A stretch of DNA of 64,000 nucleotides, from NCBI GenBank assembly GCA_963664405.1, contig OY761158.1, forward strand, positions 768,001-832,000. Direction: 5' to 3'. The notes beneath the pieces are model-generated. The model saw nothing but the letters and a program-made list of their open reading frames with translations, did not search any database and was not told where the DNA came from. Made by a program: the position numbers and the translations under genes. Of the stretch, positions 1-64,000 are shown in pieces (within the stretch, counting starts at the first letter, position 1; the number at the start of each line of letters is the position of its first letter). Origin of the DNA: Thermoanaerobaculia bacterium. Lineage in GTDB: Bacteria; Acidobacteriota; Thermoanaerobaculia; Multivoradales; Multivoraceae.

Positions 1-159
1 CACGGCCGCGCCGATCACCGAGGTGAGCGTGTAGTACGTGATCTCGGCATCCCAGGGCTCTGCACGACCGGTGATCAACGGTGAAGCGGCCCAAATACCA
101 AAGCCCAACGCGGAACTGAAGGACATCGGTGCCAACCCTCGAGGAAGGGATCCCTTCAC
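1..159 (-). CDS. Small membrane protein, partial (runs off the left edge)
   Basis: GTG at 159 overlaps the TGA of the upstream ORF. Reads MKGSLPRGLAPMSFSSALGFGIWAASPLITGRAEPWDAEITYYTLTSVIGAAV with no stop before base 1. Confidence 0.55.
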   Translation of the reverse strand, partial: MKGSLPRGLAPMSFSSALGFGIWAASPLITGRAEPWDAEITYYTLTSVIGAAV

Positions 160-455
160 GACTCCCGAGCCTCCTTGATTCTCACGAGGAGAACCGCCAC
201 GACCCAGGCGACAAAGCACCAGACTGCGACCACGAGCCCAACGGCAAACGGGGTCTCTGGTTCCGGCCCGAAGTCAGTGATGCCGAAGTGGTTCGGAAGA
301 AAGAAGGAAAAGGGCACCGCGGCCAAGCTCCAAACGACGAGAGGCAACAGAGCAAGAATCCCGAGGGGACCAGCGTGAATCAGTACCGGTGGAGAATTGA
401 AGGCGATCGCCAGAAAGAGAGTCAGCCAAAGGGTCCGGTGAACTATACGGGACAT
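156..455 (-). CDS. Hypothetical membrane protein (99 aa)
   Basis: ATG start, about three hydrophobic segments, stop overlapping the next start codon. Confidence 0.55.
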   Translation of the reverse strand: MSRIVHRTLWLTLFLAIAFNSPPVLIHAGPLGILALLPLVVWSLAAVPFSFFLPNHFGITDFGPEPETPFAVGLVVAVWCFVAWVVAVLLVRIKEARES

Positions 456-556
456 GACGAACTGGTTTTCGTGACTCGGGAATGCTCCCGGAGACTCGAG
501 TGTACTCCTGAGGTATCCATACGGAGCCGACTCAGGAGGTACTCTGCCTCGTGGGG

Positions 557-583
557 TGTCGTGATTCCTGGCGAATTGCGACA
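557..583 (+). repeat. 27-bp palindromic site, copy 1
   Basis: TGTCGT-gattcctggcgaatt-GCGACA. Confidence 0.85.
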
Positions 584-633
584 GGGTCCCAAGCTCCTTG
601 CACGAAACGATAGAGACACGCAGAGGACCGCGA

Positions 634-1608
634 TCAACCGGCGACAGAATCGTGCAGCGGAGAGGCGAGAGCCAGCCTCTTGAGGTGCACCAGCGGCCCC
701 TCGTCGGTCAGGCTGCGAAAGAGCGGACGGGCCGTGGCCAGAGCCGCCTGTCTCGCCGAGACCGCTTGCTCCACTAGGCGACCCAGCGCGACGAACGTCG
801 TGGAATCCGCACCCTCGAGTCGAGTCGCCAGAGGCCGGAGGAGTCGGATGTGGCATGCGGCATCGTGGTAGTCCCCGAGAGTTTCCTGCAGTCGCTTCAG
901 GTCGCGCATCAGGGGCTCGATCTCCCGCGTGGAGTACAGGGGACCGAAAGACTGAACTAGGTAGCGCCAGCGTTTGCCGGCTATTCGGAAACGGTGGACC
1001 GAGCTCGCCTTCTCGTCCTTCAAGGCTCGCTCGCCGCGTTTTCTGGCCCTCTTCAAAGCCTTCCCCAGGCAGAGTCGCGCCTGGGTCCCGACGTGCCGAG
1101 CCCCCAGGGTGCCCGACGGTGCTCTCTCCGTCCCCTCCGCCAGCGCCTGCCAGCGGTCGAGGAGACATCCCAACCGTTTCGACTCGAACCCTCGACGAAC
1201 TTTCGTGCGCTCGTCCCCCCGCCGCTCTTCAAGAATTGCGAGGACCGGCCCTAGCGCCTTCTGCTCGGGCGCCGAGAACGACCCGGCCGCCTGATGGAGA
1301 GCGCGGATCTGAACATCGAGGTCCCGCGAGGGGCTCGTGAGGCGACCTAGCCAACGCAACTCGCTGGCGAGAATCTCGACGCCCGCATCGGGAAGGGCGT
1401 CCGCGAGGTCTGACAGAAGCGAGCGTGCCCACCGAACCACGACGCGGAATCTGTGCAGCTCCCGAGCCTCTCCTCTGCAGGCCCCCGGCTCGACCTTGAT
1501 CAGAGCCCAGCGAAGGTGATCGAGCTCCCGCCGCATGGCTGCATCCATCCGCATGGACGGATGGAGTCGGTAGCCCGGACGGGAAGCTGAGAGTCGGGTG
1601 TGGGACAT
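634..1608 (-). CDS. CHAD domain protein (polyphosphate/metal binding)
   Basis: Motifs LHRFRVVVR, RDLDV, VHRFRIAGKRWRY and LQETLGDYHDA. ATG at 1608 is preferred over the longer ORF start, which runs through the repeat region. Confidence 0.88.
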   Translation of the reverse strand: MSHTRLSASRPGYRLHPSMRMDAAMRRELDHLRWALIKVEPGACRGEARELHRFRVVVRWARSLLSDLADALPDAGVEILASELRWLGRLTSPSRDLDVQIRALHQAAGSFSAPEQKALGPVLAILEERRGDERTKVRRGFESKRLGCLLDRWQALAEGTERAPSGTLGARHVGTQARLCLGKALKRARKRGERALKDEKASSVHRFRIAGKRWRYLVQSFGPLYSTREIEPLMRDLKRLQETLGDYHDAACHIRLLRPLATRLEGADSTTFVALGRLVEQAVSARQAALATARPLFRSLTDEGPLVHLKRLALASPLHDSVAG

Positions 1609-1750
1609 GGTCGTCACCTCTTCGGAACCCCCGAACAGGCGACTTGCCACCCTAACAGACCCAGAAGATGTGCGCGGGTGGGCGACTTCCTCACGCTCCT
1701 GCCAGGCCTCCGATCTCCCGCTGAGGACTCGCGTAGTACCCGATTGGCGT

Positions 1751-1844
1751 TGTCGCACTTCGTGGCGGTTCGCGACAAGAATAGCCGAACCTCGATAGAA
1801 CGCCGAAGTCGGCGAATTGTCGTAGTTCCTGGTGCTTTGCGACA
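1751..1844 (+). repeat. Paired 27-bp sites (1751-1777 and 1818-1844)
   Basis: TGTCGC-acttcgtggcggttc-GCGACA and TGTCGT-agttcctggtgcttt-GCGACA, starts 67 bp apart. Confidence 0.9.
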
Positions 1845-1902
1845 TCACAATTCGAGCTCTGAGCCGCTGATCCACCGGGCGACTGTAAGATGTTGCCAAC
1901 TC

Positions 1903-2181
1903 ATGGCTCTAGAACCAGGCTCCCGCCTCGGTCCCTACGAGATCGTCGAGCTGCGCGGCAAGGGCGGCATGGGAGAGGTGTACCGGGCCCGAGACACCCG
2001 TTTGGATCGGGACGTGGCGGTCAAGGTCCTTCCCACCGAACTGAGCGAAGACGAGACCTACCGCAAGCGCCTGGAGCGGGAGGCGAAGACGATCTCGCAG
2101 CTCCATAATGGCTTGGCTAAGCCGAAGTGGGTTGCGAGGTACAACAAGAAGCTCGCCAAGCAGGCGACGAAGGGACGGTAG
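1903..2181 (+). pseudogene. Truncated Hanks-type Ser/Thr kinase (N-lobe only)
   Basis: MALEPGSRLGPYEIVELRGKGGMGEVYRARDTRLDRDVAVKVL..AKTISQLH. Similarity is lost at about 2106 and a stop follows at 2181; no HRD or DFG motif. Confidence 0.88.
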
Positions 2182-2192
2182 AGGGTAACACC

Positions 2193-2456
2193 GTGAAACT
2201 AGTTGGGCAGCGTCTGACTGCAGCAGTCCGGCTTCTTTCAGGAATGATCAGTGGTCGTCACCTGAACGTCAAGGTCGACGTATCCCCTGCGGTCGGGGAG
2301 AATCTCTGGGAATTCGAGGACGCAAGGGACGACCTTGGCCGATTTCCGATAAGCCTCGTAATGAAACTCATAGACGGAGGGCTGCTCGAAAAGGATCTCG
2401 AGAGCGGCAACCTGTTTATCACTGACGAAGGGAGGCGCTGGCTAGGGGAGCCGTAG
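2193..2456 (+). CDS. Hypothetical protein, C-terminus resembling a winged helix
   Basis: GTG preceded by GAGGG; C-terminal KLIDGGLLEK..LFITDEGRRWL. Confidence 0.4.
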   Translation: MKLVGQRLTAAVRLLSGMISGRHLNVKVDVSPAVGENLWEFEDARDDLGRFPISLVMKLIDGGLLEKDLESGNLFITDEGRRWLGEP

Positions 2457-2551
2457 GGTGCGGTGCCGATGCGGCACGCGCGCAAGCCCCGAATCAGATC
2501 CACGCTCTGGTCACCAATGGACCCGATGGCCTTCGCAGTCGCGTCAAGGGC

Positions 2552-2821
2552 TTGTCGCTTCTCCGACTCGCAGCACGGGCCCGACGGTGGCGTGCAGGCG
2601 ACATTGAGGATCCCCTGAATGATCCCGAATGGGTTGACGACCGCAGGAGAGTCCTCGCTGAGACTGGGGAGAGACTTCTGGCCATGTGGAAGAACAACCA
2701 CGCCTTCACAGTTAGTATGGGTTCATCCAGCGAAGACGTTTGGCGACTATTCAAGTCGGGCAAGTACTCCGACGGAGAGATCGTCGAGAAGTTGAGAGCT
2801 TGTGTTCTAGAGCCGCCGTAA
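2552..2821 (+). CDS. Hypothetical protein or gene fragment
   Basis: 89-aa ORF with protein-like composition, ending just before a repeat site. Confidence 0.3.
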   Translation: MSLLRLAARARRWRAGDIEDPLNDPEWVDDRRRVLAETGERLLAMWKNNHAFTVSMGSSSEDVWRLFKSGKYSDGEIVEKLRACVLEPP

Positions 2822-2828
2822 ATCCGGT

Positions 2829-2855
2829 TGTCGCAATATCTGGCGAAGCCCGACA
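2829..2855 (+). repeat. 27-bp site (one mismatch), with a degenerate partner at about 2895
   Basis: TGTCGC-aatatctggcgaagc-CCGACA followed by CGAATAC; TGTAGC lies 66 bp downstream. Confidence 0.75.
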
Positions 2856-3142
2856 CGAATACATCGAACCGAAAGGGGCCAACGAGAAGCGGGATGTAGC
2901 AGCTTTCGACGGGAGACAACGCACCGGCGAGCCCCCCGAAAACCAGCAGCTGGGATAGAATGGACGATCCACGGCCCACGATGGGAGCCCCACCTCGGAG
3001 GGGCCTCCTGGAAGCGGGCGACGTGCCCCCACAAAGCCGGTGCTCGAAGGGGGCGTCAATCTTCGAGAGTCTACGCACGGAGCGGGGGCGGGACTGCAGG
3101 CCCGCGAAATGCCCGAGAGCCTACTAGCCCAGGAGTACGAAT

Positions 3143-4837
<1,695 letters not shown>

Positions 4838-4860
4838 GAGAGTCGGCGCCATCGGAAGCC

Positions 4861-4952
4861 TGTCGCAAAATGTGGCGGTCTGCGACACGAATAGCCAGCT
4901 CCACATAGACCTCACAGAGCGGATTTGTCGCCTTTTGTGGTGCCTTGCGACA
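4861..4952 (+). repeat. Paired 27-bp sites (4861-4887 and 4926-4952)
   Basis: TGTCGC-aaaatgtggcggtct-GCGACA and TGTCGC-cttttgtggtgcctt-GCGACA, starts 65 bp apart. Confidence 0.9.
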
Positions 4953-5012
4953 GCACAGATCGAGCTCTGAGCCGCTGATCCACCGGGCGACGGGTATGAT
5001 GTCGCCAAGTCA

Positions 5013-7682
5013 ATGGCTCTAGAAGTTGGCACTCGCCTCGGCCACTACGAAGTGCTCTCCTCCCTCGGTGCAGGAGGCATGGGAGAAGTGTATCGAGCGA
5101 AGGACACGAAGCTCGGTCGCGAGGTAGCAGTCAAGCTCCTGCTCGACGAGGTCTCTTCTGACCCGGAGCGTCTAGCTCGCTTCGAGCGCGAGGCGCGGGT
5201 TCTGGCCTCGCTCAACCACAAGAACATCGCCAGCCTCCACGCCTTCGAGCGTGAGGGTGACACGGGCTTCCTGGTCATGGAACTGGTCGAGGGCGAGACT
5301 CTGGCCGATCGGATCGCTCACGGCCCGATTCCCGTCGAGGAGGCGATCCCTCTGTTTCTCCAAATCGCCGAGGGGCTTGAGGCAGCGCACGAGAAGGGAG
5401 TGATCCACCGGGATCTCAAACCCGCGAACATCAAGGTCACCGACGACGGCAACGTCAAGATTCTTGACTTCGGTCTGGCCAAGGCAATGGCCCCGGCGAC
5501 GGGGCCGGAGAGCGACCCTTCGGAATCGCCCACGCTGACCCAGGCGGCCACGCTCCGAGGCCAGATCCTCGGCACGGCGGCCTACATGTCGCCTGAGCAA
5601 GCCAAGGGGAAAGAGGTCGATAGAAGGGCCGACGTCTGGGCCTTCGGCGTGTGTCTCTACGAGGCGCTGACGGGATCGAGGGCGTTCCGCGGCGACGATG
5701 CCGCCGACACGCTGGCAGCGGTGCTCAGAGCGGAGATCGACTGGGGCAAGCTCCCCCCGGCGACGCCGAGAGCGATCAGGAGACTGCTCCGACGGTGTTT
5801 GACGAAGGACCCGCGGGAGCGCCTTCACGACATCGCCGACGTTCGGATCGAGATCCGAGGAGTGCTCGAGCAGCCGGACATCGACGCGCCAGCCGGTGGC
5901 GAGGCGGCACCAGCCCGGCGTCAGGTATCGGCGGTCCTTGCCGGAGCACTCGCCCTCCTGACTCTGGCGGCCGGTCTCGTCCTCGGCTTCGTCCTGGACC
6001 GGGGTGGGGAGGAGGACGCGGCCAGCGACGCTGCCTCGGCCGACACCTGGACGGTCACGGCTCTCGACCTCGAGGCAGCTCCGGGTCTGCCCTTCGTGCT
6101 CTCTCCGGACGGTCGGATGGTGGTCTTCATCCGTCGCGAGGGAGCCGAGACCAGCCTCTACCGGCGCTCTCTCGACTCCCTGGTCGCCGAGCGCATCTCC
6201 GGCAGCGACGGTGCCGTCTTCCCGATCTTCTCGCCCGACGGCCAGCAGCTTGCCTTCAGGGACGGCGGGGGCAGTTTGAAGACGCTTCCCGTGGAGGGTG
6301 GAGGCGCCAGCGCTCTGGTGGACGGGCTCCCCAATGTCTGGGGGCGCGATGGTTTCCTCTACTACACCCTTGGCCAAGGCTTCACCACGTCTCTTGAGCT
6401 ATGGCGGATTCCGGCGGGTGGGGGTGTCCCCGAGCAGGTGGGGCATGGCACCGGCGGAGCGCTTCTGCCGGGTGAACGGGTCGCCCTGGCCAACTTGAGA
6501 TCCGAGCGTCCGGACGGCTTCTGGAGCGATGTTCGGGCGGTGGACCTCGAGACTGGCGAGGAACGGGTTCTCCTCCCTGGGGCGGAGCCGTTCTATCTCG
6601 ACCCGGGGTTTTTGGTCTTCTATCGCGAGAGTGGACTGTGGGCGGCGCCGATCGATCCCGAGACCGCCGCCCTCCTCGGCCCAGCGCGTCAGGTCGAGAA
6701 CGGGGTGGCTCCGGTCCTCGTCGCTGGCGTCGATATCGGCAGCTTCTCGCTCGCAGACTCGGGCGACCTGCTCTACGTTCTCGGGAGTCACAGTTTGCCC
6801 CGCCTGGTCTGGGTGAGTCGGAACGGCCTGGATATCGAGGAGCTGGCGCCGGATCGCAAGTCTTTCGGGTTCCTGAATCCCTCCCTGGACTGGCGCCGGA
6901 TCGCGGTCAGCGCCCGCAACGACAGGGGGAACTACGAGCAGTGGATGCTCGACCTCGAGACCGGCTCCTGGACCCGCCCGACCCAGGAGGGGAATCGCAA
7001 CACTGGCGCGATGTGGGTGCCGCCCGACGGCCAGGAGATCGTCTTCATGTCGGATCGCTTCGAGGGGCGCTTTCAGATCTACATCCAGCCCGCCGATCGC
7101 GGGGCCCCGGCGGAGCGTCTCGTACCGTCGGAGCACGAACAGGCACCGCTGGATTTCTCCCCGGACGGGCGCTACCTGCTCTACACGAACCTCGATGTCC
7201 CCGGACTCTGGGTCTTCGACCGGGAGAGCGGGGAGTCCGAGACCCTCCTCGAAGGGAACTTGGTCCACGCCGCCCGCTTCCACCCCACCGGACGTTGGAT
7301 CACCTACTCGATGGTCGTTCAGGGCGAGGAGAACGTCTGGATCCGGCCCTTCCCCGGTGCCGGCGAGCCGCGCCAGCTCACCTCCGACGGCGGCCAGGAG
7401 CCCGATTTCTCCCCCGAAGGCAGCGAGATCCTCTACCGCAGCCCGACCCACATGATGACGCTCCCGATCGAGATCTCCGGCGAGGATCTCGTCACCCGGC
7501 GTCCCGAGCCACTCTTCGAGGATGATTACCTGCGCTTGGGAGGGCGCTTCCAGAACTACGCCGTCCACCCCGACGGTCGCTTCCTCATGATCCAGGCGGC
7601 AGAGGCCGAGGAGGAGCGTCTAGTCTTGGTCCAGAACTGGCGGGCCAAGGTGCTCGAGATGTTCTCCGAGGGGGGCTCGTGA
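5013..7682 (+). CDS. Ser/Thr protein kinase with a transmembrane helix and a TolB/PD40-like beta-propeller
   Basis: GAGGMGEV, VAVK, HRDLKPAN, DFGLAK, GTAAYMSPE; hydrophobic segment; repeated FSPDG motifs. Confidence 0.95.
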   Translation: MALEVGTRLGHYEVLSSLGAGGMGEVYRAKDTKLGREVAVKLLLDEVSSDPERLARFEREARVLASLNHKNIASLHAFEREGDTGFLVMELVEGETLADRIAHGPIPVEEAIPLFLQIAEGLEAAHEKGVIHRDLKPANIKVTDDGNVKILDFGLAKAMAPATGPESDPSESPTLTQAATLRGQILGTAAYMSPEQAKGKEVDRRADVWAFGVCLYEALTGSRAFRGDDAADTLAAVLRAEIDWGKLPPATPRAIRRLLRRCLTKDPRERLHDIADVRIEIRGVLEQPDIDAPAGGEAAPARRQVSAVLAGALALLTLAAGLVLGFVLDRGGEEDAASDAASADTWTVTALDLEAAPGLPFVLSPDGRMVVFIRREGAETSLYRRSLDSLVAERISGSDGAVFPIFSPDGQQLAFRDGGGSLKTLPVEGGGASALVDGLPNVWGRDGFLYYTLGQGFTTSLELWRIPAGGGVPEQVGHGTGGALLPGERVALANLRSERPDGFWSDVRAVDLETGEERVLLPGAEPFYLDPGFLVFYRESGLWAAPIDPETAALLGPARQVENGVAPVLVAGVDIGSFSLADSGDLLYVLGSHSLPRLVWVSRNGLDIEELAPDRKSFGFLNPSLDWRRIAVSARNDRGNYEQWMLDLETGSWTRPTQEGNRNTGAMWVPPDGQEIVFMSDRFEGRFQIYIQPADRGAPAERLVPSEHEQAPLDFSPDGRYLLYTNLDVPGLWVFDRESGESETLLEGNLVHAARFHPTGRWITYSMVVQGEENVWIRPFPGAGEPRQLTSDGGQEPDFSPEGSEILYRSPTHMMTLPIEISGEDLVTRRPEPLFEDDYLRLGGRFQNYAVHPDGRFLMIQAAEAEEERLVLVQNWRAKVLEMFSEGGS

Positions 7683-7694
7683 GACGGTTGGTCG

Positions 7695-7787
7695 TGTCGC
7701 CCTTGGTGGCGCACTGCGACACAGATAGCCGGAAGCAGATAAGCCGCCGCGCAGAGGGGCTGTCGTGAAATTCGGTGGAAGGTGACA
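7695..7787 (+). repeat. Paired 27-bp sites (7695-7721 and 7761-7787)
   Basis: TGTCGC-ccttggtggcgcact-GCGACA and TGTCGT-gaaattcggtggaag-GTGACA, starts 66 bp apart. Confidence 0.85.
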
Positions 7788-7826
7788 ACAGCCACAGAGG
7801 TTCTCGGCGCCAACTAGAATGCTTGC

Positions 7827-9827
7827 ATGAGCCTCGACATCTTTCTAAGCGAGGTGGTGGTGCTTCTGGCGTCGGCCGTCGTCGTGATGCTGGTCAGCGT
7901 GCGGCTCCACGTGCCGCCCATCGTGGCGCTGCTCGCTACGGGCGTCCTCATCGGCCCACACGGGCTCGGCTGGATCTCAAGTGTGCGCGAGGTCGAGCTC
8001 TTCGCGGAGGTGGGCGTCGCCCTACTACTCTTCACCATCGGTCTGGAGGTGTCGATCGATCGCCTGCGCAAGCTGCGCCGGGCACTCCTGCTCGGCGGCT
8101 CGGTGCAGGTTTCGCTGACGACCGTCGTCGTGACCGGCGTCGCTGCTGTCGGGCTGGGTCTGCCCTGGCTCCACGCTCTGTTCATAGGGTGGGTGGTCTC
8201 GCTTTCGAGCACCGCTCTTGTGCTCAAGCTGCTCAGCGATCGGCGCGAGACCGAGACGCCGCACGGTCAGCTCGCTCTTGCCATCCTGCTCTTCCAGGAC
8301 TTTCTGATCGTGCCGATGATCGTCTTGACTCCTTTCCTGGCAGGCACCCTCGGATTCTCGATTGGCGCGTTCCTGGGCCGTCTCGCGGGGGCGGTGGCCG
8401 CCCTCGCTGTCGTCTTTCTTATCGGGCGCCGGCTCTTGCCGCGGCTCCTCGAGGTCGTCGTGCGCTCTGGCGCGCGCGAGGTCTTGCCGCTAGGGGCCCT
8501 GGCGCTCTGCCTCGGCATAGGCTGGCTCACCCATTCGTTTGGGTTCTCGCTCGCCATCGGCTCCTTCCTGGCGGGCGTTCTGCTCGCGGGCAGCCTCTAC
8601 TCTCACCAGGTAATCGCTGACATCGCACCGTTCCGGGATCTGTTCTCGAGTATCTTCTTCATCTCGATCGGGATGCTCCTAGACGTGGGGTGGGTCGCGG
8701 CGCGTCCGGGCACGGTGATCGCGGTAGCGGCAGGCATGATCGCACTGAAGATCGTTACGGCGGGCGCCGCCGTGGCAGTTCTAGGGTATCCCGTACGGAC
8801 CGTGGTGCTCTCCGCACTCGCACTCGCCCAAGTCGGCGAGTTCTCGTTCGTTCTGATGGAAGTGGGCCTGGAGAACGGCCTGCTGATCGGTGGACGCTTT
8901 CAGCTGCTCCTGGCGGCGGCGGTCGTGACGCTGCTGGCGACGCCGGTAGTTGTGACAGTCTCGCACCGGCTTTCGGCCTGGCTGGGCGGTCTAGTTCCGT
9001 CACGTCGCGCAACGGCGACCCAGCAGCCCACTGAGGGCGAGGAATCGGATCACGTAATCATCGTGGGCTTCGGCGTCGGAGGGCGGCTGCTGGCCCGCGT
9101 TCTGCGGGAGGGAGGCATTCCCTACATCGTGGTCGAACTCAGCGGCGAGCTCGTACGCTCCGGGCGACGCGAGGATGAGCCCATGCTGTACGGCGACACG
9201 ACGCGCGAGGAGATTCTTCGGCGCGCCGGAATCGAGCGAGCGAACGTAGTGGCTTTCGCCATCTCCGACATAGCCGCTGTGCTCCTAGGGGTGAGGCTCG
9301 CGCGGCGGCTGGCCCCTGGCGCGCAGATCATCGTGCGAACCCGCCTGGTGAGCGAAATCGAAGGGCTGCGGGCGGCAGGTGCCGATCAGGTCGTGGCGGA
9401 GGAGTTCGAGACCGCGATCGAGGTCTTCACGCGCGTGCTGGAGCGCTACCATGTGCCACGCAATATCGTCCGAGCGCAGACTCGCGTGCTGCGGGGCGAG
9501 GGCTATCGCATGCTGCGCTCTTCGTCGCTCGATCGCACGGTCTCGCAAGCCGTACTCGACGCCCTCGCCGCGGGCACTACCGACGTCTACCTGCTCAACT
9601 CCGACACTGTCGTGCGGGGCCGGAGCCTGCGCGAGCTCGATTTGCGCCAGCGCACCGGGGCCACTGTCATAGCGGTCGTGCGCGACGGCTTGTCGCAACT
9701 CAACCCCGAGCCAGACCTCTCCCTCGAGCCGGGCGACAGCCTGGTGCTGGTGGGCAGCCACCAGGAGATCGACGGCGCGTTCGACCTCCTGGCGAGCTTC
9801 GAGGAAGACCTCGAACGTCCTGAGTGA
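7827..9827 (+). CDS. Monovalent cation:proton antiporter-2 (Kef-type) with TrkA-N and TrkA-C domains
   Basis: AEVGVALLLFTIGLE, LSSTA, LLFQD, LAQVGEFSF; IIVGFGVGG Rossmann motif; C-terminal ELDLRQRTGATVIAVVR. Confidence 0.93.
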   Translation: MSLDIFLSEVVVLLASAVVVMLVSVRLHVPPIVALLATGVLIGPHGLGWISSVREVELFAEVGVALLLFTIGLEVSIDRLRKLRRALLLGGSVQVSLTTVVVTGVAAVGLGLPWLHALFIGWVVSLSSTALVLKLLSDRRETETPHGQLALAILLFQDFLIVPMIVLTPFLAGTLGFSIGAFLGRLAGAVAALAVVFLIGRRLLPRLLEVVVRSGAREVLPLGALALCLGIGWLTHSFGFSLAIGSFLAGVLLAGSLYSHQVIADIAPFRDLFSSIFFISIGMLLDVGWVAARPGTVIAVAAGMIALKIVTAGAAVAVLGYPVRTVVLSALALAQVGEFSFVLMEVGLENGLLIGGRFQLLLAAAVVTLLATPVVVTVSHRLSAWLGGLVPSRRATATQQPTEGEESDHVIIVGFGVGGRLLARVLREGGIPYIVVELSGELVRSGRREDEPMLYGDTTREEILRRAGIERANVVAFAISDIAAVLLGVRLARRLAPGAQIIVRTRLVSEIEGLRAAGADQVVAEEFETAIEVFTRVLERYHVPRNIVRAQTRVLRGEGYRMLRSSSLDRTVSQAVLDALAAGTTDVYLLNSDTVVRGRSLRELDLRQRTGATVIAVVRDGLSQLNPEPDLSLEPGDSLVLVGSHQEIDGAFDLLASFEEDLERPE

Positions 9828-9866
9828 ATGGGGTTCTGTCGACCGACTACCGGCCGAAAGTGCTGA

Positions 9867-9893
9867 TGTCGCACTCTTCGGCGGCAAGCGACA
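9867..9893 (+). repeat. 27-bp site, with a half-site partner at 9933
   Basis: TGTCGC-actcttcggcggcaa-GCGACA-CGAATAG; TGTCGT lies 66 bp downstream. Confidence 0.85.
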
Positions 9894-10095
9894 CGAATAG
9901 ATCGAACTGAATGGGCTTCCAGAACGCCGTGTTGTCGTCTCTCTTGGTAGGTGATCCTGCTCGGCTGTCATCGAGTGACCTACGGTCCTTCTACACTTCT
10001 GCGATCTTCACCATGATGTGCGGGCGTAAACGGGCGTCACTATAGACTCGACCGCCCAGAGGTAGGCCGCTCGGGACAGGAGAAGCGCATCTGCC

Positions 10096-10461
10096 ATGCT
10101 GCGAATGAGCGTCGAGCAGTTCGAAGAGGTCGTGGCGGAGGCGCTCGGGGAGATTCCCGCGGACCTGGCCGAACGCATCGAGAACGTCACCGTGATGGTC
10201 GAGGGCGAGCCCCAGCGCGAGCTGCTCGTAGATCTCGGCATGGACCCGGACGAGGACCTCCTCTTTGGCCTCTACGAAGGCGTTGCTCTACCAGAGCGCG
10301 ACACGAACTACGCGGGCACCCTGCCCGACCGCATCCTCATCTATCGACTGCCGTTGCTCAAGGCCTGTGAGACCCGCGGTGAGCTGCGGCGCGAGATCCG
10401 GCTGACAGTGATCCACGAGCTCGGGCACTACTTCGGCCTCGAGGAGGAAGAGCTCCCCTGA
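10096..10461 (+). CDS. Zincin-like metallopeptidase (Zincin_1/DUF1025 family)
   Basis: LFGLYEG..LPDRILIYR..IRLTVIHELGHYFG. Confidence 0.9.
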   Translation: MLRMSVEQFEEVVAEALGEIPADLAERIENVTVMVEGEPQRELLVDLGMDPDEDLLFGLYEGVALPERDTNYAGTLPDRILIYRLPLLKACETRGELRREIRLTVIHELGHYFGLEEEELP

Positions 10462-10525
10462 GGGTTGAGGGACAGGTGCGCGGAGCTTGGCAGCTCAGGC
10501 TTCAGCCGAAAAACGTCAGGCAGCG

Positions 10526-10552
10526 TGTCGCACTTGGTGGCGAAGGGCGACA
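10526..10552 (+). repeat. 27-bp site
   Basis: TGTCGC-acttggtggcgaagg-GCGACA. Confidence 0.88.
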
Positions 10553-10681
10553 GCACGAAAGCGGGCTTCTGCGCGTTGCCGGTAGAATGTCGCTCACTGG
10601 TGCCCACAGACTGAGAGATGTCTTCTGCTGAGATTCAGGATTTCCTCTACCCTCATCCTGGCGGTCCACGCGGTCGTCGCC

Positions 10682-11062
10682 GTGGTACACGACTTGGCAC
10701 ACCGCGACCTAGGCATCGAGCTGACCGAGGCCCAAACCACCTACATCAACCTGATCATCGTCGCGGCACCCGTCGTCGCTGTCATTCTCGTGTGGACAAG
10801 GTTCAAGACGGCTGGGGCCATACTCTTCGCTTTCGCCATGGCCGGCTCCCTTCTCTTTGGCCTCTACAATCACTACCTTCTCGTATCGCCCGACCACGTG
10901 TCCTACCTACCCGACGGCGATCTCCAGTCTGCCTTCCGGATCACCGCTTCGCTCCTGGCGCTCCTCGAGGCTCTGGGAGTGGCAGTTGGAATCTGGGGGG
11001 TCATTCTCGGCCGGGGCTCCGAAGGCAAAGGACCTGGAGTGCCGAGCGCGAGCGTGTCGTGA
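10682..11062 (+). CDS. Hypothetical membrane protein (true start probably further upstream)
   Basis: Several TM segments with His residues (YNHYLLVSPDHV). The frame is open upstream (ISSTLILAVHAVVAV) but has no ATG, GTG or TTG there. Confidence 0.7.
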   Translation: MVHDLAHRDLGIELTEAQTTYINLIIVAAPVVAVILVWTRFKTAGAILFAFAMAGSLLFGLYNHYLLVSPDHVSYLPDGDLQSAFRITASLLALLEALGVAVGIWGVILGRGSEGKGPGVPSASVS

Positions 11063-11205
11063 TTTGTGGCGCAAACATCATGGGATGGCGCGCGGGTGGC
11101 GCCCCCGGACGATGTCGATGAATATTCTTGAGTGGTCCTCCCCCGAAGGCGTCAAGCTTAGGGAAACACAAACACCTGGGCTTGGACCCAGGAAGGAGGA
11201 CCAAG

Positions 11206-12240
11206 ATGGAACGATACCTTGGCATCGATCCCCACCGCGACAGCTGCACGCTGGCGTTGGTGAGCCCGCGAGGCAAGAAGGTCAAGCAGATGGTGGTGCC
11301 GACCGAAGGGTCGGAGCTGGTCAAGACGGTGCGGGAGCTTCGAGGGCCGCTGCACGTCTGTGTGGAAGAGGGCGAGTGGGGCGAGTGGATCTCAGAGATT
11401 CTGACACCGTGGGTGGCTCGCCTGGTGGTCTGTCGGCCCGAGAAGCGTCGAGGTCCGAAGAGCGATGCCTGCGATGCTCGGGAGCTGGCAGAGCGTCTGC
11501 GGACGAATCGGACGGGCCCGCCGGTGTACAAGCCCGGGCAGGAGTGGGCTCGTTTGCGCGAAGCGGTGCGCCTGGAGTCGAAGCTGACCCAGGATCTGAC
11601 TCGCACGAAGCTGCGCTTGAACAGCCTTTACCGTCGGCGGGGGGTGACGTGCCCCAACGGCGACCTCTACCTACCACGGCATCGCTCGAAGTGGGTAAAA
11701 CAGCTGCCTCCGAGCGGACGTCCGTGCGCGGAGATCTGGGGCGAGCAGATCGATTTGCTCGCAGAGCTCCACGAGAAAGCAGAGAAACAGATGCACGCTG
11801 CGGCTGCGCAGTTTCCGGTCTGGAGCACGCTGCAGACCGCACCGGGGATTGCCAAGAAGCGAGCCGCGATCCTGCTCGCAACGGTGGTCACACCGCACCG
11901 GTTTCGCACCAAGCGGCAGTTTTGGTCGTACTGTGGTCTGGGAATCGTGACTCGGAGCTCCTCGGACTGGGTCCAGCAGTCCGGGCACTGGGTGCGTGCA
12001 CCGGTGATCCAGACCCGCGGTTTGAATCGGGCATCCAACCGGCCGCTGAAAGCGGTCTTCAAGGGCGCGGCGCTCTCAGCGCGCACGATGTTGGCGCCCA
12101 ACCCCTTCCGCAACCACTACGACCGCATGCTAGAAGCCGGGACGAACCCGAACCTGGCGCAGCTGACGCTGGCGCGCAAGCTCGCGGCCATCGTTTTGGC
12201 GATGTGGAAGACCGAAAGCGAGTACAAACCCATGAGCTGA
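11206..12240 (+). CDS. IS110-family transposase (DEDD recombinase)
   Basis: RBS GGAAGGAGG; YLGIDPH, CVEEG, KSDACDA, LQTAPGI, FWSYCGL..RSSS, LARKLA. Confidence 0.93.
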   Translation: MERYLGIDPHRDSCTLALVSPRGKKVKQMVVPTEGSELVKTVRELRGPLHVCVEEGEWGEWISEILTPWVARLVVCRPEKRRGPKSDACDARELAERLRTNRTGPPVYKPGQEWARLREAVRLESKLTQDLTRTKLRLNSLYRRRGVTCPNGDLYLPRHRSKWVKQLPPSGRPCAEIWGEQIDLLAELHEKAEKQMHAAAAQFPVWSTLQTAPGIAKKRAAILLATVVTPHRFRTKRQFWSYCGLGIVTRSSSDWVQQSGHWVRAPVIQTRGLNRASNRPLKAVFKGAALSARTMLAPNPFRNHYDRMLEAGTNPNLAQLTLARKLAAIVLAMWKTESEYKPMS

Positions 12241-12613
12241 TCCACCCCTTCTCCGCTCCTTGCTCGAGCCGTCTGCAGGCTGACGTAGCTCAGGAGCCTG
12301 GATCGAGAGCGGGATCGGCAGCGAGATCGAAAGGTCGAGGGGAAGTCTCCACTGTCGTCATCGGCCCCATCGAAGACGGTGGAAGTCACCAGGCGCAAAC
12401 TAGGCCCCCTCACAGGACCGAAAGAAGAAATGGCCTAAGAGGCCCCGTTGGGAAGTTGGTCCACAAACCTAGTAGGACACCAAAACTCGCTTCTTATCTC
12501 CAACGCCGCACCGCTCACACAACCGATCTGAGGACCGAACTGCGCGTAGCGGACCGGCTCGGTAACGGAAAGTACCGCGCTCGATATCAAGTCGTCGAGG
12601 GCCTAGGAAAGAT

Positions 12614-13897
12614 GGCTCTTCAGGATTTCGTGTGGGCAACAGGCCTCGGGTAGAGATCGAGTCCTCCAAGATGGAAGTAGATGGCGTTACGGAATCGCTC
12701 CCGATTACGGAATCCTCGCGCGGCTCTTTTGATGTTCTGGATCTTGGTGTTGAGGCCCTCGGACATGGCGTTGGTGACGCCGGTCTTCATGGCGTTGACG
12801 ATGCCCCACAGGTAATGGCGTAGGGTTTTGGCCACCTTCTTGATGGGAGCGAGGCGGGAACGGATCGCCCAGGAGTACCAGGAGGCCCAGGCCTGTTCGG
12901 CGTCGTCCGCGGCGCTGGTCTCCCACACGGTCATCGCCAGCTCCTTGATCGCCCAGGCCCGTGCCGTTTTCAGTGCGCTATTGCGAAGCTCCTCGAAGCG
13001 AAGCTCCTGCTCCGAGGTCATGTGGTCGGGATTGCGCAACCAGAGGTAGCGAGTCCCACTGAGCCGATCGTCGCCATCCGAGCGAAGGTCTCGATGTTCC
13101 TGGCGACGGACACGATCGACGGCGTCACCCAGAAGCTTGGCGACGTGAAACTTGTCAAAGACGATGCGCTCAAGCGGCTTGTCGAGATGCTCGCTGGCCG
13201 CCGAGATGTAGGGGCCCCACATGTCCATCGCCAGCGTCTCCACCTGGCTAAGCCACGACGCTGGAGCACCTTGCAAAAACTTCCCTAGAGCTTCCCGACC
13301 CCGACCGTCCGCGACGTGAACCACCGTCCCGTGACTGCTGTCCACGACCACCGTGACGTACTCGTGCCGGCGTTGAAACGACGTCTCGTCTACACCCAGA
13401 TGGCGGGTCGGGCGCAGCGTTCTGCGGGCCAATCCTCGGCCCACGGCACGCTGCTGAACCCCGTCGATCTGATCCCAGCTCAAACGCAGAAGCCGGGCAA
13501 CAGCCGAGAGATTCGACTCTCCAAGCCAGTCGATCGCCAGCCGCTCGAACTGTGCCGTGAAGCCCGAGCCGACCTCGGCCCACGGCACACGAACCTGACG
13601 GACGCCGTGATCTCCGCACTTCACACGAGGAACCTCCGCGACCAGAACCGTCATGTACTGCATCGTGTCGAGGTGACGCCACTTGCGCTCACGCGTGTCG
13701 TAGCGCGGACTCGCCGCTCCGCATTCCGGACACGCTAGCTTCCGTGACCCGTTCTCCAAGTGCACTTCCACCGTCTCTGGACCTAGCTCGACATCTGTCA
13801 CATGCCACGGCTCCTCGATCCCAAGAAGCTGGGCGTAAAGCTCTCGATCTCGCATACTCGCAGCATACGATCAACCCACACGAAATCCTGAAGAGCC
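12614..13897 (-). mobile_element. ISL3-family insertion sequence
   Basis: Perfect 23-bp terminal IRs GGCTCTTCAGGATTTCGTGTGGG (12614-12636 and 13875-13897); 8-bp target duplication GGAAAGAT (12606-12613 and 13898-13905). Confidence 0.96.
12620..13855 (-). CDS. ISL3-family transposase
   Basis: CPECG zinc finger, LGVDETSF, AMDMW, IVFDKFHV, TNAMSEGLNTKIQ..ARGFRN. Confidence 0.96.
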   Translation of the reverse strand: MRDRELYAQLLGIEEPWHVTDVELGPETVEVHLENGSRKLACPECGAASPRYDTRERKWRHLDTMQYMTVLVAEVPRVKCGDHGVRQVRVPWAEVGSGFTAQFERLAIDWLGESNLSAVARLLRLSWDQIDGVQQRAVGRGLARRTLRPTRHLGVDETSFQRRHEYVTVVVDSSHGTVVHVADGRGREALGKFLQGAPASWLSQVETLAMDMWGPYISAASEHLDKPLERIVFDKFHVAKLLGDAVDRVRRQEHRDLRSDGDDRLSGTRYLWLRNPDHMTSEQELRFEELRNSALKTARAWAIKELAMTVWETSAADDAEQAWASWYSWAIRSRLAPIKKVAKTLRHYLWGIVNAMKTGVTNAMSEGLNTKIQNIKRAARGFRNRERFRNAIYFHLGGLDLYPRPVAHTKS

Positions 13898-13968
13898 GGA
13901 AAGATTTGTCTTGACATCTCATCCCTTGGGAAACGACAGCCATAGCTCGATCCGCATAAAGAGACGCA

Positions 13969-14898
13969 ATGAAGACATTGAAGCGTATTACCCTGCTCGG
14001 AATACTCATGACAGCACTCGTGGCCTGCCCGGCTGCGCCCCCGGGGAGCTCGACTGATGAGGAGGCTGCCGTAAGGAGGGGCACACAGAGATTTCTGAAG
14101 GCCCACAGCCTCAAAGACTGGCCTGCTGTCGCTGCGACGTATACGGAGGACGCCGTTCTCCATCCACCCAACGCAGGCCCGGTGAAGGGCCGGGACGAGA
14201 TTCAAGAGTGGTTCGAAGCGAACGAGCAGTACACGAGCCTGGATCTGGAGATAGCCGAGATCGATGTCCGTGCGGACCTGGCCTACGTCTGGGGACTCTC
14301 CACGATAACGATCGAGGAACCAGGAAGAGAGCCGGTGGTCCTTTCGGGAAAGTACTTGGACATTCGACGGAAGCAGCCCGATGGCGACTGGCTGATCTCC
14401 GTCGATATGTTCAGCCCGAGTGAAGAATTAGGTGTAACAAATGTCGTCGGGTCAGTCGAGCCCTACGTCCAGAGCTGGGAGGAAGGAGAGATGCTCGTCG
14501 ACTCGAAGGGTCGAAAGACGTTCATCAAGGTCAGCCCTGAAACCGGAGCCCAGAGCCTGGCGTTTTTTGTTCAGCAGATGCCCTCGGGTTCCGGAATCAA
14601 GGTCCACCGACACAGCCGTGCAGAGGAAGTGCTGTTCGTACACGAGGGCTCCGGGACCTTTGTCGTGGGCGACGGGCGCGTACCCGTCGAGAAGGGGGCC
14701 ACGGTCTTTGTCCCGCCCGGCGTGTGGCATGGCTTCGAGAACCCAGACGAGCAGGTCGACCTGGCCTTCGTGGTGACACCAACCGGGCTGGAAGGTCTCT
14801 TTCGAGAGCTGTTCTGGCGCGAAGGCGAGGAGCCGAAGGTGTTCACTCCCTCGGAGATCGAGGAGATCGAACGCAAGCACGGCCAGCCCAGTCGCTGA
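13969..14898 (+). CDS. Putative lipoprotein: SnoaL/DUF4440-like (NTF2 fold) domain fused to a cupin
   Basis: Lipobox-like LVAC; YTEDAVLHPP..GKYLDIRRKQPDGDW; cupin HRHSRAEE..VPPGVWHGFEN. Confidence 0.8.
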   Translation: MKTLKRITLLGILMTALVACPAAPPGSSTDEEAAVRRGTQRFLKAHSLKDWPAVAATYTEDAVLHPPNAGPVKGRDEIQEWFEANEQYTSLDLEIAEIDVRADLAYVWGLSTITIEEPGREPVVLSGKYLDIRRKQPDGDWLISVDMFSPSEELGVTNVVGSVEPYVQSWEEGEMLVDSKGRKTFIKVSPETGAQSLAFFVQQMPSGSGIKVHRHSRAEEVLFVHEGSGTFVVGDGRVPVEKGATVFVPPGVWHGFENPDEQVDLAFVVTPTGLEGLFRELFWREGEEPKVFTPSEIEEIERKHGQPSR

Positions 14899-14904
14899 CG
14901 CTGC

Positions 14905-14931
14905 CGTCGCGATTCATGGCGCAGCGCGACA
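14905..14931 (+). repeat. 27-bp site (last copy seen)
   Basis: CGTCGC-gattcatggcgcagc-GCGACA-CGCATAGCTCG, a few bases after the stop codon at 14898. Confidence 0.8.
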
Positions 14932-15033
14932 CGCATAGCTCGACCCGAATAAGTACCCAGAAAAGGCTCTCTAGAGCCGGCTCTCAGCGAGGAGCTGGCG
15001 ATGCCCTCCCGCCAGTCTTTGATGGACTGTGCC

Positions 15034-15123
15034 ATGAGATACCAACACAAACGTGAGCCACTGTCGATTGAGGAAGCCGATCGAATCATCAACGCCTGCG
15101 AGACAATGGAGGAGAAGATCGCG
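15034..15123 (+). pseudogene. Probable N-terminal remnant of a short tyrosine recombinase/integrase
   Basis: MRYQHKREPLSIEEADRIINACETMEEKIA resembles the start of a phage-integrase catalytic domain just before the LLxTGLR box, which is missing. Recognised from memory, not by search. Confidence 0.55.
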
Positions 15124-15453
15124 TTGGGGCAATCCCTTCACCGAGCATCACCTTCATCCAGAGTCGGCTTGCCGATAGGTTCGCTTGAACCTCTCGCCTA
15201 CCTGCACCTCGACGTTCCAGCCTTCGACGAGGACACCGAGCTCCGGAGATGGTGCATCCAGTGGAAGGCCGAGAACCGGGTATTCGGTGAACAGAGTGTC
15301 GAGGAACGGCACCACGAAGGCGTCATACCGCTCCGAATCCGAGGCATGGTTCTCCCAGAGCGAAATCAGCAATGTCCTCGCATCGTCCGACTCAGCAACC
15401 CTAGATACGCGCCACGCGCCCCAAGAGCGCTCAAAGAGGCACTCGCTCGACCT

Positions 15454-15993
15454 TCATCTTGGCTTTAGTCTCGCGCGGATGTACTCACATGCGTTGTCAG
15501 TGCACCGCGACAGGACGAACCTGCCGTCCGTGATCACGGCTCTCACCGTGTGGGCGGTGATGACCTCGCCGTCTATCAACAGGGCGACGTTCTTGCCGAG
15601 ATTCTCGCGAGACATGCGTTCGGCAGTGGCTGCTGCCCTAGGGGTGAGCGTGAAGGACAGCTCCGTAGTCCCCAGCCGCCCTTGCCACGATCGTACGGGT
15701 TCTGCCAACTCTAGAGGGACATCGGCGTGCTCGTGGAGGATGAAGTACCTTGCTGGGCGCGCCTCATCCTCGCGCAGGAACTTGTGGTCGTGCTTTGTGA
15801 CCTGCTCTCCGGGGCCTAGAGGTCGGAGATCCTCCTTTGAGCTAGCCTCTGCGAGGATGAGAAACATCCCGGTGTCGGAACCGGTGTCTTCTTGTGCGAA
15901 TGTCGTAGCAGCCCCGATGCCCACCCATGCGCCAACAACAGCGATCAAGGCAACGAGCAGCAGCCGCTGCGAGACTTTGTGGATGTCAGTCAC
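15454..15993 (-). CDS. Exported protein with a SecD/SecF P1-head-like domain
   Basis: Signal peptide; LSFTLTPRAA..ENLGKNVALLIDGEVITAHTVRAVITDG. Confidence 0.65.
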   Translation of the reverse strand: MTDIHKVSQRLLLVALIAVVGAWVGIGAATTFAQEDTGSDTGMFLILAEASSKEDLRPLGPGEQVTKHDHKFLREDEARPARYFILHEHADVPLELAEPVRSWQGRLGTTELSFTLTPRAAATAERMSRENLGKNVALLIDGEVITAHTVRAVITDGRFVLSRCTDNACEYIRARLKPR

Positions 15994-16228
15994 TTCGATC
16001 CTCTATCAATACTACTACCGGGGCCGTGGCATGCGCCTTGTAGAGGAGGGGCGGGGCGGCAGTACTCCGCCGAAGGGGTGGCCCCACCTTCTCCCGAGTA
16101 GCCCGGTGGCACACATTGTCGTGGAAGGTGAAAGCAGGAAGCCACTGTTGAATCGCTTACGCTGCCGCCTCGGGTAGGATCCCAACGCACCGGATTCGCT
16201 AGAACCCACTAAGTAGGGCACCCGCGGG

Positions 16229-16507
16229 GGCAGTGTCAAGTTGAGGCGGTCGCAGTCAGACTGGACCGATGAAGAACGACAAACCCAGCTACTGCGGATA
16301 CCGGTTCCCTCCCGAGATCATCAGCCATGCCGTGTGGCTCTACTACCGATTCTGTATGGGCTTCCGAGATGTCGAGGATCTCATGTCGGAGCGCGGGATC
16401 ACCGTCTCCTACGAGACGATCCGCCAGTGGTGCTGGAAGTTCGGCACCGAGTACGCCAGAAAGCTGAAGCGGAGAGAAGGGCGATTAGGTGACACTTGGT
16501 TCCTAGA
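16229..16507 (+). mobile_element. IS6-family remnant (left IR and truncated transposase)
   Basis: GGCAGTGTCAAGTT IR at 16229; ATG at 16269 gives YRFPPEIISHAVWLYYRF..RDVEDLMSERGITVSYETIRQWC..WFLD, then similarity ends. Confidence 0.88.
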
Positions 16508-16631
16508 TCGACGATTCGAGCGGGCTTCCGGATTGGGATGGGGAGTCTCTCGAGCTCGAGTGGGCGGTCGACGCTCTGCGGCTGATCAATTGAGGGATCT
16601 CGTATCCCAGAAGTTTTTGGGGTCCTGCCCC

Positions 16632-16807
16632 TAGACCAGCGTTTCCAAGGTTCGCGCACATATCTCGGCCCCTTCTGCCCGCTGGCGGCGTTGGCTAGGC
16701 GCCCCCGCGCTCCTCGACATATTGCCCAATATGCCTGCGTCGCCGCGCCTGGCCAGCGAACAGAATGACCTCGAGCTATGTGCACGAACTTTGGAAACGC
16801 TGGTCTA
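16632..16807. mobile_element. MITE-like element
   Basis: 31-bp terminal IRs (29/31 identical) TAGACCAGCGTTTCCAAGGTTCGCGCACATA, ending in TA; central motif CCTCGACATA-N8-TATGCCTGCGTC. Confidence 0.8.
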
Positions 16808-18769
16808 ATGATAGTAAGCCATGCACCCAGGCTCTACCTTCTGCAACAATCCCGGCGAGTATTCGTCCCGGTTCCAGAACTCTTTCTTCGCTTGGCAGTT
16901 GATCAGAGTCGAGACCCCCTCACGAGCGGCAATTTCGTAGGCCCGTTTCAGCGTCGGTAGCAGCTCATTTGCATCGGTCACGTATTCGCCCCGCGCACCC
17001 AAGCCCTCGGCGATCTTGTCGTAGCGCAGGTTCTCCTGGAAGAGATACATATGCAGCGACCGAGCGGTCCGAGTACCCGCCTGCCATACACCCCACGCAT
17101 TGTTGTTGTAGACCACCAAGACCACCGGTAGCTTGTACTTGGCCAGAGTCTCCATCTCCATCACTGAATAGGCGATACCCGCGTCTCCGGTAACTGCCAC
17201 CACCGGCGCACCTCGGTGCGCAGCTTGGGCGCCAACGCCGTTTTGGACGGCCGCGGCGGCTCCGACCGCGTACCCCACGTCGGGGCCGATGGCGCCGTAT
17301 TGGTAGGCGCCGTTGAGGATTTGACCAGGGCGATAGGAGCGAACGTAGCGCCGAACATAACGAGCGATTCCATAGCCACCCGCGACGAAGGTGGTCTGCT
17401 CCGGCGGTAGGTCTCCACTGCTCATCAGATCAGAGAGAGCCTTGCCGATCATCGCTGGATGTACTAATCCCGACTCGGCACTGTACTTCGCACCCAAGGC
17501 CGCGTACTCGTCGTTCTCTTTCTGGAACTTCGCCCGAGCCGAGGCCAGCTCGGCACGCCACGCCTCACGCCGGGCCGGAGCGACCGCCTCCGTCAACGCC
17601 TCGAGGGCGGCACGCTCGCCGCTGACCATTCCCAGATCGATCGGAAGGTTGCGACCGATATCGGCGGCGTCGGGATCGATGCGGATGTAGCGCGCATCGG
17701 GATCGAAGGCGTACTCGCCAATGCCGGGCATGCAGTACTGCCCCACCAAAATCACCAGGTCGACCGAGAGCAGCGCGTCCGGCGCCGTGCTCGCGGACAG
17801 CGGGTGTGCATCGGAGAAGTGGCCACGACTCGGCCCCGACTCGACAACCGCGATATCCGCCTTCTCCGCCACCGCCTTCAAAGCATCCCAAGCTTTGTCG
17901 TAAAAGCACCCCGTGCTGGCCACGATCATCGGGCGCTCCGACTTGCGGATCATCTCCGCCGCCTTGGCGATGTCGGCCGGAGCGGGATGGGGTCTCGCCT
18001 CGGTCCGGTACCTCGACTTGTCATGGAAGAACTCGAGCTCCTCGGGGTCTTCGAAGCGGGCGCGGGCCACTTCCCCCGGGAAGTCCAAGTGAACCGGCCG
18101 AGGTACGCCCGTCTTCAGCTGACGAAACGCATAGGCGGCGTACTCGTGGACCCGACTCGGAGTGATCAGCCTCTTTCCCCACTTCTTCAGCCCCTCTGTC
18201 GTCGGCTGCTGGTAACCACGCTGAATGTTGCGCTCGGTGTCGTCACCTCCCAACGACATATTGCTGGCGAGAACCAAGAGAGGGGTGCGTGCCGAGTTCG
18301 CCGCACCGATGTTCATGATCATGTTGGTGAAACCCGGTCCCTCGGTACCGGAACACGCAGCAACCTCCCCGCTCACCCGGATGAATCCGTCGGCGGCAGC
18401 ACACATCATTCCCTCGGTACGTCCGCCATAGGTGGGGATACCTTCAGCGGCAATAGCGTTGATCACCTGATAGTTGCCAGGGCAGCAGAACAACCCTGCC
18501 AGGCCTTCGGCGTTACAGGCCTTGGCAAAGACCTGAGCACCCGTCATCGGGAACTCGGCGGGCTGCGCCGCCTCGCGCTGGGTCTTGGGGATCTCGTCGG
18601 GAATGCGAACATCGGTATCAACGACATCGGCAGCCGCGCCGAGCGCAGCCTTGGCGGCGCCAAGAGCGGCGACGGCGGCGCCTCCGGTAGCAGACTTCTT
18701 CAGGAAGCCTCGCCGCGAAACACCCTCCGACGACTCGCCCTCATGATTCTTTTCGTCGCTCATGCTCAC
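16805..18769 (-). CDS. Thiamine-pyrophosphate-binding enzyme (ALS/2-hydroxyacyl-CoA lyase superfamily) with a Tat signal
   Basis: SRRGFLK plus hydrophobic stretch; [41 protein letters not shown] motif. Confidence 0.9.
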
Positions 18770-18784
18770 TCCTTTTTCCTGCCG

Positions 18785-19237
18785 CTATGAGTCCCCGGCC
18801 TCCGCCGTCGGCCTCTCAGCCTTGGGGTCGATACTCCGTATGAAGCTCACCACCTGCCAAACTTGCTCATCGCTCAATTTGTCGCCGAAGCCCGGCATGT
18901 CGATCCCCGCCCCGGACGCGATGGTGTAGAAGACATCCCCTGCACTGGATCCGTGAACGTAGCGCTCGGGAGCCGTCAGATCCGTCGCCTCGAAGTCGAA
19001 GTTGTCCAACGCACGACCATCCTTGCCGTGACAGTTCTGGCACAGGCGCAGGTAATGCTTGCGGCCCTCCCGCACCAACTCCTTGGTGTAAGGCAGCGGG
19101 TTCTCCAGTCTGCCGGCATCCACCCGGCTGAGCTCCCGCACCTCCTCACCGCCCAAGGCAGCAACAGCGACAAACAAAACCACCCAAGCCTGGACAGCGA
19201 TACCGGCCGCTGCCCCCCGTCGTAGACTTCGATTCAT
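18785..19237 (-). CDS. Monoheme cytochrome c
   Basis: Signal peptide, CQNCHG heme motif, MPGF, LSDEQVWQVVSFIRS. Confidence 0.9.
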   Translation of the reverse strand: MNRSLRRGAAAGIAVQAWVVLFVAVAALGGEEVRELSRVDAGRLENPLPYTKELVREGRKHYLRLCQNCHGKDGRALDNFDFEATDLTAPERYVHGSSAGDVFYTIASGAGIDMPGFGDKLSDEQVWQVVSFIRSIDPKAERPTAEAGDS

Positions 19238-19318
19238 AGTCAGAACTCTTCCATTCTAGACCACCCGGCGTCCCCGCATCTCCAGAGCAGAAGGCTACGG
19301 CTACAATCGCTTCAACCG

Positions 19319-19636
19319 ATGGCCCTTTCGCAAGACGTCGCCGACTCACCCTTCCTCGCGGCGAGCGCAGGCGGTCCCCTCCTTCGCGTGCACGTCGTCC
19401 CCGGAGCTGCCCACACCGAGATCGTCGGCCTTCATGGCGACCGCCTCAAGATCAAAGTGCGCTCACGCCCCCACGACGGCGCCGCCAACCGCGAACTATT
19501 GCGCTTCGTCTGTGAAGAACTGGCGATCAAGAGCAGCCAGATCGAGCTCGTCAGCGGAGCTTCTTCACGTCGCAAGTCCCTCCTCCTTCCAGCCTCGGCG
19601 GCGGTCCTCTCTAGAGCGAAGGCGCTCGCAGGATAG
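19319..19636 (+). CDS. DUF167 (YggU-like) protein
   Basis: LRVHVVPGA..LKIKV..DGAANRELL..ELVSGASSRRK. Confidence 0.88.
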   Translation: MALSQDVADSPFLAASAGGPLLRVHVVPGAAHTEIVGLHGDRLKIKVRSRPHDGAANRELLRFVCEELAIKSSQIELVSGASSRRKSLLLPASAAVLSRAKALAG

Positions 19637-19641
19637 AGAAT

Positions 19642-20850
19642 GTGAGCGCTCCACCTTCCCTGCGCGTGCTCTACGCCAGCACCAAATGCCCCTGGCCACC
19701 GATCGACGGCGGACGTCTGGTACTACTCGAGACTTTGAAGGCACTGCTGGGAGCCGGGATACGCGCGTCCCTGGTCTGCCCACCGCCGCTCGAAGAAGGC
19801 GCCGGACCCGGGGAGCTGGAAGGACTCCACACGGTTTGGGCCCCCGGACGCAAGCTCCCGTGGCTGCTCACGCTGCTCCGCCCCTATTACCCCGCCACGG
19901 TTGCTCGGCATGCGAGCGCGACAGCGCGGGCGGGGGTTCTCGAGTGTCTTCGCTCTCACCGACCCGACGTGGGCCACGCTGAACAGCTTCACACGATCCC
20001 CAATCTTCGACCCGCCATCGACGCCGGGATCCCCACTCTTCTGCGAGCGCAGAACGTCGAGAGTGACTTGTGGAAGGGGGCCGCCGCCGCGAGCGGTCTT
20101 GGGGCCCCCTGGCTGCGCTACCAGGCACGACAGATCGCTCGCTTCGAAGCCGCAAGCACGAGGCGCCTGCTGACGGTCGCGATCGCCGACACCGACGCAG
20201 AGCGCCTGCGAAGCCTCGCCGGCGAGGAGGGCCGTGTAACTTCGATCCCTGCGCCCTTTCCAGCCGAGCTCCCGGCGCGCACATCCAACCTCGATGGAGA
20301 TCCGAGCGTCGTTATCGTGGGTGGAGGATGGGTCCCCAACTCAGAAGGCGCCCGCTGGTTTCTCAGCAGTGTCTGGCCCGAAGTGCACGCGCGACTGCCC
20401 GGAGCACGCCTTCACCTCTTCGCGGACGAGCCGGTCGATCTTCCGCCAGGCTGCGTGCTCCGAGCGCAGCCTCCAAACAGCGAAGAGCTCTTTCCCATCG
20501 GCTCCATTCTGGCCGTGCCCCTGCGCATCGCCTCCGGCGTACGGATGAAGATACTCGAAGCGTGGGCCCGCGGCGTGCCGGTCGTCGCCACACCCGAAGC
20601 GGCCCGGGGGCTCGAGGCTCGCAACGGCGAGGAGTTGCTCGTAGCCTCGTCACCCGAGGGTTTCGCCGAGGCGATCGGAGCTCTCAGCAGCCGACCCGAG
20701 CTGCGCGCCAAGCTCGCGGCTGCAGGACGTGCCCTCTTGCGGCGGCGCCACGATCCCGCTCGGGTCGCCAAGCAATGGCTCGAGATCTACCAGGAGCTCG
20801 CTGCCACCGGCCGGCCTCAGACCGCGAGCAAAACACCGGCCGACGGCTGA
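19642..20850 (+). CDS. Glycosyltransferase family 4
   Basis: PWPPIDGG, AQNVES, PLRIASGVRMKILEAWARGVPVVAT. Confidence 0.88.
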   Translation: MSAPPSLRVLYASTKCPWPPIDGGRLVLLETLKALLGAGIRASLVCPPPLEEGAGPGELEGLHTVWAPGRKLPWLLTLLRPYYPATVARHASATARAGVLECLRSHRPDVGHAEQLHTIPNLRPAIDAGIPTLLRAQNVESDLWKGAAAASGLGAPWLRYQARQIARFEAASTRRLLTVAIADTDAERLRSLAGEEGRVTSIPAPFPAELPARTSNLDGDPSVVIVGGGWVPNSEGARWFLSSVWPEVHARLPGARLHLFADEPVDLPPGCVLRAQPPNSEELFPIGSILAVPLRIASGVRMKILEAWARGVPVVATPEAARGLEARNGEELLVASSPEGFAEAIGALSSRPELRAKLAAAGRALLRRRHDPARVAKQWLEIYQELAATGRPQTASKTPADG

Positions 20851-23800
20851 GCATCGAGACGCGCCAGGGCAAAGAGGTACCAGGCGAGCTGGATCTCATA
20901 GCCGGCACGTCGTTCCTCTACGTCGGCATCTGTCTTGTAGTCGACCACAACCCAACCTTCGTCCTCTTCGAAAGCAAGGTCCATCGTGCCTTCGAGCAGC
21001 CGTCCATCGGCGAGTGGCAGGACGAAAGGCGCCTCCCGAAAGCAACGGCCCGCAGCCTCAGCCACTCGGGCTCGCTCGAAGACAGGATGCGCCAGTGCTC
21101 TCGTGACCGCCGACTTCGCCGCCTCGACTTCGGCCGCCGGAGCATCGAGAACCGCGCCATGCAGTGTCGCCAGCTCCTCGATCTCCGAGGCGACACCCCC
21201 CAGCGAAACATCTCGAAGCAAAGTATGAACGAGAGTACCGAAGCGCCTGCCTCCCGGTCGTCCGGGCTGGCGTTCCACCTTCTCCTGAGAGATCGGTGCA
21301 GCCGGCTGCCGTGGCCCTTCTTCGAGCTCGGTCACCGTCACCACATCGTGCAGCTTGCTCCTACCCAACTCCAGGGCGTTCTTTCGAAGCTCGCGCCAAG
21401 CCTCGTAGCGCTCGATCCCGCGCTCCGCCTCTCCCGCCGAATCCTGAGTGAGGATCTCCTCCCGCCGTAGGCCGAAGTTCTCTTCCACTTTCAGCTGGAG
21501 ATGTTGAGGATCCCACCACACCACGTCGTAACCCGCCTCGGGAAAACGGTGGAGGCCCGGGCGCACCGAGCCCTCCGGGCGGCCGTCGAAGTTCTGGGGC
21601 CGTTCGAGAACGCTGGCCTGGCCGAAGATCGGGCAGCCGTGAGCGTGCTCGGATTGCCGCCAGTTCTCTGTTGACGGAAAGATGGCCCGGTTCAGGGGAG
21701 AGAGCCAGCCTTCGCGCGCCTCGTCCCCCACCGCGGGCACCACCAGCAGATCACGCGCGCGAGTCGCGGCTACGTAGGCGACGCGTACTCCTTCCGCGGC
21801 GTCGCGATCCCGCTCGAGATCGCTGTTCTCGAGTAGCTCCAGCGGCGCGCAGCCGAGCAGGCGTAGCGCACTCAGGCCGCGTGCAGGGTCGATGTGGCGA
21901 TCCGGGTTCAGCGAAGAGAGCCGACAGCTCATGTCCGCCAGAATCACCATCGGGAACTCGAGCCCCTTGGCCCCGTGCACCGTCATCAGCCGGACTCCCT
22001 CCGCCCCCTCCTCGACCACCGGAGCCTGAGAGCTCCCCGGCTGCTCGGCCTCAGTGCTGAGTCGCTCGACAAAGCCGCGAAACGAGATCCCGCCGCCGAT
22101 CTCGTAGGAGCGCGCCAAGTCTCCTACCCGCTGCACATTGGCGAGAACCTGATTCCCGGCGGGCCGCAGCGCAAAGGCGGCATGGGCACGAGTCACCTCC
22201 AGGAGCTCCTGGACCGTCTCCACCACCGGACGCCGATTGCGGCGTCGGTGGAGATCGGCAAGACACTCGAGGGCCTCCACGATCGGCGCGAAATTCGCAT
22301 CGTCATCCCCCTCGTCGACCCCATCTTTCCGCCAGCGAAAGGGATGAAGACGGTGACCGTGCCGAAATACGTAGAGCAGCTCGTCAGAGATGGAGAACAG
22401 AGCGCCTCGCAGAGTCGAAAACACAGCGAGCTCGTCGTCCGGCCACTCGACCGCGGTGAGAGCGGAGCGTAGAGTCTCGACTTCTTCGCGCCGATGGAAG
22501 GTCCTTGCACCGACCAGGACGTGCGGAATTCCGCGCGCCTCGAGTCCACGCGTATAGGGCCGAGTGACGTCCTGGCGCCAAGCGACATAACGACGAAAGA
22601 GGATGCAAACATCACCCGCGACCAGCGGTCGGAGTACCTGATCATAGGGATCCTCCACCATCCAGCCACTCGAGCCCAGCGCCCAATCAACAAAGGCCAC
22701 GATGTCTTCGGGAAGAGACTCATCGATCTGCCAGTTGGTGATGTTGCTCCAGCCATAGGGCCGCGACACCGGCAGCGCCACCACCGACGGCTGCGACGCG
22801 AGCGCCTCTCGCTCCGGTGCCAAAGCGATGTACTCGGCCTGCCCCTTATCCTCGTCATAGACCATCTCGGGCGCGAAGGCCTGGTTGATCGCCGCTTGAA
22901 TCGGGGCCGTCGAACGAAAGCTGCGCTCGAGATGCACCAGACCGACCCCGGCGTCGACAAGGCGCTGCTTGACCTGCTGATAAAGAACGACATCCGCGCG
23001 TCGGAACCTGTAAATCGACTGCTTCGGATCTCCGACCAGGAAGAGCTTCCCAGCTGCAGGGCGAACCTTCCGCCAGTCGCTCTGCGCCGCATCCTCCGAG
23101 GAGAGCAAGAGCAGGAGCTCGGTCTGCAGCGGGTCGGTGTCCTGAAACTCGTCCACGAAGATGTGAGAGAAGCTGCCCTGAAAAAAGCGGCGAACCTCCG
23201 TGTGGTCTCGCACCAGGTCGCGGGCGCGGATCAGCAAGTCGACAAAGTCGAGATGCCCGGTTCTCGCCTTGAGCTCTTCGTAGCGCTTCAACAGATCGGC
23301 GACGTCCTTTTGCAGCAGCGCCGCTAGGTCGGCATCGGCCACGCCTCTGAACTCCTCCAGCGCCGCCAGCAGATCGTCACGACGGCTAATCACCAGCTCC
23401 CGCGGCACGCCCTCGGCAAAGCTCCCCCTACCTTTGCGGTGACGCGATCGGCCGATGTCCGTGATCAAACCCACCAGCCGCGCTTCGAGCTCGTCATAGT
23501 CGCGTTCGGCGACTTCTTCGAAGCGCTCGACCCAGCCCGCCAGCGCCACCACCGGCTCGAGTGAGTTGCCCAGATAATCCCGCGGATCCTCACAGCGGCG
23601 CACCAGCTCAGCCAGTTCGCAAACGCGCTCGACGAGCCCATCGCTCTCGGCCTTCAGATCGATCTCGGGCCGCGCCCACGGCGCCGGAAAGTCGCGCCAT
23701 TCGCAGAGGTTCCAGGCGGCGCGGCGAATCTGTTCGAGTGGGGTGACGGCGCCGTACGGAGGGCGGACGACCTGCCGGCTCAGTACCCGTCTCACTCCCT

Positions 23801-24302
23801 CCGGCATGTCCTGTAGCGTCTCCTGGATCCAAGCCTGAAATGCCTGATCGAAGAGGCGCGGCGCCGCGTCTTCCGAAAGTCCCTCGAAGCCGGGGTCCAC
23901 GCCCGCTTCTACCGGACGCTCACGCAAGAGCTCGGCGCAGAAGGAGTGGATGGTGCCGATGTGGGCCTCTTCGAGATGGCGGATGCCGGTCTCGATGCGC
24001 TCCGCACGTCGATCGCCGCCCACCTCGTCCTGCAAGCGCAGACGAGCCCGATCGAGCTCCTGACGCAAGCGCAGTTTGAGCTCCCCCGCCGCCTTTCGAG
24101 TAAAGGTGACGGCGACCACGCCTCCCATCTCGGGCACCTTCCCCTCTGCGATCACGGCCACCAGGCGAGCCACCAGCTCGGTCGTCTTGCCGGTGCCGGC
24201 GGCGGCCTCGACCAGCAGACTCTCACCGAGAGAAGTGCGTATACGCTGCCGCGCCGCCTCGTCCACCGAACCTCGGCTCCCCTGATCTTCAGTGCCGCTC
24301 AT
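20817..24302 (-). CDS. addA: UvrD-type helicase with a C-terminal PD-(D/E)XK nuclease (AddA-like)
   Basis: EAAAGTGKTT, TFTRKAA, TIHSF, VDEFQDT, GDPKQSIYRFR, TVHGAKGLEF, YVAATRA, GTMDL..VDYKT. Confidence 0.85.
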   Translation of the reverse strand: MSGTEDQGSRGSVDEAARQRIRTSLGESLLVEAAAGTGKTTELVARLVAVIAEGKVPEMGGVVAVTFTRKAAGELKLRLRQELDRARLRLQDEVGGDRRAERIETGIRHLEEAHIGTIHSFCAELLRERPVEAGVDPGFEGLSEDAAPRLFDQAFQAWIQETLQDMPEGVRRVLSRQVVRPPYGAVTPLEQIRRAAWNLCEWRDFPAPWARPEIDLKAESDGLVERVCELAELVRRCEDPRDYLGNSLEPVVALAGWVERFEEVAERDYDELEARLVGLITDIGRSRHRKGRGSFAEGVPRELVISRRDDLLAALEEFRGVADADLAALLQKDVADLLKRYEELKARTGHLDFVDLLIRARDLVRDHTEVRRFFQGSFSHIFVDEFQDTDPLQTELLLLLSSEDAAQSDWRKVRPAAGKLFLVGDPKQSIYRFRRADVVLYQQVKQRLVDAGVGLVHLERSFRSTAPIQAAINQAFAPEMVYDEDKGQAEYIALAPEREALASQPSVVALPVSRPYGWSNITNWQIDESLPEDIVAFVDWALGSSGWMVEDPYDQVLRPLVAGDVCILFRRYVAWRQDVTRPYTRGLEARGIPHVLVGARTFHRREEVETLRSALTAVEWPDDELAVFSTLRGALFSISDELLYVFRHGHRLHPFRWRKDGVDEGDDDANFAPIVEALECLADLHRRRNRRPVVETVQELLEVTRAHAAFALRPAGNQVLANVQRVGDLARSYEIGGGISFRGFVERLSTEAEQPGSSQAPVVEEGAEGVRLMTVHGAKGLEFPMVILADMSCRLSSLNPDRHIDPARGLSALRLLGCAPLELLENSDLERDRDAAEGVRVAYVAATRARDLLVVPAVGDEAREGWLSPLNRAIFPSTENWRQSEHAHGCPIFGQASVLERPQNFDGRPEGSVRPGLHRFPEAGYDVVWWDPQHLQLKVEENFGLRREEILTQDSAGEAERGIERYEAWRELRKNALELGRSKLHDVVTVTELEEGPRQPAAPISQEKVERQPGRPGGRRFGTLVHTLLRDVSLGGVASEIEELATLHGAVLDAPAAEVEAAKSAVTRALAHPVFERARVAEAAGRCFREAPFVLPLADGRLLEGTMDLAFEEDEGWVVVDYKTDADVEERRAGYEIQLAWYLFALARLDAQPSAGVLLAV

Positions 24303-27300
24303 GCCCTCTTCCTCAAAGCCTCCAGGCGGGCCAGGCGATCCTTCTTCTTTCTGCCGACACGGATCTCCTCGTAGGGTCCACAGACACTTCTATAGTCACA
24401 ATACTGACAGGCGCCGGAGCCCGGAGCCGCGGGAAAGAATCCATCGAGAACGCTCTGCTCGACGACACCGATCACCTCTGCGGCCGCCGCCCGGCTGTCG
24501 GCGTTGAGGGGGACCTCGATCGTGTTGTAGCCGCCTCGCTGCGTGCTGTAGAAGAGCCGGCCCGACTCCACCTGCTCGCCTTCGCGCGCCAGCAGAGCCT
24601 CGGCGGCCAGCGCGTAGAGCACCGGCTGCAGGATCTCCCCACCGCCCACCACCAGCGACTTCTGCTTTGGCGGCCGACCGGTCTTGTGGTCGGTGACCCG
24701 GATCGCTCGCCGCCGCCAGTCGCGCTCGACCAGGTCGATCGATCCGCGCAGCCTCGCCGCCCCACCGAGCACCAGCGCTTCCTCTGAGGTACTCGCCGTA
24801 TCCCGATCGCTACTTGGGGCAAGACCGAACGCGAACTCGAAGTGGGCGGGAGTCCACGACCCCTCCTCTTCGAGGAGCCTTCGAATCCAACCTCTGAAGT
24901 CGGTTCGGAGACCCTCGATCTCACTCTTCCAGACGTGGGGAATCGCCGGTGCCAGCTCCTCCTCGTAACCGGAAGCCACTTCGTTGAGCACACGGTCGGC
25001 GACATCCAGGATCTCGGCCTCGTGATCGGCCCGCAGTGGCAGCAGTCCCAGATCCTTCGCCTCACCGAAGAAGCGGAACTGAGTCTCGTGAAACAAGCTC
25101 CCCCGGGTCAGCGGGTCGAGCCTCTCCGGAGACACGAGGTCCTCGCGCGGGCGAAGCTTGTGGACCGCGTAGAGGAGAAAACGGTAGGGACAGGCCGCAT
25201 AGCTCTGCAGCGCCGTGGGTGAGTAGCTCCTGTTCTCCGGTAGCTCCGCGCGCAATAGCTCCAGTGCCGCGGGCTCGGGCGCGATCAGCCCGTCGGCAGG
25301 GACCCAGCGCGAGCGCCAGCGTCCAGCGCGAGCGCGCAGTGAGCGCTCGAGATGAGGGTTCGCAAACAGAAAGCGAGCCTGCCCCTTGACTCGATGATCA
25401 CCCTCCCCCGACCTCAGCAGCCCCGCCAACACCGACAGGTCGTACTCGGCCTCATCGACCGCATCTTCCGGGTCGGCCGGGGCGGGCCATCCCAGATGCG
25501 TCCGAGCCGCGGCCAGGTCGAGGCGACGAAGATCAGGCAGGCTTCCGTGAGCGGCCCGCAACAGATCGAGCGCATAGAAAGAAGGCACCCTGGCCCGGCC
25601 TGCCATCAGATCGATGCGAGGGTAGGAAGCCACCAGCCGAACCGAGGCGGCGCCAAGAGCCGCCCGCAACAGCGAACGCTCGGCGAGAAAACGCTGATCC
25701 TGGACTTCGAGTGAAGCGGGAAGGGCGCGACGATCGCGGTCCAGAAGCAGAGGATCTTCGAAGGGCTTGCGCGGAAACACCCCCTCAGCCAGGCCGGGCA
25801 GAAAGACAGAGCCGAAGCTCCGACCCGCAGCCTCTTCGATGGTACCGACGAAGACGCGCCCGTAGCGGCGTCGCGGGGGGTCTCGCTGGAGAAACGAGAG
25901 GCGCTGCCGCAGAACTTCGCGCACCTGATCGAGAGGTACAGAAGCGACTTCGGCCATCGGACGCAGCTCGGCGAGGAGTTGCAACAGCCTCGCCGGATCC
26001 GGCAGTACGAGGCTGGAAAGAGCCTCGAGCTGCTGGATCCACTCCCCCCAGGTCGCCTCGGCGGGAAGCGCGGCCAAGGCCTCGATCACCGGTAGGGCGA
26101 AGCGCTCCAGACCCTGCAGGCGTTGCAGCTGCCGAGACAGATGGAGTCGTCGCGGCTCTTCCTCTCCTTCGACATCCCGCAGTCGCAACTGCAGCTCGTT
26201 GCGTAGTCCAGCCAGCCTGCGCGACCACCGATCTCTTCCTCCGACCACCGCAGCGTCGAGCAGCATGCGCTCCCACAGCGCCGGTGTCGGAATGCTCTCT
26301 CCGCCCGAGGCCTCCCAGTCGTCACCCTCACTCGGCGGTGGGCTCTTGAAAACCAGCTGATCCCCACCCGCCTCGACCCAGGCCACCTCGGCCCGCTCAG
26401 GTGCCCCCGTGGCATCGAGCGTGGGGATCTCGCCAAGCGACAGATACTCGGCGAAGCGCGACGCGGAAAGGCCCTCGCTGGCGCAAGAAAGCAGAGCAAG
26501 GAACGCGCGACCCGAGGGATCAGGTCGGCTGGCTCCGCGGCTGGTGTATGTGGGGACGCCACCGCGCCGCATGGCATCCTGAAGCAGAGGCAGGTAGCTC
26601 TCCGGCTGGCGCAGAAGTACCGCCATCGAATCGAAGGAGACGCCGCTCCGCGCAAACTTCTGAATGCGGCGCACGATCTCCACGCACTCCCGATCTTCGC
26701 CGGCGGCGGAAAAGAGCTCCAGGCTGTCGTCATCCTCTCCCACGTCGCACTCCCTCGCCGGAGAATGGACGCCGAAGAGGTGGGCTCGAGCGCGAGCCAA
26801 TGCGGAGCCCGTGCTCGGCGGCGAAGCGTCGAGCTCGTGGACCTCTTGCCCAAGGGCACGTCGTAATCGCTCCTCGCCCGCGTCAGAGGCCGCAGGCAGG
26901 CAGGCAAATACAGCAGGTGCTTTCGCGCAAAGGCCGGCGAGGAACCGCTCCTCGCAGCCCGAGCCCACTTCGATATCGAGAAGAACCAGCGGCAGTCCCA
27001 GCAGCCGGTGGGGCGCCGTCTCCATCCGCTGCACGGCGGCGCTGAGAACTCCCGCCCCATCCACCAGGCGCCAGTGCTCCATCTCCCGCTCGAAACCCGC
27101 GAGCAGGGTGGCCAAGTCCCGGTTGGCTGGACTCCTCGAAGCCAGCTCCTCGGCAACCACGCCCTCGAGTCGCAATTCCTCGAGCGTGCGCGCGAGAGCC
27201 TCGGGAAAGCCAGGCATCGCGGCGACAGGCGCGAAGTACTCCAATTCCCCTCTCGACTGAGCCTGGTGGACACAGCGGGTCGCGAGAGCCAATAGACTCA

Positions 27301-27556
27301 GACCGCTGAGAGGCCGCCGACCTTCGCCGGCCAAACCGAGAGAGCCGAGCTCGTAGGCCAGCTGGCGCGGTGTGGCACGATGGATTCCGAACATCCCCCT
27401 GTCCTGGGCCGCCGCGCTACGTAGAAAATCATCGGCAGCTCCCCACGTCGGCGCCACCACCAGAAGCTCGCGCCGAGGTGCGACTTCCTCGAGCCAGCTC
27501 AGCGCGGCGGCGAGCCGCTCCTCCGCGCTCGCTGACACGAGGAGACGACGCGTCAC
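24299..27556 (-). CDS. addB: Inactive-helicase/PD-(D/E)XK nuclease partner (AddB-like)
   Basis: SPTAL..CPYRF, RGSLFHE, RGSIDLVE..DHKTG, CQYCDYRSVC; ATGA overlap with addA. Confidence 0.8.
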   Translation of the reverse strand: MTRRLLVSASAEERLAAALSWLEEVAPRRELLVVAPTWGAADDFLRSAAAQDRGMFGIHRATPRQLAYELGSLGLAGEGRRPLSGLSLLALATRCVHQAQSRGELEYFAPVAAMPGFPEALARTLEELRLEGVVAEELASRSPANRDLATLLAGFEREMEHWRLVDGAGVLSAAVQRMETAPHRLLGLPLVLLDIEVGSGCEERFLAGLCAKAPAVFACLPAASDAGEERLRRALGQEVHELDASPPSTGSALARARAHLFGVHSPARECDVGEDDDSLELFSAAGEDRECVEIVRRIQKFARSGVSFDSMAVLLRQPESYLPLLQDAMRRGGVPTYTSRGASRPDPSGRAFLALLSCASEGLSASRFAEYLSLGEIPTLDATGAPERAEVAWVEAGGDQLVFKSPPPSEGDDWEASGGESIPTPALWERMLLDAAVVGGRDRWSRRLAGLRNELQLRLRDVEGEEEPRRLHLSRQLQRLQGLERFALPVIEALAALPAEATWGEWIQQLEALSSLVLPDPARLLQLLAELRPMAEVASVPLDQVREVLRQRLSFLQRDPPRRRYGRVFVGTIEEAAGRSFGSVFLPGLAEGVFPRKPFEDPLLLDRDRRALPASLEVQDQRFLAERSLLRAALGAASVRLVASYPRIDLMAGRARVPSFYALDLLRAAHGSLPDLRRLDLAAARTHLGWPAPADPEDAVDEAEYDLSVLAGLLRSGEGDHRVKGQARFLFANPHLERSLRARAGRWRSRWVPADGLIAPEPAALELLRAELPENRSYSPTALQSYAACPYRFLLYAVHKLRPREDLVSPERLDPLTRGSLFHETQFRFFGEAKDLGLLPLRADHEAEILDVADRVLNEVASGYEEELAPAIPHVWKSEIEGLRTDFRGWIRRLLEEEGSWTPAHFEFAFGLAPSSDRDTASTSEEALVLGGAARLRGSIDLVERDWRRRAIRVTDHKTGRPPKQKSLVVGGGEILQPVLYALAAEALLAREGEQVESGRLFYSTQRGGYNTIEVPLNADSRAAAAEVIGVVEQSVLDGFFPAAPGSGACQYCDYRSVCGPYEEIRVGRKKKDRLARLEALRKRA

Positions 27557-27560
27557 GGCC

Positions 27561-28265
27561 TCAGCTCCTCTTCTTCCGGCGTACGACACGCTTGAGAGGA
27601 GAGAGTCGGATCTCGTCCACTACAGCCTCCGCTCTGCCTTCGACCGCAAGCAGGACCGCCGCGGCGACGTCGGTAGGCTCGAGGTAGTTTTCCGGATCCT
27701 CCCCAGGAGCGAAGTCGAGATCATCGAAAAAGGGAGTGCGGGTCATCGCCGGGCTGATCAAGGTGACACGAACGCCACTCCCTGAAGTCTCCTCACGCAG
27801 AGCCTGGGCGAAGCCGCGCAGGGCAAACTTGGCGGCACAGTAGAGCGATCCCTTCTGGGTCCCTCGATGGGCGGCCTCAGAGCCGACAAAGATCAGCTGC
27901 CCGCTCCCCTGCCTCTTCATCAACGGCAGGAAGGCTCGCGCGAGATAGGCGTGGGAGAGAAATCCGAGGTCGAGAAGCTCACGAATGCGAGCGTAAGAGA
28001 ACTCCTCGAGTGAGCCGAACTCACCGCGCCCAGCGTTGAGGACCAGCACCCCGACGTCGGGGTGACGCCGGCTCAGCTTCTGAAGCTCCGCCGGCAAGGG
28101 GTCTAGGGCGCCCAGATCGAGGCGTACCTGCTCGAAACCCTGGCGGCCCTCGAGCGCTTCGCTCTTCCGCCGACTGATGCCGATCACTTCGATTCCACGC
28201 TCCAGGAAACACTCGGCAATGGCAAGGCCGATCCCTGAACTGGTGCCGCTGACGACCGCCTTCAC
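27561..28265 (-). CDS. Short-chain dehydrogenase/reductase
   Basis: SGTSSGIG, LNAG, YCAAKF; GTG overlaps the upstream TGA. Confidence 0.9.
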   Translation of the reverse strand: MKAVVSGTSSGIGLAIAECFLERGIEVIGISRRKSEALEGRQGFEQVRLDLGALDPLPAELQKLSRRHPDVGVLVLNAGRGEFGSLEEFSYARIRELLDLGFLSHAYLARAFLPLMKRQGSGQLIFVGSEAAHRGTQKGSLYCAAKFALRGFAQALREETSGSGVRVTLISPAMTRTPFFDDLDFAPGEDPENYLEPTDVAAAVLLAVEGRAEAVVDEIRLSPLKRVVRRKKRS

Positions 28266-29278
28266 GAAGCCACCTGGGAGCCCTGTTCGCCGCTGAGACA
28301 TGGGTGGAAGATCTCTCTGGGTATGTGGCCGAGAATCTCGCCGGTGCAAAACTCGGTGAGCTCGCTCAGGAGATCCTTACGATAGGACACCACCCCCTCC
28401 ACGTCTTCCATCGGCGCGGCAAGGAGGGCCTCCTCCGGGTAGAGTTTGGTCAAGGTCGAGAAATAGGAAGCAGGAAGCCGGAAGGGCCCCAGACTGACCG
28501 AATGCAATACCTCGACGTCGAGGCGCCTGAAGACCTCGTCGAAGAGTTGGCGATAGCGGTCTCGGAAACCCCGGTGATAGAGCAGAGGGTCGAAGCGCAA
28601 ACCCAACTTCCAGCCGGCTCGGGCCAGTCTCTCCATCGCCACCAGTCTACTCTCTAGTCCCGGCGTCTTATGCTCATAGGCCGCGGCAAGGTCGTGTGGA
28701 GAAAGACTGTAGGCCACCACCACGTTGGACAGTGCCTCTCGGGAGAGCAGCGCGTCAATGGCCACCGACTTAGTACGCAGCTCCAGGAACGCCTCCGGCA
28801 GGTCGGCGAAGAAGTCGAGGAAGGAGGCCGCAAAGCCGCTGACGCCCTCGAAGGCCAAGCTGTCACAGTCGTAGCCGGAGAAGAAAAAACAGGGGCGATC
28901 AGAATCGCGCACGGCCTCCCTGACCGCTGCCTCGAAGTCATCGTAGTTCACGAACAGAACGTAATGGGCGGAGCGAAACATCCCCTGCAAGAAACAATAG
29001 CGACAGTCGTACAGACAATTCAGCATGTGAGAGAAGTAGAAACAGCGATAGCCCGGGAGGCCATAGCCTTCCGGAGTCGGAAGCACGTGCCCCGAGTGTT
29101 TCGCGGCCAGGATCAGCGAGGGAGACACCTTCTGCAATCGGAAACTCTGAGAACGGACGTTGAAGACTTCGCCATAGCGCTGGATGGGAATCTGGGTGGC
29201 GGCGGGTAGACGAGAAAGGATTCGCTGAGTTCGCGGCTGCGCCAGTACCTCCTCTTCGATATAGACGGTGCCGATCAA
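28262..29278 (-). CDS. Radical SAM protein, spore photoproduct lyase (SplB)-like
   Basis: NCLYDCRYCFLQG CxxxCxxC motif, DSLA, ELRTKS, YSLSP, RFDP. Confidence 0.88.
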   Translation of the reverse strand: MIGTVYIEEEVLAQPRTQRILSRLPAATQIPIQRYGEVFNVRSQSFRLQKVSPSLILAAKHSGHVLPTPEGYGLPGYRCFYFSHMLNCLYDCRYCFLQGMFRSAHYVLFVNYDDFEAAVREAVRDSDRPCFFFSGYDCDSLAFEGVSGFAASFLDFFADLPEAFLELRTKSVAIDALLSREALSNVVVAYSLSPHDLAAAYEHKTPGLESRLVAMERLARAGWKLGLRFDPLLYHRGFRDRYRQLFDEVFRRLDVEVLHSVSLGPFRLPASYFSTLTKLYPEEALLAAPMEDVEGVVSYRKDLLSELTEFCTGEILGHIPREIFHPCLSGEQGSQVAS

Positions 29279-30168
29279 GAACCTCTCCTCGGGGTCCTGG
29301 GCTCGCGCTCCAGGGCGACTTCATCGACGCGCTGAGCGAAGTAGTCGAGCACCTCGGTCGCGGAGCGAAGCTCGGCGTCTGGGCCGGGCGGTCCGAGAAG
29401 CACATCGACGACCCCTTGACGCCCTGCCTCCTCACCGCCTTCGGAGGAGGAAGTGAGGGCCCAGAACCGTTGCTGCAGCCGCTCGAGCTGGCGGCGCTGG
29501 GTGAGCGAGAAGTGCCAGCGCTCGAGGAGCTCGGAAGCCAGAGCTGGGGGGGCGGGTGGGGCGGCGCTCGCCAGGTCGCGAAGGCTGTCGAGGAGATCGG
29601 AGAGAGTAGGCAGCGCTGCTGTGATCAAGCCCTCGACTCTCTCGGCCACGACCTCGTCCACTGAACTTCCTGGGCCGTCGGAGACCACCTTCACCACCTG
29701 ACACAGCTCGGCGGCGGTGAAGCGGGTGGCGGTGGGCCAAAATCCCGCCGCCTCCATTTCGTAGACGCATTCACGTGGATACTCCCGCTCCACCTCTTCT
29801 ATCGTCACTACTTCTGCGGCCGCAAACCCCTCTGTTGCCGTGCGTGGCGGATGCCAGTGTCTGCCCGAGCCCGCATCACGGATCGTATGAGCCGTCCATA
29901 CACTACCGAGGGCCTCCGAGCGGTGCCCGCCCACTCCGACATTGATCCATACATCATCGGGTCGGGCGTCGATCGCGGCGGCCATGTAGGCCGTGCCCGC
30001 AGCAGCAGCGACCTTTCCCACGCCGGTGACGACCAGGTCCGCGCCGTCACCGACAAAGAGGCGGAAAGCTCGATGCGCCGGATCGCCCTTCAGGCGAAGA
30101 AGCCTCGCCAAGGGACGAGCTTCACAGGAGAGAGCGACAACAAGATGGACGGTCGGAGAGGTCTCCAT
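29275..30168 (-). CDS. Nucleoside phosphorylase-like protein
   Basis: VALSCEA, VTGVGKVAAA, INVGVGG, YEMEAAGF, KVVSD. Confidence 0.75.
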   Translation of the reverse strand: METSPTVHLVVALSCEARPLARLLRLKGDPAHRAFRLFVGDGADLVVTGVGKVAAAAGTAYMAAAIDARPDDVWINVGVGGHRSEALGSVWTAHTIRDAGSGRHWHPPRTATEGFAAAEVVTIEEVEREYPRECVYEMEAAGFWPTATRFTAAELCQVVKVVSDGPGSSVDEVVAERVEGLITAALPTLSDLLDSLRDLASAAPPAPPALASELLERWHFSLTQRRQLERLQQRFWALTSSSEGGEEAGRQGVVDVLLGPPGPDAELRSATEVLDYFAQRVDEVALEREPRTPRRGS

Positions 30169-30174
30169 AGCGAA

Positions 30175-31053
30175 TCAGGCTCCGGTCCAGCGCTCCAATT
30201 TCTGCTCGTAGAGTTTCAGCTCGTCCTTGCGGCCCCGCTTTCGCACTCCGGCAAGGTAGATCTCGGTTTTCTCGACAGCCACCCGCCGGGCCGCTTCATG
30301 CTGCTGAGTTGAGAGTACTCCCGCATCGAGGATCTTCTCCAGCGCGGCAATCCGGTAGCGGTCCATCCCCCACCTACTGCGCGACAACTGGTCATCGTGA
30401 CCACCGTGCTTCACGACCAGAGGCTCAGCCACCAATAAGACGGGGTAGCGGCTGCAGACCCTCAGCCACAGATCGTAGTCTTCGCACACCGGTAACGATT
30501 CATCGAAGAGCCCCACGTGATCGAGGATCTCACGATGAAGCAGGACCGAGGACGGCGAGATGGCGCACAGCGGCAGGCAATGCTCGAAAACCCACCCATC
30601 CGGCTTCTGGTGCCGGCGACGCGGGTTCACCCGCCTCCCGCGACGCATCCAGATCTCGTCGGTGTGGCAGAAACGGTGTTCCTGGCTCGCGGCAAGAGCC
30701 CGCAGCTGGAGCTCGAGCTTGCGCGGCCGCCACTCGTCGTCGGAGTCGAGGAACGCCAGCCACGTACCTTTGGCGTAGCGTATCCCGAGGTTTCGAGCCG
30801 CACTGACGCCGAGTGTGCGCGGTTGGCGAAGCAGACGAGCTCCCGGATAGCGCTCTGTCACAATCTCGACAGTGTCGTCTCCAGAACCATCGTCGACAAC
30901 CAGGGTCTCTCCGGGCAGCGTGGTCTGGGCGGCAATCGAGTCGAGCGCTCGTGGCAGCGAGCCACCCCGATCGAAGGTCGGAACGATGACCGAAACCGAG
31001 CCGGCGGCGACATCTTGCCCCGCCGGCACGATGCGATCTCCGTCGGTCACCAC
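30175..31053 (-). CDS. Glycosyltransferase family 2
   Basis: VSVIVPTFDR, VVDDGS, GVSAARNLG, AFLDSDDEW, CEDYDLWLR. Start position approximate. Confidence 0.92.
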   Translation of the reverse strand: MVTDGDRIVPAGQDVAAGSVSVIVPTFDRGGSLPRALDSIAAQTTLPGETLVVDDGSGDDTVEIVTERYPGARLLRQPRTLGVSAARNLGIRYAKGTWLAFLDSDDEWRPRKLELQLRALAASQEHRFCHTDEIWMRRGRRVNPRRRHQKPDGWVFEHCLPLCAISPSSVLLHREILDHVGLFDESLPVCEDYDLWLRVCSRYPVLLVAEPLVVKHGGHDDQLSRSRWGMDRYRIAALEKILDAGVLSTQQHEAARRVAVEKTEIYLAGVRKRGRKDELKLYEQKLERWTGA

Positions 31054-31069
31054 GGATCGGCCTCGCCTA

Positions 31070-31237
31070 CTAGTGGACCGGAACACTCGAACGTTTAGTG
31101 GCTGAGTGAGTCATTCGTGGTCGAGATCAAGGCGCGCTGACGCAGGCATAGCGGGGACTATGTCGAGGAAGCGTAACGCAGAGATCGGCCGCGAGGGCCG
31201 CTCAGGCGCTAAACGTTTGGGTGTTACGGCCCACTAG
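31070..31237. mobile_element. MITE-like element
   Basis: 37-bp terminal IRs (31/37 identical) bounded by CTAG at both ends; core GACGCAGGCATA-N8-TATGTCGAGG at 31139-31168. Confidence 0.8.
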
Positions 31238-32340
31238 GAGTGGCGCTTGCGAAACTCGATCATGAAGTGCTGCAAGGCCTCGACACCCTCGAGCGGCATC
31301 GCGTTATAGACCGAGGCACGGATTCCGCCGACTGAGCGATGTCCTCGCAGTTGAGTAAAGCCTCTACGCTGACCCTCTTCGAGGAATGTCTTCTCGAGCT
31401 CGCGCGCCCCCAGACGGAAGGTGACGTTCATCTGCGAACGGCTCTCAGGCTCAGCGTGGCCTTCATAGAAGCCCCCTTCCTGGTCCAAAACATCGTAGAG
31501 GCGCTGCGCCTTCGCTCGATTGTGCTCGGCGAGGGCCTCTAGTCCTCCCATTTCCTTTTCCAACCAGCGCGTGATCAGGAGGAACACGTAAATGGCAAAG
31601 ACCGGAGGCGTATTCAGGAGACTCTTCTGCGCCGCGATCTGTCGATAATCGAGCATGCCGTGGAGGTCGGCAGGGACCTGCTCGAGCAAACTCTCATGCA
31701 CGATCGCCAAGGTCAGGCCGGCAGCGCCGGCGTTCTTCTGAGCACAGGCGAAGAGAAGCCCGTAGCGCTCGATCGGAATCGGCCGCGACAGGAAGTCCGA
31801 CGAAGCGTCACATACCAGCGGCGCTCCCCCGGTCTCGGGCTCCTGGCTCCACTGCACGCCTTGAATGGTCTCGTTGGAGGTGAAATAGACATAGGCGGCC
31901 CCGGGGTCCAAGCTCAGCTCGCTACCGGTAGGGACACGCCGAAAGCCCTCCTCTTCGCCGATCCACGCCAAGTCGACCTCGCCTTCACGGCGGGCCTCCA
32001 CAATCGCCTTCTTGCCCCAAGAGCCGGTGAGGATGTACTGCGCGGCGGATTGCCGACCGCGAAGCAAGTTCATGGCGATCATCGAGAACTGCAAGCGGGC
32101 GCCACCTTGCATGAACAGAACGCGGTAGTCGGCAGGGATCGAGAGCAGACGACGGAGATTTTCCTCGGCTTCCGCCAAGATCTCATCCATCGTCCCCGAG
32201 CGATGACTGATCTCGAGAACAGACGCACCGGCTCCTGGATACGAGAGTAGATCTCGCTGGATCTCCCTCAGCACCGGCAGCGGCAGCGCCGCGGGCCCGG
32301 GCGAGAAGTTGTATACGCGCTCGAGGGCCTTGTCGTGCAC
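31234..32340 (-). CDS. serC: Phosphoserine aminotransferase
   Basis: YNFSPGPA, EISHRS, QGGA, SNETIQG, AQKNAG, NTPP, SRSQMNV, GHRSVGGIRASVYNA; GGAGG RBS before GTG at 32340. Confidence 0.97.
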   Translation of the reverse strand: MHDKALERVYNFSPGPAALPLPVLREIQRDLLSYPGAGASVLEISHRSGTMDEILAEAEENLRRLLSIPADYRVLFMQGGARLQFSMIAMNLLRGRQSAAQYILTGSWGKKAIVEARREGEVDLAWIGEEEGFRRVPTGSELSLDPGAAYVYFTSNETIQGVQWSQEPETGGAPLVCDASSDFLSRPIPIERYGLLFACAQKNAGAAGLTLAIVHESLLEQVPADLHGMLDYRQIAAQKSLLNTPPVFAIYVFLLITRWLEKEMGGLEALAEHNRAKAQRLYDVLDQEGGFYEGHAEPESRSQMNVTFRLGARELEKTFLEEGQRRGFTQLRGHRSVGGIRASVYNAMPLEGVEALQHFMIEFRKRHS

Positions 32341-32386
32341 TCGCTTACCTCCAGGCACGAGAGAGTATAGGAGAGCGGACCGGGGT

Positions 32387-33469
32387 TCAACGGCCTTCGA
32401 GCTGGGAAAACGGAACCCGCTCTTCCAAATTCGCACGACGCTCCTCGCGGTCGAGTTTGGAGAGATCACGGACGCCGGCGTAGAAGCCCTCGAGATCTCC
32501 TCCGTAGCTCTCGAGCAGCGCCTCGAAAGCGGGCACCAATTCGCTATAGGCGCCTACCGAAGCGAGGTGAGCGTTGTTGAGATCCCGAGCGAACCAGCTG
32601 TCATAGCCGGCATAGTCACCCCAGCTCGCGCGAAGCTCCGCGTACTCTTCTTTCAAGGCGGCGAAGACATCCTGCTTGCCGGCCCTCTTGGCGTCCTCAG
32701 TCGACTCCATCGAGTAGAGACTCTCCAGCCTCGCTCGATGAGCTAGCACCAACTCGGAGAACTGGCGTCCTCGCTCGCGCCGCTGGCGCGACTCGGCGAG
32801 CTCCGCGAGCGCACCCCTCTGTCGCAGATAGCGCTCCAACCCTTCCAGCTCGACGGCGGTGGCAAAAGACTCGTTGAAGGAGGTATCGCCCTTGACATAG
32901 ACCACTTGATGGGCGAGCTCGTGAAATATGAGACCCGCCAGCCGGGCTTCGTCCCAATGAATGAAAGTGGAGAGAAGAGGGTCGCGAAACCACCCCAGGG
33001 TCGAATAGGCAGCGATCCCCTCGACCGAGATGTCGTGTCCTGTCTTTGTGAGCTTGGCAGCGAATCGCTCTGCGCCGCGACGCGAGAAGTAGCCCCGGTA
33101 CGACACGCAGCCCGCCACCGGGAAGCACCACACCACCGGATTCACCGACAGCTCGGGCGCGGCAACCACATTCCACACCGCAAAAGGCCGGTCGAGCTCG
33201 ACGAAGCCTCGATAGCTCCCGTTGTCGGGCAAAGCGAGCTCCGCAGATGCAAAGTCTCGAATCTCGAGTGCTTGCGCGAGCTTCTTACGGGTCTCGGCCT
33301 CCACCGACTTGTCGTCGATCACCGATTCGAGCGACTGGCGCCGCAGGACCATGCCGAGCTGTCCTCGAATCGACTGACCGTAGAAACGGACACTCGAGCA
33401 GCTGAAGGCAAGAGCAGCAAGAGCAAGGGCAGCGGCTAAGAGCGTGCGCGGCAGTCGAGTCGTCACCAA
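32387..33469 (-). CDS. Predicted zinc aminopeptidase (DUF2265-like), probable lipoprotein
   Basis: [38 protein letters not shown]. Confidence 0.88.
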
Positions 33470-35649
33470 CGATCGACTCCAGGCCTCCCCTCGCCCGCCG
33501 CGGGCTCGAGCAGGGCAATCTTCTCCGCCAGCTGATCAGGATCCGAGATCGGAAGCTCGCAGACGTAGTCGTGGCAGAGATATGCCGTGGCCGGCTCCGT
33601 CACTACGAGCTCTTCAAAGACCGCGAGTCGGCGAGCAAGGTATGACTGCCCCTCGCCCCCGTCCGCCAGCAGTACTACCCGCTGAGGCATCAGACGGCGC
33701 CGCAAGACAGCGAGCAGAGCGGCGGTCGAGTCCGACTCGGCGGCTCCCACCACAATCACCTGTATCGGTCGAGCGAGAACCAGGTCGAGGCCGACGAGCA
33801 TTTGAGGCACCGCGTGGGGGGCCTGATCGAGTAGGGACGAGGCTGCGGCGACGATCTCGGCTCCGCGATCACGCCACTCGGCTCGGCCAAGCATCGAGGA
33901 GAGCCGCAGCAGATTGAGCACGGAGATGGCGTTCCCAGAGGGCTCGGCGCCGTCATAGAGGTCCCTCGTACGCAGCAAGATCGAAGGGTCTTCGGCCGAG
34001 TCGAAGAAGGCGCCGCCTTCAGGATCTGAAAAGAGCTCTATCTGGACCTCCTGCAGCTCTTCGGCCCACTGCAACCAGGCGACGTCGAAATCGCTCTCAT
34101 AAAGGTCGAGCAGTCCCTGGACCAGGAAGGCGTGGTCATCGAGCTGCGCAGAGAAGCGCGCCTCGCCGTCGCGGAAACGGCGAAGCAGTCTCCGCTCCTC
34201 CGCTCGCCACAGATGCTGACGTAAGAAGAGCGCAGCATTGCGCCCCCCCTCCAGATCCTCCGCCCGGCCAAGAGCCTGATAGGCACGAGCGAAGGCCGAG
34301 ATCGTCAGGCCATTCCAGGCACTGATGACCTTGTCGTCCGAATAGGGTCGAGGACGCTGAGCTCGAGCTTCGACCAGCGTCTTCCGGCCGGCCTCGAGGC
34401 TGCCCAGAACCTCCTCCTCCGCGATGCCATGCCGCTCCGCCACCGTGCCCGCATCGCTTGCCATATACAGCACGTTGCGAGTGCCGAACTCTTGCTGAGG
34501 ATCCTGGATGGTGTTGCCTGCGGCACTAACGCCGTAGGTCTCGCAGAAAATCTCGCTCGCGTCTCCCAGGAGACCTTCGACCTCACTGCGCTCCCAAAGG
34601 TAGAAGGCACCTTCTTCCTTGTCGTCGGGGCGCTGCGGATCGGGCGCACTATCGGCATCCTCCGCGGAGCGAAAGCCTCCGCCGGTTGCTTGCATGTCGC
34701 GCCGTAGATAGTCGAGCACCTCTGTTGCCACTCGGGCGAAGAGAGGGTCGCCACAGATCTGGTAGGCCTCGATGAAAGAGATCCCCAGCTGCGCCTGGTC
34801 GTAGAGCATCTTCTCAAAATGGGCGACACGCCAGTAGGCGTCCACCGAGTAGCGATGGAACCCTCCACCCAAGTGGTCATAGATACCCCCCGCCCACATC
34901 TTACGGAGGCTGTCGACCACGATCTCGAGAGCGTCGCCGGCGCCTTCGCCTCCTCTCAACCCATAGCGAACGAGAAAGCCGAATGTCGAGGGCCGAGGGA
35001 ACTTGGGGGCGCTGCCGAAACCTCCCAAGCGACGGTCCCAAGTGTCGCGAAAGTGCCGAAAGCCGGCCTCCAGCGGCAGCGCGGAGGGCTCCTGAGCGGT
35101 CGATTCTCCGGCTGCGCTTTGAGAACGAAGGGCCTCGACGATCTGCTCTGCAGACTCCGTCACCCGCTGAGGCTCCTCGCTCCAAAAGCGATGGAGCCGA
35201 CGGAGAATCTGAGGAAAACCGGGGCGCCCATGACGAGGCTCCGGCGGAAAATAGGTGCCGGCATAGAAAGGCTTGCGCTCTTCGGTGAGCCATACCGACA
35301 GCGGCCAACCGCCACTCCCGGTCAGAGCCTGCACCGTCGACATATAGACGCGGTCGACGTCGGGGCGCTCCTCTCGATCGACCTTGATGTTGACGAAGAG
35401 CTCGTTCATCAGCGCGGCGATCTCGGGGTTCTCGAACGACTCCCTCTCCATGACATGACACCAATGACACGTCGAGTAACCGATCGAAAGAAAGATCGCT
35501 TTGCCCTCCTCTCGGGCGCACGAGAAGGCCTCTTCTCCCCACGGATACCAATCCACCGGATTCCAGGCATGCTGCAAGAGATACGGGCTCTTCTCCGACG
35601 CGAGCCGGTTGGCGGTGCGCTGCGAAGACGTGGAAGATGAGGAGGCCAT
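33463..35649 (-). CDS. DUF255 thioredoxin-domain protein (YyaL/SSP411 family)
   Basis: [58 protein letters not shown]. Confidence 0.95.
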
Positions 35650-35748
35650 GGCCTGGCACCTACGGTGCGGCGTCATTGTAGCCCGCGCGGAGACCATGGC
35701 CGGCGCGGGGTCGACCGGCTGCTAGTATCGCCTTTTGCGGAGGCTGGC

Positions 35749-36981
35749 GTGATCTGGAAGCTCAAACTGCACTGGCAGGTCTTCATCGGGATGGGGGCCG
35801 GCGCCTTGGTCGCCATCTTCCTGCCCGATTTCGCCGGTCCCGCCGGCAAGCTCGGCGAGATTTTCCTCCGCCTGCTACGGATGGTGATCGTGCCCTTGAT
35901 CTTCACCTCCATCGTCACCGGCATATCGGGCATCGGCGACCCCCGGACCCTGGGCCGCCTGGGACTCAAGACGCTCGCCTACTACATCACCACCAGTCTC
36001 CTGGCTATCCTTCTCGGCCTGGGTCTGGCCAATATCCTCCAGCCGGGCCGCGGCATGGAGGTGGCGCCCGGCAGCGAGATCAGCGCCGACGAGCTCGAGC
36101 GACCTGGCTCTGTCGCCGAAGTGCTGATCCGGATGATCCCAGCGAATCCCGTTCGGGCGGCGACCGACGGAGACATTCTAGGCCTTATCTTCTTTGCCCT
36201 CGTCTTCGGGCTCGCCATCACCTTCTTACCCGAACGACCTCGCACCTTCTTGACCGACGGTTTCAAAGCCGCTTTCGAGGCCATGATGATCATGACCTCA
36301 GGCATCATCCGGGTCGCCCCGATCGGCGTCTTCGGTCTCATCGCCGGCGCTCTCTCGACGATGGGCTTGAGCGTCTTCGAGCAGGTGGGAAAGTACATGC
36401 TAACCGTCGCCCTCGGTCTGTTGCTCCACTTTGGCGTGATCCTCCCTGCCCTTTTCTTTCTGCTGACGCGAAGAAACCCCCTCGAGCACTACAGAGCGAT
36501 GTTCGCGCCGATGCAGCTGGCCTTCTCCACTAGTTCTTCGTCAGCCACCTTGCCGGCGACCATGAGAGCAGTCGAGACCAACGGAGGCGTCTCCAACAAA
36601 GTCGCCAGCTTCGTGCTCCCGTTGGGAGCCACCATCAACATGGACGGTACGGCCCTCTACGAGTGCGCCGGAGTGCTCTTTATCGCCCAGTCTCTCGGCG
36701 TAGATCTCACCGTCGGCCAACAGATATTGGTCGTGGTCACAGCCCTTCTTGCCTCGATCGGAGCGGCCGGCATCCCTTCGGCGGGCCTGGTCATGATCTT
36801 CATCGTCCTCGATGCGGTGAATCTCGATACCCCAGCCGCCTTCGCCCTCGTCGGCCTCATGCTCGCGGTCGATCGCCCGCTCGACATGTTCCGCACCGTG
36901 GTCAATATCACCAGCGATTCGATCGGTGCGGCCGTCATCGCCCACTCCGAGGGTGAGACGCTGCATTACCGGGATCCGTAG
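35749..36981 (+). CDS. Dicarboxylate/amino acid:cation symporter (GltP/GltT family)
   Basis: FLRLLRMVIVPLIF, AFSTSSSSATLP, PLGATINMDGTALY, ASIGAAGIP, DRPLDMFRTVVN. Confidence 0.95.
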   Translation: MIWKLKLHWQVFIGMGAGALVAIFLPDFAGPAGKLGEIFLRLLRMVIVPLIFTSIVTGISGIGDPRTLGRLGLKTLAYYITTSLLAILLGLGLANILQPGRGMEVAPGSEISADELERPGSVAEVLIRMIPANPVRAATDGDILGLIFFALVFGLAITFLPERPRTFLTDGFKAAFEAMMIMTSGIIRVAPIGVFGLIAGALSTMGLSVFEQVGKYMLTVALGLLLHFGVILPALFFLLTRRNPLEHYRAMFAPMQLAFSTSSSSATLPATMRAVETNGGVSNKVASFVLPLGATINMDGTALYECAGVLFIAQSLGVDLTVGQQILVVVTALLASIGAAGIPSAGLVMIFIVLDAVNLDTPAAFALVGLMLAVDRPLDMFRTVVNITSDSIGAAVIAHSEGETLHYRDP

Positions 36982-36993
36982 GAGACCATAACC

Positions 36994-37857
36994 ATGCCCG
37001 ATCTCGACGACTTTGATCTCCGGGACTCCGACCCGCCGGAATCGCAACTCGAGCAGCCCACAGCGGACAACGACGGGCCTCAGCGCTCCAGCCGGATGCT
37101 GGTGGCGGGGGGAATCGGCATCGTCATCGTAGTCATTGTTGCCTTCTGGGGACTGTCGCGGACAGTCGAGACTCCAGTACCGGAGCAAGTCGTGCGGCCT
37201 GCTCCTGTTGCAGAGCCCACTCCGGCCCCTCCCCCGCGAGTCGAGGTGGCCGCGGCGGACGAAGGACCGCTCCCCGACCTGGAGGACAGCGACGGCCTGG
37301 TAACCGAAATACTTCGGGGCCTTTCGAGCAGTTCCGCCCTCCTTCGCTGGCTCACCGAACCTGGCCTGGTCGAGCGTTTCGTCGCCAGTATCGAAAATGT
37401 CAGCGTGGGCTCCAGCCCCCGCTCGAACCTATCGGCGATGGCGCCCCGGGGGAAGTACCAGGTCCGAAACCGCGACGGTGTTCTCGAGACAGATCCCTCG
37501 AGCTACCAACGCTACAACGTCGTCACTCAAGTCTTCACCAGTCTGAATCCGCAAGCGACGGCGGCGGTATACAAGCGCTTGCGACCGCTCCTTCAAGAGG
37601 CCTTTTTGGACCTCGGCTATCCCGGTCAGGAGTTCGAGGACATTCTCGCTGAAGCCTTCAACACCCTCCTGGAAACTCCCATCCCGGCGAGTCCACCGAC
37701 GCTCGAAGGCAGTGTCGGCATCTACCACTACGCCGACGACGAGCTCGAATCGTCACTCCCTGCCCAGAAGCTGATGTTGCGTATGGGGCCCGACAACCAG
37801 CGACAGATCAAGGCTCAGCTGCGCCGCTTAGCCGCCGCTATCGGCCTCGAGCTCTAG
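36994..37857 (+). CDS. DUF3014-like membrane-anchored protein
   Basis: Single TM, Pro-rich linker, LPDLEDSD, SYQRYN, AFLDLGYP, AQKLMLRMGPDN. Confidence 0.85.
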   Translation: MPDLDDFDLRDSDPPESQLEQPTADNDGPQRSSRMLVAGGIGIVIVVIVAFWGLSRTVETPVPEQVVRPAPVAEPTPAPPPRVEVAAADEGPLPDLEDSDGLVTEILRGLSSSSALLRWLTEPGLVERFVASIENVSVGSSPRSNLSAMAPRGKYQVRNRDGVLETDPSSYQRYNVVTQVFTSLNPQATAAVYKRLRPLLQEAFLDLGYPGQEFEDILAEAFNTLLETPIPASPPTLEGSVGIYHYADDELESSLPAQKLMLRMGPDNQRQIKAQLRRLAAAIGLEL

Positions 37858-37884
37858 AGCTCGGGCTTCCGGGAGGGGAAAGAC

Positions 37885-39795
37885 GTGACGGATCGCAAAG
37901 AAGCGACTCGCTTTACGGAGCAGGCAAACTCGGAGGTCCTCGGAGACTCCGACCTGGACTGGACCGACTCGCGCGATTTCGACTTCGCGAACCGGGGTCT
38001 GGTCTCGCGGGTCGAGAACCTGCGGATCGAGGGAGCTCGAGGCCGAACCGTTTGGAGCCTCGACGACTATGCCTTCCTGGAGCAAGAGGAAGCCCCGCCA
38101 TCGGTCAACCCGAGTCTGTGGCGCCAAGCGCGCCTCAACATGATTCACGGCCTCTTCCAGATCCACGAGCGTATCTACCAGGTTCGCGGCCACGATCTGT
38201 CGGTCGTCACTTTCCTCGTCGGCGACAGCGGTCTGATCGTCATCGACCCGCTGATCTCCGCCGAGACCGCTCGCTCGGCCCTGGCGCTGGTCACCGACCA
38301 CCTCGGCGATCGGCCGGTGGTGGCGGTGATCTACACCCACTGTCACGTCGACCACTATGGCGGCGTCGAAGGAGTGACGACGCGAGAAAATGTGGCCGCA
38401 GGGAGAGTTCGAGTGCTCGCCCCCGAGGGATTCACCGACGCGGCGATCTCTGAGAACGTGATCGCCGGCAACGTGATGACCCGCCGGGCGATGTACATGT
38501 ACGGCAACCTGTTGCCGAAGGACGAAAAAGGCCAGGTCGATGCGGGCCTGGGCAAGACGACTTCGATGGGCAGCGTCTCGCTAATCGAGCCCACCGAATC
38601 GATCGTCGAGACCGGCACCACCAAGAATATCGACGGCATCGAGATCACCTTCCAGGTGACCCCGGACACCGAAGCGCCGGCGGAGATGAACTTCTTCTTT
38701 CCCCAGTTCAACGTCTTGTGCATGGCCGAGAACTGTTCTCACAACCAACACAACCTCTATACCCTTCGTGGTGCACAGGTACGCGACGCTAGAGCCTGGT
38801 CGCACTACATGAACGAGTCGCTCGAGCTCTTTGCCGACCGCTCGGACCTGGTCTTCACCAGTCATCACTGGCCGGTATGGGGAAAGAGTCTCGTGCGCGA
38901 GTACCTCACCAAGCAGCGCGACATGTATCGCTACCTCCACGATCAGACTCTACGTCTGGCCAATCACGGATTGACCATGGACGAGATCGCCGAAGAGATC
39001 GAGCTACCACCGAGCCTCGCCGGCGAGTGGTACAACCGCTCCTACTACGGCAGCGTCAACCACAACTCCAAAGCGGTGTATCAGCGCTACCTGGGGTTTT
39101 TCGACGGCAACCCGTCGAACCTGCATCGGCTGCCGCCGGAGGAAGCAGGCAAGAAATACGTCGAGCTCGCCGGCGGGCCTAACGCTCTTCTCGACCACGC
39201 GCGAGAGGCCTTCGAGCAGGGGCAGTACCGCTGGGTTGCGGAAGTCACCAACCACCTCGTCTTTGCCGACCCTGCAAACGCGGAGGCCCGCAACCTCGCA
39301 GCCGATGCCCTGGAACAGCTCGGTTATCAGGCGGAGCCGGCGCCTTGGCGCAACTTCTATCTCACAGGTGCCCAAGAGCTGCGCGCCTGGGTTCCGCGTG
39401 AGAGCCAACCCTCGAGGAGCGCCCCGGCAAGCAGCATCGTCCGCTCGATGAGTCTCGAGCGTCTCTTCGACTATCTCGCCGTGCGTCTCAACGGCCCCGA
39501 CGCCGAAGGCAAGCGGATCGCAATCGATCTCGAGCTCACCGACACTGGTGAGCGGGCAGGTATTCTGGTCGAAAACTGTGTGCTCAACGCCTCGATCGAA
39601 ACTCTAGGGGGAGCCGCAGACGCGGCGCTGGCCTTGACCCGGCCGGTACTGAACGAAATCGTTCTCGGTCGTACGTCGCTGAGCGAGAAGATCGAGGAGG
39701 GCCAAGCGGCGGTCAACGGCGATGCGGGAAAAATCGAGGACTTCCTCTCCTTGCTCGACCGTTTCGATCGTCACTTCGCCATTGTCACGCCCTAG
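37885..39795 (+). CDS. Alkyl/aryl sulfatase (SdsA1/BDS1-like MBL fold)
   Basis: VNPSLWRQA, YTHCHVDHYGG, TEAPAEM, HNLYTLRGAQVRDA, SHHWP, WRNFYLTGAQEL. Confidence 0.95.
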   Translation: MTDRKEATRFTEQANSEVLGDSDLDWTDSRDFDFANRGLVSRVENLRIEGARGRTVWSLDDYAFLEQEEAPPSVNPSLWRQARLNMIHGLFQIHERIYQVRGHDLSVVTFLVGDSGLIVIDPLISAETARSALALVTDHLGDRPVVAVIYTHCHVDHYGGVEGVTTRENVAAGRVRVLAPEGFTDAAISENVIAGNVMTRRAMYMYGNLLPKDEKGQVDAGLGKTTSMGSVSLIEPTESIVETGTTKNIDGIEITFQVTPDTEAPAEMNFFFPQFNVLCMAENCSHNQHNLYTLRGAQVRDARAWSHYMNESLELFADRSDLVFTSHHWPVWGKSLVREYLTKQRDMYRYLHDQTLRLANHGLTMDEIAEEIELPPSLAGEWYNRSYYGSVNHNSKAVYQRYLGFFDGNPSNLHRLPPEEAGKKYVELAGGPNALLDHAREAFEQGQYRWVAEVTNHLVFADPANAEARNLAADALEQLGYQAEPAPWRNFYLTGAQELRAWVPRESQPSRSAPASSIVRSMSLERLFDYLAVRLNGPDAEGKRIAIDLELTDTGERAGILVENCVLNASIETLGGAADAALALTRPVLNEIVLGRTSLSEKIEEGQAAVNGDAGKIEDFLSLLDRFDRHFAIVTP

Positions 39796-39820
39796 GGGCG
39801 TTTTCCAAGGGAGCGACCAG

Positions 39821-40183
39821 ATGAAAGAAAGCCTGCAGATCGGCCTCAGCGGCGAGAACACCTACACCATCACTGACGACATGGCTCCCCCTCATCTACC
39901 TGCGAAGGTGTTGTCGACGCCGGCCATGGTCGGTCTCATCGAAGGCACCTGCCTGCAGACTGCCCAAGCCCATCTCGACGAGGGCGAGACCACCGTCGGC
40001 GTGCACGTGAACGTCTCCCATACCGGCCCCGCGATGTCCGGAGAGGAAGTGACGGTGAAGGCCAGACTCTCGGAGCTGGACCGGCGGCGTCAGACCTGGG
40101 AGATCGAGGTGCTCTCTCCGCGAGGCTCGATCAGCGAAGGTACCCACAAGCGGGTGGTCGTCGACACCAGCCGCTTCGGCTGA
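39821..40183 (+). CDS. Hot-dog thioesterase (FlK-like)
   Basis: VLSTPAMVGLIEG, TTVGVHVNVSH, EGTHKRVVV. Confidence 0.88.
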   Translation: MKESLQIGLSGENTYTITDDMAPPHLPAKVLSTPAMVGLIEGTCLQTAQAHLDEGETTVGVHVNVSHTGPAMSGEEVTVKARLSELDRRRQTWEIEVLSPRGSISEGTHKRVVVDTSRFG

Positions 40184-40218
40184 GCCAGTCGTTCATCAAG
40201 CTTGTTACCATTCGCCCT

Positions 40219-40719
40219 GTGGAGCATGAAAAGCGGGAGATCCTCCGCCACTTCCTTGCCGCCCTGGCGTACAGAACTCAGAAGGCAGTTCGAGATGCCC
40301 CCGCCTCCTATGCTTCCTTCGAGGCCGGACGAGGGGTTCGCACGCCGCACGACCTCGTGGTGCACATGGACAGCGTGCTCGGCTACGCCCGCACCTTCTT
40401 CATTGGAGGGAGCTATCGCCCTAAGCGAGTTCAGGACTTCGAGGCCCAGGTTCGCCTCTTCCACGACATGCTTCGGAGCCTCGCCGACCACTTGGAACAA
40501 GGCACCCCCTTTGGCGACACAACCCCGGAACGGATGCTCCAGGGACCTTTCGCCGATGCGATGACCCACGCCGGCCAGCTCGCGATGCTGCGGCGTCTGG
40601 CTGGAGCTCCGATTCCGCCGGAGAACTTCATTCTCGCGGCGGTCGAGGCCGAGAATCTGGGTCCTGATCAAGCTGCGCCGGTGGCTCCGGACAAAGTCTG
40701 GCCGGAACGAGACCTGTGA
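40219..40719 (+). CDS. Conserved hypothetical protein (DinB-like)
   Basis: LRHFLAALAYR, HM, QGPFADAMTHAGQLAMLRRLAG. Confidence 0.75.
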   Translation: MEHEKREILRHFLAALAYRTQKAVRDAPASYASFEAGRGVRTPHDLVVHMDSVLGYARTFFIGGSYRPKRVQDFEAQVRLFHDMLRSLADHLEQGTPFGDTTPERMLQGPFADAMTHAGQLAMLRRLAGAPIPPENFILAAVEAENLGPDQAAPVAPDKVWPERDL

Positions 40720-41966
40720 GCGAAACCCGACTCTCCCTCTCGCGCGGGTCCGAGGCAGTATTCTTAGTCCTAGCGACACTGATCTGCGTAGGCGCCCAGG
40801 CCGAGGACTGGCCTCAATTCCGCGGACCCACCGGGCAGGGGCACTCGACCGAGACCGGGCTCCCGACCGAGTGGAGCGAGTCGCACAACATAATCTGGAA
40901 GACCGAGGTGGTGGGATCGGGGTGGTCGTCGCCGGTCGTCGCGGACGGACGGATCTGGTTGACCACGGCGGTCGAGGCGGGAGGCGTGTCGCTGCGAGTG
41001 CTCGCCTTCGACGTCGATACCGGCAAGGAGGTCGCGAACCGCGAAGTCTTCAGGCTCGAGGATGCCAAGCTCCTCAACCCAAAGAACAGTCATGCTTCGC
41101 CGACGCCCATTGTCGAAGCCGACTCGATCTATGTTCACTTCGGCGCCGACGGCACGGCGGCTCTGACCACAGCCGGCGAGGTTCTCTGGCAGACCCGCCT
41201 TCCCTATCGCTCGCAGCACGGCAACGGTGGATCCGCGACCCTCTACAAAGACCTCCTGATCGTCAGCTGTGACGGCAGCGACACCGCCTTCGTTGCCGCT
41301 CTCGACAAGCGGACCGGTGAGATCCGCTGGAAGACACCGCGCCGACACCCCATCGCCCAGGCCTACTCGACACCGCTGGTGATCGAGGTTGCGGGGAAAG
41401 ACCAGGTCGTCAGCGTCGGAGCCTTTCGCGTCACCGGCTACGACCCCGCTTCAGGCGAGGAGATCTGGCGCGTGGGCTACAGAGACGGCTTTTCCAACGT
41501 GCCCCGCCCCGTCTACGGCCAAGGCCTCGTTTACATCGCCACCGGCTTTCAGATACCCACGCTCCTGGCCATTCGCCCGGATGGCGAGGGCGACACGACG
41601 AAGACGCACGTCGCCTGGACCCTGAAGCGAGGGGCTCCGCATACCCCTTCCCCGCTCCTTGTCGGCAAGGAGCTCTATGTCGTCAGCGACATGGGCATCG
41701 CCACCTGCCTCGACGCGAAGACCGGGGAAACCCATTGGCAGCACCGGCTCGGCGGCAATTACTCTGCATCGCCGGTCTATGCCGAGGGGCGAATCTACTT
41801 CCAAAGCGAAGCTGGCGCGACGATGGTGATCGAACCAGGCACGACCTTTCGGCAACTGGCGAAGAACGAACTCGACGATGTGACACTCGCCTCGATGGCA
41901 GTCTCGCAGGCGTCGATTTTCATTCGATCTCGCGCTCACCTCTACCGCATAGGAACGCAGAGATAG
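40716..41966 (+). CDS. PQQ-binding-like (BamB-like) beta-propeller protein
   Basis: Signal peptide, DWPQFRGP, GWSSPVV, ALDKRTGEIRW-type repeats. Confidence 0.9.
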   Translation: MSETRLSLSRGSEAVFLVLATLICVGAQAEDWPQFRGPTGQGHSTETGLPTEWSESHNIIWKTEVVGSGWSSPVVADGRIWLTTAVEAGGVSLRVLAFDVDTGKEVANREVFRLEDAKLLNPKNSHASPTPIVEADSIYVHFGADGTAALTTAGEVLWQTRLPYRSQHGNGGSATLYKDLLIVSCDGSDTAFVAALDKRTGEIRWKTPRRHPIAQAYSTPLVIEVAGKDQVVSVGAFRVTGYDPASGEEIWRVGYRDGFSNVPRPVYGQGLVYIATGFQIPTLLAIRPDGEGDTTKTHVAWTLKRGAPHTPSPLLVGKELYVVSDMGIATCLDAKTGETHWQHRLGGNYSASPVYAEGRIYFQSEAGATMVIEPGTTFRQLAKNELDDVTLASMAVSQASIFIRSRAHLYRIGTQR

Positions 41967-42061
41967 CCGCCCAACCGCGATCCGCGGGTGGTAACGTACC
42001 GCCGCTGACGGCTGCAGTGTGTCTCGAGGCAAAATAGCCTCGGTCGAAGAGGAGAAAAAGC

Positions 42062-42337
42062 ATGAATCGATACATCATCGAAAGAGACATTCCCGCAATC
42101 GGAAGCGCCGAACGCGACGACCTACGAGCCGCGGCCCAGAAGTCGAATGAGGCCCTCGCCGAGCTCGGTCCCGACATTCAGTGGGCCGAGTCCTTCGTGG
42201 CCGGCGACAAGACCTTCTGTGTCTATCTGGCGAAGGACGAAGCGATCATCCACGAGCACGCGAGAATCAGCGGCTTTCCGGCTACCAAGGTGACCGAGAT
42301 CCGCAAGATGATCGATCCCACCACCGCCGAAGGCTGA
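42062..42337 (+). CDS. DUF4242 family protein
   Basis: YIIERDIP..DKTFCVYLA..IHEHARISGFPA. Confidence 0.88.
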   Translation: MNRYIIERDIPAIGSAERDDLRAAAQKSNEALAELGPDIQWAESFVAGDKTFCVYLAKDEAIIHEHARISGFPATKVTEIRKMIDPTTAEG

Positions 42338-42479
42338 GCCACAGGCATCAACGAGCCCTTCGAAACAGGATCGAGCCTGGAATCGTCCTAACTCCCTAGA
42401 GGGGTGTTCTAGACTCTCGATTCGACTTTTCCCACCGAAGTCGAACTTCGCTCCCTGATCTGCGTAAGAAAGTTCGTCG

Positions 42480-43601
42480 ATGAAAAGGCTGCTCCTTACA
42501 GCGCTGCTCGTCTGTACCCTCCCCTCCTGCGCCAAACGCGAAGCGGAGGGCATCGACAGTTTGATGAAGGAGGACGTCTACGGGGGCGCCATCCCCGTAG
42601 AGACCTTGACTCTGGTGCCGCGAACCTTCGAGGATCGCTTCGAGGCCGCCGGCGTCATCGAAGCCGAAGAAGAAGTCACGGTCAGCGCGGAGATCGCACA
42701 TGCTATCTCCAAGATCCACTACGAGATGGGCGACAAGGTCCACCGTGGCGCCCTGCTCGTCAACCTCGACGACAGCGAAGTCCGCGCCCGCATCAGGAAG
42801 ATAGAAGCCCAGCTTGCGCGCACTCACACCCAGCTGACCTGGGCCTTGAAGGACCTCGACCGTCAGGAGCGCCTCTTCGCGACCGAGGTTGCGGCGGAGC
42901 GCGCCTTCGACGAAGCCAAACGGATGGTCGACACCAGCCGGGACGAAGTGGCGGCCGCCGAGGCGGATCTCGAGATCGCTCAGGTCGAGCTCTCCCGCTG
43001 CCAGATCAAGAGCCCCATCTCCGGCACGATCTCGCAGCGTTACGTGGCTTCGGGAGAGTACGTGAGAGAGGGCACGGAGCTCTACGACATCGTGGCCACC
43101 GACCGGGTCAAGTTCGTCTTCTCGCTGGCGGAGCGGGACATCACCGCCGTGAGCCGAGATCAGATCCTTCCTGTACGCATCGACGCCCACGACGAAGAAG
43201 CGTTCTCGGGACCGATTCGTGCGATCTCTCCGGCAGGATCGAAGCAGACCCGCACTTTTCGCGTCGAGATCGAGATCCTCAACGACAACGAAGCTAGACT
43301 CCTGCCTGGCATGTCAGGACGCACCGATGTCGTCCGGCGCAAGTTTGCCGATGTCTTCCTGCTTCCGGAAGAGGCCATTCTGCGCGACGAGGAGGGCAGC
43401 TACGTCTACCTCGCGGCCGACACGGAAGCGAAGAGAGCCGTCGTGACCATCCTCTCGCAGGTCGGTGACAAGGCCGTCGTCGCCAGCTCTCTCGGCGGCA
43501 GCCTCGACTGCATCATCCTCGGTCAGTCGGCAGTCGAGCCTGGATCGACGATCCGGGTCCGCCGCCGACACCAGGACATCCCGGAAGTTCGCTTCGACTG
43601 A
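42480..43601 (+). CDS. RND efflux periplasmic adaptor (membrane fusion protein)
   Basis: Lipobox LPSC, GDKVHRGALL, IKSPISGTI, TRTFRV, LLPGM. Confidence 0.92.
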   Translation: MKRLLLTALLVCTLPSCAKREAEGIDSLMKEDVYGGAIPVETLTLVPRTFEDRFEAAGVIEAEEEVTVSAEIAHAISKIHYEMGDKVHRGALLVNLDDSEVRARIRKIEAQLARTHTQLTWALKDLDRQERLFATEVAAERAFDEAKRMVDTSRDEVAAAEADLEIAQVELSRCQIKSPISGTISQRYVASGEYVREGTELYDIVATDRVKFVFSLAERDITAVSRDQILPVRIDAHDEEAFSGPIRAISPAGSKQTRTFRVEIEILNDNEARLLPGMSGRTDVVRRKFADVFLLPEEAILRDEEGSYVYLAADTEAKRAVVTILSQVGDKAVVASSLGGSLDCIILGQSAVEPGSTIRVRRRHQDIPEVRFD

Positions 43602-43612
43602 GACACTTGGCC

Positions 43613-46600
43613 ATGGCAAGCGCGGCTAGTTTCTCCGTCAAGCGACCGGTCCTGATCAACCTGGTCGTGATTCTGCTGGTCATCGGCGGTGCCGTGAGCT
43701 ATCGCCAGATGGCGCAGGAGCAGTTCCCCGACATCGACAGCGAAAGGGCCCTCATAACGACCGTCATGCCCGGTGCATCCCCCAAAGAGATCGAGCAGCT
43801 CATCACCATCCCGATGGAGGAGGAGCTCGCCAAGATCGACGATATCGACGAGATGCAGTCCACTTCGAGCGACTCGATGTCGACCATCTTGATCTTCTTC
43901 CTACCCGGCGTAGATATCTTCGAGAAGACCACCGAGATCCAGAATCAGATCGAAAAGGTCGAGCGCTTCCCCGAGGAGGCCGAAAACCCCATCGTCGTCG
44001 AGGCCAGGCCCAACTTTCCGGCCATTGCGGTGTCGGTTGTCGGCAGCTCGCCGGAGCCGGAGGTCAAGGCCTTCGTCGATGACTTCGAAGATGAGCTCAA
44101 GAGCCTAGCCGGCGTCGATGAGATCCGAATCGCGGGGGTGCGCGAGCGCGAGATCTGGGTCGAAGTCGACCCTCTGCGACTCCAAGGCTACGGGCTGTCT
44201 CTGAACGACGTGGCGACGGCTCTGGGAAAGCGAAACCTCAACCTCCCCGGCGGTTTGATCCGCATGGATCGGGGCGAGTTCAGCGTGCGCACCGAGGCCG
44301 AGTTTCAGAACGTCGAGCAGATACGCGACACCATTCTGCTCGGCGACCGCGACCAGGGCTACGTCTTCGTTCGCGATGTGGCGGAGGTCAGTGACCGCTG
44401 GGAGGAGCAGAACTCTCTGGCACGCCTCAACGGAGCGCCCGCGGCCACCTTGACCATCACCAAGGGCGAAGGCGTCGACGCCCTCGACCTGGTCAAGCAA
44501 ATCAAGGCGAAGATCGCCGAGTTCGAGCCGCGCCTTCCCGCCGGCAGCCGAATGCGCATCACGGATGACATTTCGATCGAGATTCGGAGCCGCCTCTCGG
44601 GTCTGTACAGCAACATGTTCGTCGGCCTCCTCTTGGTCATCGGATCGTTCACCCTGTTCATCGGTTGGCGCCCGGCCCTGATGGTCGCGGCCGGGATTCC
44701 GGTGGCTTTCCTCACCACCTTCATCCTGCTCCACGCGTGGGGCTCGACCGTCAATATGCTGGTGCTGTTCAGCCTGATTCTGGTCCTGGGCTTGATGGTC
44801 GACGACGCCATCGTCGTCTGCGAGAACGTGTATCGCCACGTCGAGAAGGGCATGCCGCTGCGCCAAGCCGCGATCCACGGCACCGAGCAGATCACCTGGC
44901 CGGTGCTGGCCACCGTGATGACGACCGTCGCAGCGTTTCTCCCTCTTCTGCTCATGACCGGCATTCTCGGCGAGTTCATGAAGACGGTCCCGATCGTGGT
45001 GACACTCGCGCTCCTCGCCTCCCTCCTGGAGGCCTTCTTCATCCTTCCTTGCCACATCTCGGAGTGGGGAGGGCGCCAGGGACGTGTCGCCGCACGTCGA
45101 GAAAAGGCTGCGCGACCGTGGCTGAAGAGCATGGAGCGGGCCTATCGGCGCCTCCTGGGCTTCTTTCTACGCCATCGCTACCGGACCGTCGCCGCTACCC
45201 TTCTGGGTGCCTTTCTCACCCTCAACCTCGCCTACAGCCGGATGGAGTTCGTTCTGCTGGGTGGCCAGGATCTCGAGGCTTTCGCCGTCGCCATCGAAGC
45301 TCCCACCGGTGCCTCGCTGAAGGAGACCGAGCGGATCGTGAAAGAGGTCGAGAGCCAGGCTCTCGCGCTGAGCGAGGAGGCCTCCGATATCGAGAATGTG
45401 CGCTCCGAGGTCGGCTCTGTGGGTCGCCGGGACTTCGAGCGTCAGGTCGGCTCGCATTTTGGAGAGGTCTCGGTGGATCTCAGTCTCCTGCACAACCGCC
45501 AGCAGTCCGGACACGAGGTGAAAGACCTGCTCCGCAGCCGACTTCAAGACGTCGCGGGTGCGCGTACGATGAGCTTCGAAGAGACCCGCACCGGCCCGCC
45601 TGTCGGCGCACCGGTAGCGGTGAATATCAAAGGCGACAATTTCGCCACCCTCAAGACAATCAGCGAGGAGATCAAGGACTTTCTCGCCTCGATTGACGGA
45701 GTCAAGGACATCATCGACAACTTTCCGCTCGGCAAGGATGAGGTGCGACCCGAGCTGGATCTCGAGAAGCTCGCTGCCCTCGGTCTCGACGTGCAGACAG
45801 TCGCCAGCGAGATCCGTGGAGCCTTCGAGGGCATCGAAGCCACCCGCATCTACGATGGCAACGAAGAAGTCGAGGTGATGGTCAAGTTCAACGACGCCCA
45901 CCGGCGCACCGTCTCGGGACTCCAGGAAATGCAGTTCGCGACCCCGAACGGACTGGTGCCGTTCAGCAACATCGGTCGAATGGTTCGTCTGCCTGGCTAC
46001 TCCCAGATCACCCACCACGACCAGAAGAGAACCATCCAGGTCACAGCAGCCGTAGTCGAAGGAGTGGCCAACTCCCGCCGCGTCAACGAAGCCGTGTTCG
46101 CCGAGTTTTCGGATCTCGGCGAGCGCTACCCCGGCTACAACCTCGATCTTGCCGGCGAGTTCGCCGACACCCAAGAGTCGATCGCCTCGATGATCCGCGC
46201 CTTCTCGATCACCCTCATTCTGATCTACGTCATCCTCGGCGGTCTCTTCCAGTCGTTTCTGCAGCCGCTGATCGTGATGTTCGCCGTTCCGCTCGCCTTC
46301 ATGGGAGTGATCATCGGCTTCTTCATCACGGGGCACTCGCTCGGACTGTTCTCGATCATCGGAACCATCGCCCTCGCCGGAATCGTGGTCAACGACTCTC
46401 TTATTCTCATCGACTTCATCAATCGCGAGCGGACGAGAGGTCGCGGCCGCGACCGCTCGGTGCTTCTGGCCGGAGCCGCCCGCCTGCGTCCGATCATTCT
46501 GACCTCGGTCACCACCATCCTCGGGTTGCTGCCGATGTCGATCGGCCTCTTCGGCGTCGACCGCTTTCTACAGCCGATGGCGATGGCGATCGCTTGGGGC

Positions 46601-46768
46601 CTGACCTTCGCGACCGCCCTGACACTGATCGTAGTCCCCTGTGTGTATAGAATCTTCGACGACATCTCGATGCTCGTCATGAAGCGACCCCTGGCGGCCA
46701 ACCTCACACCGGGGCACGATGACGAAGTCGACCCGAGCAGCCGTCTTTTGACGACAGAGGTAGCCTGA
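43613..46768 (+). CDS. RND efflux permease (AcrB/AcrD/AcrF family)
   Basis: PGASPKEIE, GLMVDDAIVVCENV, GIVVNDSLILID, RLRPIILTSVTT. Confidence 0.95.
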   Translation: MASAASFSVKRPVLINLVVILLVIGGAVSYRQMAQEQFPDIDSERALITTVMPGASPKEIEQLITIPMEEELAKIDDIDEMQSTSSDSMSTILIFFLPGVDIFEKTTEIQNQIEKVERFPEEAENPIVVEARPNFPAIAVSVVGSSPEPEVKAFVDDFEDELKSLAGVDEIRIAGVREREIWVEVDPLRLQGYGLSLNDVATALGKRNLNLPGGLIRMDRGEFSVRTEAEFQNVEQIRDTILLGDRDQGYVFVRDVAEVSDRWEEQNSLARLNGAPAATLTITKGEGVDALDLVKQIKAKIAEFEPRLPAGSRMRITDDISIEIRSRLSGLYSNMFVGLLLVIGSFTLFIGWRPALMVAAGIPVAFLTTFILLHAWGSTVNMLVLFSLILVLGLMVDDAIVVCENVYRHVEKGMPLRQAAIHGTEQITWPVLATVMTTVAAFLPLLLMTGILGEFMKTVPIVVTLALLASLLEAFFILPCHISEWGGRQGRVAARREKAARPWLKSMERAYRRLLGFFLRHRYRTVAATLLGAFLTLNLAYSRMEFVLLGGQDLEAFAVAIEAPTGASLKETERIVKEVESQALALSEEASDIENVRSEVGSVGRRDFERQVGSHFGEVSVDLSLLHNRQQSGHEVKDLLRSRLQDVAGARTMSFEETRTGPPVGAPVAVNIKGDNFATLKTISEEIKDFLASIDGVKDIIDNFPLGKDEVRPELDLEKLAALGLDVQTVASEIRGAFEGIEATRIYDGNEEVEVMVKFNDAHRRTVSGLQEMQFATPNGLVPFSNIGRMVRLPGYSQITHHDQKRTIQVTAAVVEGVANSRRVNEAVFAEFSDLGERYPGYNLDLAGEFADTQESIASMIRAFSITLILIYVILGGLFQSFLQPLIVMFAVPLAFMGVIIGFFITGHSLGLFSIIGTIALAGIVVNDSLILIDFINRERTRGRGRDRSVLLAGAARLRPIILTSVTTILGLLPMSIGLFGVDRFLQPMAMAIAWGLTFATALTLIVVPCVYRIFDDISMLVMKRPLAANLTPGHDDEVDPSSRLLTTEVA

Positions 46769-47340
46769 CCAAAGTCCTGACAGTCCTCCTCGCCATAACC
46801 CTGGTCGGTGCCGCTTCGGGAAGTGAGCGAGTCAAGAACCTCGAGATCGTCGATCGAGCGATCGAGTTCCACGGCGGCGACATCTACACCTCCTCGGAGA
46901 CCAGCCTCGATCTCTGTTCGAAGAGCGGCTGCTTCCCCTTCCTCCCCTTCCGCCTAAACGACCCGAGCGTTTACAAGGAAGACCTCGGTCTGGTCCACTG
47001 GGGCGGCCGAGAGCTGCACAAGGTCAAGGTGAGCTTCGAGCCCATGAGCTCCGGCGATGCCACCGACGAATACGCCTATTGGTTCGATCCCGACACGGCC
47101 CAGTTAGTCCTCTTCGCCTACTCTTACGAGGGCAACCCCGGCGGGCTGCGTTTCCGCAAGGCCTTCAACTACCGTCGCGTAGGGGGGATCCTTTTCTTCG
47201 ACCAGGAGAATCTGGGTGTCGACATCGAGGGACTATCGGTCGATCAGATCGACGAGCGCTTCGTCTCGGAGCGGCTCAGGCAAATCTCGACCGTCACCCT
47301 CCAGAATTTTCAGGTGCGGCCACTCGAGGCAAAGGAATAA
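46765..47340 (+). CDS. Exported DUF6503-like protein with a probable CTG start, possibly internally deleted
   Basis: Open frame from CTG at 46765 (overlapping the permease TGA, with AGAGGT upstream): (M)TKVLTVLLAITLVGAASG..IVDRAIEFHGG..FLPFRLNDPSVYKEDLG..DEYAYWFDP..FAYSY..GGLRFR. Confidence 0.6.
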   Translation: MTKVLTVLLAITLVGAASGSERVKNLEIVDRAIEFHGGDIYTSSETSLDLCSKSGCFPFLPFRLNDPSVYKEDLGLVHWGGRELHKVKVSFEPMSSGDATDEYAYWFDPDTAQLVLFAYSYEGNPGGLRFRKAFNYRRVGGILFFDQENLGVDIEGLSVDQIDERFVSERLRQISTVTLQNFQVRPLEAKE

Positions 47341-47856
47341 GAGCCTCTTCGAGAGGCAGTCCCTTACCAAAAAAGAACCCCTGCGCGTAGTCCACGCCCG
47401 CATCTCGCAGGGACGCCAGCGTCGCCGCGTCTTCGACGAACTCAGCGATGGTCTCCTTGTCGAGAGCCGCGGCGACTTCGACGATAGCCTTGACCAGCGC
47501 CCGGTCCGCCTGATCCAAGGCGAGGCCCCGGACGAAATTGCCGTCGATCTTGAGCAACTCAACTGGCAGCTGTTTCAACCGATAGAGAGACGAGAAACCG
47601 ACGCCGAAGTCGTCGAGCGCGAATCGACAGCCCATCGCGTTCAAGGCGGACATGAAGTCGATGGCAAGGCCCAGATCAGAGATCGCAGCGCTCTCGGTGA
47701 TCTCGAAGATCAAGCGCGAGGCATCGAGCCGATGGTGCACAACGGCGTCTTTGACCAGCTCAACGATCTCTTGCTGGCCGATCGATCGGCCCGACAAATT
47801 GACACCGAGCACCGACGTCGGAGGCAGCTCCGCCCCACAGAGATGCTCCAAGACAT
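47294..47856 (-). pseudogene. C-terminal half of the EAL domain of an IS-disrupted diguanylate cyclase/phosphodiesterase
   Basis: VNLSG, FEITES, ALDDFGVGFSSL, LKIDG, IAEFVE, YAQGF. Rejoins in frame with 49801-51310. Confidence 0.92.
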
Positions 47857-47903
47857 GGCGGATTCAACTGGTCGTCGCAACATCTCGTGATGGAGGTGTT
47901 TCG

Positions 47904-49301
47904 ATGGGAGTTGGCAAGTGTCAGGGTGCGATTCGAGCGATGCGTGGCCAGATGCGGTCACCTGGCCGGCCCTCGACAGCGCGGCGCGAGGACCGGATCC
48001 GGTTCTGGGAGACGATCGCTCGTGGGGCGTCCAGCGAGGACGCCGCAACAGAGGCTGGGGTGTCGCCGGCTGTCGGGTCGAGATGGTTCAGGCAAGCTGG
48101 TGGAATGCGACCTATCTCGTTGGCTCCGGTGTCGGGGCGTTATCTGTCGTTCGCCGAGCGTGAAGAGATCGCCATCCTTCACGCTCAGCATGTTGGGGTA
48201 CGTGAGATCGCTCGCCGCCTGGGTCGTTCACCGTCGACGATTTCGCGGGAGCTGCGCCGCAACGCGGCGACTCGCAGCCGTGCCGTAACTTATCGGGCCA
48301 CGACTGCGCAGTGGCACGCGGAGCGGCGCGCCAGCCGTCCGAAGGTCTCCAAGCTTGCCGCGAACGATGCCTTGCGTGAGTACGTGCAGAACCGCCTCGC
48401 CGGCGTGATCGCAAGGCCTGACGGGGAGCTGGTGCCGGGTCCGGATGTGCGTTGGATCGGCCGTCGGCACGGCCGTCGCCAGGATCGGCGTTGGGCGAAA
48501 TCCTGGAGTCCGGAGCAGATCTCGAACCGGCTTCGGATTGATTTCCCCCATAATGAGTCGATGCGGATCTCTCACGAGGCGATCTACCAAGCGCTCTACA
48601 TCCAAGGTCGAGGAGCCCTCAAACGCGAGCTCGTCGCGTGCCTGCGAACCGGGCGAGCGCTACGAGTGCCGCATGCGCGAACCCGGGGGAGAGGCAAGAA
48701 ATTTGTAACTCCGGAGATCATGATCAGCGAACGCCCCGCCGAAGCCGGCGACAGGGCCGTGCCGGGTCACTGGGAAGGCGACCTGATCGTCGGGCTCGAG
48801 AGCTCAGCGATCGGGACCCTCGTCGAACGCACTACGCGGTTCACGATGCTGCTGCACCTGCCCCGCATGGAAGGGCACGGGACCGAATCGAGGGTGAAGA
48901 ACGGGCCGGCCCTCGCCGGGCACGGCGCCGAAGCCGTCCGTGACGCGATCGCGGTGTCAATCACCACGCTGCCCGAGCAGCTCCGCCGGTCCTTGACCTG
49001 GGACCAGGGCGCCGAGATGGCTCAACACGCTCAACTCCGCGTCGATACCGGCCTCGCGATCTACTTCTGCGACCCGCACAGCCCCTGGCAGCGGGGCACC
49101 AACGAGAACACCAACGGACTACTACGCCAGTACTTCCCGAAGGGCACCGACCTTGTCAGATACTCCTGCGACGACCTCGCCGCGGTCGCGCTCGCACTCA
49201 ACGGCCGACCCCGCAAGACCCTCGGCTGGAGAACCCCTGCCGAAGTCTTCGATGAGCTTGTACACTCTGCTCACCAAGGCAACGCTGCGACGACTCCTTG
49301 A
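47904..49301 (+). CDS. IS30-family transposase
   Basis: RYLSFAEREEI, GRSPSTISRELRRN, WSPEQI, GHWEGDLI, SLTWDQGAEMA, PWQRGTNENTNGLLRQYFPKG. Confidence 0.95.
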   Translation: MGVGKCQGAIRAMRGQMRSPGRPSTARREDRIRFWETIARGASSEDAATEAGVSPAVGSRWFRQAGGMRPISLAPVSGRYLSFAEREEIAILHAQHVGVREIARRLGRSPSTISRELRRNAATRSRAVTYRATTAQWHAERRASRPKVSKLAANDALREYVQNRLAGVIARPDGELVPGPDVRWIGRRHGRRQDRRWAKSWSPEQISNRLRIDFPHNESMRISHEAIYQALYIQGRGALKRELVACLRTGRALRVPHARTRGRGKKFVTPEIMISERPAEAGDRAVPGHWEGDLIVGLESSAIGTLVERTTRFTMLLHLPRMEGHGTESRVKNGPALAGHGAEAVRDAIAVSITTLPEQLRRSLTWDQGAEMAQHAQLRVDTGLAIYFCDPHSPWQRGTNENTNGLLRQYFPKGTDLVRYSCDDLAAVALALNGRPRKTLGWRTPAEVFDELVHSAHQGNAATTP

Positions 49302-49308
49302 ACCCAAG

Positions 49309-49722
49309 CAGTACGCCTCGAAGGCTTACCAGGATCGGCTGGCTGAGCTGCGGTTTCGCTGCAGCATGTCCGGCGTCGGAAATTGTTATGACAATGCGGT
49401 CTTGGAGAGCTTCTTCGACAGTCTCAAGACCGAGGTCTGGGACCGACCCTTCGAGACTCGTCAGCGAGCTCACGACGAAGCGGTTTCTTACCTCGAAGTG
49501 TTCTACAACCTGAGACGCCAGCATTCGACGCTCGGATTCCTGAGCCCCGAGGCCTTCGAAGGGGCAGCGTGAACTCACGCGCGACCGGCGGTCGGATCCG
49601 AAGGGAGGCTGCGCTCCCCGAACCTCGCACAGCCTCGTCCGAAGCTGACTACCCGAACTGATGCAGAATAGGAACTGCCCCGATGGGGCTTAACTTGGTG
49701 TCCACGAAACCGTGACCGCTCA
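49309..49722 (+). pseudogene. IS3-family remnant (transposase C-terminus and right IR)
   Basis: QYAS..SMSGVGNCYDNAVLESFFDSLKTE..FYNLRRQHSTLGFLSP with a stop at 49572; IR GTGTCCACGAAACCGTGACCGCTCA at 49698-49722. Confidence 0.9.
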
Positions 49723-49800
49723 GAACCCCTGCCGAAGTCTTCGATGAGTTTGTACACTCTGCTCACCAAGGCAACGTTGCGACGACCCCTTGAACCCAAG

Positions 49801-51310
49801 CATGCTCCACAACCCAGAAATCGATGTCACGAATGGATCCGAAGCGCTCGGCAAGATCGAGGAAGCTCGCCGCCGGCAAAATCTGGCCGTCGGCGGCGCG
49901 GAGGCGAAGAAGGATTTCATGGAAGAAAAGAGTTCCGTCGTTGACGCTGTAAACCGGCTGTGCGAAAAGCTCGAAGTCCCTGCGGTCGAGAGCCCCCCGT
50001 ACCCGATTCAGCAGCTGCGCGCTCACCTCCTCACTCGCCGCGCCGCCGCTCTCTTCACTAGCGAAGACCGCGAAGCGGTTACGGCCGAGCTCCTTCGCTC
50101 GATACATGGAGAGGTCGGCATGAGCCAAGACATGCTCACAAGAAGTCCCGTGGTCGGGATACAGAGCGACGCCGATGCTGGCGGTAGTCGAGGCGCGCTC
50201 GTCGCCGGTGGCTGCGTAGAGTCGGATCATCGCCAGCAGCCCTCCGGCCACCTCTTCGAAGGAATCCGGACGCGGGCCTTGGAGCAGAACCGCGAACTCG
50301 TCCCCACCGATCCGCGCCACGACGTCCGACTCACGAAAGCGTCGCCGCAACAGCTCACCGAAGCCGGCCAGGTAGGTATCGCCGACCTTGTGTCCAAAGC
50401 GATCGTTCACATCCTTGAAACCATCGAGGTCGATAACGAGGACCGCGCCGCTGGTCCCGTAACGCACCGACTCAGCCAGACTCTTTTCCAGCTGACCCTC
50501 GAAGAAACTTCTGTTGTAGAGGCGTGTCAATGAGTCGTGGGTGGCTCGGTGAGCAAGCTGCTGTTCGCGACGGCGACGATCTGTAATTTCACGAGCGATC
50601 CCTTCGAAGCCCACCACCTGCCCCGCCTCGATGACCAGCTGCACGTTCTGGCCCACCCAGACTTCGTTGCCTCCGCTGGTCGAGACCGGGACTTCGAGAT
50701 AGGTACTCGCGACCCGATCCCGGAGCTGCTGAAAGTAGAAACGACGCACCTCAAAGCGACTGGTCGCGGGTACCAGATCGACGTAGCGACGGTTCAGGAG
50801 CTCTTCGACTGACCATCCCAGGAGATCGGCCGCGGCGGGACTGACATACCTGAGGCCACCTACGGCATCGACCCTAAAAACGATATCAGCGGAGTGTTCT
50901 ACCAAATGCCGCAGACGTCGATTCTCGAAGCGCTCGCGCCTGACCACTTCGAGGCTGTCGTCCTCGAGTGGTGGGTGCAAGACCAGGAGTGCACGACCTG
51001 TCTCCTCAGCTTCCTCTATTGCTGCTAACACCTCGACAACAACGCAGCGCCCGTCTATCGACCGCAGCTCGACCTCTCGCCCCTCGAGATCAGAGAGAGG
51101 GGCGCTGCTCGAGATCAGGGGATCGACACCGGAGCCCTCCGCGAAGAGGTCTCGCAGCGGCATTCCCGCCAGGCTGTTCTGCTCGTCGGCACCGACGAGT
51201 CTAAGCAGGGGCGGGCTGAGCTCGATGACCACGGGCCGTGGCTGTAGAGAAAAGCGCAGCACGCACAGCGAGCTCCACAGATCTCCCAACAACGGACGAG
51301 CCAGCGTCAC
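49801..51310 (-). pseudogene. PAS-GGDEF-EAL protein, N-terminal part (disrupted by the IS)
   Basis: PAS domain (RYVSPA), HDSLTRLYNR, IDLDGFK, RIGGDEF, HEILLR. Confidence 0.92.
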
Positions 51311-51392
51311 AAGTCACAACCTCTCTCCCAACGGAGCCAAGTGAAGAACAGAAAGCGCGACTGTAGCAGAGCTGCACTGGGAAAGGGGGCGG

Positions 51393-52052
51393 TCAGCGGT
51401 CGATCCCGAGCGCAGAAAGGTCTGCCACGACGGCGTCGTGAAAGTTCTCTATCGCCTCTCGCTGACGGCGATTCAGTTTCAGACGCTCGGCGCTGCTGCG
51501 GTCGCTCAGGTACTCGAGGTCGAAGGCCTGTAGCTTCTGGATGACCGCGGTCGCCTGTCGGCGCATCTCCGCCTGCCCCTCCAGGGCCGAGCGAAGACTG
51601 CCTTCTAGAGTGTCGTTGATCGCAGCTGTTTGAGTGCCGATGGAATCGGTGCGAGCCTCGAGACCATCGAGCTTGCTCTGGGCGATCTCGAGCTCGAGAA
51701 GCACCGCATCGTTCTCCTCCCGGAGAACTTGGAAACCTCTACCGAGAAGGTCGCTCACCTCATCCAGCTGCTCCTCCACCACGTCGCGCGCCTCCTCGGG
51801 CACGAGCTCGAGGATCTCCTGACGATCGTCCCGAAACTCCTCGAGAGTCCGTGGAATGACCTCCGCGACCACCTGCTCAATGTTCTGCCACTGCCGGACC
51901 TCGCTGTCATAGCGTTCCTCGCATGAAACGGTCGCTCCCTGCGCAGCCATCTTGTCGGTGCGGCACTCCTCCAGCAACGCCTCAATCTCGGCCAGCTCCG
52001 AGCGGGAAGCACAACCGCCAATGAGAACAAGCACAATCAAAGATCGGACCAT
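51393..52052 (-). CDS. Hypothetical coiled-coil lipoprotein
   Basis: MVRSLIVLVLIGGC lipobox, GGAGG RBS, acidic helical composition. Confidence 0.7.
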   Translation of the reverse strand: MVRSLIVLVLIGGCASRSELAEIEALLEECRTDKMAAQGATVSCEERYDSEVRQWQNIEQVVAEVIPRTLEEFRDDRQEILELVPEEARDVVEEQLDEVSDLLGRGFQVLREENDAVLLELEIAQSKLDGLEARTDSIGTQTAAINDTLEGSLRSALEGQAEMRRQATAVIQKLQAFDLEYLSDRSSAERLKLNRRQREAIENFHDAVVADLSALGIDR

Positions 52053-52146
52053 AGAGTCACCTCCGCAACAAGCATAACTGAGGAAGACACGGGTGCCGTC
52101 GACCTGGCGGGAGGCCTATACTCCTGCTAGCCTGCCCTCTTTGCCC

Positions 52147-53454
52147 ATGCTTCGACCCCTGGCCCTCCTTCTCCTCTTTTCATCGACTCTCCAAGCGGAA
52201 GAGGCCGCTAGGCCTCGTGCGCTTTTCATTGCCATCGACGCGGTGCCTCACCACATCATGGCGGAGCTGGAACAAGAAGAGACGAACCAATTCTATCGCG
52301 CCCTCGAGGGGCCAACGCCCCTGATCAGCACCTTTCCGTCGACCACCAGCCTGGCGCTCGCGGCCATCCTCGAACCCCTGGGGATCGTGCAATCACCCGG
52401 CTACGAAGCCAAGCACTACAACTGGGAGCGCAACCGAGTAACCGGCGGTGGGCTCTTCTCCTATGAGCCTTTCCCCTGGCGCGAGTCCTTCGACTGGAAG
52501 ATCCACGGTCTTCTGCGCAAGGGACTCAGCGCTCTTCGCCCGATCAAGGCCGCGCGCAAAGACATCCGCCAGTCCCTGCAAGCGTTTCTCGAGTCCGACG
52601 CCCCTACCTTCTTTATCTATTTCGACACCACCGATTCCGCGGGACACCTCAAGAGCCCGGAGGGATTGAAGCCGATTCTGCGGGAGCTCGATCATCGCCT
52701 CTCGGAAATGCGCGAGGACAACCCCGACACCCCCTTCTTCACCGTTCTCTTCTCCGACCACGGTCTCGATGGCGGTGCGCCGCTCACCAATGTGCGCAAA
52801 GGTGTGAAACGCTCGCTGCAGACTCGTGGCTTCCACGTTGGCTCAAAACTCCGCCGAGACACCGATGTCGTCTTCGTACCCTTCGGATTGGTCTCGAGCT
52901 TTGTCGCGTATGTCTCTCCCGGCATTGAGATCGAGGTGGCCAAAGTCATCACCAGCACCGAGGGGGTAGAGCTCTGCGCCCATCCCGAGGCTGAGGGCTG
53001 GCGAGTCGAGGCTTCTCGCGGCAGTGCCGCGATCGAAAGATCGACTGAAGCCCCCTTCCGCTGGCGCTACAGCTGGAGTGGGGAAGATCCCCTCGATCTC
53101 GGAGAAGAGCTCCACAACTCCTTCGCGAACCGGCGCTGGGTCGAAGATGCCGAGGTCTTTCGGGCGACCCACGATCGAAGGTTGCCAGACCCTCTTCATC
53201 GCATCGTAAGGAGCTTCGACCTGGTGGAGAACCCGGCATCCCTGGTCTGCTCTGTCGCACCGGGATTCATGTACGGAAGTAAGTTGACGGTCATAGGCTC
53301 ACGCATGTCCGTCGGCCGGCTCGAATGGACTCACGGCGCACTCGACCGCAGCGCGAGCCTCGGCTTCTTGATGACCGACGTGCCTGGGTGGCAGCCTGAG
53401 GCGGCTCTTCGCTTCGACGAGGCCTTGAAGCCCTTCGCCGATCTCGCGGAGTAG
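52147..53454 (+). CDS. Exported alkaline-phosphatase-superfamily (nucleotide pyrophosphatase-like) protein
   Basis: Signal peptide; IAIDAV, ISTFPSTT, DSAGH, FSDHG and WTHG metal ligands. Confidence 0.78.
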   Translation: MLRPLALLLLFSSTLQAEEAARPRALFIAIDAVPHHIMAELEQEETNQFYRALEGPTPLISTFPSTTSLALAAILEPLGIVQSPGYEAKHYNWERNRVTGGGLFSYEPFPWRESFDWKIHGLLRKGLSALRPIKAARKDIRQSLQAFLESDAPTFFIYFDTTDSAGHLKSPEGLKPILRELDHRLSEMREDNPDTPFFTVLFSDHGLDGGAPLTNVRKGVKRSLQTRGFHVGSKLRRDTDVVFVPFGLVSSFVAYVSPGIEIEVAKVITSTEGVELCAHPEAEGWRVEASRGSAAIERSTEAPFRWRYSWSGEDPLDLGEELHNSFANRRWVEDAEVFRATHDRRLPDPLHRIVRSFDLVENPASLVCSVAPGFMYGSKLTVIGSRMSVGRLEWTHGALDRSASLGFLMTDVPGWQPEAALRFDEALKPFADLAE

Positions 53455-53462
53455 CCACCATC

Positions 53463-54872
53463 GTGAGCTCGTTGTCGCAGCCAAATGTAGACGCCGTCGA
53501 AAAACTGAGCCGCCGTCTCGACCTCGTCGCGGCCCTCGAGCCCTGGAACGACCTCCGCTTCTCAGGCTCCCTCGGAGCGGTGCCTACTCTGGTATTGGAC
53601 GATTTCTCTGCGATCCCCTTTCTGGATGTTCCGGGAGCAGAGGAATATCAGCACCGTGCTCGCGTTCGCGCTGAGAAGGGGCATCTCTACGCGGCGGTCA
53701 GTGCGCCTTGTCCAGGGTACGAAGACTATTGTCGCGACTATCTATCGTTCGGCGAAGTCGAGTTGGTCCGTGCAAGCGCGGACATTGGCCGAATGGCGGT
53801 CGCGAGATCTTGTCTGCTCGAGCCCACCTTCAGCCACCTCATAGACCGCGCCAGGAGCGGCGCGGGTCTCACTCTCCATCCATATATGGGTTTCGAAAGT
53901 GTCTGGGACCTCGCCGAGGCTGTGCGCCGGGAATCCGGAGTCCCGGTCGAGGTACTGTCTCCGCCTCCGCCGGTTACCTGGATCGCCAACGACAAGGGCC
54001 TCTTCAGCGATCTGGTCGCCGCCATGCTCGGTAGCGATTGGATCGTCGATACTCGGCCCTCCGCCGATCCTGATGAGCTCGCAGGGCACCTTCTGAGTCT
54101 GGGAAAAAGGCACTCCGAAGTGGCCCTGAAGAGACTTCGGTGCGCCTCCGGAACGGGCAATAAGGTCTTCGCATCCGAGCGCCTTCGTTCGCTCACGCCG
54201 GCCGAGGTGGCCTGCGAAGTTCGCGACTTCTTGACTCATACGGAGTGGGACGGCGCCGAAAGCGTTCTGGCGGTCGCTTGGGAGCGCAGCCCTCTCTCAC
54301 CCTCCACCCAGATGTGGATTCCGCCCTTCGGCCAGGGCCCGCCGGTCCTGGAAGGGATCTACGAACAGATCTTGCGCGGCGAAGAAGGCACCTTCGTTGG
54401 CAGTCGGCCGTCGACTCTGCCGGCTCGGGTTGATGCCGCCCTGGCCGAGGGGGCCAGGATCGTCGCCTCAGGACTGCAGAGGCTCGGCTACGTCGGACGC
54501 TGCTCCTTCGACCATCTCGTTCTCGGCGACCCGGACGGTGAGTTCGCGATTCGATTCACCGAGTGCAACGGACGCTGGGGCGGGACCAGCATCCCGATGC
54601 GGCTCGTGGATCGCCTCATCTCGGGCCCGCGACCTCCCTACCGAGCTCAGGACGTGATGAGTCAGGCACTGACGGGCGTGCCCTTCGCGGAGATCGTGCG
54701 CGAAATCAACCAACATCTCTTCAACAAGTCAACGGGGCGCGGTGACTTCGTCCTCTACAACCCCGGTCCGCTGGCCCTCGTCGGCAAGATCGACGTCATC
54801 GGCTTCGGGGCGACTCAGCAGGAGGCGGAGGAGGCTGTAGAGGAGCGACTACCCCGGATCCTCGGCATCTGA
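53463..54872 (+). CDS. preATP-grasp/ATP-grasp protein (PGM1-like peptide ligase family)
   Basis: TLHPYMG, WIANDKG, SGTGN, SPSTQ, YEQIL, GYVGRCSFD, ECNGRWGG. Confidence 0.72.
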   Translation: MSSLSQPNVDAVEKLSRRLDLVAALEPWNDLRFSGSLGAVPTLVLDDFSAIPFLDVPGAEEYQHRARVRAEKGHLYAAVSAPCPGYEDYCRDYLSFGEVELVRASADIGRMAVARSCLLEPTFSHLIDRARSGAGLTLHPYMGFESVWDLAEAVRRESGVPVEVLSPPPPVTWIANDKGLFSDLVAAMLGSDWIVDTRPSADPDELAGHLLSLGKRHSEVALKRLRCASGTGNKVFASERLRSLTPAEVACEVRDFLTHTEWDGAESVLAVAWERSPLSPSTQMWIPPFGQGPPVLEGIYEQILRGEEGTFVGSRPSTLPARVDAALAEGARIVASGLQRLGYVGRCSFDHLVLGDPDGEFAIRFTECNGRWGGTSIPMRLVDRLISGPRPPYRAQDVMSQALTGVPFAEIVREINQHLFNKSTGRGDFVLYNPGPLALVGKIDVIGFGATQQEAEEAVEERLPRILGI

Positions 54873-55038
54873 ACGTCCTAGGAGCGTGTCCGAATTCGGA
54901 CAGGCGAGTAGTTCTTAGGGGGGGATGGGCCGGAGAACGGGCCGGAGGCCCGTTTTCCGGGGCGAGGCTTCCCACAATCGGGTAGCATCGGCGCTCGCGC
55001 CATCGAGCGCAGTCACCGCTGATCAACGGAGGTCCACC

Positions 55039-55866
55039 ATGTACGAAGAACTGATCTACGAGGTCGAAGACCCTGTCGCCACGATCACCCTCAACAGACC
55101 CGAACGGCTGAATGCCCTCACCGGACGGCTTCTGAGCGAGATCAAACACGCCATCGCGACCGCAGAAGCCGATGAGCGTGTGGTTGGAATCATTCTCACC
55201 GGTGCCGGGCGTGGTTTCTGCGCCGGAGCCGATATGGCCGGCCTCCAAGCCTCGGCCAGCGGCGAGGGCCGCCAGGAGCAGACCCTGCTCGAGTCGAGCC
55301 CAGGCGATCCTTCTCTCGGGCCCGACTTCCAGGTCACCTACAGCTATCTCCTCGGAGTGAGGAAACCTCTGATCGCGGCGATCAATGGCGCCTGCGCCGG
55401 GCTCGGATTCGCCATCGCCAGTCTCTGCGATCTGCGCTTCGCGTCCACCAAAGCAGTTTTCACCAGCGCTTTTGTCAACCGCGGCCTCATCGCCGAGCAC
55501 GGTCTGAGCTGGATCCTGCCCCGCCTCGTCGGGCCCGGCCGGGCTCTCGACATCCTCTGGAGCGGACGGAAATTCGACGCGGCCGAGGCTAATCAACTCG
55601 GGCTCCTCAATCGCCTGGTCGAGCCCGAAGATCTTCTCTCCGAGGCTCGCGCCTACATCACCAATCTCGCCGAGAGGTGTTCTCCGACGTCGATCATGAT
55701 CATCAAACAGCAGGTTTACAAGCACTTGATGGCACCCATGGGCGAAGCCATGACGGAAACCAACACACTCATGGCCGAGAGCCTTCAGCGCGAAGACTTC
55801 AAAGAAGGAGTTGCCTCCTTCGTGGAGCGAAGACCTCCTCAATTCAAACGCATCTCCGTCGAGTAG
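55039..55866 (+). CDS. Enoyl-CoA hydratase/isomerase family protein
   Basis: ITLNRPERLNAL, GAGRGFCAGAD, KPLIAAINGACAG, DFKEGVASF. Confidence 0.93.
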   Translation: MYEELIYEVEDPVATITLNRPERLNALTGRLLSEIKHAIATAEADERVVGIILTGAGRGFCAGADMAGLQASASGEGRQEQTLLESSPGDPSLGPDFQVTYSYLLGVRKPLIAAINGACAGLGFAIASLCDLRFASTKAVFTSAFVNRGLIAEHGLSWILPRLVGPGRALDILWSGRKFDAAEANQLGLLNRLVEPEDLLSEARAYITNLAERCSPTSIMIIKQQVYKHLMAPMGEAMTETNTLMAESLQREDFKEGVASFVERRPPQFKRISVE

Positions 55867-55963
55867 TTCGGAGTCGTCGACCGAGGGAACTATTCTCAGG
55901 TCGGTGCGTTCTAGGAGGTGTGGAAGACGTTCGAAGTCTGCACCTAACCAAGGAGTCCCAAAA

Positions 55964-56722
55964 ATGAAAGCACCGATCAAAGCCTCTTCACTTCTCCTTC
56001 CCTCCCTGCTCCTTCTTCTCGTCCCGGCTGCGCTGGCGGCGCAAGAGTCGCGGCACAGCGTAAGAACCAAGGTCATCGTCCTCGGCGATGACTCAGGCGA
56101 GCAGAACTGGAGCGCGCGCCACGACCCGGACCTCCAATGCTTCGAAGAGGGCACCCAGAAAGTCTGTGTCGCGCACGCCACTCGGCACGGTGAAGCGGTC
56201 ATGCGCGGATTCCTCGGTGTTCACCTGACCGCGATGACGCCGGAGCTTCGGGCCCATATGGGAGCGCCCGACGATGCCGGCGTACTGATCTCGAAGGTCG
56301 AGGAGGACAGCCCCGCCGCGCTGGCGGGTCTCGAAGTAGGAGACGTAGTCACCGCCGTCGATCAAGAGAGCGTCGGCTCGACGCGAGAGCTACAACACGC
56401 GATCGCCTCCCGGGCGGACGGCGATCTCGCCACCCTGGAGATCTATCGCGACGGCCGCCTGGAGCAGATTACTGCAACGCTTGGCGTTCGCGAGGGGCAC
56501 TCGATGCATGGCAGTATGCGCCTCCACGGGCTCGGCGGTGACCTGGAGAAAGTTCTCGAGCACGTCCACGAATCGATGAGCGAGCTCGACTTCGACTTCG
56601 ACTTCGACTTCGGCGAGCCCGGGGCGAAGATCCACGAGAGTCTGAGTGCGATCGATTGGGAAGCCATCAAGGAGCGAGTCCACGCCGCCCTTTCCGGCCT
56701 CTCCCAGGACGATTCGGAGTAG
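55964..56722 (+). CDS. Exported PDZ-domain protein
   Basis: Signal peptide; RGFLGV, GVLISKVEEDSPAALAGLEVGDVVTAVD. Confidence 0.85.
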   Translation: MKAPIKASSLLLPSLLLLLVPAALAAQESRHSVRTKVIVLGDDSGEQNWSARHDPDLQCFEEGTQKVCVAHATRHGEAVMRGFLGVHLTAMTPELRAHMGAPDDAGVLISKVEEDSPAALAGLEVGDVVTAVDQESVGSTRELQHAIASRADGDLATLEIYRDGRLEQITATLGVREGHSMHGSMRLHGLGGDLEKVLEHVHESMSELDFDFDFDFGEPGAKIHESLSAIDWEAIKERVHAALSGLSQDDSE

Positions 56723-56783
56723 GCACGCCCGCTGAGCGCAGTCTCCCTTCGATGCGCTATCATCGGCACGAAGGGGGCTGCCG

Positions 56784-57341
56784 ATGGTGCGACGACAATC
56801 TTGCTGGCTGAGCGCCGCAATCCTTAGCGCTTTCGTTCTGAGCGGTGTTCCCGCGGCGGGTGCAGAAGGGATCCGTCCCGAGCTCGGTAGCGTCGCCCCG
56901 GACTTCACACTCGAGACCGCTTCGGGCACCAGCTACTCCCTGTCGCAGCTCAGCGGAGAAAAGAACGCACTGATTGTCTTCTTTCGCGGCACCTGGTGAC
57001 CTTTCTGCGGTAAGCAGCTCGGCGAGCTGCAAGAGAGCCTGAGCGCGATCCAAGAGCGAGACACCGAGCTCTGGGTGATCAGCCCAGACCCGGCAGACAA
57101 GCTCGTGTCTTTCCAGAAGCAGAAGGGACTCGAGTTTCCCATGCTCAGAGACCCCGACCTGGCGGTGACCAAGGCCTACGGCATCCTCAACGAACAGAAC
57201 GGAAAGATTCCTCACCCGACGGCAATCGTGGTGGACAAGCAGGGCAGGGTGAGCTACTTCCGAGTCGACGAGGACTACAAGGTGAGACCGCCGACAGTCG
57301 GCGAGATCCTCCCCGCCCTCGACGCCGCAAACGCTCCTTGA
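56784..57341 (+). CDS. Peroxiredoxin-like (AhpC/TSA, redoxin) selenoprotein with a UxxC motif
   Basis: One reading frame across TGA at 56997-56999: APDFTL..IVFFRGTW-U-PFCGKQL..ISPD..FPMLRDPD..PTAIVVDKQG. Confidence 0.82.
57014..57030 (+). promoter_or_regulatory. Putative bacterial SECIS hairpin
   Basis: GCAGCTC-GGC-GAGCTGC perfect stem; the G-led loop starts 21 nt after the UGA. Confidence 0.65.
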
Positions 57342-57416
57342 GCGCGACCGCCAGCTGAGTCCGAGTCGGTCTCGCGTGCGGCTAGTAGGCTTTCTTCAAT
57401 CGCTACGGCGAGCTCT

Positions 57417-58310
57417 ATGACCCTCACTCTCGACTCCACAGCGGGAGTGAAGCTGGCCCTCCACGACCTCGGTGGCAGCGGACCGGCCTTGTTGCTCGCT
57501 CACGCCACCGGCTTCAACGGCCGCGTGTACGAAGGCTTGGCGCACTATCTTCAGGATCTGCGGGTCTGGGCGCCCGACCTGCGCGGGCACGGCGACTCCA
57601 CGGCTCCCGAGGACGGCATCTTCGCCTGGGAGGGACTGGCTGACGACCTCGGGAGGGTCGTGGACGAGCTCGAAGACGAGCTTCCGATCCTGGCATTCGG
57701 CCACTCCATGGGTGCTGCCGTCAGTCTCCTCACGGAAGCTCGAAGGCCTGGTACCTTCCGAGCGATCTACGCCTACGAGCCCATCGTTGCGCCACCGGAA
57801 ATACTTCGTGCGTCCCGGCGCAGCGGCGGCATTCTCGAGAGCACTCGACGACGCAAGAGGGAGTTCGAGTCCGCTGCGGACGCTCTACGCAATTTCACGG
57901 GCAAACCGCCCTTCGACGGTTTCGCAGAGAGCTCCCTGCACAAGTACGTCGAGCACTGTTTCAACCAGCTGGAAAACGGTCGCCTGAGGATCAAGATGGA
58001 CCCGGATAACGAAGTCAAGATGTACGAGATGAGCTCCAAACACCCTACCTGGGATCGACTCCCAGAGGTCCGATGCCCGGTCATGATCGCAAGCGGCCGA
58101 ACCCTTCCAGAGACACCCTCCGAGTGGATCGAGCGGATCGCGCGACACCTGCCCAACGCCCGCACCGCGGTCTACGAAGATCTCGGCCACATGGGACCGT
58201 TCGAGTCGCCCCAACGCATCGCGGTGGAAGTCGTGGCCTTCTTCGGAAGTATCGAGGCCGAAGGCGAGCACAAAGCGCCACTGCACCCTGACCCGCCGCT
58301 ACGAGGCTAG
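57417..58310 (+). CDS. Alpha/beta hydrolase
   Basis: AHATGF, DLRGHGDS, GHSMG, GHMGP. Confidence 0.92.
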   Translation: MTLTLDSTAGVKLALHDLGGSGPALLLAHATGFNGRVYEGLAHYLQDLRVWAPDLRGHGDSTAPEDGIFAWEGLADDLGRVVDELEDELPILAFGHSMGAAVSLLTEARRPGTFRAIYAYEPIVAPPEILRASRRSGGILESTRRRKREFESAADALRNFTGKPPFDGFAESSLHKYVEHCFNQLENGRLRIKMDPDNEVKMYEMSSKHPTWDRLPEVRCPVMIASGRTLPETPSEWIERIARHLPNARTAVYEDLGHMGPFESPQRIAVEVVAFFGSIEAEGEHKAPLHPDPPLRG

Positions 58311-59285
58311 CCCTTCGGCGAACAAAACAACCTCTCTGGCAAGGGTCTCGCGATCCTTCAGGGTCACCATCACCGTATTGGTGATCCGTGTCGCCACCCC
58401 CATCTCTTCGATCTCTCTGGCCATCGCGGCATCGGCACGATCCAGAACGAAGCCATCGACAAGCCCACGATCTCGATAGTGACGAGCGACCGCTGCCGCC
58501 GTCGCCGGCACATTCAGCTCCTCCATCATCTTGGCCGCCGGTCCCTTGAGCGCCGCTCCACCTACGATCGGGCTTACCGCGATGACTGGCGCCCTGGAAG
58601 CCCTCAGCTTCGACGCCACGCCGTCGACAGCGAGAATGGGATCGACACTCACGAACGGATTGGACGGACAGATCACCACGGCCGCGAGAGCCTCGTCCTC
58701 AATCGCCGCCGTCAGCCCTGGGGATGGGGCCGCATCTTCGATACCAGCGAAGCGGAAGCCCCGCACCGACGGTCGACAACGCTCACGAACGAAGTAGTGT
58801 TGGAAGGAGAGCTCCTCGTTGCCGCTAAGGACCATCGTCCGCACCGGGTCGTCGCTCATCGGAAAGATGCGAGAACGCACGCCGAGCTTGCGACAGAACG
58901 CCTCGGTAACAGCGCTGAGGCTCTCGCCCTGACGCAGACGCCGGGTCCTCTCTACGTGCAGGGCGAGATCGCGATCGCCGAGTCGAAACCAGGTCTCGCC
59001 ACCCAGCGCCTCGAGAGCCTCGAGAAAGCTCCAGCTCTCCCCCGCCCGCCCCCAGCCCGTATCGGTATTGGCAAGACCGGCAAGGGTGTACATGACCGTG
59101 TCGAGGTCGGGAGCTATATGTAGACCCAGATGCTCGAAGTCGTCGCCCGTATTGGCCACCACTGCCAGCTGCTCCGGCGCCAAGGTTCTTGCCAGCCCCA
59201 GGGCAAGCTTTGCGCCGCCGACACCTCCCGACAGCGCCAGGTACGGCTTCGCCTCGTTGATCGCGGCCGAGCTTGCGCCCGTCAT
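58299..59285 (-). CDS. cofD: 2-phospho-L-lactate transferase (F420 biosynthesis)
   Basis: LSGGVGGAKL, NTGDD, PDLDTVMYTLAG, WFRLGDRD, FQHYFV, PSNPFVS, VSPIVGG..KGPA. Confidence 0.95.
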   Translation of the reverse strand: MTGASSAAINEAKPYLALSGGVGGAKLALGLARTLAPEQLAVVANTGDDFEHLGLHIAPDLDTVMYTLAGLANTDTGWGRAGESWSFLEALEALGGETWFRLGDRDLALHVERTRRLRQGESLSAVTEAFCRKLGVRSRIFPMSDDPVRTMVLSGNEELSFQHYFVRERCRPSVRGFRFAGIEDAAPSPGLTAAIEDEALAAVVICPSNPFVSVDPILAVDGVASKLRASRAPVIAVSPIVGGAALKGPAAKMMEELNVPATAAAVARHYRDRGLVDGFVLDRADAAMAREIEEMGVATRITNTVMVTLKDRETLAREVVLFAEGLAS

Positions 59286-60058
59286 CGGAAGAGATCCAGG
59301 CTCTTCGGCCTGATCAGCGCCGCCGCACTGCCATCAGGGTCGTTGCGATGCAGGCCTCGAACCAGCACCACCGGTCTACCCTCACCGGCCTGGCCTTGCA
59401 GAAGTGAGGCCGCGGCCGCGATCTCGTCGCCGAGACCGACCTCGGTCACACGCAGCTCACGGCCGAAGAGATCGTCACAGCCGCGAAGGTCGCTCAGTCC
59501 TTCCACTCCGGCGACCCCCAGTGCCACTCCCACCGTCCCCAGTCGCCAAGCGCGTCCCAAGCTATCGCTGATGAGAATCCCCACCTCGACTCCGACTCGC
59601 TGCTGGAGCGTGCGCCGTAGACGAGAGGCGCTGCCGTCGGGATCCTCCGGCAACAGCAACACTCTCTGCTTTTCACCGTGCTCGATATTCGACTGATCGA
59701 TTCCCGCGTTGGCGAGCACCAAGCCCAACTTATGCTCCACCACCAGCACTCCGGTGCGGTAGCGCACGACCTCTCTGGCCTCCGAGAGAATCACCTCCAC
59801 CAGGCGCGGGTCCTTATCGACCTCGCGGGCCAGCGTCGCAGCATGCTGTGAGGGTGTTACATCGTCCAGGTCGATATAGCGATCCTCGGACTTCGACACC
59901 ACCTTTTGCGCTACCACCAGAATGTCGTCATCCACCAGCCGCTCGCCGGCACGCTCGACCCCTTCGAGAATGAGCGCTGCCAGGTCATCGCCCGGCTCGA
60001 CCATTGGAAAACCGGGAAGGGCTACCAGTTTCAGGCTTCGAGCCTCGGCGCTCGACAT
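59282..60058 (-). CDS. cofE: Coenzyme F420-0:L-glutamate ligase
   Basis: PGDDL, QKVVSKSE, ANAGIDQSN, LLPEDPDGSA, SDSLGRAWRLG, DEIAAAA. Confidence 0.95.
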   Translation of the reverse strand: MSSAEARSLKLVALPGFPMVEPGDDLAALILEGVERAGERLVDDDILVVAQKVVSKSEDRYIDLDDVTPSQHAATLAREVDKDPRLVEVILSEAREVVRYRTGVLVVEHKLGLVLANAGIDQSNIEHGEKQRVLLLPEDPDGSASRLRRTLQQRVGVEVGILISDSLGRAWRLGTVGVALGVAGVEGLSDLRGCDDLFGRELRVTEVGLGDEIAAAASLLQGQAGEGRPVVLVRGLHRNDPDGSAAALIRPKSLDLFR

Positions 60059-60073
60059 CTCGCCTACCTGCCC

Positions 60074-60754
60074 TCAGCTCGCGGGAGCCGCCTTCGGCTC
60101 GCCGGTGATTCGCAAGCCAGCTCCATCGATCTTGTAGCAGCGATTGATGCCGATGAGAACTGAGGTCAAAGCTTCAGCGACCACTGAGTTGCAGAGGGGA
60201 CCGGCATGCCAGCCGCGAAGGCCCACCGCCTCGACGAGGCGCAAGACTTCTTCTCTCGCTTCGACCGAGTCTCCGAAAACCAGAACATCGCAATCGATCT
60301 CGTGGTTCTCGCGAAGGTGCGCCGCCCCGACGTTTTGGAAAGCCGAGACAACCCGAACACCCTCACCGACGATAGATTGCGCCAGTAGACCCGCCGAGCC
60401 CCCTTCGGGAAGCTGCACTCGTGCCACTTTGGGCGGCATCAGCGGTACCGTCGCGTCGACCAGGATCTTCCCCTGCAGAGCCGGCGCGATCGCTTCCAAG
60501 TTGGGCCGTTGACTCGAGAACGGGACCGTCAGGACCACGATGTCCGCCGCCTCCGCGGCTGCTGGGTTCGGCATTCCCACAACTGCGACCCCCGGTTGCT
60601 CAGCAACAATCGTCGCGACAGCCGCATCGGCCTTCTCCTGTGTCCGCGAGCCGATGATCACGGTGAAGCCGGCTTGCGACCAGCGACGGGCCAGGCCGCC
60701 ACCGAGATCACCCGTTCCGCCGATCACCGCCAGCTTCGGAAGCTCGTTCTCCAT
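60074..60754 (-). CDS. npdG: NADPH-dependent F420 reductase
   Basis: IGGTGDLGGGLA, IIGSR, DATVPL, VSAFQNV, EALTSVLIGIN. Confidence 0.92.
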   Translation of the reverse strand: MENELPKLAVIGGTGDLGGGLARRWSQAGFTVIIGSRTQEKADAAVATIVAEQPGVAVVGMPNPAAAEAADIVVLTVPFSSQRPNLEAIAPALQGKILVDATVPLMPPKVARVQLPEGGSAGLLAQSIVGEGVRVVSAFQNVGAAHLRENHEIDCDVLVFGDSVEAREEVLRLVEAVGLRGWHAGPLCNSVVAEALTSVLIGINRCYKIDGAGLRITGEPKAAPAS

Positions 60755-60903
60755 CTCGTGCAATCTCCATCCGGCCGACGCTGCTCGAGTGCCCGGGCCG
60801 GAGAACACGAAGACTACATCGCTCTGTGCAGCCAAGGCCACCCCTCCGGACCTGAGACTTTCGACTACAATCCCTGGACACTGAAATCGCAGGAGACATC
60901 TTT

Positions 60904-61941
60904 ATGAGAATCACTTCCCCGCTACCTCTCGACGATTGGCGTGCGGTGGCGCCAGCGGCAAGGGCGGCTGAAGAAGCCGGTTTCGACGCGGTAGGGAGCG
61001 CCGAGGTCGCCCATGACCCCTTTGCGCCGCTGATTGCCGCATCGCTGGCCACTGACAGGGTCGATCTCACCACCGGAATCGTGGTCGCGTTTCCGCGCAG
61101 CCCGATGGTCGTCGCCAACACCGCTTGGGATCTCCAAGCTCAGTCGGGTGGCCGCTTCAGCCTCGGACTCGGCTCTCAGGTCAAAGGGCACAACACGCGA
61201 CGCTTCAGCGTGCCTTGGGGACCCCCTGTGCCACGCCTAAGGGAGTACATAGAGTCGCTGAGGGCGATCTGGCGCGCCTGGGAGACGAAAGAGCCGCTGG
61301 ACTATGTTGGCGAGCACTACCAATTCACCTTGATGACCCCCGAGTTCTCGCCCGAGCCCTCAGGCCAACCTGCCGTACCGATCTCGATCGCCGCAGTCGG
61401 ACCGGCGATGATGAAAATGGCCGGCCGCGTGTGCGACGGCGTAAAGCTTCATGGCTTCGCCACCCGCAAGTACCTCGAGGAAATCGCGCTGCCCCAGGTC
61501 ATGGCGGGCCTGGAAGACGCGGGCAGAAGTCGGGAGAGCTTCGAAATCTCCGGCGGCGGGTTCATCGCTACCGGGCCCGATGAAGAGAGCGTGGCGAAGC
61601 AGATCGAAGCCATCCGCTACCGTGTCGCCTTCTACGGCTCCACCCGCAGCTACCATGGAGTCTTCGCGGTCCATGGCTGGGAGGACCTCGGCCTCGAGCT
61701 CCATCGCATGTCGAAGGCAGGCGAGTGGAGCAAGATGGCTTCACGAGTGCCCGATGAGGTGGTGCGAGAGTTTGCTGCTTGCGCCACCTGGACCAACCTC
61801 AAAGGCGCCCTCGAAGAGCGTTTCGAAGGCCTGACCGATACCACTGGCCTTGGCTTCCCGGCAGGCACCGACCCGGACCTAGCCAAGGAGATCGTCAAAG
61901 GCATCAAGAGCATCGACTGCCCCTATCGAGGTCGTAGCTGA
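60904..61941 (+). CDS. LLM-class F420-dependent oxidoreductase
   Basis: EVAHDPF, VAFPRSPMV, GRFSLGLGSQVKGH, GEHYQFTLMTP.F, AAVGPAM. Confidence 0.9.
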   Translation: MRITSPLPLDDWRAVAPAARAAEEAGFDAVGSAEVAHDPFAPLIAASLATDRVDLTTGIVVAFPRSPMVVANTAWDLQAQSGGRFSLGLGSQVKGHNTRRFSVPWGPPVPRLREYIESLRAIWRAWETKEPLDYVGEHYQFTLMTPEFSPEPSGQPAVPISIAAVGPAMMKMAGRVCDGVKLHGFATRKYLEEIALPQVMAGLEDAGRSRESFEISGGGFIATGPDEESVAKQIEAIRYRVAFYGSTRSYHGVFAVHGWEDLGLELHRMSKAGEWSKMASRVPDEVVREFAACATWTNLKGALEERFEGLTDTTGLGFPAGTDPDLAKEIVKGIKSIDCPYRGRS

Positions 61942-61998
61942 GCTACGGCTTCGCTCATACTATCCAAGACTTCTGAATCTGATCAGACAGGAGAAGAC

Positions 61999-62607
61999 AT
62001 GAAGTTCTACGATTCCAAGGCCGCCCCCAACCCTCGCCGTGTCCGGATCTTCCTCGCCGAGAAGGGAATCGAGGTTCCAACGGTCCAGGTCGACATCGGC
62101 GGCGCCGAGAACCGCAAATCGCCTTACATCGACAAGAACCCGATGGCCGGAGTTCCGATGCTCGAGCTCGACGACGGAACCTGCCTCGCCGAAAGCGTCG
62201 CGATCTGCCGCTATTTCGAGGCCCTGCAGCCCGATCCACCGCTGATGGGCACCGACGCCCAAGACCAAGCCGTGGTGGAAATGTGGAACCGCCGAATGGA
62301 GCAGAACCTCGCCGTGCCGATCATGGACTCCTTTCGCCACGTCCACGAATTCTTCAAAGGAAGAATCGAGCAAGTGCCCGAATTCGGTCAGGTCAGCAAA
62401 AAAAAGGCCCTGGGAATCTTGAGCTGGCTCGATGGCGTTCTCGCCGACCGCGAGTTCATCGCCGGAGACAACTACTCCATCGCCGACATCACCGCGCTCA
62501 TCGGCATCGACTTCGGCAAGGTGTCGAAAATCGGCATCGGAGAGGACCAGGCCAACCTCAAGCGTTGGTACGACGCCGTCTCGAGTCGCCCGAGCGCATC
62601 GGCGTAG
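61999..62607 (+). CDS. Glutathione S-transferase family protein
   Basis: APNPRRVRIFLAEKG, NPMAGVPMLE, ESVAICRY, YSIADI. Confidence 0.93.
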   Translation: MKFYDSKAAPNPRRVRIFLAEKGIEVPTVQVDIGGAENRKSPYIDKNPMAGVPMLELDDGTCLAESVAICRYFEALQPDPPLMGTDAQDQAVVEMWNRRMEQNLAVPIMDSFRHVHEFFKGRIEQVPEFGQVSKKKALGILSWLDGVLADREFIAGDNYSIADITALIGIDFGKVSKIGIGEDQANLKRWYDAVSSRPSASA

Positions 62608-62700
62608 TCTCGGCGTAAGCAGGAATCGCTGTAGGGCGAGTCGGAGCGCAGGGCCCGCACCCAAGGGGGCTCGGGGGCCGTGCTGCTCCGCGCTCCGACC

Positions 62701-64000
62701 CTACGGTAGTTGATTGCGGTAGCGCCAGATGGTCTTGAGGAGCCCCGAGGCGGAGGTGACTTCGGCGCCGCGTTTCTGGCAGGCGACGCCGATCTCGAAG
62801 GCGAGTCGCCACTGGCGCCGGAGCTTGCTCCAGGCACGAAAGACACTGTTTCGGGGATCATAGATGTCAGTCGACTCGGCAGTGACGCCGTTGAGCTCGA
62901 GGATCGTGAGATTCTTTCCGCATTTCAGATCGTCCAAATCCGGAACGCGGAAGTCGAAGCGGCCAAAGTAAAAACCCTCGAAGCAGCGACTGAGGCGATC
63001 GACCGCCGCAACCAGTTCAGGTGTGCAGTGCGCCGAGCCGTCGAGGAAGAGGGTGCCGCGAGAGTGCGCGCCTATTGCTGTGAGCTCGAGCCTCTCTCCG
63101 GCTGCCGGCACATCGCTCAGCCGCCCCTCTAACTCGCGGCGGTACACGTCGGCGATGGCCACTGCCCGGGGGTCGCGCAAGATGAGATCTTCGAGGCAGG
63201 TCGAGCCATCGCCGACCACCACCGGTTGACGCTTCTCGGTGATCGAAAGCACCTCACCCTGCCGGCCTGGAAAGCGATAGTAGAAAACCCCGAACTCGAG
63301 GCCTCCAACGTATTCCTGCACCAGGGTCGGTAGGGAATGGTCCCGGAAGTACTCGACGGCCTCATCCTCTCCGCTCACGACCTCGACACCTTGGCCGCGC
63401 TGCCCGTGGTCGGGCTTGAGCACGACCGGAAAACCCACCCCGCTCTGGTCGATAAAGGCTCGAAAACAAGCAAGGCGCGTCTCCGCATCTCCGGGTGGAA
63501 TCAGACGCCACAACGGTATCTCGCCGTCCGTGCCGCTAAAGGAGCTGAGGATCTCCGCCTTCGACTCACCGATGAATCCCGCGTCAGGCATCCCCGGGTT
63601 GGCGGCCGTGAAAACCGTCAAGCCTCGAAACCTCACTCCGAGAGCCAGGATGTGGAGCACCACCGGCGGATAGAAGAGCCAGGAGGGCCAGAACTCCCAA
63701 CGCGTGGATCGACGCCAGAGTCCCACCAAGCCTCGTCGACCACGCCAGGTGAGGAGGCGGGGCACGATCCGCATCAGCAGCGTGAAAACAGCGACACCGA
63801 CGACGAATAGAAGCAACAGGTTGTGGCGCAGGGTCTCGAGATGGTCGAGGGCGGCAGTACCGGCGACTCGTGACGACATCACGAGAAGCGGGGTCCAGAT
63901 CGCTACCGCGATCGCCATGTAGAAGGAGAAGTGCAAGAACGAAGTCCGCAACAGGCCGGCGGCGAAGTAGGTGGCCAGGCGAGTGCCAGGCATGAATCGA
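62701..64000 (-). CDS. DedA/VTT membrane domain fused to an ATP-grasp domain, partial (start lies beyond the right edge)
   Basis: RFMPGTR DedA motif and TM helices; then WEFWP, FTAANPG, VLKPDHGQRGQGV, VQEYV, YFGRFD, ELNG. Confidence 0.78.
   Translation of the reverse strand, partial: RFMPGTRLATYFAAGLLRTSFLHFSFYMAIAVAIWTPLLVMSSRVAGTAALDHLETLRHNLLLLFVVGVAVFTLLMRIVPRLLTWRGRRGLVGLWRRSTRWEFWPSWLFYPPVVLHILALGVRFRGLTVFTAANPGMPDAGFIGESKAEILSSFSGTDGEIPLWRLIPPGDAETRLACFRAFIDQSGVGFPVVLKPDHGQRGQGVEVVSGEDEAVEYFRDHSLPTLVQEYVGGLEFGVFYYRFPGRQGEVLSITEKRQPVVVGDGSTCLEDLILRDPRAVAIADVYRRELEGRLSDVPAAGERLELTAIGAHSRGTLFLDGSAHCTPELVAAVDRLSRCFEGFYFGRFDFRVPDLDDLKCGKNLTILELNGVTAESTDIYDPRNSVFRAWSKLRRQWRLAFEIGVACQKRGAEVTSASGLLKTIWRYRNQLP

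Follow-up and report, generated by a model that had tools for sequence, protein, structure and literature searches.

The 27-bp element that punctuates a gene array in the window, the 64,000-nucleotide stretch of DNA analysed here, is probably the site of a minimal Xer-like recombinase of about 175 amino acids that built integron-like cassette arrays in this acidobacterial genome. The repeat was confirmed and is larger in extent than first described. A preliminary description had read it as recombination sites delimiting gene modules; clustering of the sites, their mosaic halves and a recombinase at array borders support that reading.

Occurrence, orientation and clustering of the 27-bp site

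Eight exact copies of TGTCGY-N15-RCGACA were found in the window, in the range 557–10552, against a shuffle expectation of 0.03 (none of 100 shuffles reached eight). Allowing one mismatch added the sites at 2829, 7761 and 14905, and the twelve copies originally reported were recovered as 11 intact sites and one split by an IS110 element. With a 27-bp weight matrix built on 86 oriented genome copies, the 11 intact sites scored 20.8–37.9 bits. The asymmetric GGYG core (site positions 14–17) was identically oriented in all 11, as had been claimed. The remaining ~49 kb, thought by eye to be free of copies, contained no matrix site of at least 12 bits (window 15000–64000), and other pattern matches with one or two mismatches were at chance level there (22 versus 11.3 expected).

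The array is 35 kb long and has 24 sites (genome positions 747662–782905), of which stretch the window covers no more than the distal 15 kb. Across the 6.78-Mb genome there were 100 exact copies and 127 matrix sites, compared with about eight matches (3 + 5) at the same threshold in the reversed genome. This genome-wide matrix scan, suggested earlier as a way to tell clustering from dispersal, showed clustering: 102 of the 127 sites fell in seven arrays totalling 160.5 kb, or 2.4% of the genome. Orientation was uniform inside each of the seven, the head site excepted. Counting against the cassette explanation, 28 of 85 array genes were antisense to the sites, a figure that comes from a crude gene caller and includes IS genes.

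Site architecture and array layout

The invariant outer arms of the site, TGTCG and CGACA, are 5 bp each and are inverted copies of one word. Class A sites (core GGCG) lie just 3' of stop codons, and class B sites (core GGTG) about 60 bp 5' of gene starts (median 60 bp; a co-oriented start within 400 bp in 29 of 42). Each array opens with a head consisting of an inverted C site with an extra half-site, 66 bp, and a B site. Identical gene-less 66-bp A-to-B mini-units were also found between unrelated flanks. Paralogous sensor Ser/Thr kinases predominate in the cargo, and unrelated genes (sigma factor, antiporter, sulfatase, PLD, cupin) are likewise flanked by sites. The features of the window are as follows.

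557–583, +: A site, core TGGCG (exact pattern; 37.9 bits)
634–1899, −: CHAD-domain gene, antisense to the sites (PF05235, 1.1e-40)
1751–1777, +: A site, first member of an A–39 bp–B pair (pattern and matrix)
1818–1844, +: B site, core TGGTG, then a conserved kinase-type leader (pattern and matrix)
2829–2855, +: A site, single arm mismatch (CCGACA; 29.6 bits)
3143–4837, +: cargo, RpoD-type sigma-70 paralogue of full length (the genome has three)
4861–4887, +: A site, 23 bp past the sigma gene stop (pattern and matrix)
4926–4952, +: B site, 60 bp ahead of the kinase start (pattern and matrix)
5013–7682, +: cargo, 889-aa Ser/Thr kinase with PD40 beta-propeller
7695–7721, +: A site, 12 bp past the kinase stop (pattern and matrix)
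7761–7787, +: B site, single arm mismatch (GTGACA; 25.2 bits)
7827–9827, +: cargo, Kef-type K+/H+ antiporter with TrkA domains
9867–9893, +: A site, core CGGCG (20.8 bits)
10096–10461, +: cargo, Zincin_1 metallopeptidase
10526–10552, +: A site (pattern and matrix)
11055–11071, +: left 17 bp of the split A site, cut by IS110 directly after core position 17
11072–13929, +: IS110-family element with nested ISL3
13930–13938, +: right-hand remainder of the split A site (ending ACGACA), then the usual ATAGC spacer
13969–14898, +: cargo, SnoaL/DUF4440 and cupin protein
14905–14931, +: A-like site that closes the array, left arm CGTCG (23.8 bits)
14932–15120, +: array tail, with a leader and about the first 30 codons of a truncated short tyrosine recombinase gene

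The CHAD reading frame as listed starts too far out and overruns the sites at 1751 and 1818. The 889-aa PD40 kinase represents the commonest cassette type, with copies at 88–89% identity in three other arrays. A Zincin_1 gene likewise precedes a head unit in G008, a relative from another genus.

Watson–Crick pairing of the arms at positions 6/22, 7/21 and 8/20 (52, 34 and 24 of 104 sites) equalled shuffle means (52.8, 35.7 and 23.7), and covariation at these positions did not rise above shuffles; half-sites therefore assort independently, in the fashion of a duplex site. A hairpin of the REP or attC type was rejected on this basis. Two observations weigh against the proposed recombination site: conservation is unusual, with invariance confined to 5 bp at the outer end of each arm and a protein that lacks a core-binding domain to hold a 27-bp site, and a sigma-70 consensus scan 3' of B sites yielded no promoter.

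Mosaic sites and shared cassettes

All 107 oriented sites were compared pairwise, scoring flanks as shared at ≥85% or different at ≤45% identity over 60 bp. The right flank only was shared in 70 pairs, the left only in 19 and both in one. Of the 19 left-sharing pairs, 10 lost identity at site position 18 when followed inward from the left flank; of the 70 right-sharing pairs, 22 lost it at position 13 when followed inward from the right. The left half-site thus goes along with the gene upstream of it and the right half with the gene downstream, homology breaking at the invariant core. The site at 557, for instance, has its left half and upstream flank in common with the genome site at 4989797, and the right halves differ.

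Whole units were shared as well. A 66 + 3742-bp unit at genome positions 31978–28171 recurs at 755766–759573 (100% and 99.8% identity), and a unit of 830/834 bp at 767744–768573 recurs at 4990640–4989807 (99.0% identity); in both cases the copies lie in different arrays with different neighbours, and their borders fall exactly at A-site cores. The metagenomic contig L027 has the recombinase cassette in common with this genome and a different upstream neighbour, the homology beginning inside the site. The assortment of halves with their flanks, the near-identical cassettes in different arrays and the neighbour change in L027 all favour the module shuffling that had been suspected. Against this, no exchange in progress was caught in public assembled contigs, which are short and break at repeats; the joints in them were explained by paralogues.

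A short tyrosine recombinase at array borders

A tyrosine recombinase of 175 amino acids, comprising the catalytic domain only, occurs three times at array borders, once intact and twice as a remnant. The intact gene (genome 5456065–5456601) is at the tail of an array, flanked by an A site and a B-like site. A 5' remnant (window ~15022–15120) follows the window's last site at 14905 and aligns with the intact copy and with L027. The other remnant, from the 3' end, is 195 bp away from the head at genome 873849. With about 10 heads in the genome, the presence of a single intact gene, and this at an array tail instead of beside a head, speaks against the preferred explanation.

The 179-aa recombinase ORF matched PF00589 (3.4e-29), with the catalytic domain at residues 16–167 and the N-terminal core-binding domain absent. 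Residues R44, K68, H128, R131, H154 and Y163, the R-K-HxxR-H/W-Y signature, were invariant across all 26 family members aligned. The domain is Xer-like, the nearest solved structures being XerA and XerD, and its score against the integron integrase model TIGR02249 was 68 bits. By its signature the protein is a simple Xer-like member of the tyrosine recombinase superfamily, and the invariant catalytic residues support its being catalytically competent. A database search found 1629 relatives, and among the 120 listed nearly all are 174–179 aa long. The search for an intact recombinase next to homologous arrays, proposed in the preliminary description, was successful: one stands at an array border, and in other phyla members of its family carry this site pair as well.

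This linkage was seen in 80 metagenomic loci (GC 0.31–0.64) with recombinase homologues 55–92% identical. Exact TGTCG-N17-CGACA occurred 37 times, in 27 loci, within the 72 kb lying at most 1.2 kb upstream of the gene, and only five times in the remaining 297 kb; the reversed pattern had no occurrence in the 80 loci. With at most one mismatch, a site was present in the upstream 1.2-kb window of 41 of the 80 loci. Adjacent sites were 84–95 bp apart in 17 of 19 pairs, which is the head spacing of this genome, and the recombinase–site linkage spans several phyla. The succession recombinase–C–B–cargo recurs in L027, at genome 873.8 kb and in the metagenomic loci. Among 20 relatives, G008 alone has three sites (two in head units) and also the sole homologue, which is frameshifted. 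The spacer between the two inverted sites of the head, ~94 bp apart, showed no inversion among the six genome and 17 metagenomic heads aligned; an invertible-promoter switch of the FimB/FimE type was rejected on this uniform orientation, the recombinase being FimB-sized.

Two results run counter to a strict pairing of site and enzyme. Genomes G021–G025 have one to four A or B sites each and lack a close recombinase homologue, their best matches, which cover part of the query at 32–51% identity, coming from open frames of 307–550 aa and so falling outside the 175-aa family; the sites are either retained in the enzyme's absence or acted on by a different enzyme, for instance a host Xer protein. 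In addition, plasmid homologues at 52–56% identity are accompanied by repeats with other arms.

Proposed mechanism

The 27-bp element would be a duplex core-type recombination site whose asymmetric centre, from about position 11/12 to 17 and including GGYG, would set polarity and host strand exchange, and the short recombinase would bind the sites and cut them at this centre. A (GGCG) and B (GGTG) would form two compatibility classes: their difference falls within the presumed overlap, so that recombination would be expected between two A sites or two B sites and not across the classes. Arrays would begin at the head, near the recombinase side, as an attI-like platform, and a cassette would be an A-to-A unit made up of a 39-bp spacer, a B site, a leader, a gene and the next A-left half. 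Recombination between matching sites, whether on circles or on sister chromosomes, could then copy, insert, delete and exchange cassettes, and such exchange would have built the seven large arrays, mainly from paralogous sensor Ser/Thr kinases. We infer both the recombination activity and the pairing of this enzyme with these sites from sequence comparison, and the system may still be active.

Alternative explanations

It is unlikely, though the best of the alternatives, that the sites are operators, with B sites before kinase promoters, A sites at gene ends, and arrays arising by tandem duplication of kinases with their control regions. The binding protein could be a repressor with a recombinase fold or an unrelated dimeric regulator; MrpR of phage SPbeta, a protein of tyrosine-recombinase fold, is reported to act as a pure repressor, a precedent for a non-catalytic use of the fold. 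The fixed distance from B sites to gene starts agrees with such a role, as do the tandem kinase arrays that occur without the 27-bp site across the order, and a TATAAT-like hexamer, suggestive of autoregulation, is found within the second head site directly before the recombinase operon in many of the metagenomic loci. Against operators stand the breaks at the site core with halves assorting with their flanks, the 99–100% identical cassettes with core-exact borders in different arrays, the site-flanked unrelated cargo and the invariant catalytic residues of the homologues, and A sites also follow genes with neither a B site nor a kinase downstream. The single-regulator operator envisaged earlier leaves the mosaic structure unexplained, though a binding role may hold.

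Insertion sequences at the sites bear on a second alternative. The IS110 transposase (11128–12240) matches PF01548 and PF02371, and an ISL3 element is nested in IS110 at ~12606–13897, with its transposase at 12620–13855 on the minus strand; contigs of a copy without ISL3 connect 12605 to 13898. The twelfth site is thus split as first reported (11055–11071 / ~13930–13938), but not by IS110 alone. Another IS110 copy, at genome 4.986 Mb, is inserted at the identical point, so that two copies lie exactly at site position 17/18; an inverted third copy lies near 11/12. These points bracket the proposed overlap region. IS91-type elements insert about 20 bp 3' of A and C sites. IS110 relatives target REPs and attC sites.

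A REP/BIME-like repeat could, on these grounds, be a safe landing site for IS110, with hybrids formed by homologous recombination between IS copies in different sites and later precise excision, and no cassette recombinase involved: the 17/18 insertions coincide with the mosaic break point, and like REPs the element is a short, palindrome-like extragenic repeat near stop codons. This is nevertheless very improbable. Unlike REP/BIME repeats and their RAYT transposases, the sites are clustered and strictly co-oriented, their arms show no stem covariation, and none of 13 Y1_Tnp matches lies near an array, so that the REP-like repeat entertained in the preliminary description fares badly. Each of many events would also require IS copies to insert twice, cross over and then excise precisely, and the site pair is tied to the short recombinase in the 41 of 80 loci from other phyla, in a scan of those loci for the site pattern.

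That host XerC/XerD or another full-length tyrosine recombinase acts on the sites, the 175-aa protein being a passenger or accessory factor, is also highly doubtful: the dif-like 27-bp length with arms and a 6–7-bp centre, two further Xer-like genes in the genome (329 and 340 aa), the sites retained in G021–G025 and the missing core-binding domain would suit it, but linkage of the site pair to the short recombinase over such a range of GC and phyla is hard to square with a passenger, its catalytic residues are invariant, and the sites are co-oriented where pdif modules alternate.

Comparison with known systems

The arrays resemble integrons, sedentary chromosomal ones included, in being long and co-oriented, with single-gene modules, a recurring site between them and functionally unrelated cargo. 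They start from a distinct first site near the recombinase side (the C–66 bp–B head), cassette borders fall inside hybrid sites whose halves belong to neighbouring cassettes, IS110-family elements insert into sites, and some arrays or sites have no recombinase nearby, as in integrase-less attC clusters. They are nevertheless not a classical integron. An IntI-type integrase is missing, the best match to TIGR02249 in the whole genome reaching 122 bits against a cut-off of 265, and the recombinase is ~175 aa long without an N-terminal domain. The sites are 27-bp and duplex-type, with arm pairing at shuffle level, whereas attC sites, imperfect palindromes with paired R''/L'' and L'/R' boxes, are folded hairpins of 57–141 bp. 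Two site classes and 66-bp gene-less mini-units also set the system apart, as do several arrays per genome and kinase cassettes that bring their own conserved leader, where integron cassettes depend on a platform promoter.

The pdif modules of Acinetobacter plasmids and dif-integrating elements have ~28-bp sites with two arms and a small centre, and are similar in using short two-arm sites to bound modules of one or a few genes and an Xer-like catalytic domain. pdif sites alternate in orientation around modules and have distinct XerC and XerD arms (11–6–11 bp). Here, in contrast, the sites are co-oriented, with inverted arms of the same word, a dedicated minimal recombinase and up to 24 sites per array. 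The earlier view that the site matches neither attC nor pdif is thus borne out, there being no integrase of at least 265 bits, no arm pairing and no alternation. Resolution systems such as Cre/loxP, ResD/rfsF and TnpI/IRS consist of a tyrosine recombinase and a single site per replicon. The metagenomic loci resemble multimer-resolution modules, with the short recombinase beside ParA and RepA genes and a compound upstream site of two full sites and a half-site; in this genome, by contrast, the site has been multiplied to 127 copies that bound chromosomal gene cassettes.

Distribution of the 27-bp site

The preliminary description of this region had reported 12 co-oriented copies of a 27-bp site, TGTCGY-N15-RCGACA, and all 12 were recovered in the window. 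Eight are exact (557-10552), three carry one mismatch (2829, 7761 and 14905) and one is split by an IS110 element, with the left 17 bp ending at 11071 and the closing 9-10 bp at 13938. The eight exact copies compare with 0.03 expected from dinucleotide-preserving shuffles. The shared orientation was borne out by G14, G15 and G17, which present the same way round in every window copy, and a weight-matrix scan of the other 49 kb gave 0 copies at 12 bits or more, as had been noted by eye. The insertion in the split copy contains the following gene (window coordinates):

11128-12240, IS110-family transposase matching PF01548 and PF02371, inside the split site

An ISL3 element is nested in this IS110 element, and contigs of an ISL3-free copy connect 12605 to 13898.

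The window corresponds to positions 768001-832000 of a single 6.78-Mb contig (62.6% GC), which contains 100 exact copies of the site. A weight matrix built on 86 oriented copies identified 127 distinct sites at a threshold of 12 bits, compared with 3+5 in the reversed genome at the same threshold. The clustering first seen in the window extends to the whole genome, with 102 of the 127 sites located in seven arrays that total 160.5 kb, or 2.4% of the genome. Arrays hold 12-24 sites each, and the ordinary sites of any one array are all co-oriented. The largest array (genome coordinates 747662-782905) comprises 24 sites, and the window covers its distal part.

Array anatomy and cargo

Ordinary sites were assigned to two classes by their core. 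Class A (core (T)GGCG) has 61 distinct copies, 42 of which lie within 400 bp past the stop of a co-oriented gene (median 12.5 bp), and the spacer after them usually starts with ATAGC. Class B (core GGTG; 39 distinct copies in 42 occurrences) is often found 39 bp past an A site, that is, 66 bp from start to start; a co-oriented start follows within 400 bp downstream in 29 of the 42 occurrences (median 60 bp), and a conserved leader of ~50 bp separates B sites from kinase genes. A sigma-70 consensus scan downstream of B sites detected no promoter; a -10-like hexamer in the leader is an impression by eye only. The 39-bp A-to-B spacer keeps the motif ATAGC...(G)ATAA/G (for example, window 1778-1817, 4888-4925 and 7722-7760), which was also seen in other Acidobacteriota MAGs (L019, L023 and L025) and could be the site of an accessory protein.

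Every array opens with a head, consisting of a C site (an inverse A-like site without GGYG), 66 bp and a B site. Three heads (genome 747530-747662, 3944640-3944777 and 6523239-6523370) have ~120-135 bp in common at 90-95% identity, located beyond the C site on the side facing away from the array.

The main cargo consists of Ser/Thr kinases of ~890-950 aa with PD40 propellers, accompanied by kinase-AAA_16-TPR and kinase-TPR proteins. Other cargo includes one of the three RpoD paralogues of the genome, a Kef-type antiporter, CHAD, Zincin_1 and SnoaL-cupin proteins, a sulfatase, an amidohydrolase, and PLD, DUF3604, DUF1326 and DUF5916 proteins. A crude GC3-based gene caller placed 57 array genes in the orientation of the sites and 28 in the opposite one. 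Downstream of B site 1818, window positions 1900-2100 appear to contain a 5' kinase fragment only; contig joints from 1973, 1989 and 2085 to 5178, 5157 and 5250 reflect paralogy with the start of the intact kinase.

Sequence identity breaks within the sites

Pairwise comparison of 107 oriented sites, each with 150-bp flanks, revealed 70 pairs with only the right flank in common, 19 with only the left and one with both. Identity stops inside the site in either case. Of the 19 left-sharing pairs, 10 lose it at position 18; of the 70 right-sharing pairs, 22 lose it at position 13 and 20 at position 20, the common part in the latter 20 being the kinase leader only. These break points indicate that the left half-site goes with the upstream unit and the right half with the downstream unit, the switch occurring in or beside the invariant core.

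Cutting the arrays at site position 17/18 resulted in 88 units. Gene-less A-to-B mini-units of 57-67 bp account for 28 of these, and kinase-bearing B-to-A units of 2754-2806 bp (for example, window 4943-7711) for 19. An A-to-A unit of 66+3742 bp, containing a kinase-AAA_16-TPR gene, is 100% + 99.8% identical between arrays in which its neighbours differ; likewise, an 830/834-bp A-to-A unit (830-bp copy at genome 767744-768573) is 99.0% identical between arrays, again with different neighbours. For both units, identity begins and ends at the GGCG core on both sides. B sites also appear to be crossover points, since identical 66-bp mini-units are found between unrelated flanks.

Arm positions 6/22, 7/21 and 8/20 pair at the level of shuffled sequence, which argues against a selected hairpin and is as free assortment of the two halves would predict. 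A search of window positions 1-16000 against Rfam (E <= 1) returned nothing relevant; given this blank and the absence of covariation between arms, readings of the site as a terminator, RNA hairpin or folded single strand were dropped. Public runs under two organism labels contain 79-89% of the words sampled from the window. Contigs assembled from public runs (all four), inspected for excision or differences between strains, break at repeats, and their joints (for example, 1789 to 7757, 13931 to 1772 and 12605 to 13898 in window coordinates) match paralogous junctions elsewhere in the genome.

A short tyrosine recombinase associated with the arrays

The genome contains 25 matches to Phage_integrase, several of them near arrays. 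Five belong to an IS91-family element and have Y2_Tnp beside them. One gene (genome 5456065-5456601) encodes a protein of 175-179 aa that is essentially a catalytic domain alone; this intact gene sits at an array tail, with an A site on one side and a B-like site on the other. Partial copies were found at two further places: the head at 873849 has, at a distance of 195 bp, the 3' remnant of a homologue (46 aa aligned at 52% identity), and the leader plus the first ~30 codons of the short recombinase gene stand at the end of the window array, directly past site 14905. Database searches identified 1629 related proteins at E <= 1e-10; the 120 relatives listed are 57-92% identical, and nearly all are 174-179 aa long. 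Residues R44, K68, H128, R131, H154 and Y163 do not vary among the aligned members (26 of 26). Among named families and solved structures, the closest are XerA, XerC and XerD, all scoring under the family cut-offs.

Linkage of site and recombinase in other genomes

Homologues were retrieved in 80 metagenomic loci (GC 0.31-0.64), only 45 of which extend 1 kb or more upstream of the gene. The 1.2-kb upstream stretches (72 kb in total) hold 37 exact copies of TGTCG-N17-CGACA, spread over 27 loci, compared with five in the other 297 kb of the same loci; the reversed pattern occurs 0 times. An exact site at any position is present in 28 of the 80 loci, and 41 loci have a site with no more than one mismatch in the 1.2-kb upstream stretch. 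Adjacent site pairs are 84-95 bp apart in 17 of 19 cases. The aligned metagenomic heads follow the plan of the heads in this genome: B-like site, ~52 bp, half-site, 3 bp, and a C-like site adjoining the recombinase. With 0 inverted states among 23 aligned heads, the head was discarded as an invertible switch.

The two closest homologues (loci L027 and L028, 92% identical) carry A and B sites at -118 and +107, respectively. Homology between L027 and this genome begins within the A site and continues past the gene into a head spacer, a B site and a kinase. Another locus, L036, has one extra site 1.75 kb from the head. Some metagenomic loci are plasmid-like, with ParA and RepA adjoining the gene, and others carry TIR or DndB genes. 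Homologues 52-56% identical were found on PLSDB plasmids of Cardinium, Candidatus Megaira, Piscirickettsia and Aquicella, where they are annotated merely as "site-specific integrase"; the upstream repeats of two inspected plasmid homologues have other arm words. Many metagenomic loci contain an ORF of 93-214 aa without a Pfam match between head and recombinase gene, for example:

L036 3329-3973, small ORF
L049 3683-3964, small ORF
L031 1630-2013, small ORF
L033 3341-3910, small ORF

The recombinase copy in this genome has no such small ORF, which in those loci might supply the DNA-binding function absent from the recombinase.

The site pattern was absent in 18 of 20 relatives, and the idea of a common site in the kinase arrays of relatives was dropped. 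One relative (G008) is the only one of the 20 with three pattern matches, two of which are head units located downstream of a GlnS-like gene and of a Zincin_1 gene, and the only one with a recombinase homologue, which is frameshifted. A strict A-plus-ATAGC pattern identified true A-39-B units in other Acidobacteriota MAGs, with 1-4 sites each. In another genus of the same family (G012, contig C258, locus L012), a tandem kinase array contains a different, MITE-like long inverted repeat of ~150 bp:

L012 3300-3580, long inverted repeat
L012 6220-6480, long inverted repeat
L012 7250-7525, long inverted repeat
L012 10950-11345, long inverted repeat

Proposed mechanism and alternatives

Long arrays in which single-gene cassettes are stored and reshuffled are well established for integrons only. 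We propose, at roughly even odds, that the arrays represent a second, integron-independent cassette platform, in which a 175-aa catalytic-domain-only tyrosine recombinase acts on duplex 27-bp sites; the family would be distributed on plasmids, phages and islands across many phyla, and in this acidobacterial lineage would have become a multi-array engine capturing, copying and reshuffling cassettes, leading to expansion and diversification of sensor Ser/Thr kinases and other accessory genes. Judging from site layout, each site would consist of two 10-11-bp arms and, between them, an overlap region of 6-7 bp (positions 11/12-17) in which strand exchange would occur. IS110 elements are inserted at position 17/18 of sites in two copies and at ~11/12 in one inverted copy, points that would bracket this region; the insertion of IS110 elements here mirrors that of IS1111-type elements within attC. 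Tyrosine recombinases do not tolerate heterology between overlap regions, as is established for lambda Int, Cre and Flp. Since the A and B classes differ at position 16, within the proposed overlap region, each class would be expected to pair with its own kind. A crossover joining a circle and an array at like sites would insert a cassette, one between two sites within an array would delete it, and one between sister chromosomes would duplicate it. The head, located on the recombinase side, would be the counterpart of attI.

No IntI-type integrase was found in the genome, a result in favour of the novelty suggested in the preliminary description; the arrays would resemble integrons in their working but are not integrons. 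Whereas integrons use folded attC sites and IntI, the arrays have duplex sites of two classes without arm covariation and a minimal recombinase, and their cassettes bring their own leaders. In contrast to pdif modules, the sites are co-oriented and have a putative dedicated enzyme; from REPs they differ in distribution and in the absence of a stem. Neither such arrays nor a catalytic-domain-only recombinase family with such sites is described in the literature searched (PMC8138268 among it), a collection with few subscription journals.

Several findings count against the proposal. No recombination event in progress was seen in the public contigs; there is one intact recombinase gene for ~10 heads; invariance is confined to the outer 5 bp of each arm, and the recombinase is without a core-binding domain; and the Acidobacteriota MAGs with A-39-B units carry orphan sites with no close recombinase homologue. 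In addition, MrpR is reported to be a recombinase fold acting as a pure repressor (PMC10516654). Three rival models were considered, namely that the sites are operators, that a host Xer protein is the enzyme, and that the sites are REPs combined with IS110 elements. None of the three covers the core-exact mosaicism together with the cross-phylum linkage to the recombinase.

If the proposal is correct, cassette platforms have evolved more than once, the origin of dozens of arrayed paralogous sensor kinases in one genome is explained, and a function is provided for a large, unstudied family of ~175-aa "site-specific integrases" of plasmids, phage-like elements and candidate phyla. In that case the 175-aa recombinase, together with its polar 27-bp site of two non-cross-reacting classes, would also be a candidate for a compact genome-engineering tool. 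If the sites are merely relics, recombinase-driven growth of a gene family would still be documented.

Other mobile elements at the arrays

Four small resolvase (serine recombinase) genes are present in the genome, two of them at these positions:

6509415-6510104, serine recombinase at array tail
2755041-2655, minus strand, serine recombinase beside kinase

One small serine recombinase of 204-229 aa occurs in two near-identical copies (genome regions 2755041-2759040 and 6506590-6510104). The resolvases have their own hix-like palindromic site, unlike the TGTCG site, and were rejected as the enzyme of the latter. The kinase gene beside the minus-strand copy, 89% identical to the window kinase, is flanked by ~170-bp direct repeats with the hix-like site, and this combination looks like a second, separate way to move kinase genes.

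A three-gene multi-copy element (523, 269 and 118 aa) adjoins arrays or solo heads at the following genome positions:

594033-596717, three-gene element
4414838-4417522, three-gene element
6501235-6501600, three-gene element

A 286-aa integrase was rejected as the array enzyme because it belongs to an IS91-family element (Y2_Tnp) and is not array-specific. This element has two genes, the 286-aa integrase-like ORF and a 408-aa Y2 transposase, and is present in five copies (genome coordinates):

34950-37055, IS91-family element
41711-43816, IS91-family element
597007-599112, IS91-family element
615271-617376, IS91-family element
887326-889431, IS91-family element

The same end of the IS91-family element lies ~20 bp past A sites 37410, 599467 and 1012223 and past C site 41336, suggesting that its insertion is targeted next to the sites.

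What the first reader, a model, noticed from the sequence alone, without database searches (positions are those of the whole stretch)
11055..13938. IS110 element inserted precisely inside one of the 27-bp sites
Seen: the left flank TGTCGT-GATTTGTGGCGCAAA stops abruptly at 11075. The missing half, ACGACA plus the family tail GCCATAGCTCGA, resumes at 13933. Rejoining over a shared AA core restores TGTCGT-N15-ACGACA, whose spacer aligns with the 14905 copy. The element's right end has TTGACA and its left end CATCAT, which on circularisation would fuse into a -35/-10 promoter with a 16-17 bp spacer. Established: IS110/IS1111 elements form such junction promoters and some target repeats (IS621 targets REP; IS1111-attC elements target attC). 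Inference: this IS is specialised on the new site family, which independently suggests the site is abundant and conserved.
Basis: partly seen in the sequence, partly recalled or inferred. Interest (0 to 1): 0.8.

Follow-up and report, generated by a model that had tools for sequence, protein, structure and literature searches.

The report
RNA-guided insertion sequence in a repeat site
An IS1111-type (IS110-family) insertion sequence that appears to choose its target with its own guide RNA sits inside one copy of a 27-bp repeat found about 100 times in this genome, and a second, unrelated ISL3 element has since jumped into it; this is a new example of a known kind of mobile element.

Summary
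A half-site ends at 11075, its partner ACGACA plus tail resumes at 13933, and the insert encodes a DEDD/IS110-family transposase (11206-12240).

- **Composite insert.** The 2.86-kb insert is two elements. A 1284-bp ISL3 element (12614-13897, perfect 23-bp inverted repeats, 8-bp duplication GGAAAGAT) is nested 27 bp from the right end of a roughly 1566-bp IS. An ISL3-free copy, 99.7% identical, lies elsewhere in the genome.
- **Site preference.** All 5 copies or relics of this IS lineage in the genome abut members of the TGTCGY-N15-RCGACA family. That family has 100 exact copies, against 0-5 for other spacings.
- **Guide RNA.** The non-coding region 3' of the transposase gene folds into a two-loop bridge/seek RNA, conserved in 12 aligned elements. 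Its variable strands match each element's own target flanks and right end (0 of 5000 shuffles reach the observed match). Here they read GGCGC-AA and ACGACAG, which are parts of the site.
- **Junction promoter.** TTGACA-N14-core-ACATCAT is conserved in homologues.

Caveats: homology-based ends leave this copy's site 1 nt short (N14). The site family was not above background in 56 relatives. No circle or empty site was seen. This is a new member of a known kind.

The parts
11055..11072 (+). Left part of the interrupted 27-bp site: arm TGTCGT plus spacer up to GGCGC (the left target)
   Evidence: GGCGC (11068-11072) equals the left-target guide at 12392-12396.
11073..11074 (+). Left copy of the 2-nt core AA
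   Evidence: AA also occurs at 13931-13932. Both RNA loops carry AA at the core position. The geometry was fixed by empty sites of the G047 homologue.
11075..13930 (+). The IS1111-type (IS110-family) element, from left end ACATCATGGG to right end CCCTTGGG. It is 1564 bp once the nested ISL3 and one copy of its duplication are taken out.
   Evidence: the ISL3-free form is 99.68% identical over 1564 nt to genome 4985430-4986993. One search gives the length and ends.
11075..11205 (+). Left non-coding end (131 nt). It holds the -10-like CATCAT (11076-11081), the subterminal repeat GGGATG (11082-11087), and a hairpin plus GGAGGA before the ATG.
11206..12240 (+). DEDD transposase/recombinase gene (344 aa)
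   Evidence: Pfam PF01548 and PF02371. D8, E54/E55, D87, D90 and S252 are invariant in 7 homologues. There is a weak match to the IS621 and ISCro4 transposases in the PDB, E 5e-6.
12337..12462 (+). Predicted bridge/seek RNA with two stem-internal loop-hairpin domains
   Evidence: RNAalifold on 12 elements gives 26 pairs, 6 of them with compensatory changes. Guide-flank concordance is reached by 0 of 5000 shuffles.
12352..12358 (+). Right-target guide CTGTCGT, the complement of ACGACAG at 13933-13939
   Evidence: Copy B has G at 12352.
12392..12400 (+). Left-target guide GGCGC, core AA, then AC (the first 2 nt of the left end)
   Evidence: Copy B has GGCGG, which equals the flank of relic F1.
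12445..12456 (+). Donor-loop strand CCGTTGGGAAGT, matching right end CCCTTGGG plus core AA
   Evidence: This strand co-varies with the right end in the homologues.
12606..12613 (.). Target-site duplication GGAAAGAT of the nested ISL3, left copy
   Evidence: D16. Copy B has this octamer once.
12614..13897 (-). Nested ISL3-family element, 1284 bp, with 23-bp perfect terminal inverted repeats and a transposase at 12620-13855
   Evidence: A second full copy lies at genome 4270131-4271414 (99.7%). Contigs that skip 12606-13897 occur in 4 of 4 runs laid.
13898..13905 (.). Target-site duplication GGAAAGAT, right copy
13911..13916 (+). TTGACA, the -35 of the predicted circle-junction promoter, 14 nt from the right end
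   Evidence: TTGAC[AT]+14 nt+core is seen in A, B, C and 14 of the 17 homologue loci with a right end in view.
13931..13932 (+). Right copy of the core AA
13933..13950 (+). Right arm ACGACA of the site, followed by the family tail GCCATAGCTCGA

Best explanation
The insert at about 11075-13930 is an IS1111-type member of the IS110 family that recognises its target through its own non-coding RNA.

**Proposed mechanism**
- The element excises as a circle. Its right end (TTGACA + 14 nt), a 2-nt core (AA) and its left end (ACATCAT) join to form a sigma-70-like promoter. This step is inferred.
- That promoter would transcribe the DEDD recombinase gene and the RNA encoded just downstream of it (12337-12462).
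- The RNA has two internal loops.
  - The target loop pairs with the right arm of the 27-bp site (ACGACA plus the next base) and with GGCG[C/G] plus the core in the spacer.
  - The donor loop pairs with the element's own right end plus the core.
- The recombinase then exchanges strands at the core, so the element lands at one fixed position and orientation inside TGTCGY-N15-RCGACA sites.

**History of the window copy.** After it inserted, an ISL3 element transposed into its right non-coding end. It landed 151 nt downstream of the RNA and 27 bp from the tip, and made an 8-bp duplication.

**Shown here:** the anatomy, the copies and their flanks, the conserved RNA fold, and the co-variation of guides with flanks.

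**Inferred:** the circle, promoter activity, the existence of the RNA, and RNA-guided strand exchange. These rest on analogy with ISEc11 and IS621.
For: **1. Family.** Both Pfam IS110 domains are present. The D-E-D-D residues and a Ser are invariant. The protein matches the IS621 and ISCro4 transposases in the PDB.

**2. Nested ISL3.**
- It has inverted repeats and a target-site duplication.
- With the ISL3 removed, the element is colinear with copy B at 99.68% identity over 1564 nt.
- The ISL3-free joint is present in contigs of 4 of 4 runs laid.

**3. Five of five insertions of this lineage are in site-family members.**

| Copy | Left junction | Right junction |
|---|---|---|
| A | TGTCGTGATTTGTGGCGC-AA-ACATCAT | TTGGG-AA-ACGACAG |
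| B | TGTCGTGAAATCTGGCGC-AA-ACATCAT | TTGGG-AC-TGCGACA |
| F1 | TGTCGCATTATTCGGCGG-AA-ACATCAT | lost |
| F2 | a GGTG-type site | lost |
| C | a flipped site, core AG | ACGACAG |

The flanking genes differ between A and B.

**4. RNA.**
- Twelve non-coding regions from 9 genomes give a common two-domain fold with 26 pairs, 6 of them with compensatory changes.
- Across 15 lineages, guides match their own flanks better than shuffled pairings. The observed mean was reached by 0 of 5000 shuffles in every row.

| Guide segment | Observed mean match | Shuffled mean |
|---|---|---|
| Left target + core | 6.46 of 9 | 3.71 |
| Right end + core | 7.08 of 9 | 5.34 |
| Right target | 6.38 of 7 | 4.14 |
| 2-nt 'handshake' | 1.31 of 2 | 0.58 |

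**5. Core.** The core dinucleotide is the same in both loops of an element: AA here, AG in most, TG in G090.

**6. Guide polymorphism.** Two of the 5 differences between copies A and B fall in the guides (12352, 12396). They sit at the two polymorphic site positions: C/G at site position 18, and G/C just after the arm.

**7. Order of matches.** The top-strand complement comes before the bottom-strand match, the long non-coding region lies downstream of the gene, and there is a junction promoter. These are the IS1111 features described in PMC11187229 (passages read).

**8. Geometry.** Four empty sites of the G047 homologue fix the geometry as a 2-nt core with the left end starting ACATCAT.
Against: - **Register.** With the homology-based ends, precise excision of the window copy gives GGCGC-AA-ACGACA, a 26-bp (N14) site. 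No natural N14 family member exists: the 3 N14 hits look like chance. One of the two junctions is off by 1 nt either way.
- **Copy B.** Its own guides (GGCGG, ...ACGACAC) do not match its own site (GGCGC, TGCGACAA) well.
- **Relative C.** Its left guide matches its flank at only 5 of 9 positions. This copy is frameshifted.
- **Left-end guide.** No convincing guide for the left end was found. The 5' strand of the donor loop is conserved (AACGAAGAGAT) but complements ACATCAT only at 4-5 of 7 positions, without co-variation.
- **No Rfam hit** for the RNA.
- **No expression evidence.** Neither RNA expression nor a circle was observed. Only contigs could be laid.
- **Shuffle test.** The lineages are related, so the test overstates independence.
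Confidence: 0.85

Rival explanations
1. The repeated association with the 27-bp sites comes from copying, not targeting. On this reading, array units that already carried the IS were duplicated or gene-converted, so the five cases count as one or two events.
For: - The sites lie in arrays of partly paralogous units.
- The genes upstream of copy B and relic F1 are paralogues: both end ...EELKRLVPT[E/D]*.
Against: - Copies A and B have different flanking genes and different spacers and tails, yet the IS copies are 99.7% identical.
- F1's 88 nt of IS sequence are 97.7% identical to A, while its flank is much more diverged from B's.
- Relative C lies in a site of the opposite orientation.
- Duplication would not explain the guide matches or their co-variation in other genomes.
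Confidence: 0.04
2. The element is RNA-guided, but its guides are tuned to a slightly different target, for example one in the host it came from. The 27-bp family would then be only a near-cognate, off-register substitute.
For: - There is a 1-nt register problem. The guides fit GGCGC-AA-ACGACAG, which is N14 spacing, whereas the family is N15.
- There are 0 unoccupied perfect targets in the genome.
- No homologue was found in 33 same-family genomes, but homologues occur in other families of the order. That points to horizontal arrival.
- Runs from other studies hold a 97% variant of the IS.
Against: - With a 1-nt offset next to the inner stem, as in the G074 subgroup (CAT), the right guide TGTCGTC fits N15 sites such as GGCG[AG]-AG-GACGACA in register.
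- Both guide alleles follow the two polymorphic positions of this genome's own site family.
- All 5 of 5 insertions are in the family.
Confidence: 0.08
3. Insertion into the sites is guided by DNA structure or by a host protein bound to the palindrome, not by RNA. The matches in the non-coding region would be coincidental.
For: - The site is an imperfect palindrome lying just after stop codons.
- Some insertions match their guides poorly (B and C).
Against: - Guide and flank co-vary across 15 lineages that have unrelated targets.
- The RNA fold is conserved and shows compensatory changes.
- RNA guidance has been shown by experiment for IS1111 and IS110 elements (PMC11187229, passages read).
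Confidence: 0.03

Closest known systems
IS1111-family elements with a seekRNA (ISEc11, ISPa11, ISKpn4, ISPst6; Siddiquee et al. 2024, PMC11187229, passages read)
   Same: - A DEDD transposase.
- The long non-coding region lies downstream of the gene.
- Short subterminal inverted repeats.
- -35 in the right end and -10 in the left end.
- In the RNA, the complement of the target's top strand comes before the match to the bottom strand.
- The targets are repeated elements (REP, attC).
- Cargo placed near the right end is tolerated (catA1 after bp 1397 of 1443 in ISEc11). That parallels the nested ISL3 lying 27 bp from the end here.
   Different: - Relatedness of the proteins to those elements was not measured here, beyond shared Pfam domains.
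- The target is a new 27-bp TGTCGY-N15-RCGACA site.
- The subterminal repeat is only 6 bp.
- A clear second (donor) loop that co-varies with the right end is seen here.
IS621 / ISCro4 bridge recombinases (IS110 group)
   Same: - A two-loop RNA, with one loop for the target and one for the donor.
- A 2-nt core shared by both loops.
- Extra 'handshake' bases.
- The protein matches PDB 8wt6 and 9t56 at E of about 5e-6.
   Different: - In IS621 the RNA is encoded upstream of the gene and the order of the guides is reversed. The IS621 details are recalled, apart from what PMC11187229 states.
- Protein identity is very low and only partial stretches align.
IS1111-attC group (Tetu & Holmes 2008; Post & Hall 2009; seen only as references in PMC11187229)
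   Same: An IS specialised on the recombination or repeat site that follows each gene in a co-oriented gene array.
   Different: - The site here is 27 bp and is not an attC. This judgement is by eye and from the recalled attC features; no attC model was run.
- No integron integrase was found consistently at the array ends.
ISPpu9 of Pseudomonas putida (PMC12288879, abstract only)
   Same: An IS110-family element inserted in REP sequences, with a small-RNA gene downstream of the transposase gene.
   Different: Extra solo copies of the RNA gene exist in that genome. Here the solo pieces are left ends truncated by deletion or by another IS.

Membership tests
IS110 family (DEDD transposases) | N-terminal RuvC-like DEDD domain with the D, E, D, D residues | tested here: met
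   PF01548 at E 8.5e-11, above the cut-off. D8, E54/E55, D87 and D90 are invariant in 7 homologues.
IS110 family (DEDD transposases) | C-terminal Transposase_20 domain with a conserved serine | tested here: met
   PF02371 at E 5.4e-10. S252 is invariant. Its role as the catalytic Ser is inferred from IS621, which is recalled.
IS110 family (DEDD transposases) | No long terminal inverted repeats and no multi-bp target duplication; a short shared core instead | tested here: met
   The ends are ACATCAT... and ...CCCTTGGG. A 2-nt core lies on both sides. The empty sites of the G047 homologue hold the CGA found at both junctions only once.
IS110 family (DEDD transposases) | Circular intermediate with a promoter assembled at the junction | not testable with these tools
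   The sequence allows it: TTGACA + 14 nt + AA + A, then CATCAT, a 17-nt spacer. This arrangement is conserved in homologues. No circle junction was found in the contigs laid, which cannot show rare forms.
IS1111 subgroup | The longer non-coding region lies downstream of the transposase gene | tested here: met
   131 nt upstream (11075-11205) against 398 nt downstream once the ISL3 is removed (12241-12613 plus 13906-13930).
IS1111 subgroup | Subterminal inverted repeats | tested here: met
   GGGATG at left end +8 and right end -6, 6 bp. In 5 of the 7 relatives checked the repeat is 6-9 bp; in the other 2 only 4 bp, and one of those came from a wrongly placed right end. The repeat here is short, so this is weakly met.
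IS1111 subgroup | In the seekRNA, the complement of the target's top strand precedes the bottom-strand match | tested here: met
   CTGTCGT (12352-12358) precedes GGCGCAA (12392-12398). The criterion comes from PMC11187229.
IS1111 subgroup | Transposase related over its full length to that of IS1111 | not tested
Bridge/seek-RNA-guided recombination | Structured RNA whose loop strands match the target flanks and the donor end | tested here: met
   Consensus fold with compensatory pairs. Guide-flank concordance is reached by 0 of 5000 shuffles.
Bridge/seek-RNA-guided recombination | The RNA is made, binds the recombinase and is needed for transposition | not testable with these tools
   Only contigs of public runs could be laid. 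There is no Rfam family for it.
ISL3 family (the nested element) | DDE_Tnp_ISL3 transposase with zinc ribbon and HTH; terminal inverted repeats; 8-bp target duplication | tested here: met
   PF01610 at E 4.9e-76, plus PF14690 and PF13542. 23-nt perfect inverted repeats and GGAAAGAT on both sides. That an 8-bp duplication is typical of ISL3 is recalled.
IS1111-attC group | The target is the attC site of an integron cassette | tested here: inconclusive
   The site is a 27-bp palindrome-like repeat that follows stop codons in co-oriented arrays. It was not compared with an attC model. Tyrosine recombinase genes are not consistently at the array ends.

The most novel reading that the evidence does not exclude
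The 27-bp sites would be the recombination sites of an unrecognised, integron-like gene-cassette system. They follow stop codons, are co-oriented, and punctuate about 9 arrays of mixed genes found only in this genome among 57 genomes of its family. This IS would then be the counterpart of the IS1111-attC elements: a guide-RNA parasite whose two guide alleles track the polymorphic positions of those sites. Its RNA loops would give a ready-made natural read-out of which site bases matter.
Probability: 0.12. Interest if true: 0.8.

Novelty: new member of a known kind. Interest (0 to 1): 0.4.

Why it matters
- **For the IS field.** This is a clean natural example of an IS1111-type element with both RNA loops readable from sequence alone. 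It offers a set of 15 related lineages whose guides, cores and 'handshake' bases co-vary with different targets. It also has two guide alleles in one genome, and a natural cargo (the ISL3) near the right end.
- **For the genome.** It gives independent evidence that the 27-bp TGTCGY-N15-RCGACA repeat is a real, position-specific sequence family. A mobile element has adapted its guide to the right arm and to the GGCG[C/G] motif.
- **Limits.** It says nothing about what the sites do for the host. The element itself is ordinary in kind.

Tried and rejected
**Searches that gave nothing useful**
- **Rfam** over 10500-14500 at E up to 1 gave only a chance mir-877 hit at E 0.8. No curated family covers the RNA.
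- **The search for related loci** with the single protein gave one weak partial locus. The genome search was used instead.
- **An orthologous empty site in relatives.** The 980 bp left of the IS find only the Zincin_1 gene at about 65-72% identity in 46 of 56 family genomes. There is no syntenic empty site.
- **Public runs.** Four were laid, and all are held only as contigs. No joint from 11075 to 13933 (empty site) and no back-joint (circle) was listed. Contigs drop rare forms, so this says nothing either way.
- **Literature on the site.** A search for TGTCGC/GCGACA/palindrom returned 79 papers. The 10 listed were unrelated (search listing only). The only other literature search was IS1111/seekRNA. 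I therefore do not claim that the site or this IS is unpublished. ISfinder could not be queried.
- **Supplements.** The supplementary tables of PMC11187229 list IS elements and their non-coding regions and might contain a relative.

**Ideas considered and dropped**
- **A guide for the left end** in the 5' strand of the donor loop. That strand is conserved (AACGAAGAGAT) and complements ACATC[A/G]T at only 4-5 of 7 positions, without co-variation. Only G081 shows a clean 5-nt match (seen by eye). No claim is made.
- **Alternative end geometry** (left end CATCAT with core GA, and variants). This was rejected for the G047 homologue because its 4 empty sites read CATAGCC-CG-ACGAT, and junctions L036 and L030 need fewer mismatches with core CG.
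- **Natural N14 or N16 members of the site family** that could explain the 1-nt irregularity. The 3 N14 and 2 N16 exact hits have no family features.
- **An integrase at the array ends.** 23 Phage_integrase matches occur in the genome. Some multi-copy ones lie in or near arrays, but not at every array end, and none is near the window's array. This was not pursued.
- **First pass of the guide statistics**. It used wrong registers for G074, G177, G110a and G081. One search replaces it.

Full report
**1. The observation.**

- TGTCGT (11055-11060) is followed by GATTTGTGGCGCAAA up to 11075, then by CATCATGGG.
- At the other side, ...TTGACATCTCATCCCTTGGG ends at 13930. It is followed by AA (13931-13932), ACGACA (13933-13938) and the tail GCCATAGCTCGA.
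- The ORF 11206-12240 carries both Pfam domains of IS110-family transposases.

The site family is not a chance pattern.
- Genome-wide there are 100 exact TGTCGY-N15-RCGACA, against 0-5 for each other spacing from N11 to N19.
- In the window the relaxed pattern is about 2.7-fold over shuffles, and 0 of 100 shuffles reach it.

**2. The insert is two elements.**

- A perfect 23-nt inverted repeat (12614-12636 and 13875-13897) is flanked by the direct repeat GGAAAGAT.
- It encloses a 411-aa ISL3 transposase on the minus strand (PF01610, E 4.9e-76).
- I took this element and one GGAAAGAT out in a script. The remaining 1565 bp match genome 4985430-4986993 (copy B) at 99.68% over 1564 nt.
- The ISL3 has a second full copy at 4270131-4271414 and a partial one.
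- Contigs from 4 of 4 public runs laid contain the joint that skips 12606-13897. The ISL3-free form therefore exists as DNA. In two of those runs it may simply be copy B.
- The ISL3 lies 151 nt downstream of the predicted RNA and 27 bp from the right tip.
- ISEc11 still moves with cargo placed 46 bp from its right end (PMC11187229, passage read). The window copy is therefore not necessarily dead.

**3. All copies sit in the site family.**

BLAST of the ISL3-free element against the genome finds:
- copy A, the window copy;
- copy B;
- a 68%-identical relative C (5459537-5461108), whose gene is split into two frames;
- two left-end relics, F1 (88 nt, 97.7%) and F2 (106 nt, 87.7%).

The flanks are as follows.

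| Copy | Left flank and junction | Right junction |
|---|---|---|
| A | TGTCGTGATTTGTGGCGC AAA CATCAT | TTGGG AAA CGACAgccatagc |
| B | TGTCGTGAAATCTGGCGC AAA CATCAT | TTGGG ACT GCGACAagaatagc |
| F1 | TGTCGCATTATTCGGCGG AAA CATCAT | lost |
| F2 | CGTCGTGGCCGTGGGGTG AAAAT ATCAT (a GGTG-type site) | lost |
| C | TGTCGCAGTCCGCCACCA AAG TCATCAT (the site lies in the opposite orientation) | TATGGA AG ACGACAgc |

- This makes 5 of 5 left junctions and 3 of 3 surviving right junctions in family members.
- A and B have different neighbouring genes, spacers and tails. They are separate insertions, not a duplicated block.
- F1 was cut off by another IS that has 28 copies in the genome.

**4. Homologues and the RNA.**

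A search of 201 genomes of the order found the recombinase in 12, the window's own genome included. None of the 33 same-family genomes sampled had it.

Downstream of the gene, all full-length homologues share a conserved scaffold with variable inserts.

RNAalifold on 12 of them gives two stem-internal loop-hairpin domains.
- The outer stems are GAGGG/CCCTC and GAACCG/TGGTTC.
- There are 26 pairs, and 6 of them have compensatory changes.

The variable strands can be read against each element's own flanks.
- The 3' strand of loop 1 holds the left target, the 2-nt core, and the first 2 nt of the left end.
- The 5' strand of loop 1 is the complement of the right target.
- The 3' strand of loop 2 holds the last 8 nt of the right end, the core, and the first 2 nt of the right target.

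Across 15 lineages the match to the element's own flanks exceeds shuffled pairings in 5000 of 5000 shuffles for all four measures. The lineages are related, so this overstates independence. Their targets, however, are unrelated sequences.

For the window copy the guides are:
- CTGTCGT (12352-12358), the complement of ACGACAG;
- GGCGC-AA-AC (12392-12400);
- CCGTTGGG-AA-GT (12445-12456), against the right end CCCTTGGG-AA.

The top-strand complement comes first. This is the order reported for IS1111-type seekRNAs and is reversed in IS110-type ones (PMC11187229).

Copies A and B differ at 5 positions. Two of them are in the guides (12352 C/G, 12396 C/G). They correspond to the two polymorphic positions of the site family: GGCG[C/G], and the base after the arm, G or C. 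A's guides fit A's own site at both positions. B's allele fits F1's flank.

**5. Ends, core and the 1-nt problem.**

TTGAC[AT] lies exactly 14 nt before the core in A, B, C and 14 of the 17 homologue loci with a right end in view.

The G047 homologue has 10 copies and 4 empty sites.
- The empty sites read ...CATAGCC CGA CGATT...
- The occupied sites read ...CATAGCC CGA [CATCAT...TATGGA] CGA CGAT...
- Junctions L036 and L030 fit best with a 2-nt core CG and a left end that starts ACATCAT.

By homology the window element is [A]CATCAT...TTGGG with core AA. The circle junction would then be TTGGG-AA-ACATCAT, giving a 17-nt spacer between TTGACA and CATCAT.

Precise excision then restores different lengths in the two copies.
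- In B it restores TGTCGTGAAATCTGGCGC-A(C)-TGCGACA, a typical 27-mer.
- In A it restores a 26-mer (N14).

No natural N14 or N16 members exist. One junction therefore carries a 1-nt irregularity, which I cannot explain. B also has a core mismatch, AA on the left and AC on the right.

**6. What the sites are (context only).**

- The 100 exact sites cluster in about 9 regions, with one orientation per region.
- 55 are of a GGCG type and 32 of a GGTG type.
- 38 of 55 GGCG-type sites lie within 70 nt after the stop of a co-oriented ORF of at least 100 aa. The figure is 8 of 55 when the same sites are read on the other strand, and 214 of 2000 for random positions.
- The arrays hold unrelated genes: a sigma-70 factor, a Ser/Thr kinase with PD40 repeats, a Na/H exchanger, a zincin and a cupin.
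- The family is specific to this genome: 100 matches against 1-10 in 56 other genomes of the family, with controls at 0-7.
- Their function was not resolved here.

**7. Verdict.**

The element is a new member of a known kind: an IS1111-type, RNA-guided IS that targets a repeat. It has a nested ISL3, and its target family is new and genome-specific. The mechanism beyond the anatomy is inferred by analogy with ISEc11 and IS621.

Noticed in passing
whole genome; window 557, 1751, 1818, 2829, 4861, 4926, 7695, 7761, 9867, 10526, 14905: The TGTCGY-N15-RCGACA sites form about 9 co-oriented arrays. There are two subtypes, a GGCG type and a GGTG type, and the two often form pairs about 66 bp apart. 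GGCG-type sites follow stop codons: 38 of 55 lie within 70 nt of one. The family is at background level in 56 other genomes of the family. It looks like a cassette-like or REP-like system of unknown function.
   Followed up: partly
genome 41336, 617787, 747662, 873849, 3944777, 4411856, 5004409, 6506590, 6523212: Odd site variants occur at array edges. They lack the central GGCG or GGTG and are preceded by an extra CGACA half-site (...GGCGACAGTT-TGTCGC...). Several stand upstream of a kinase-like ORF of about 890-930 aa.
   Followed up: partly
window 12352 and 12396 versus genome copy B: Two of the 5 differences between the two IS copies fall in the guide strands of the RNA. This looks like natural re-programming between two site alleles. 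The B allele is also the one seen in runs X3, X8 and X13.
   Followed up: partly
genome 1144219-1144818 and 27 other places: A high-copy IS cuts off relic F1 of the IS110-family element. It has 28 copies: 24 are 100% identical over the 600 nt compared, and the other 4 are 97.5-99.8% identical. It was not classified.
   Followed up: no
genome 35274, 43025, 597334, 615598, 887650: Five tyrosine-recombinase matches score almost identically (124.1 bits) and lie in open frames of 312-316 aa. Several are inside or next to site arrays. They may be a mobile element or array-associated recombinases.
   Followed up: no
G047:C24:281551-288740: In genome G047, four identical copies of the homologous IS lie within about 7 kb at spacings of 1.7-2.2 kb. 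The target there is the loop region of a REP-like hairpin, CCCGACGA-ttca-TCGTCGGG.
   Followed up: partly
genome 409102, 2264036, 3366397, 5488691, 592904, 2602339 and others: Twelve further DEDD_Tnp_IS110 matches in this genome fall into about six score groups, presumably separate IS110-family lineages. Their targets were not examined.
   Followed up: no
window 3143-4837 and genome 5002495-5004189: A full-length sigma-70 factor ORF of 564 aa (regions 1.1 to 4) sits as one unit in the window's site array. An ORF of the same length stands at the edge of another array. Homology between the two was not checked.
   Followed up: no
window 15001-15468: A 155-aa ORF just past the last site of the array (14905) has no Pfam match.
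   Followed up: no
runs X8 and X13: Runs from two other studies, with other organism labels, hold a variant of the IS at about 97% identity without the ISL3. One is a 1738-nt contig with 47 differences, many of them in the left non-coding end. In X8 the left flank 10700-11071 is also present, with 2 differences.
   Followed up: no
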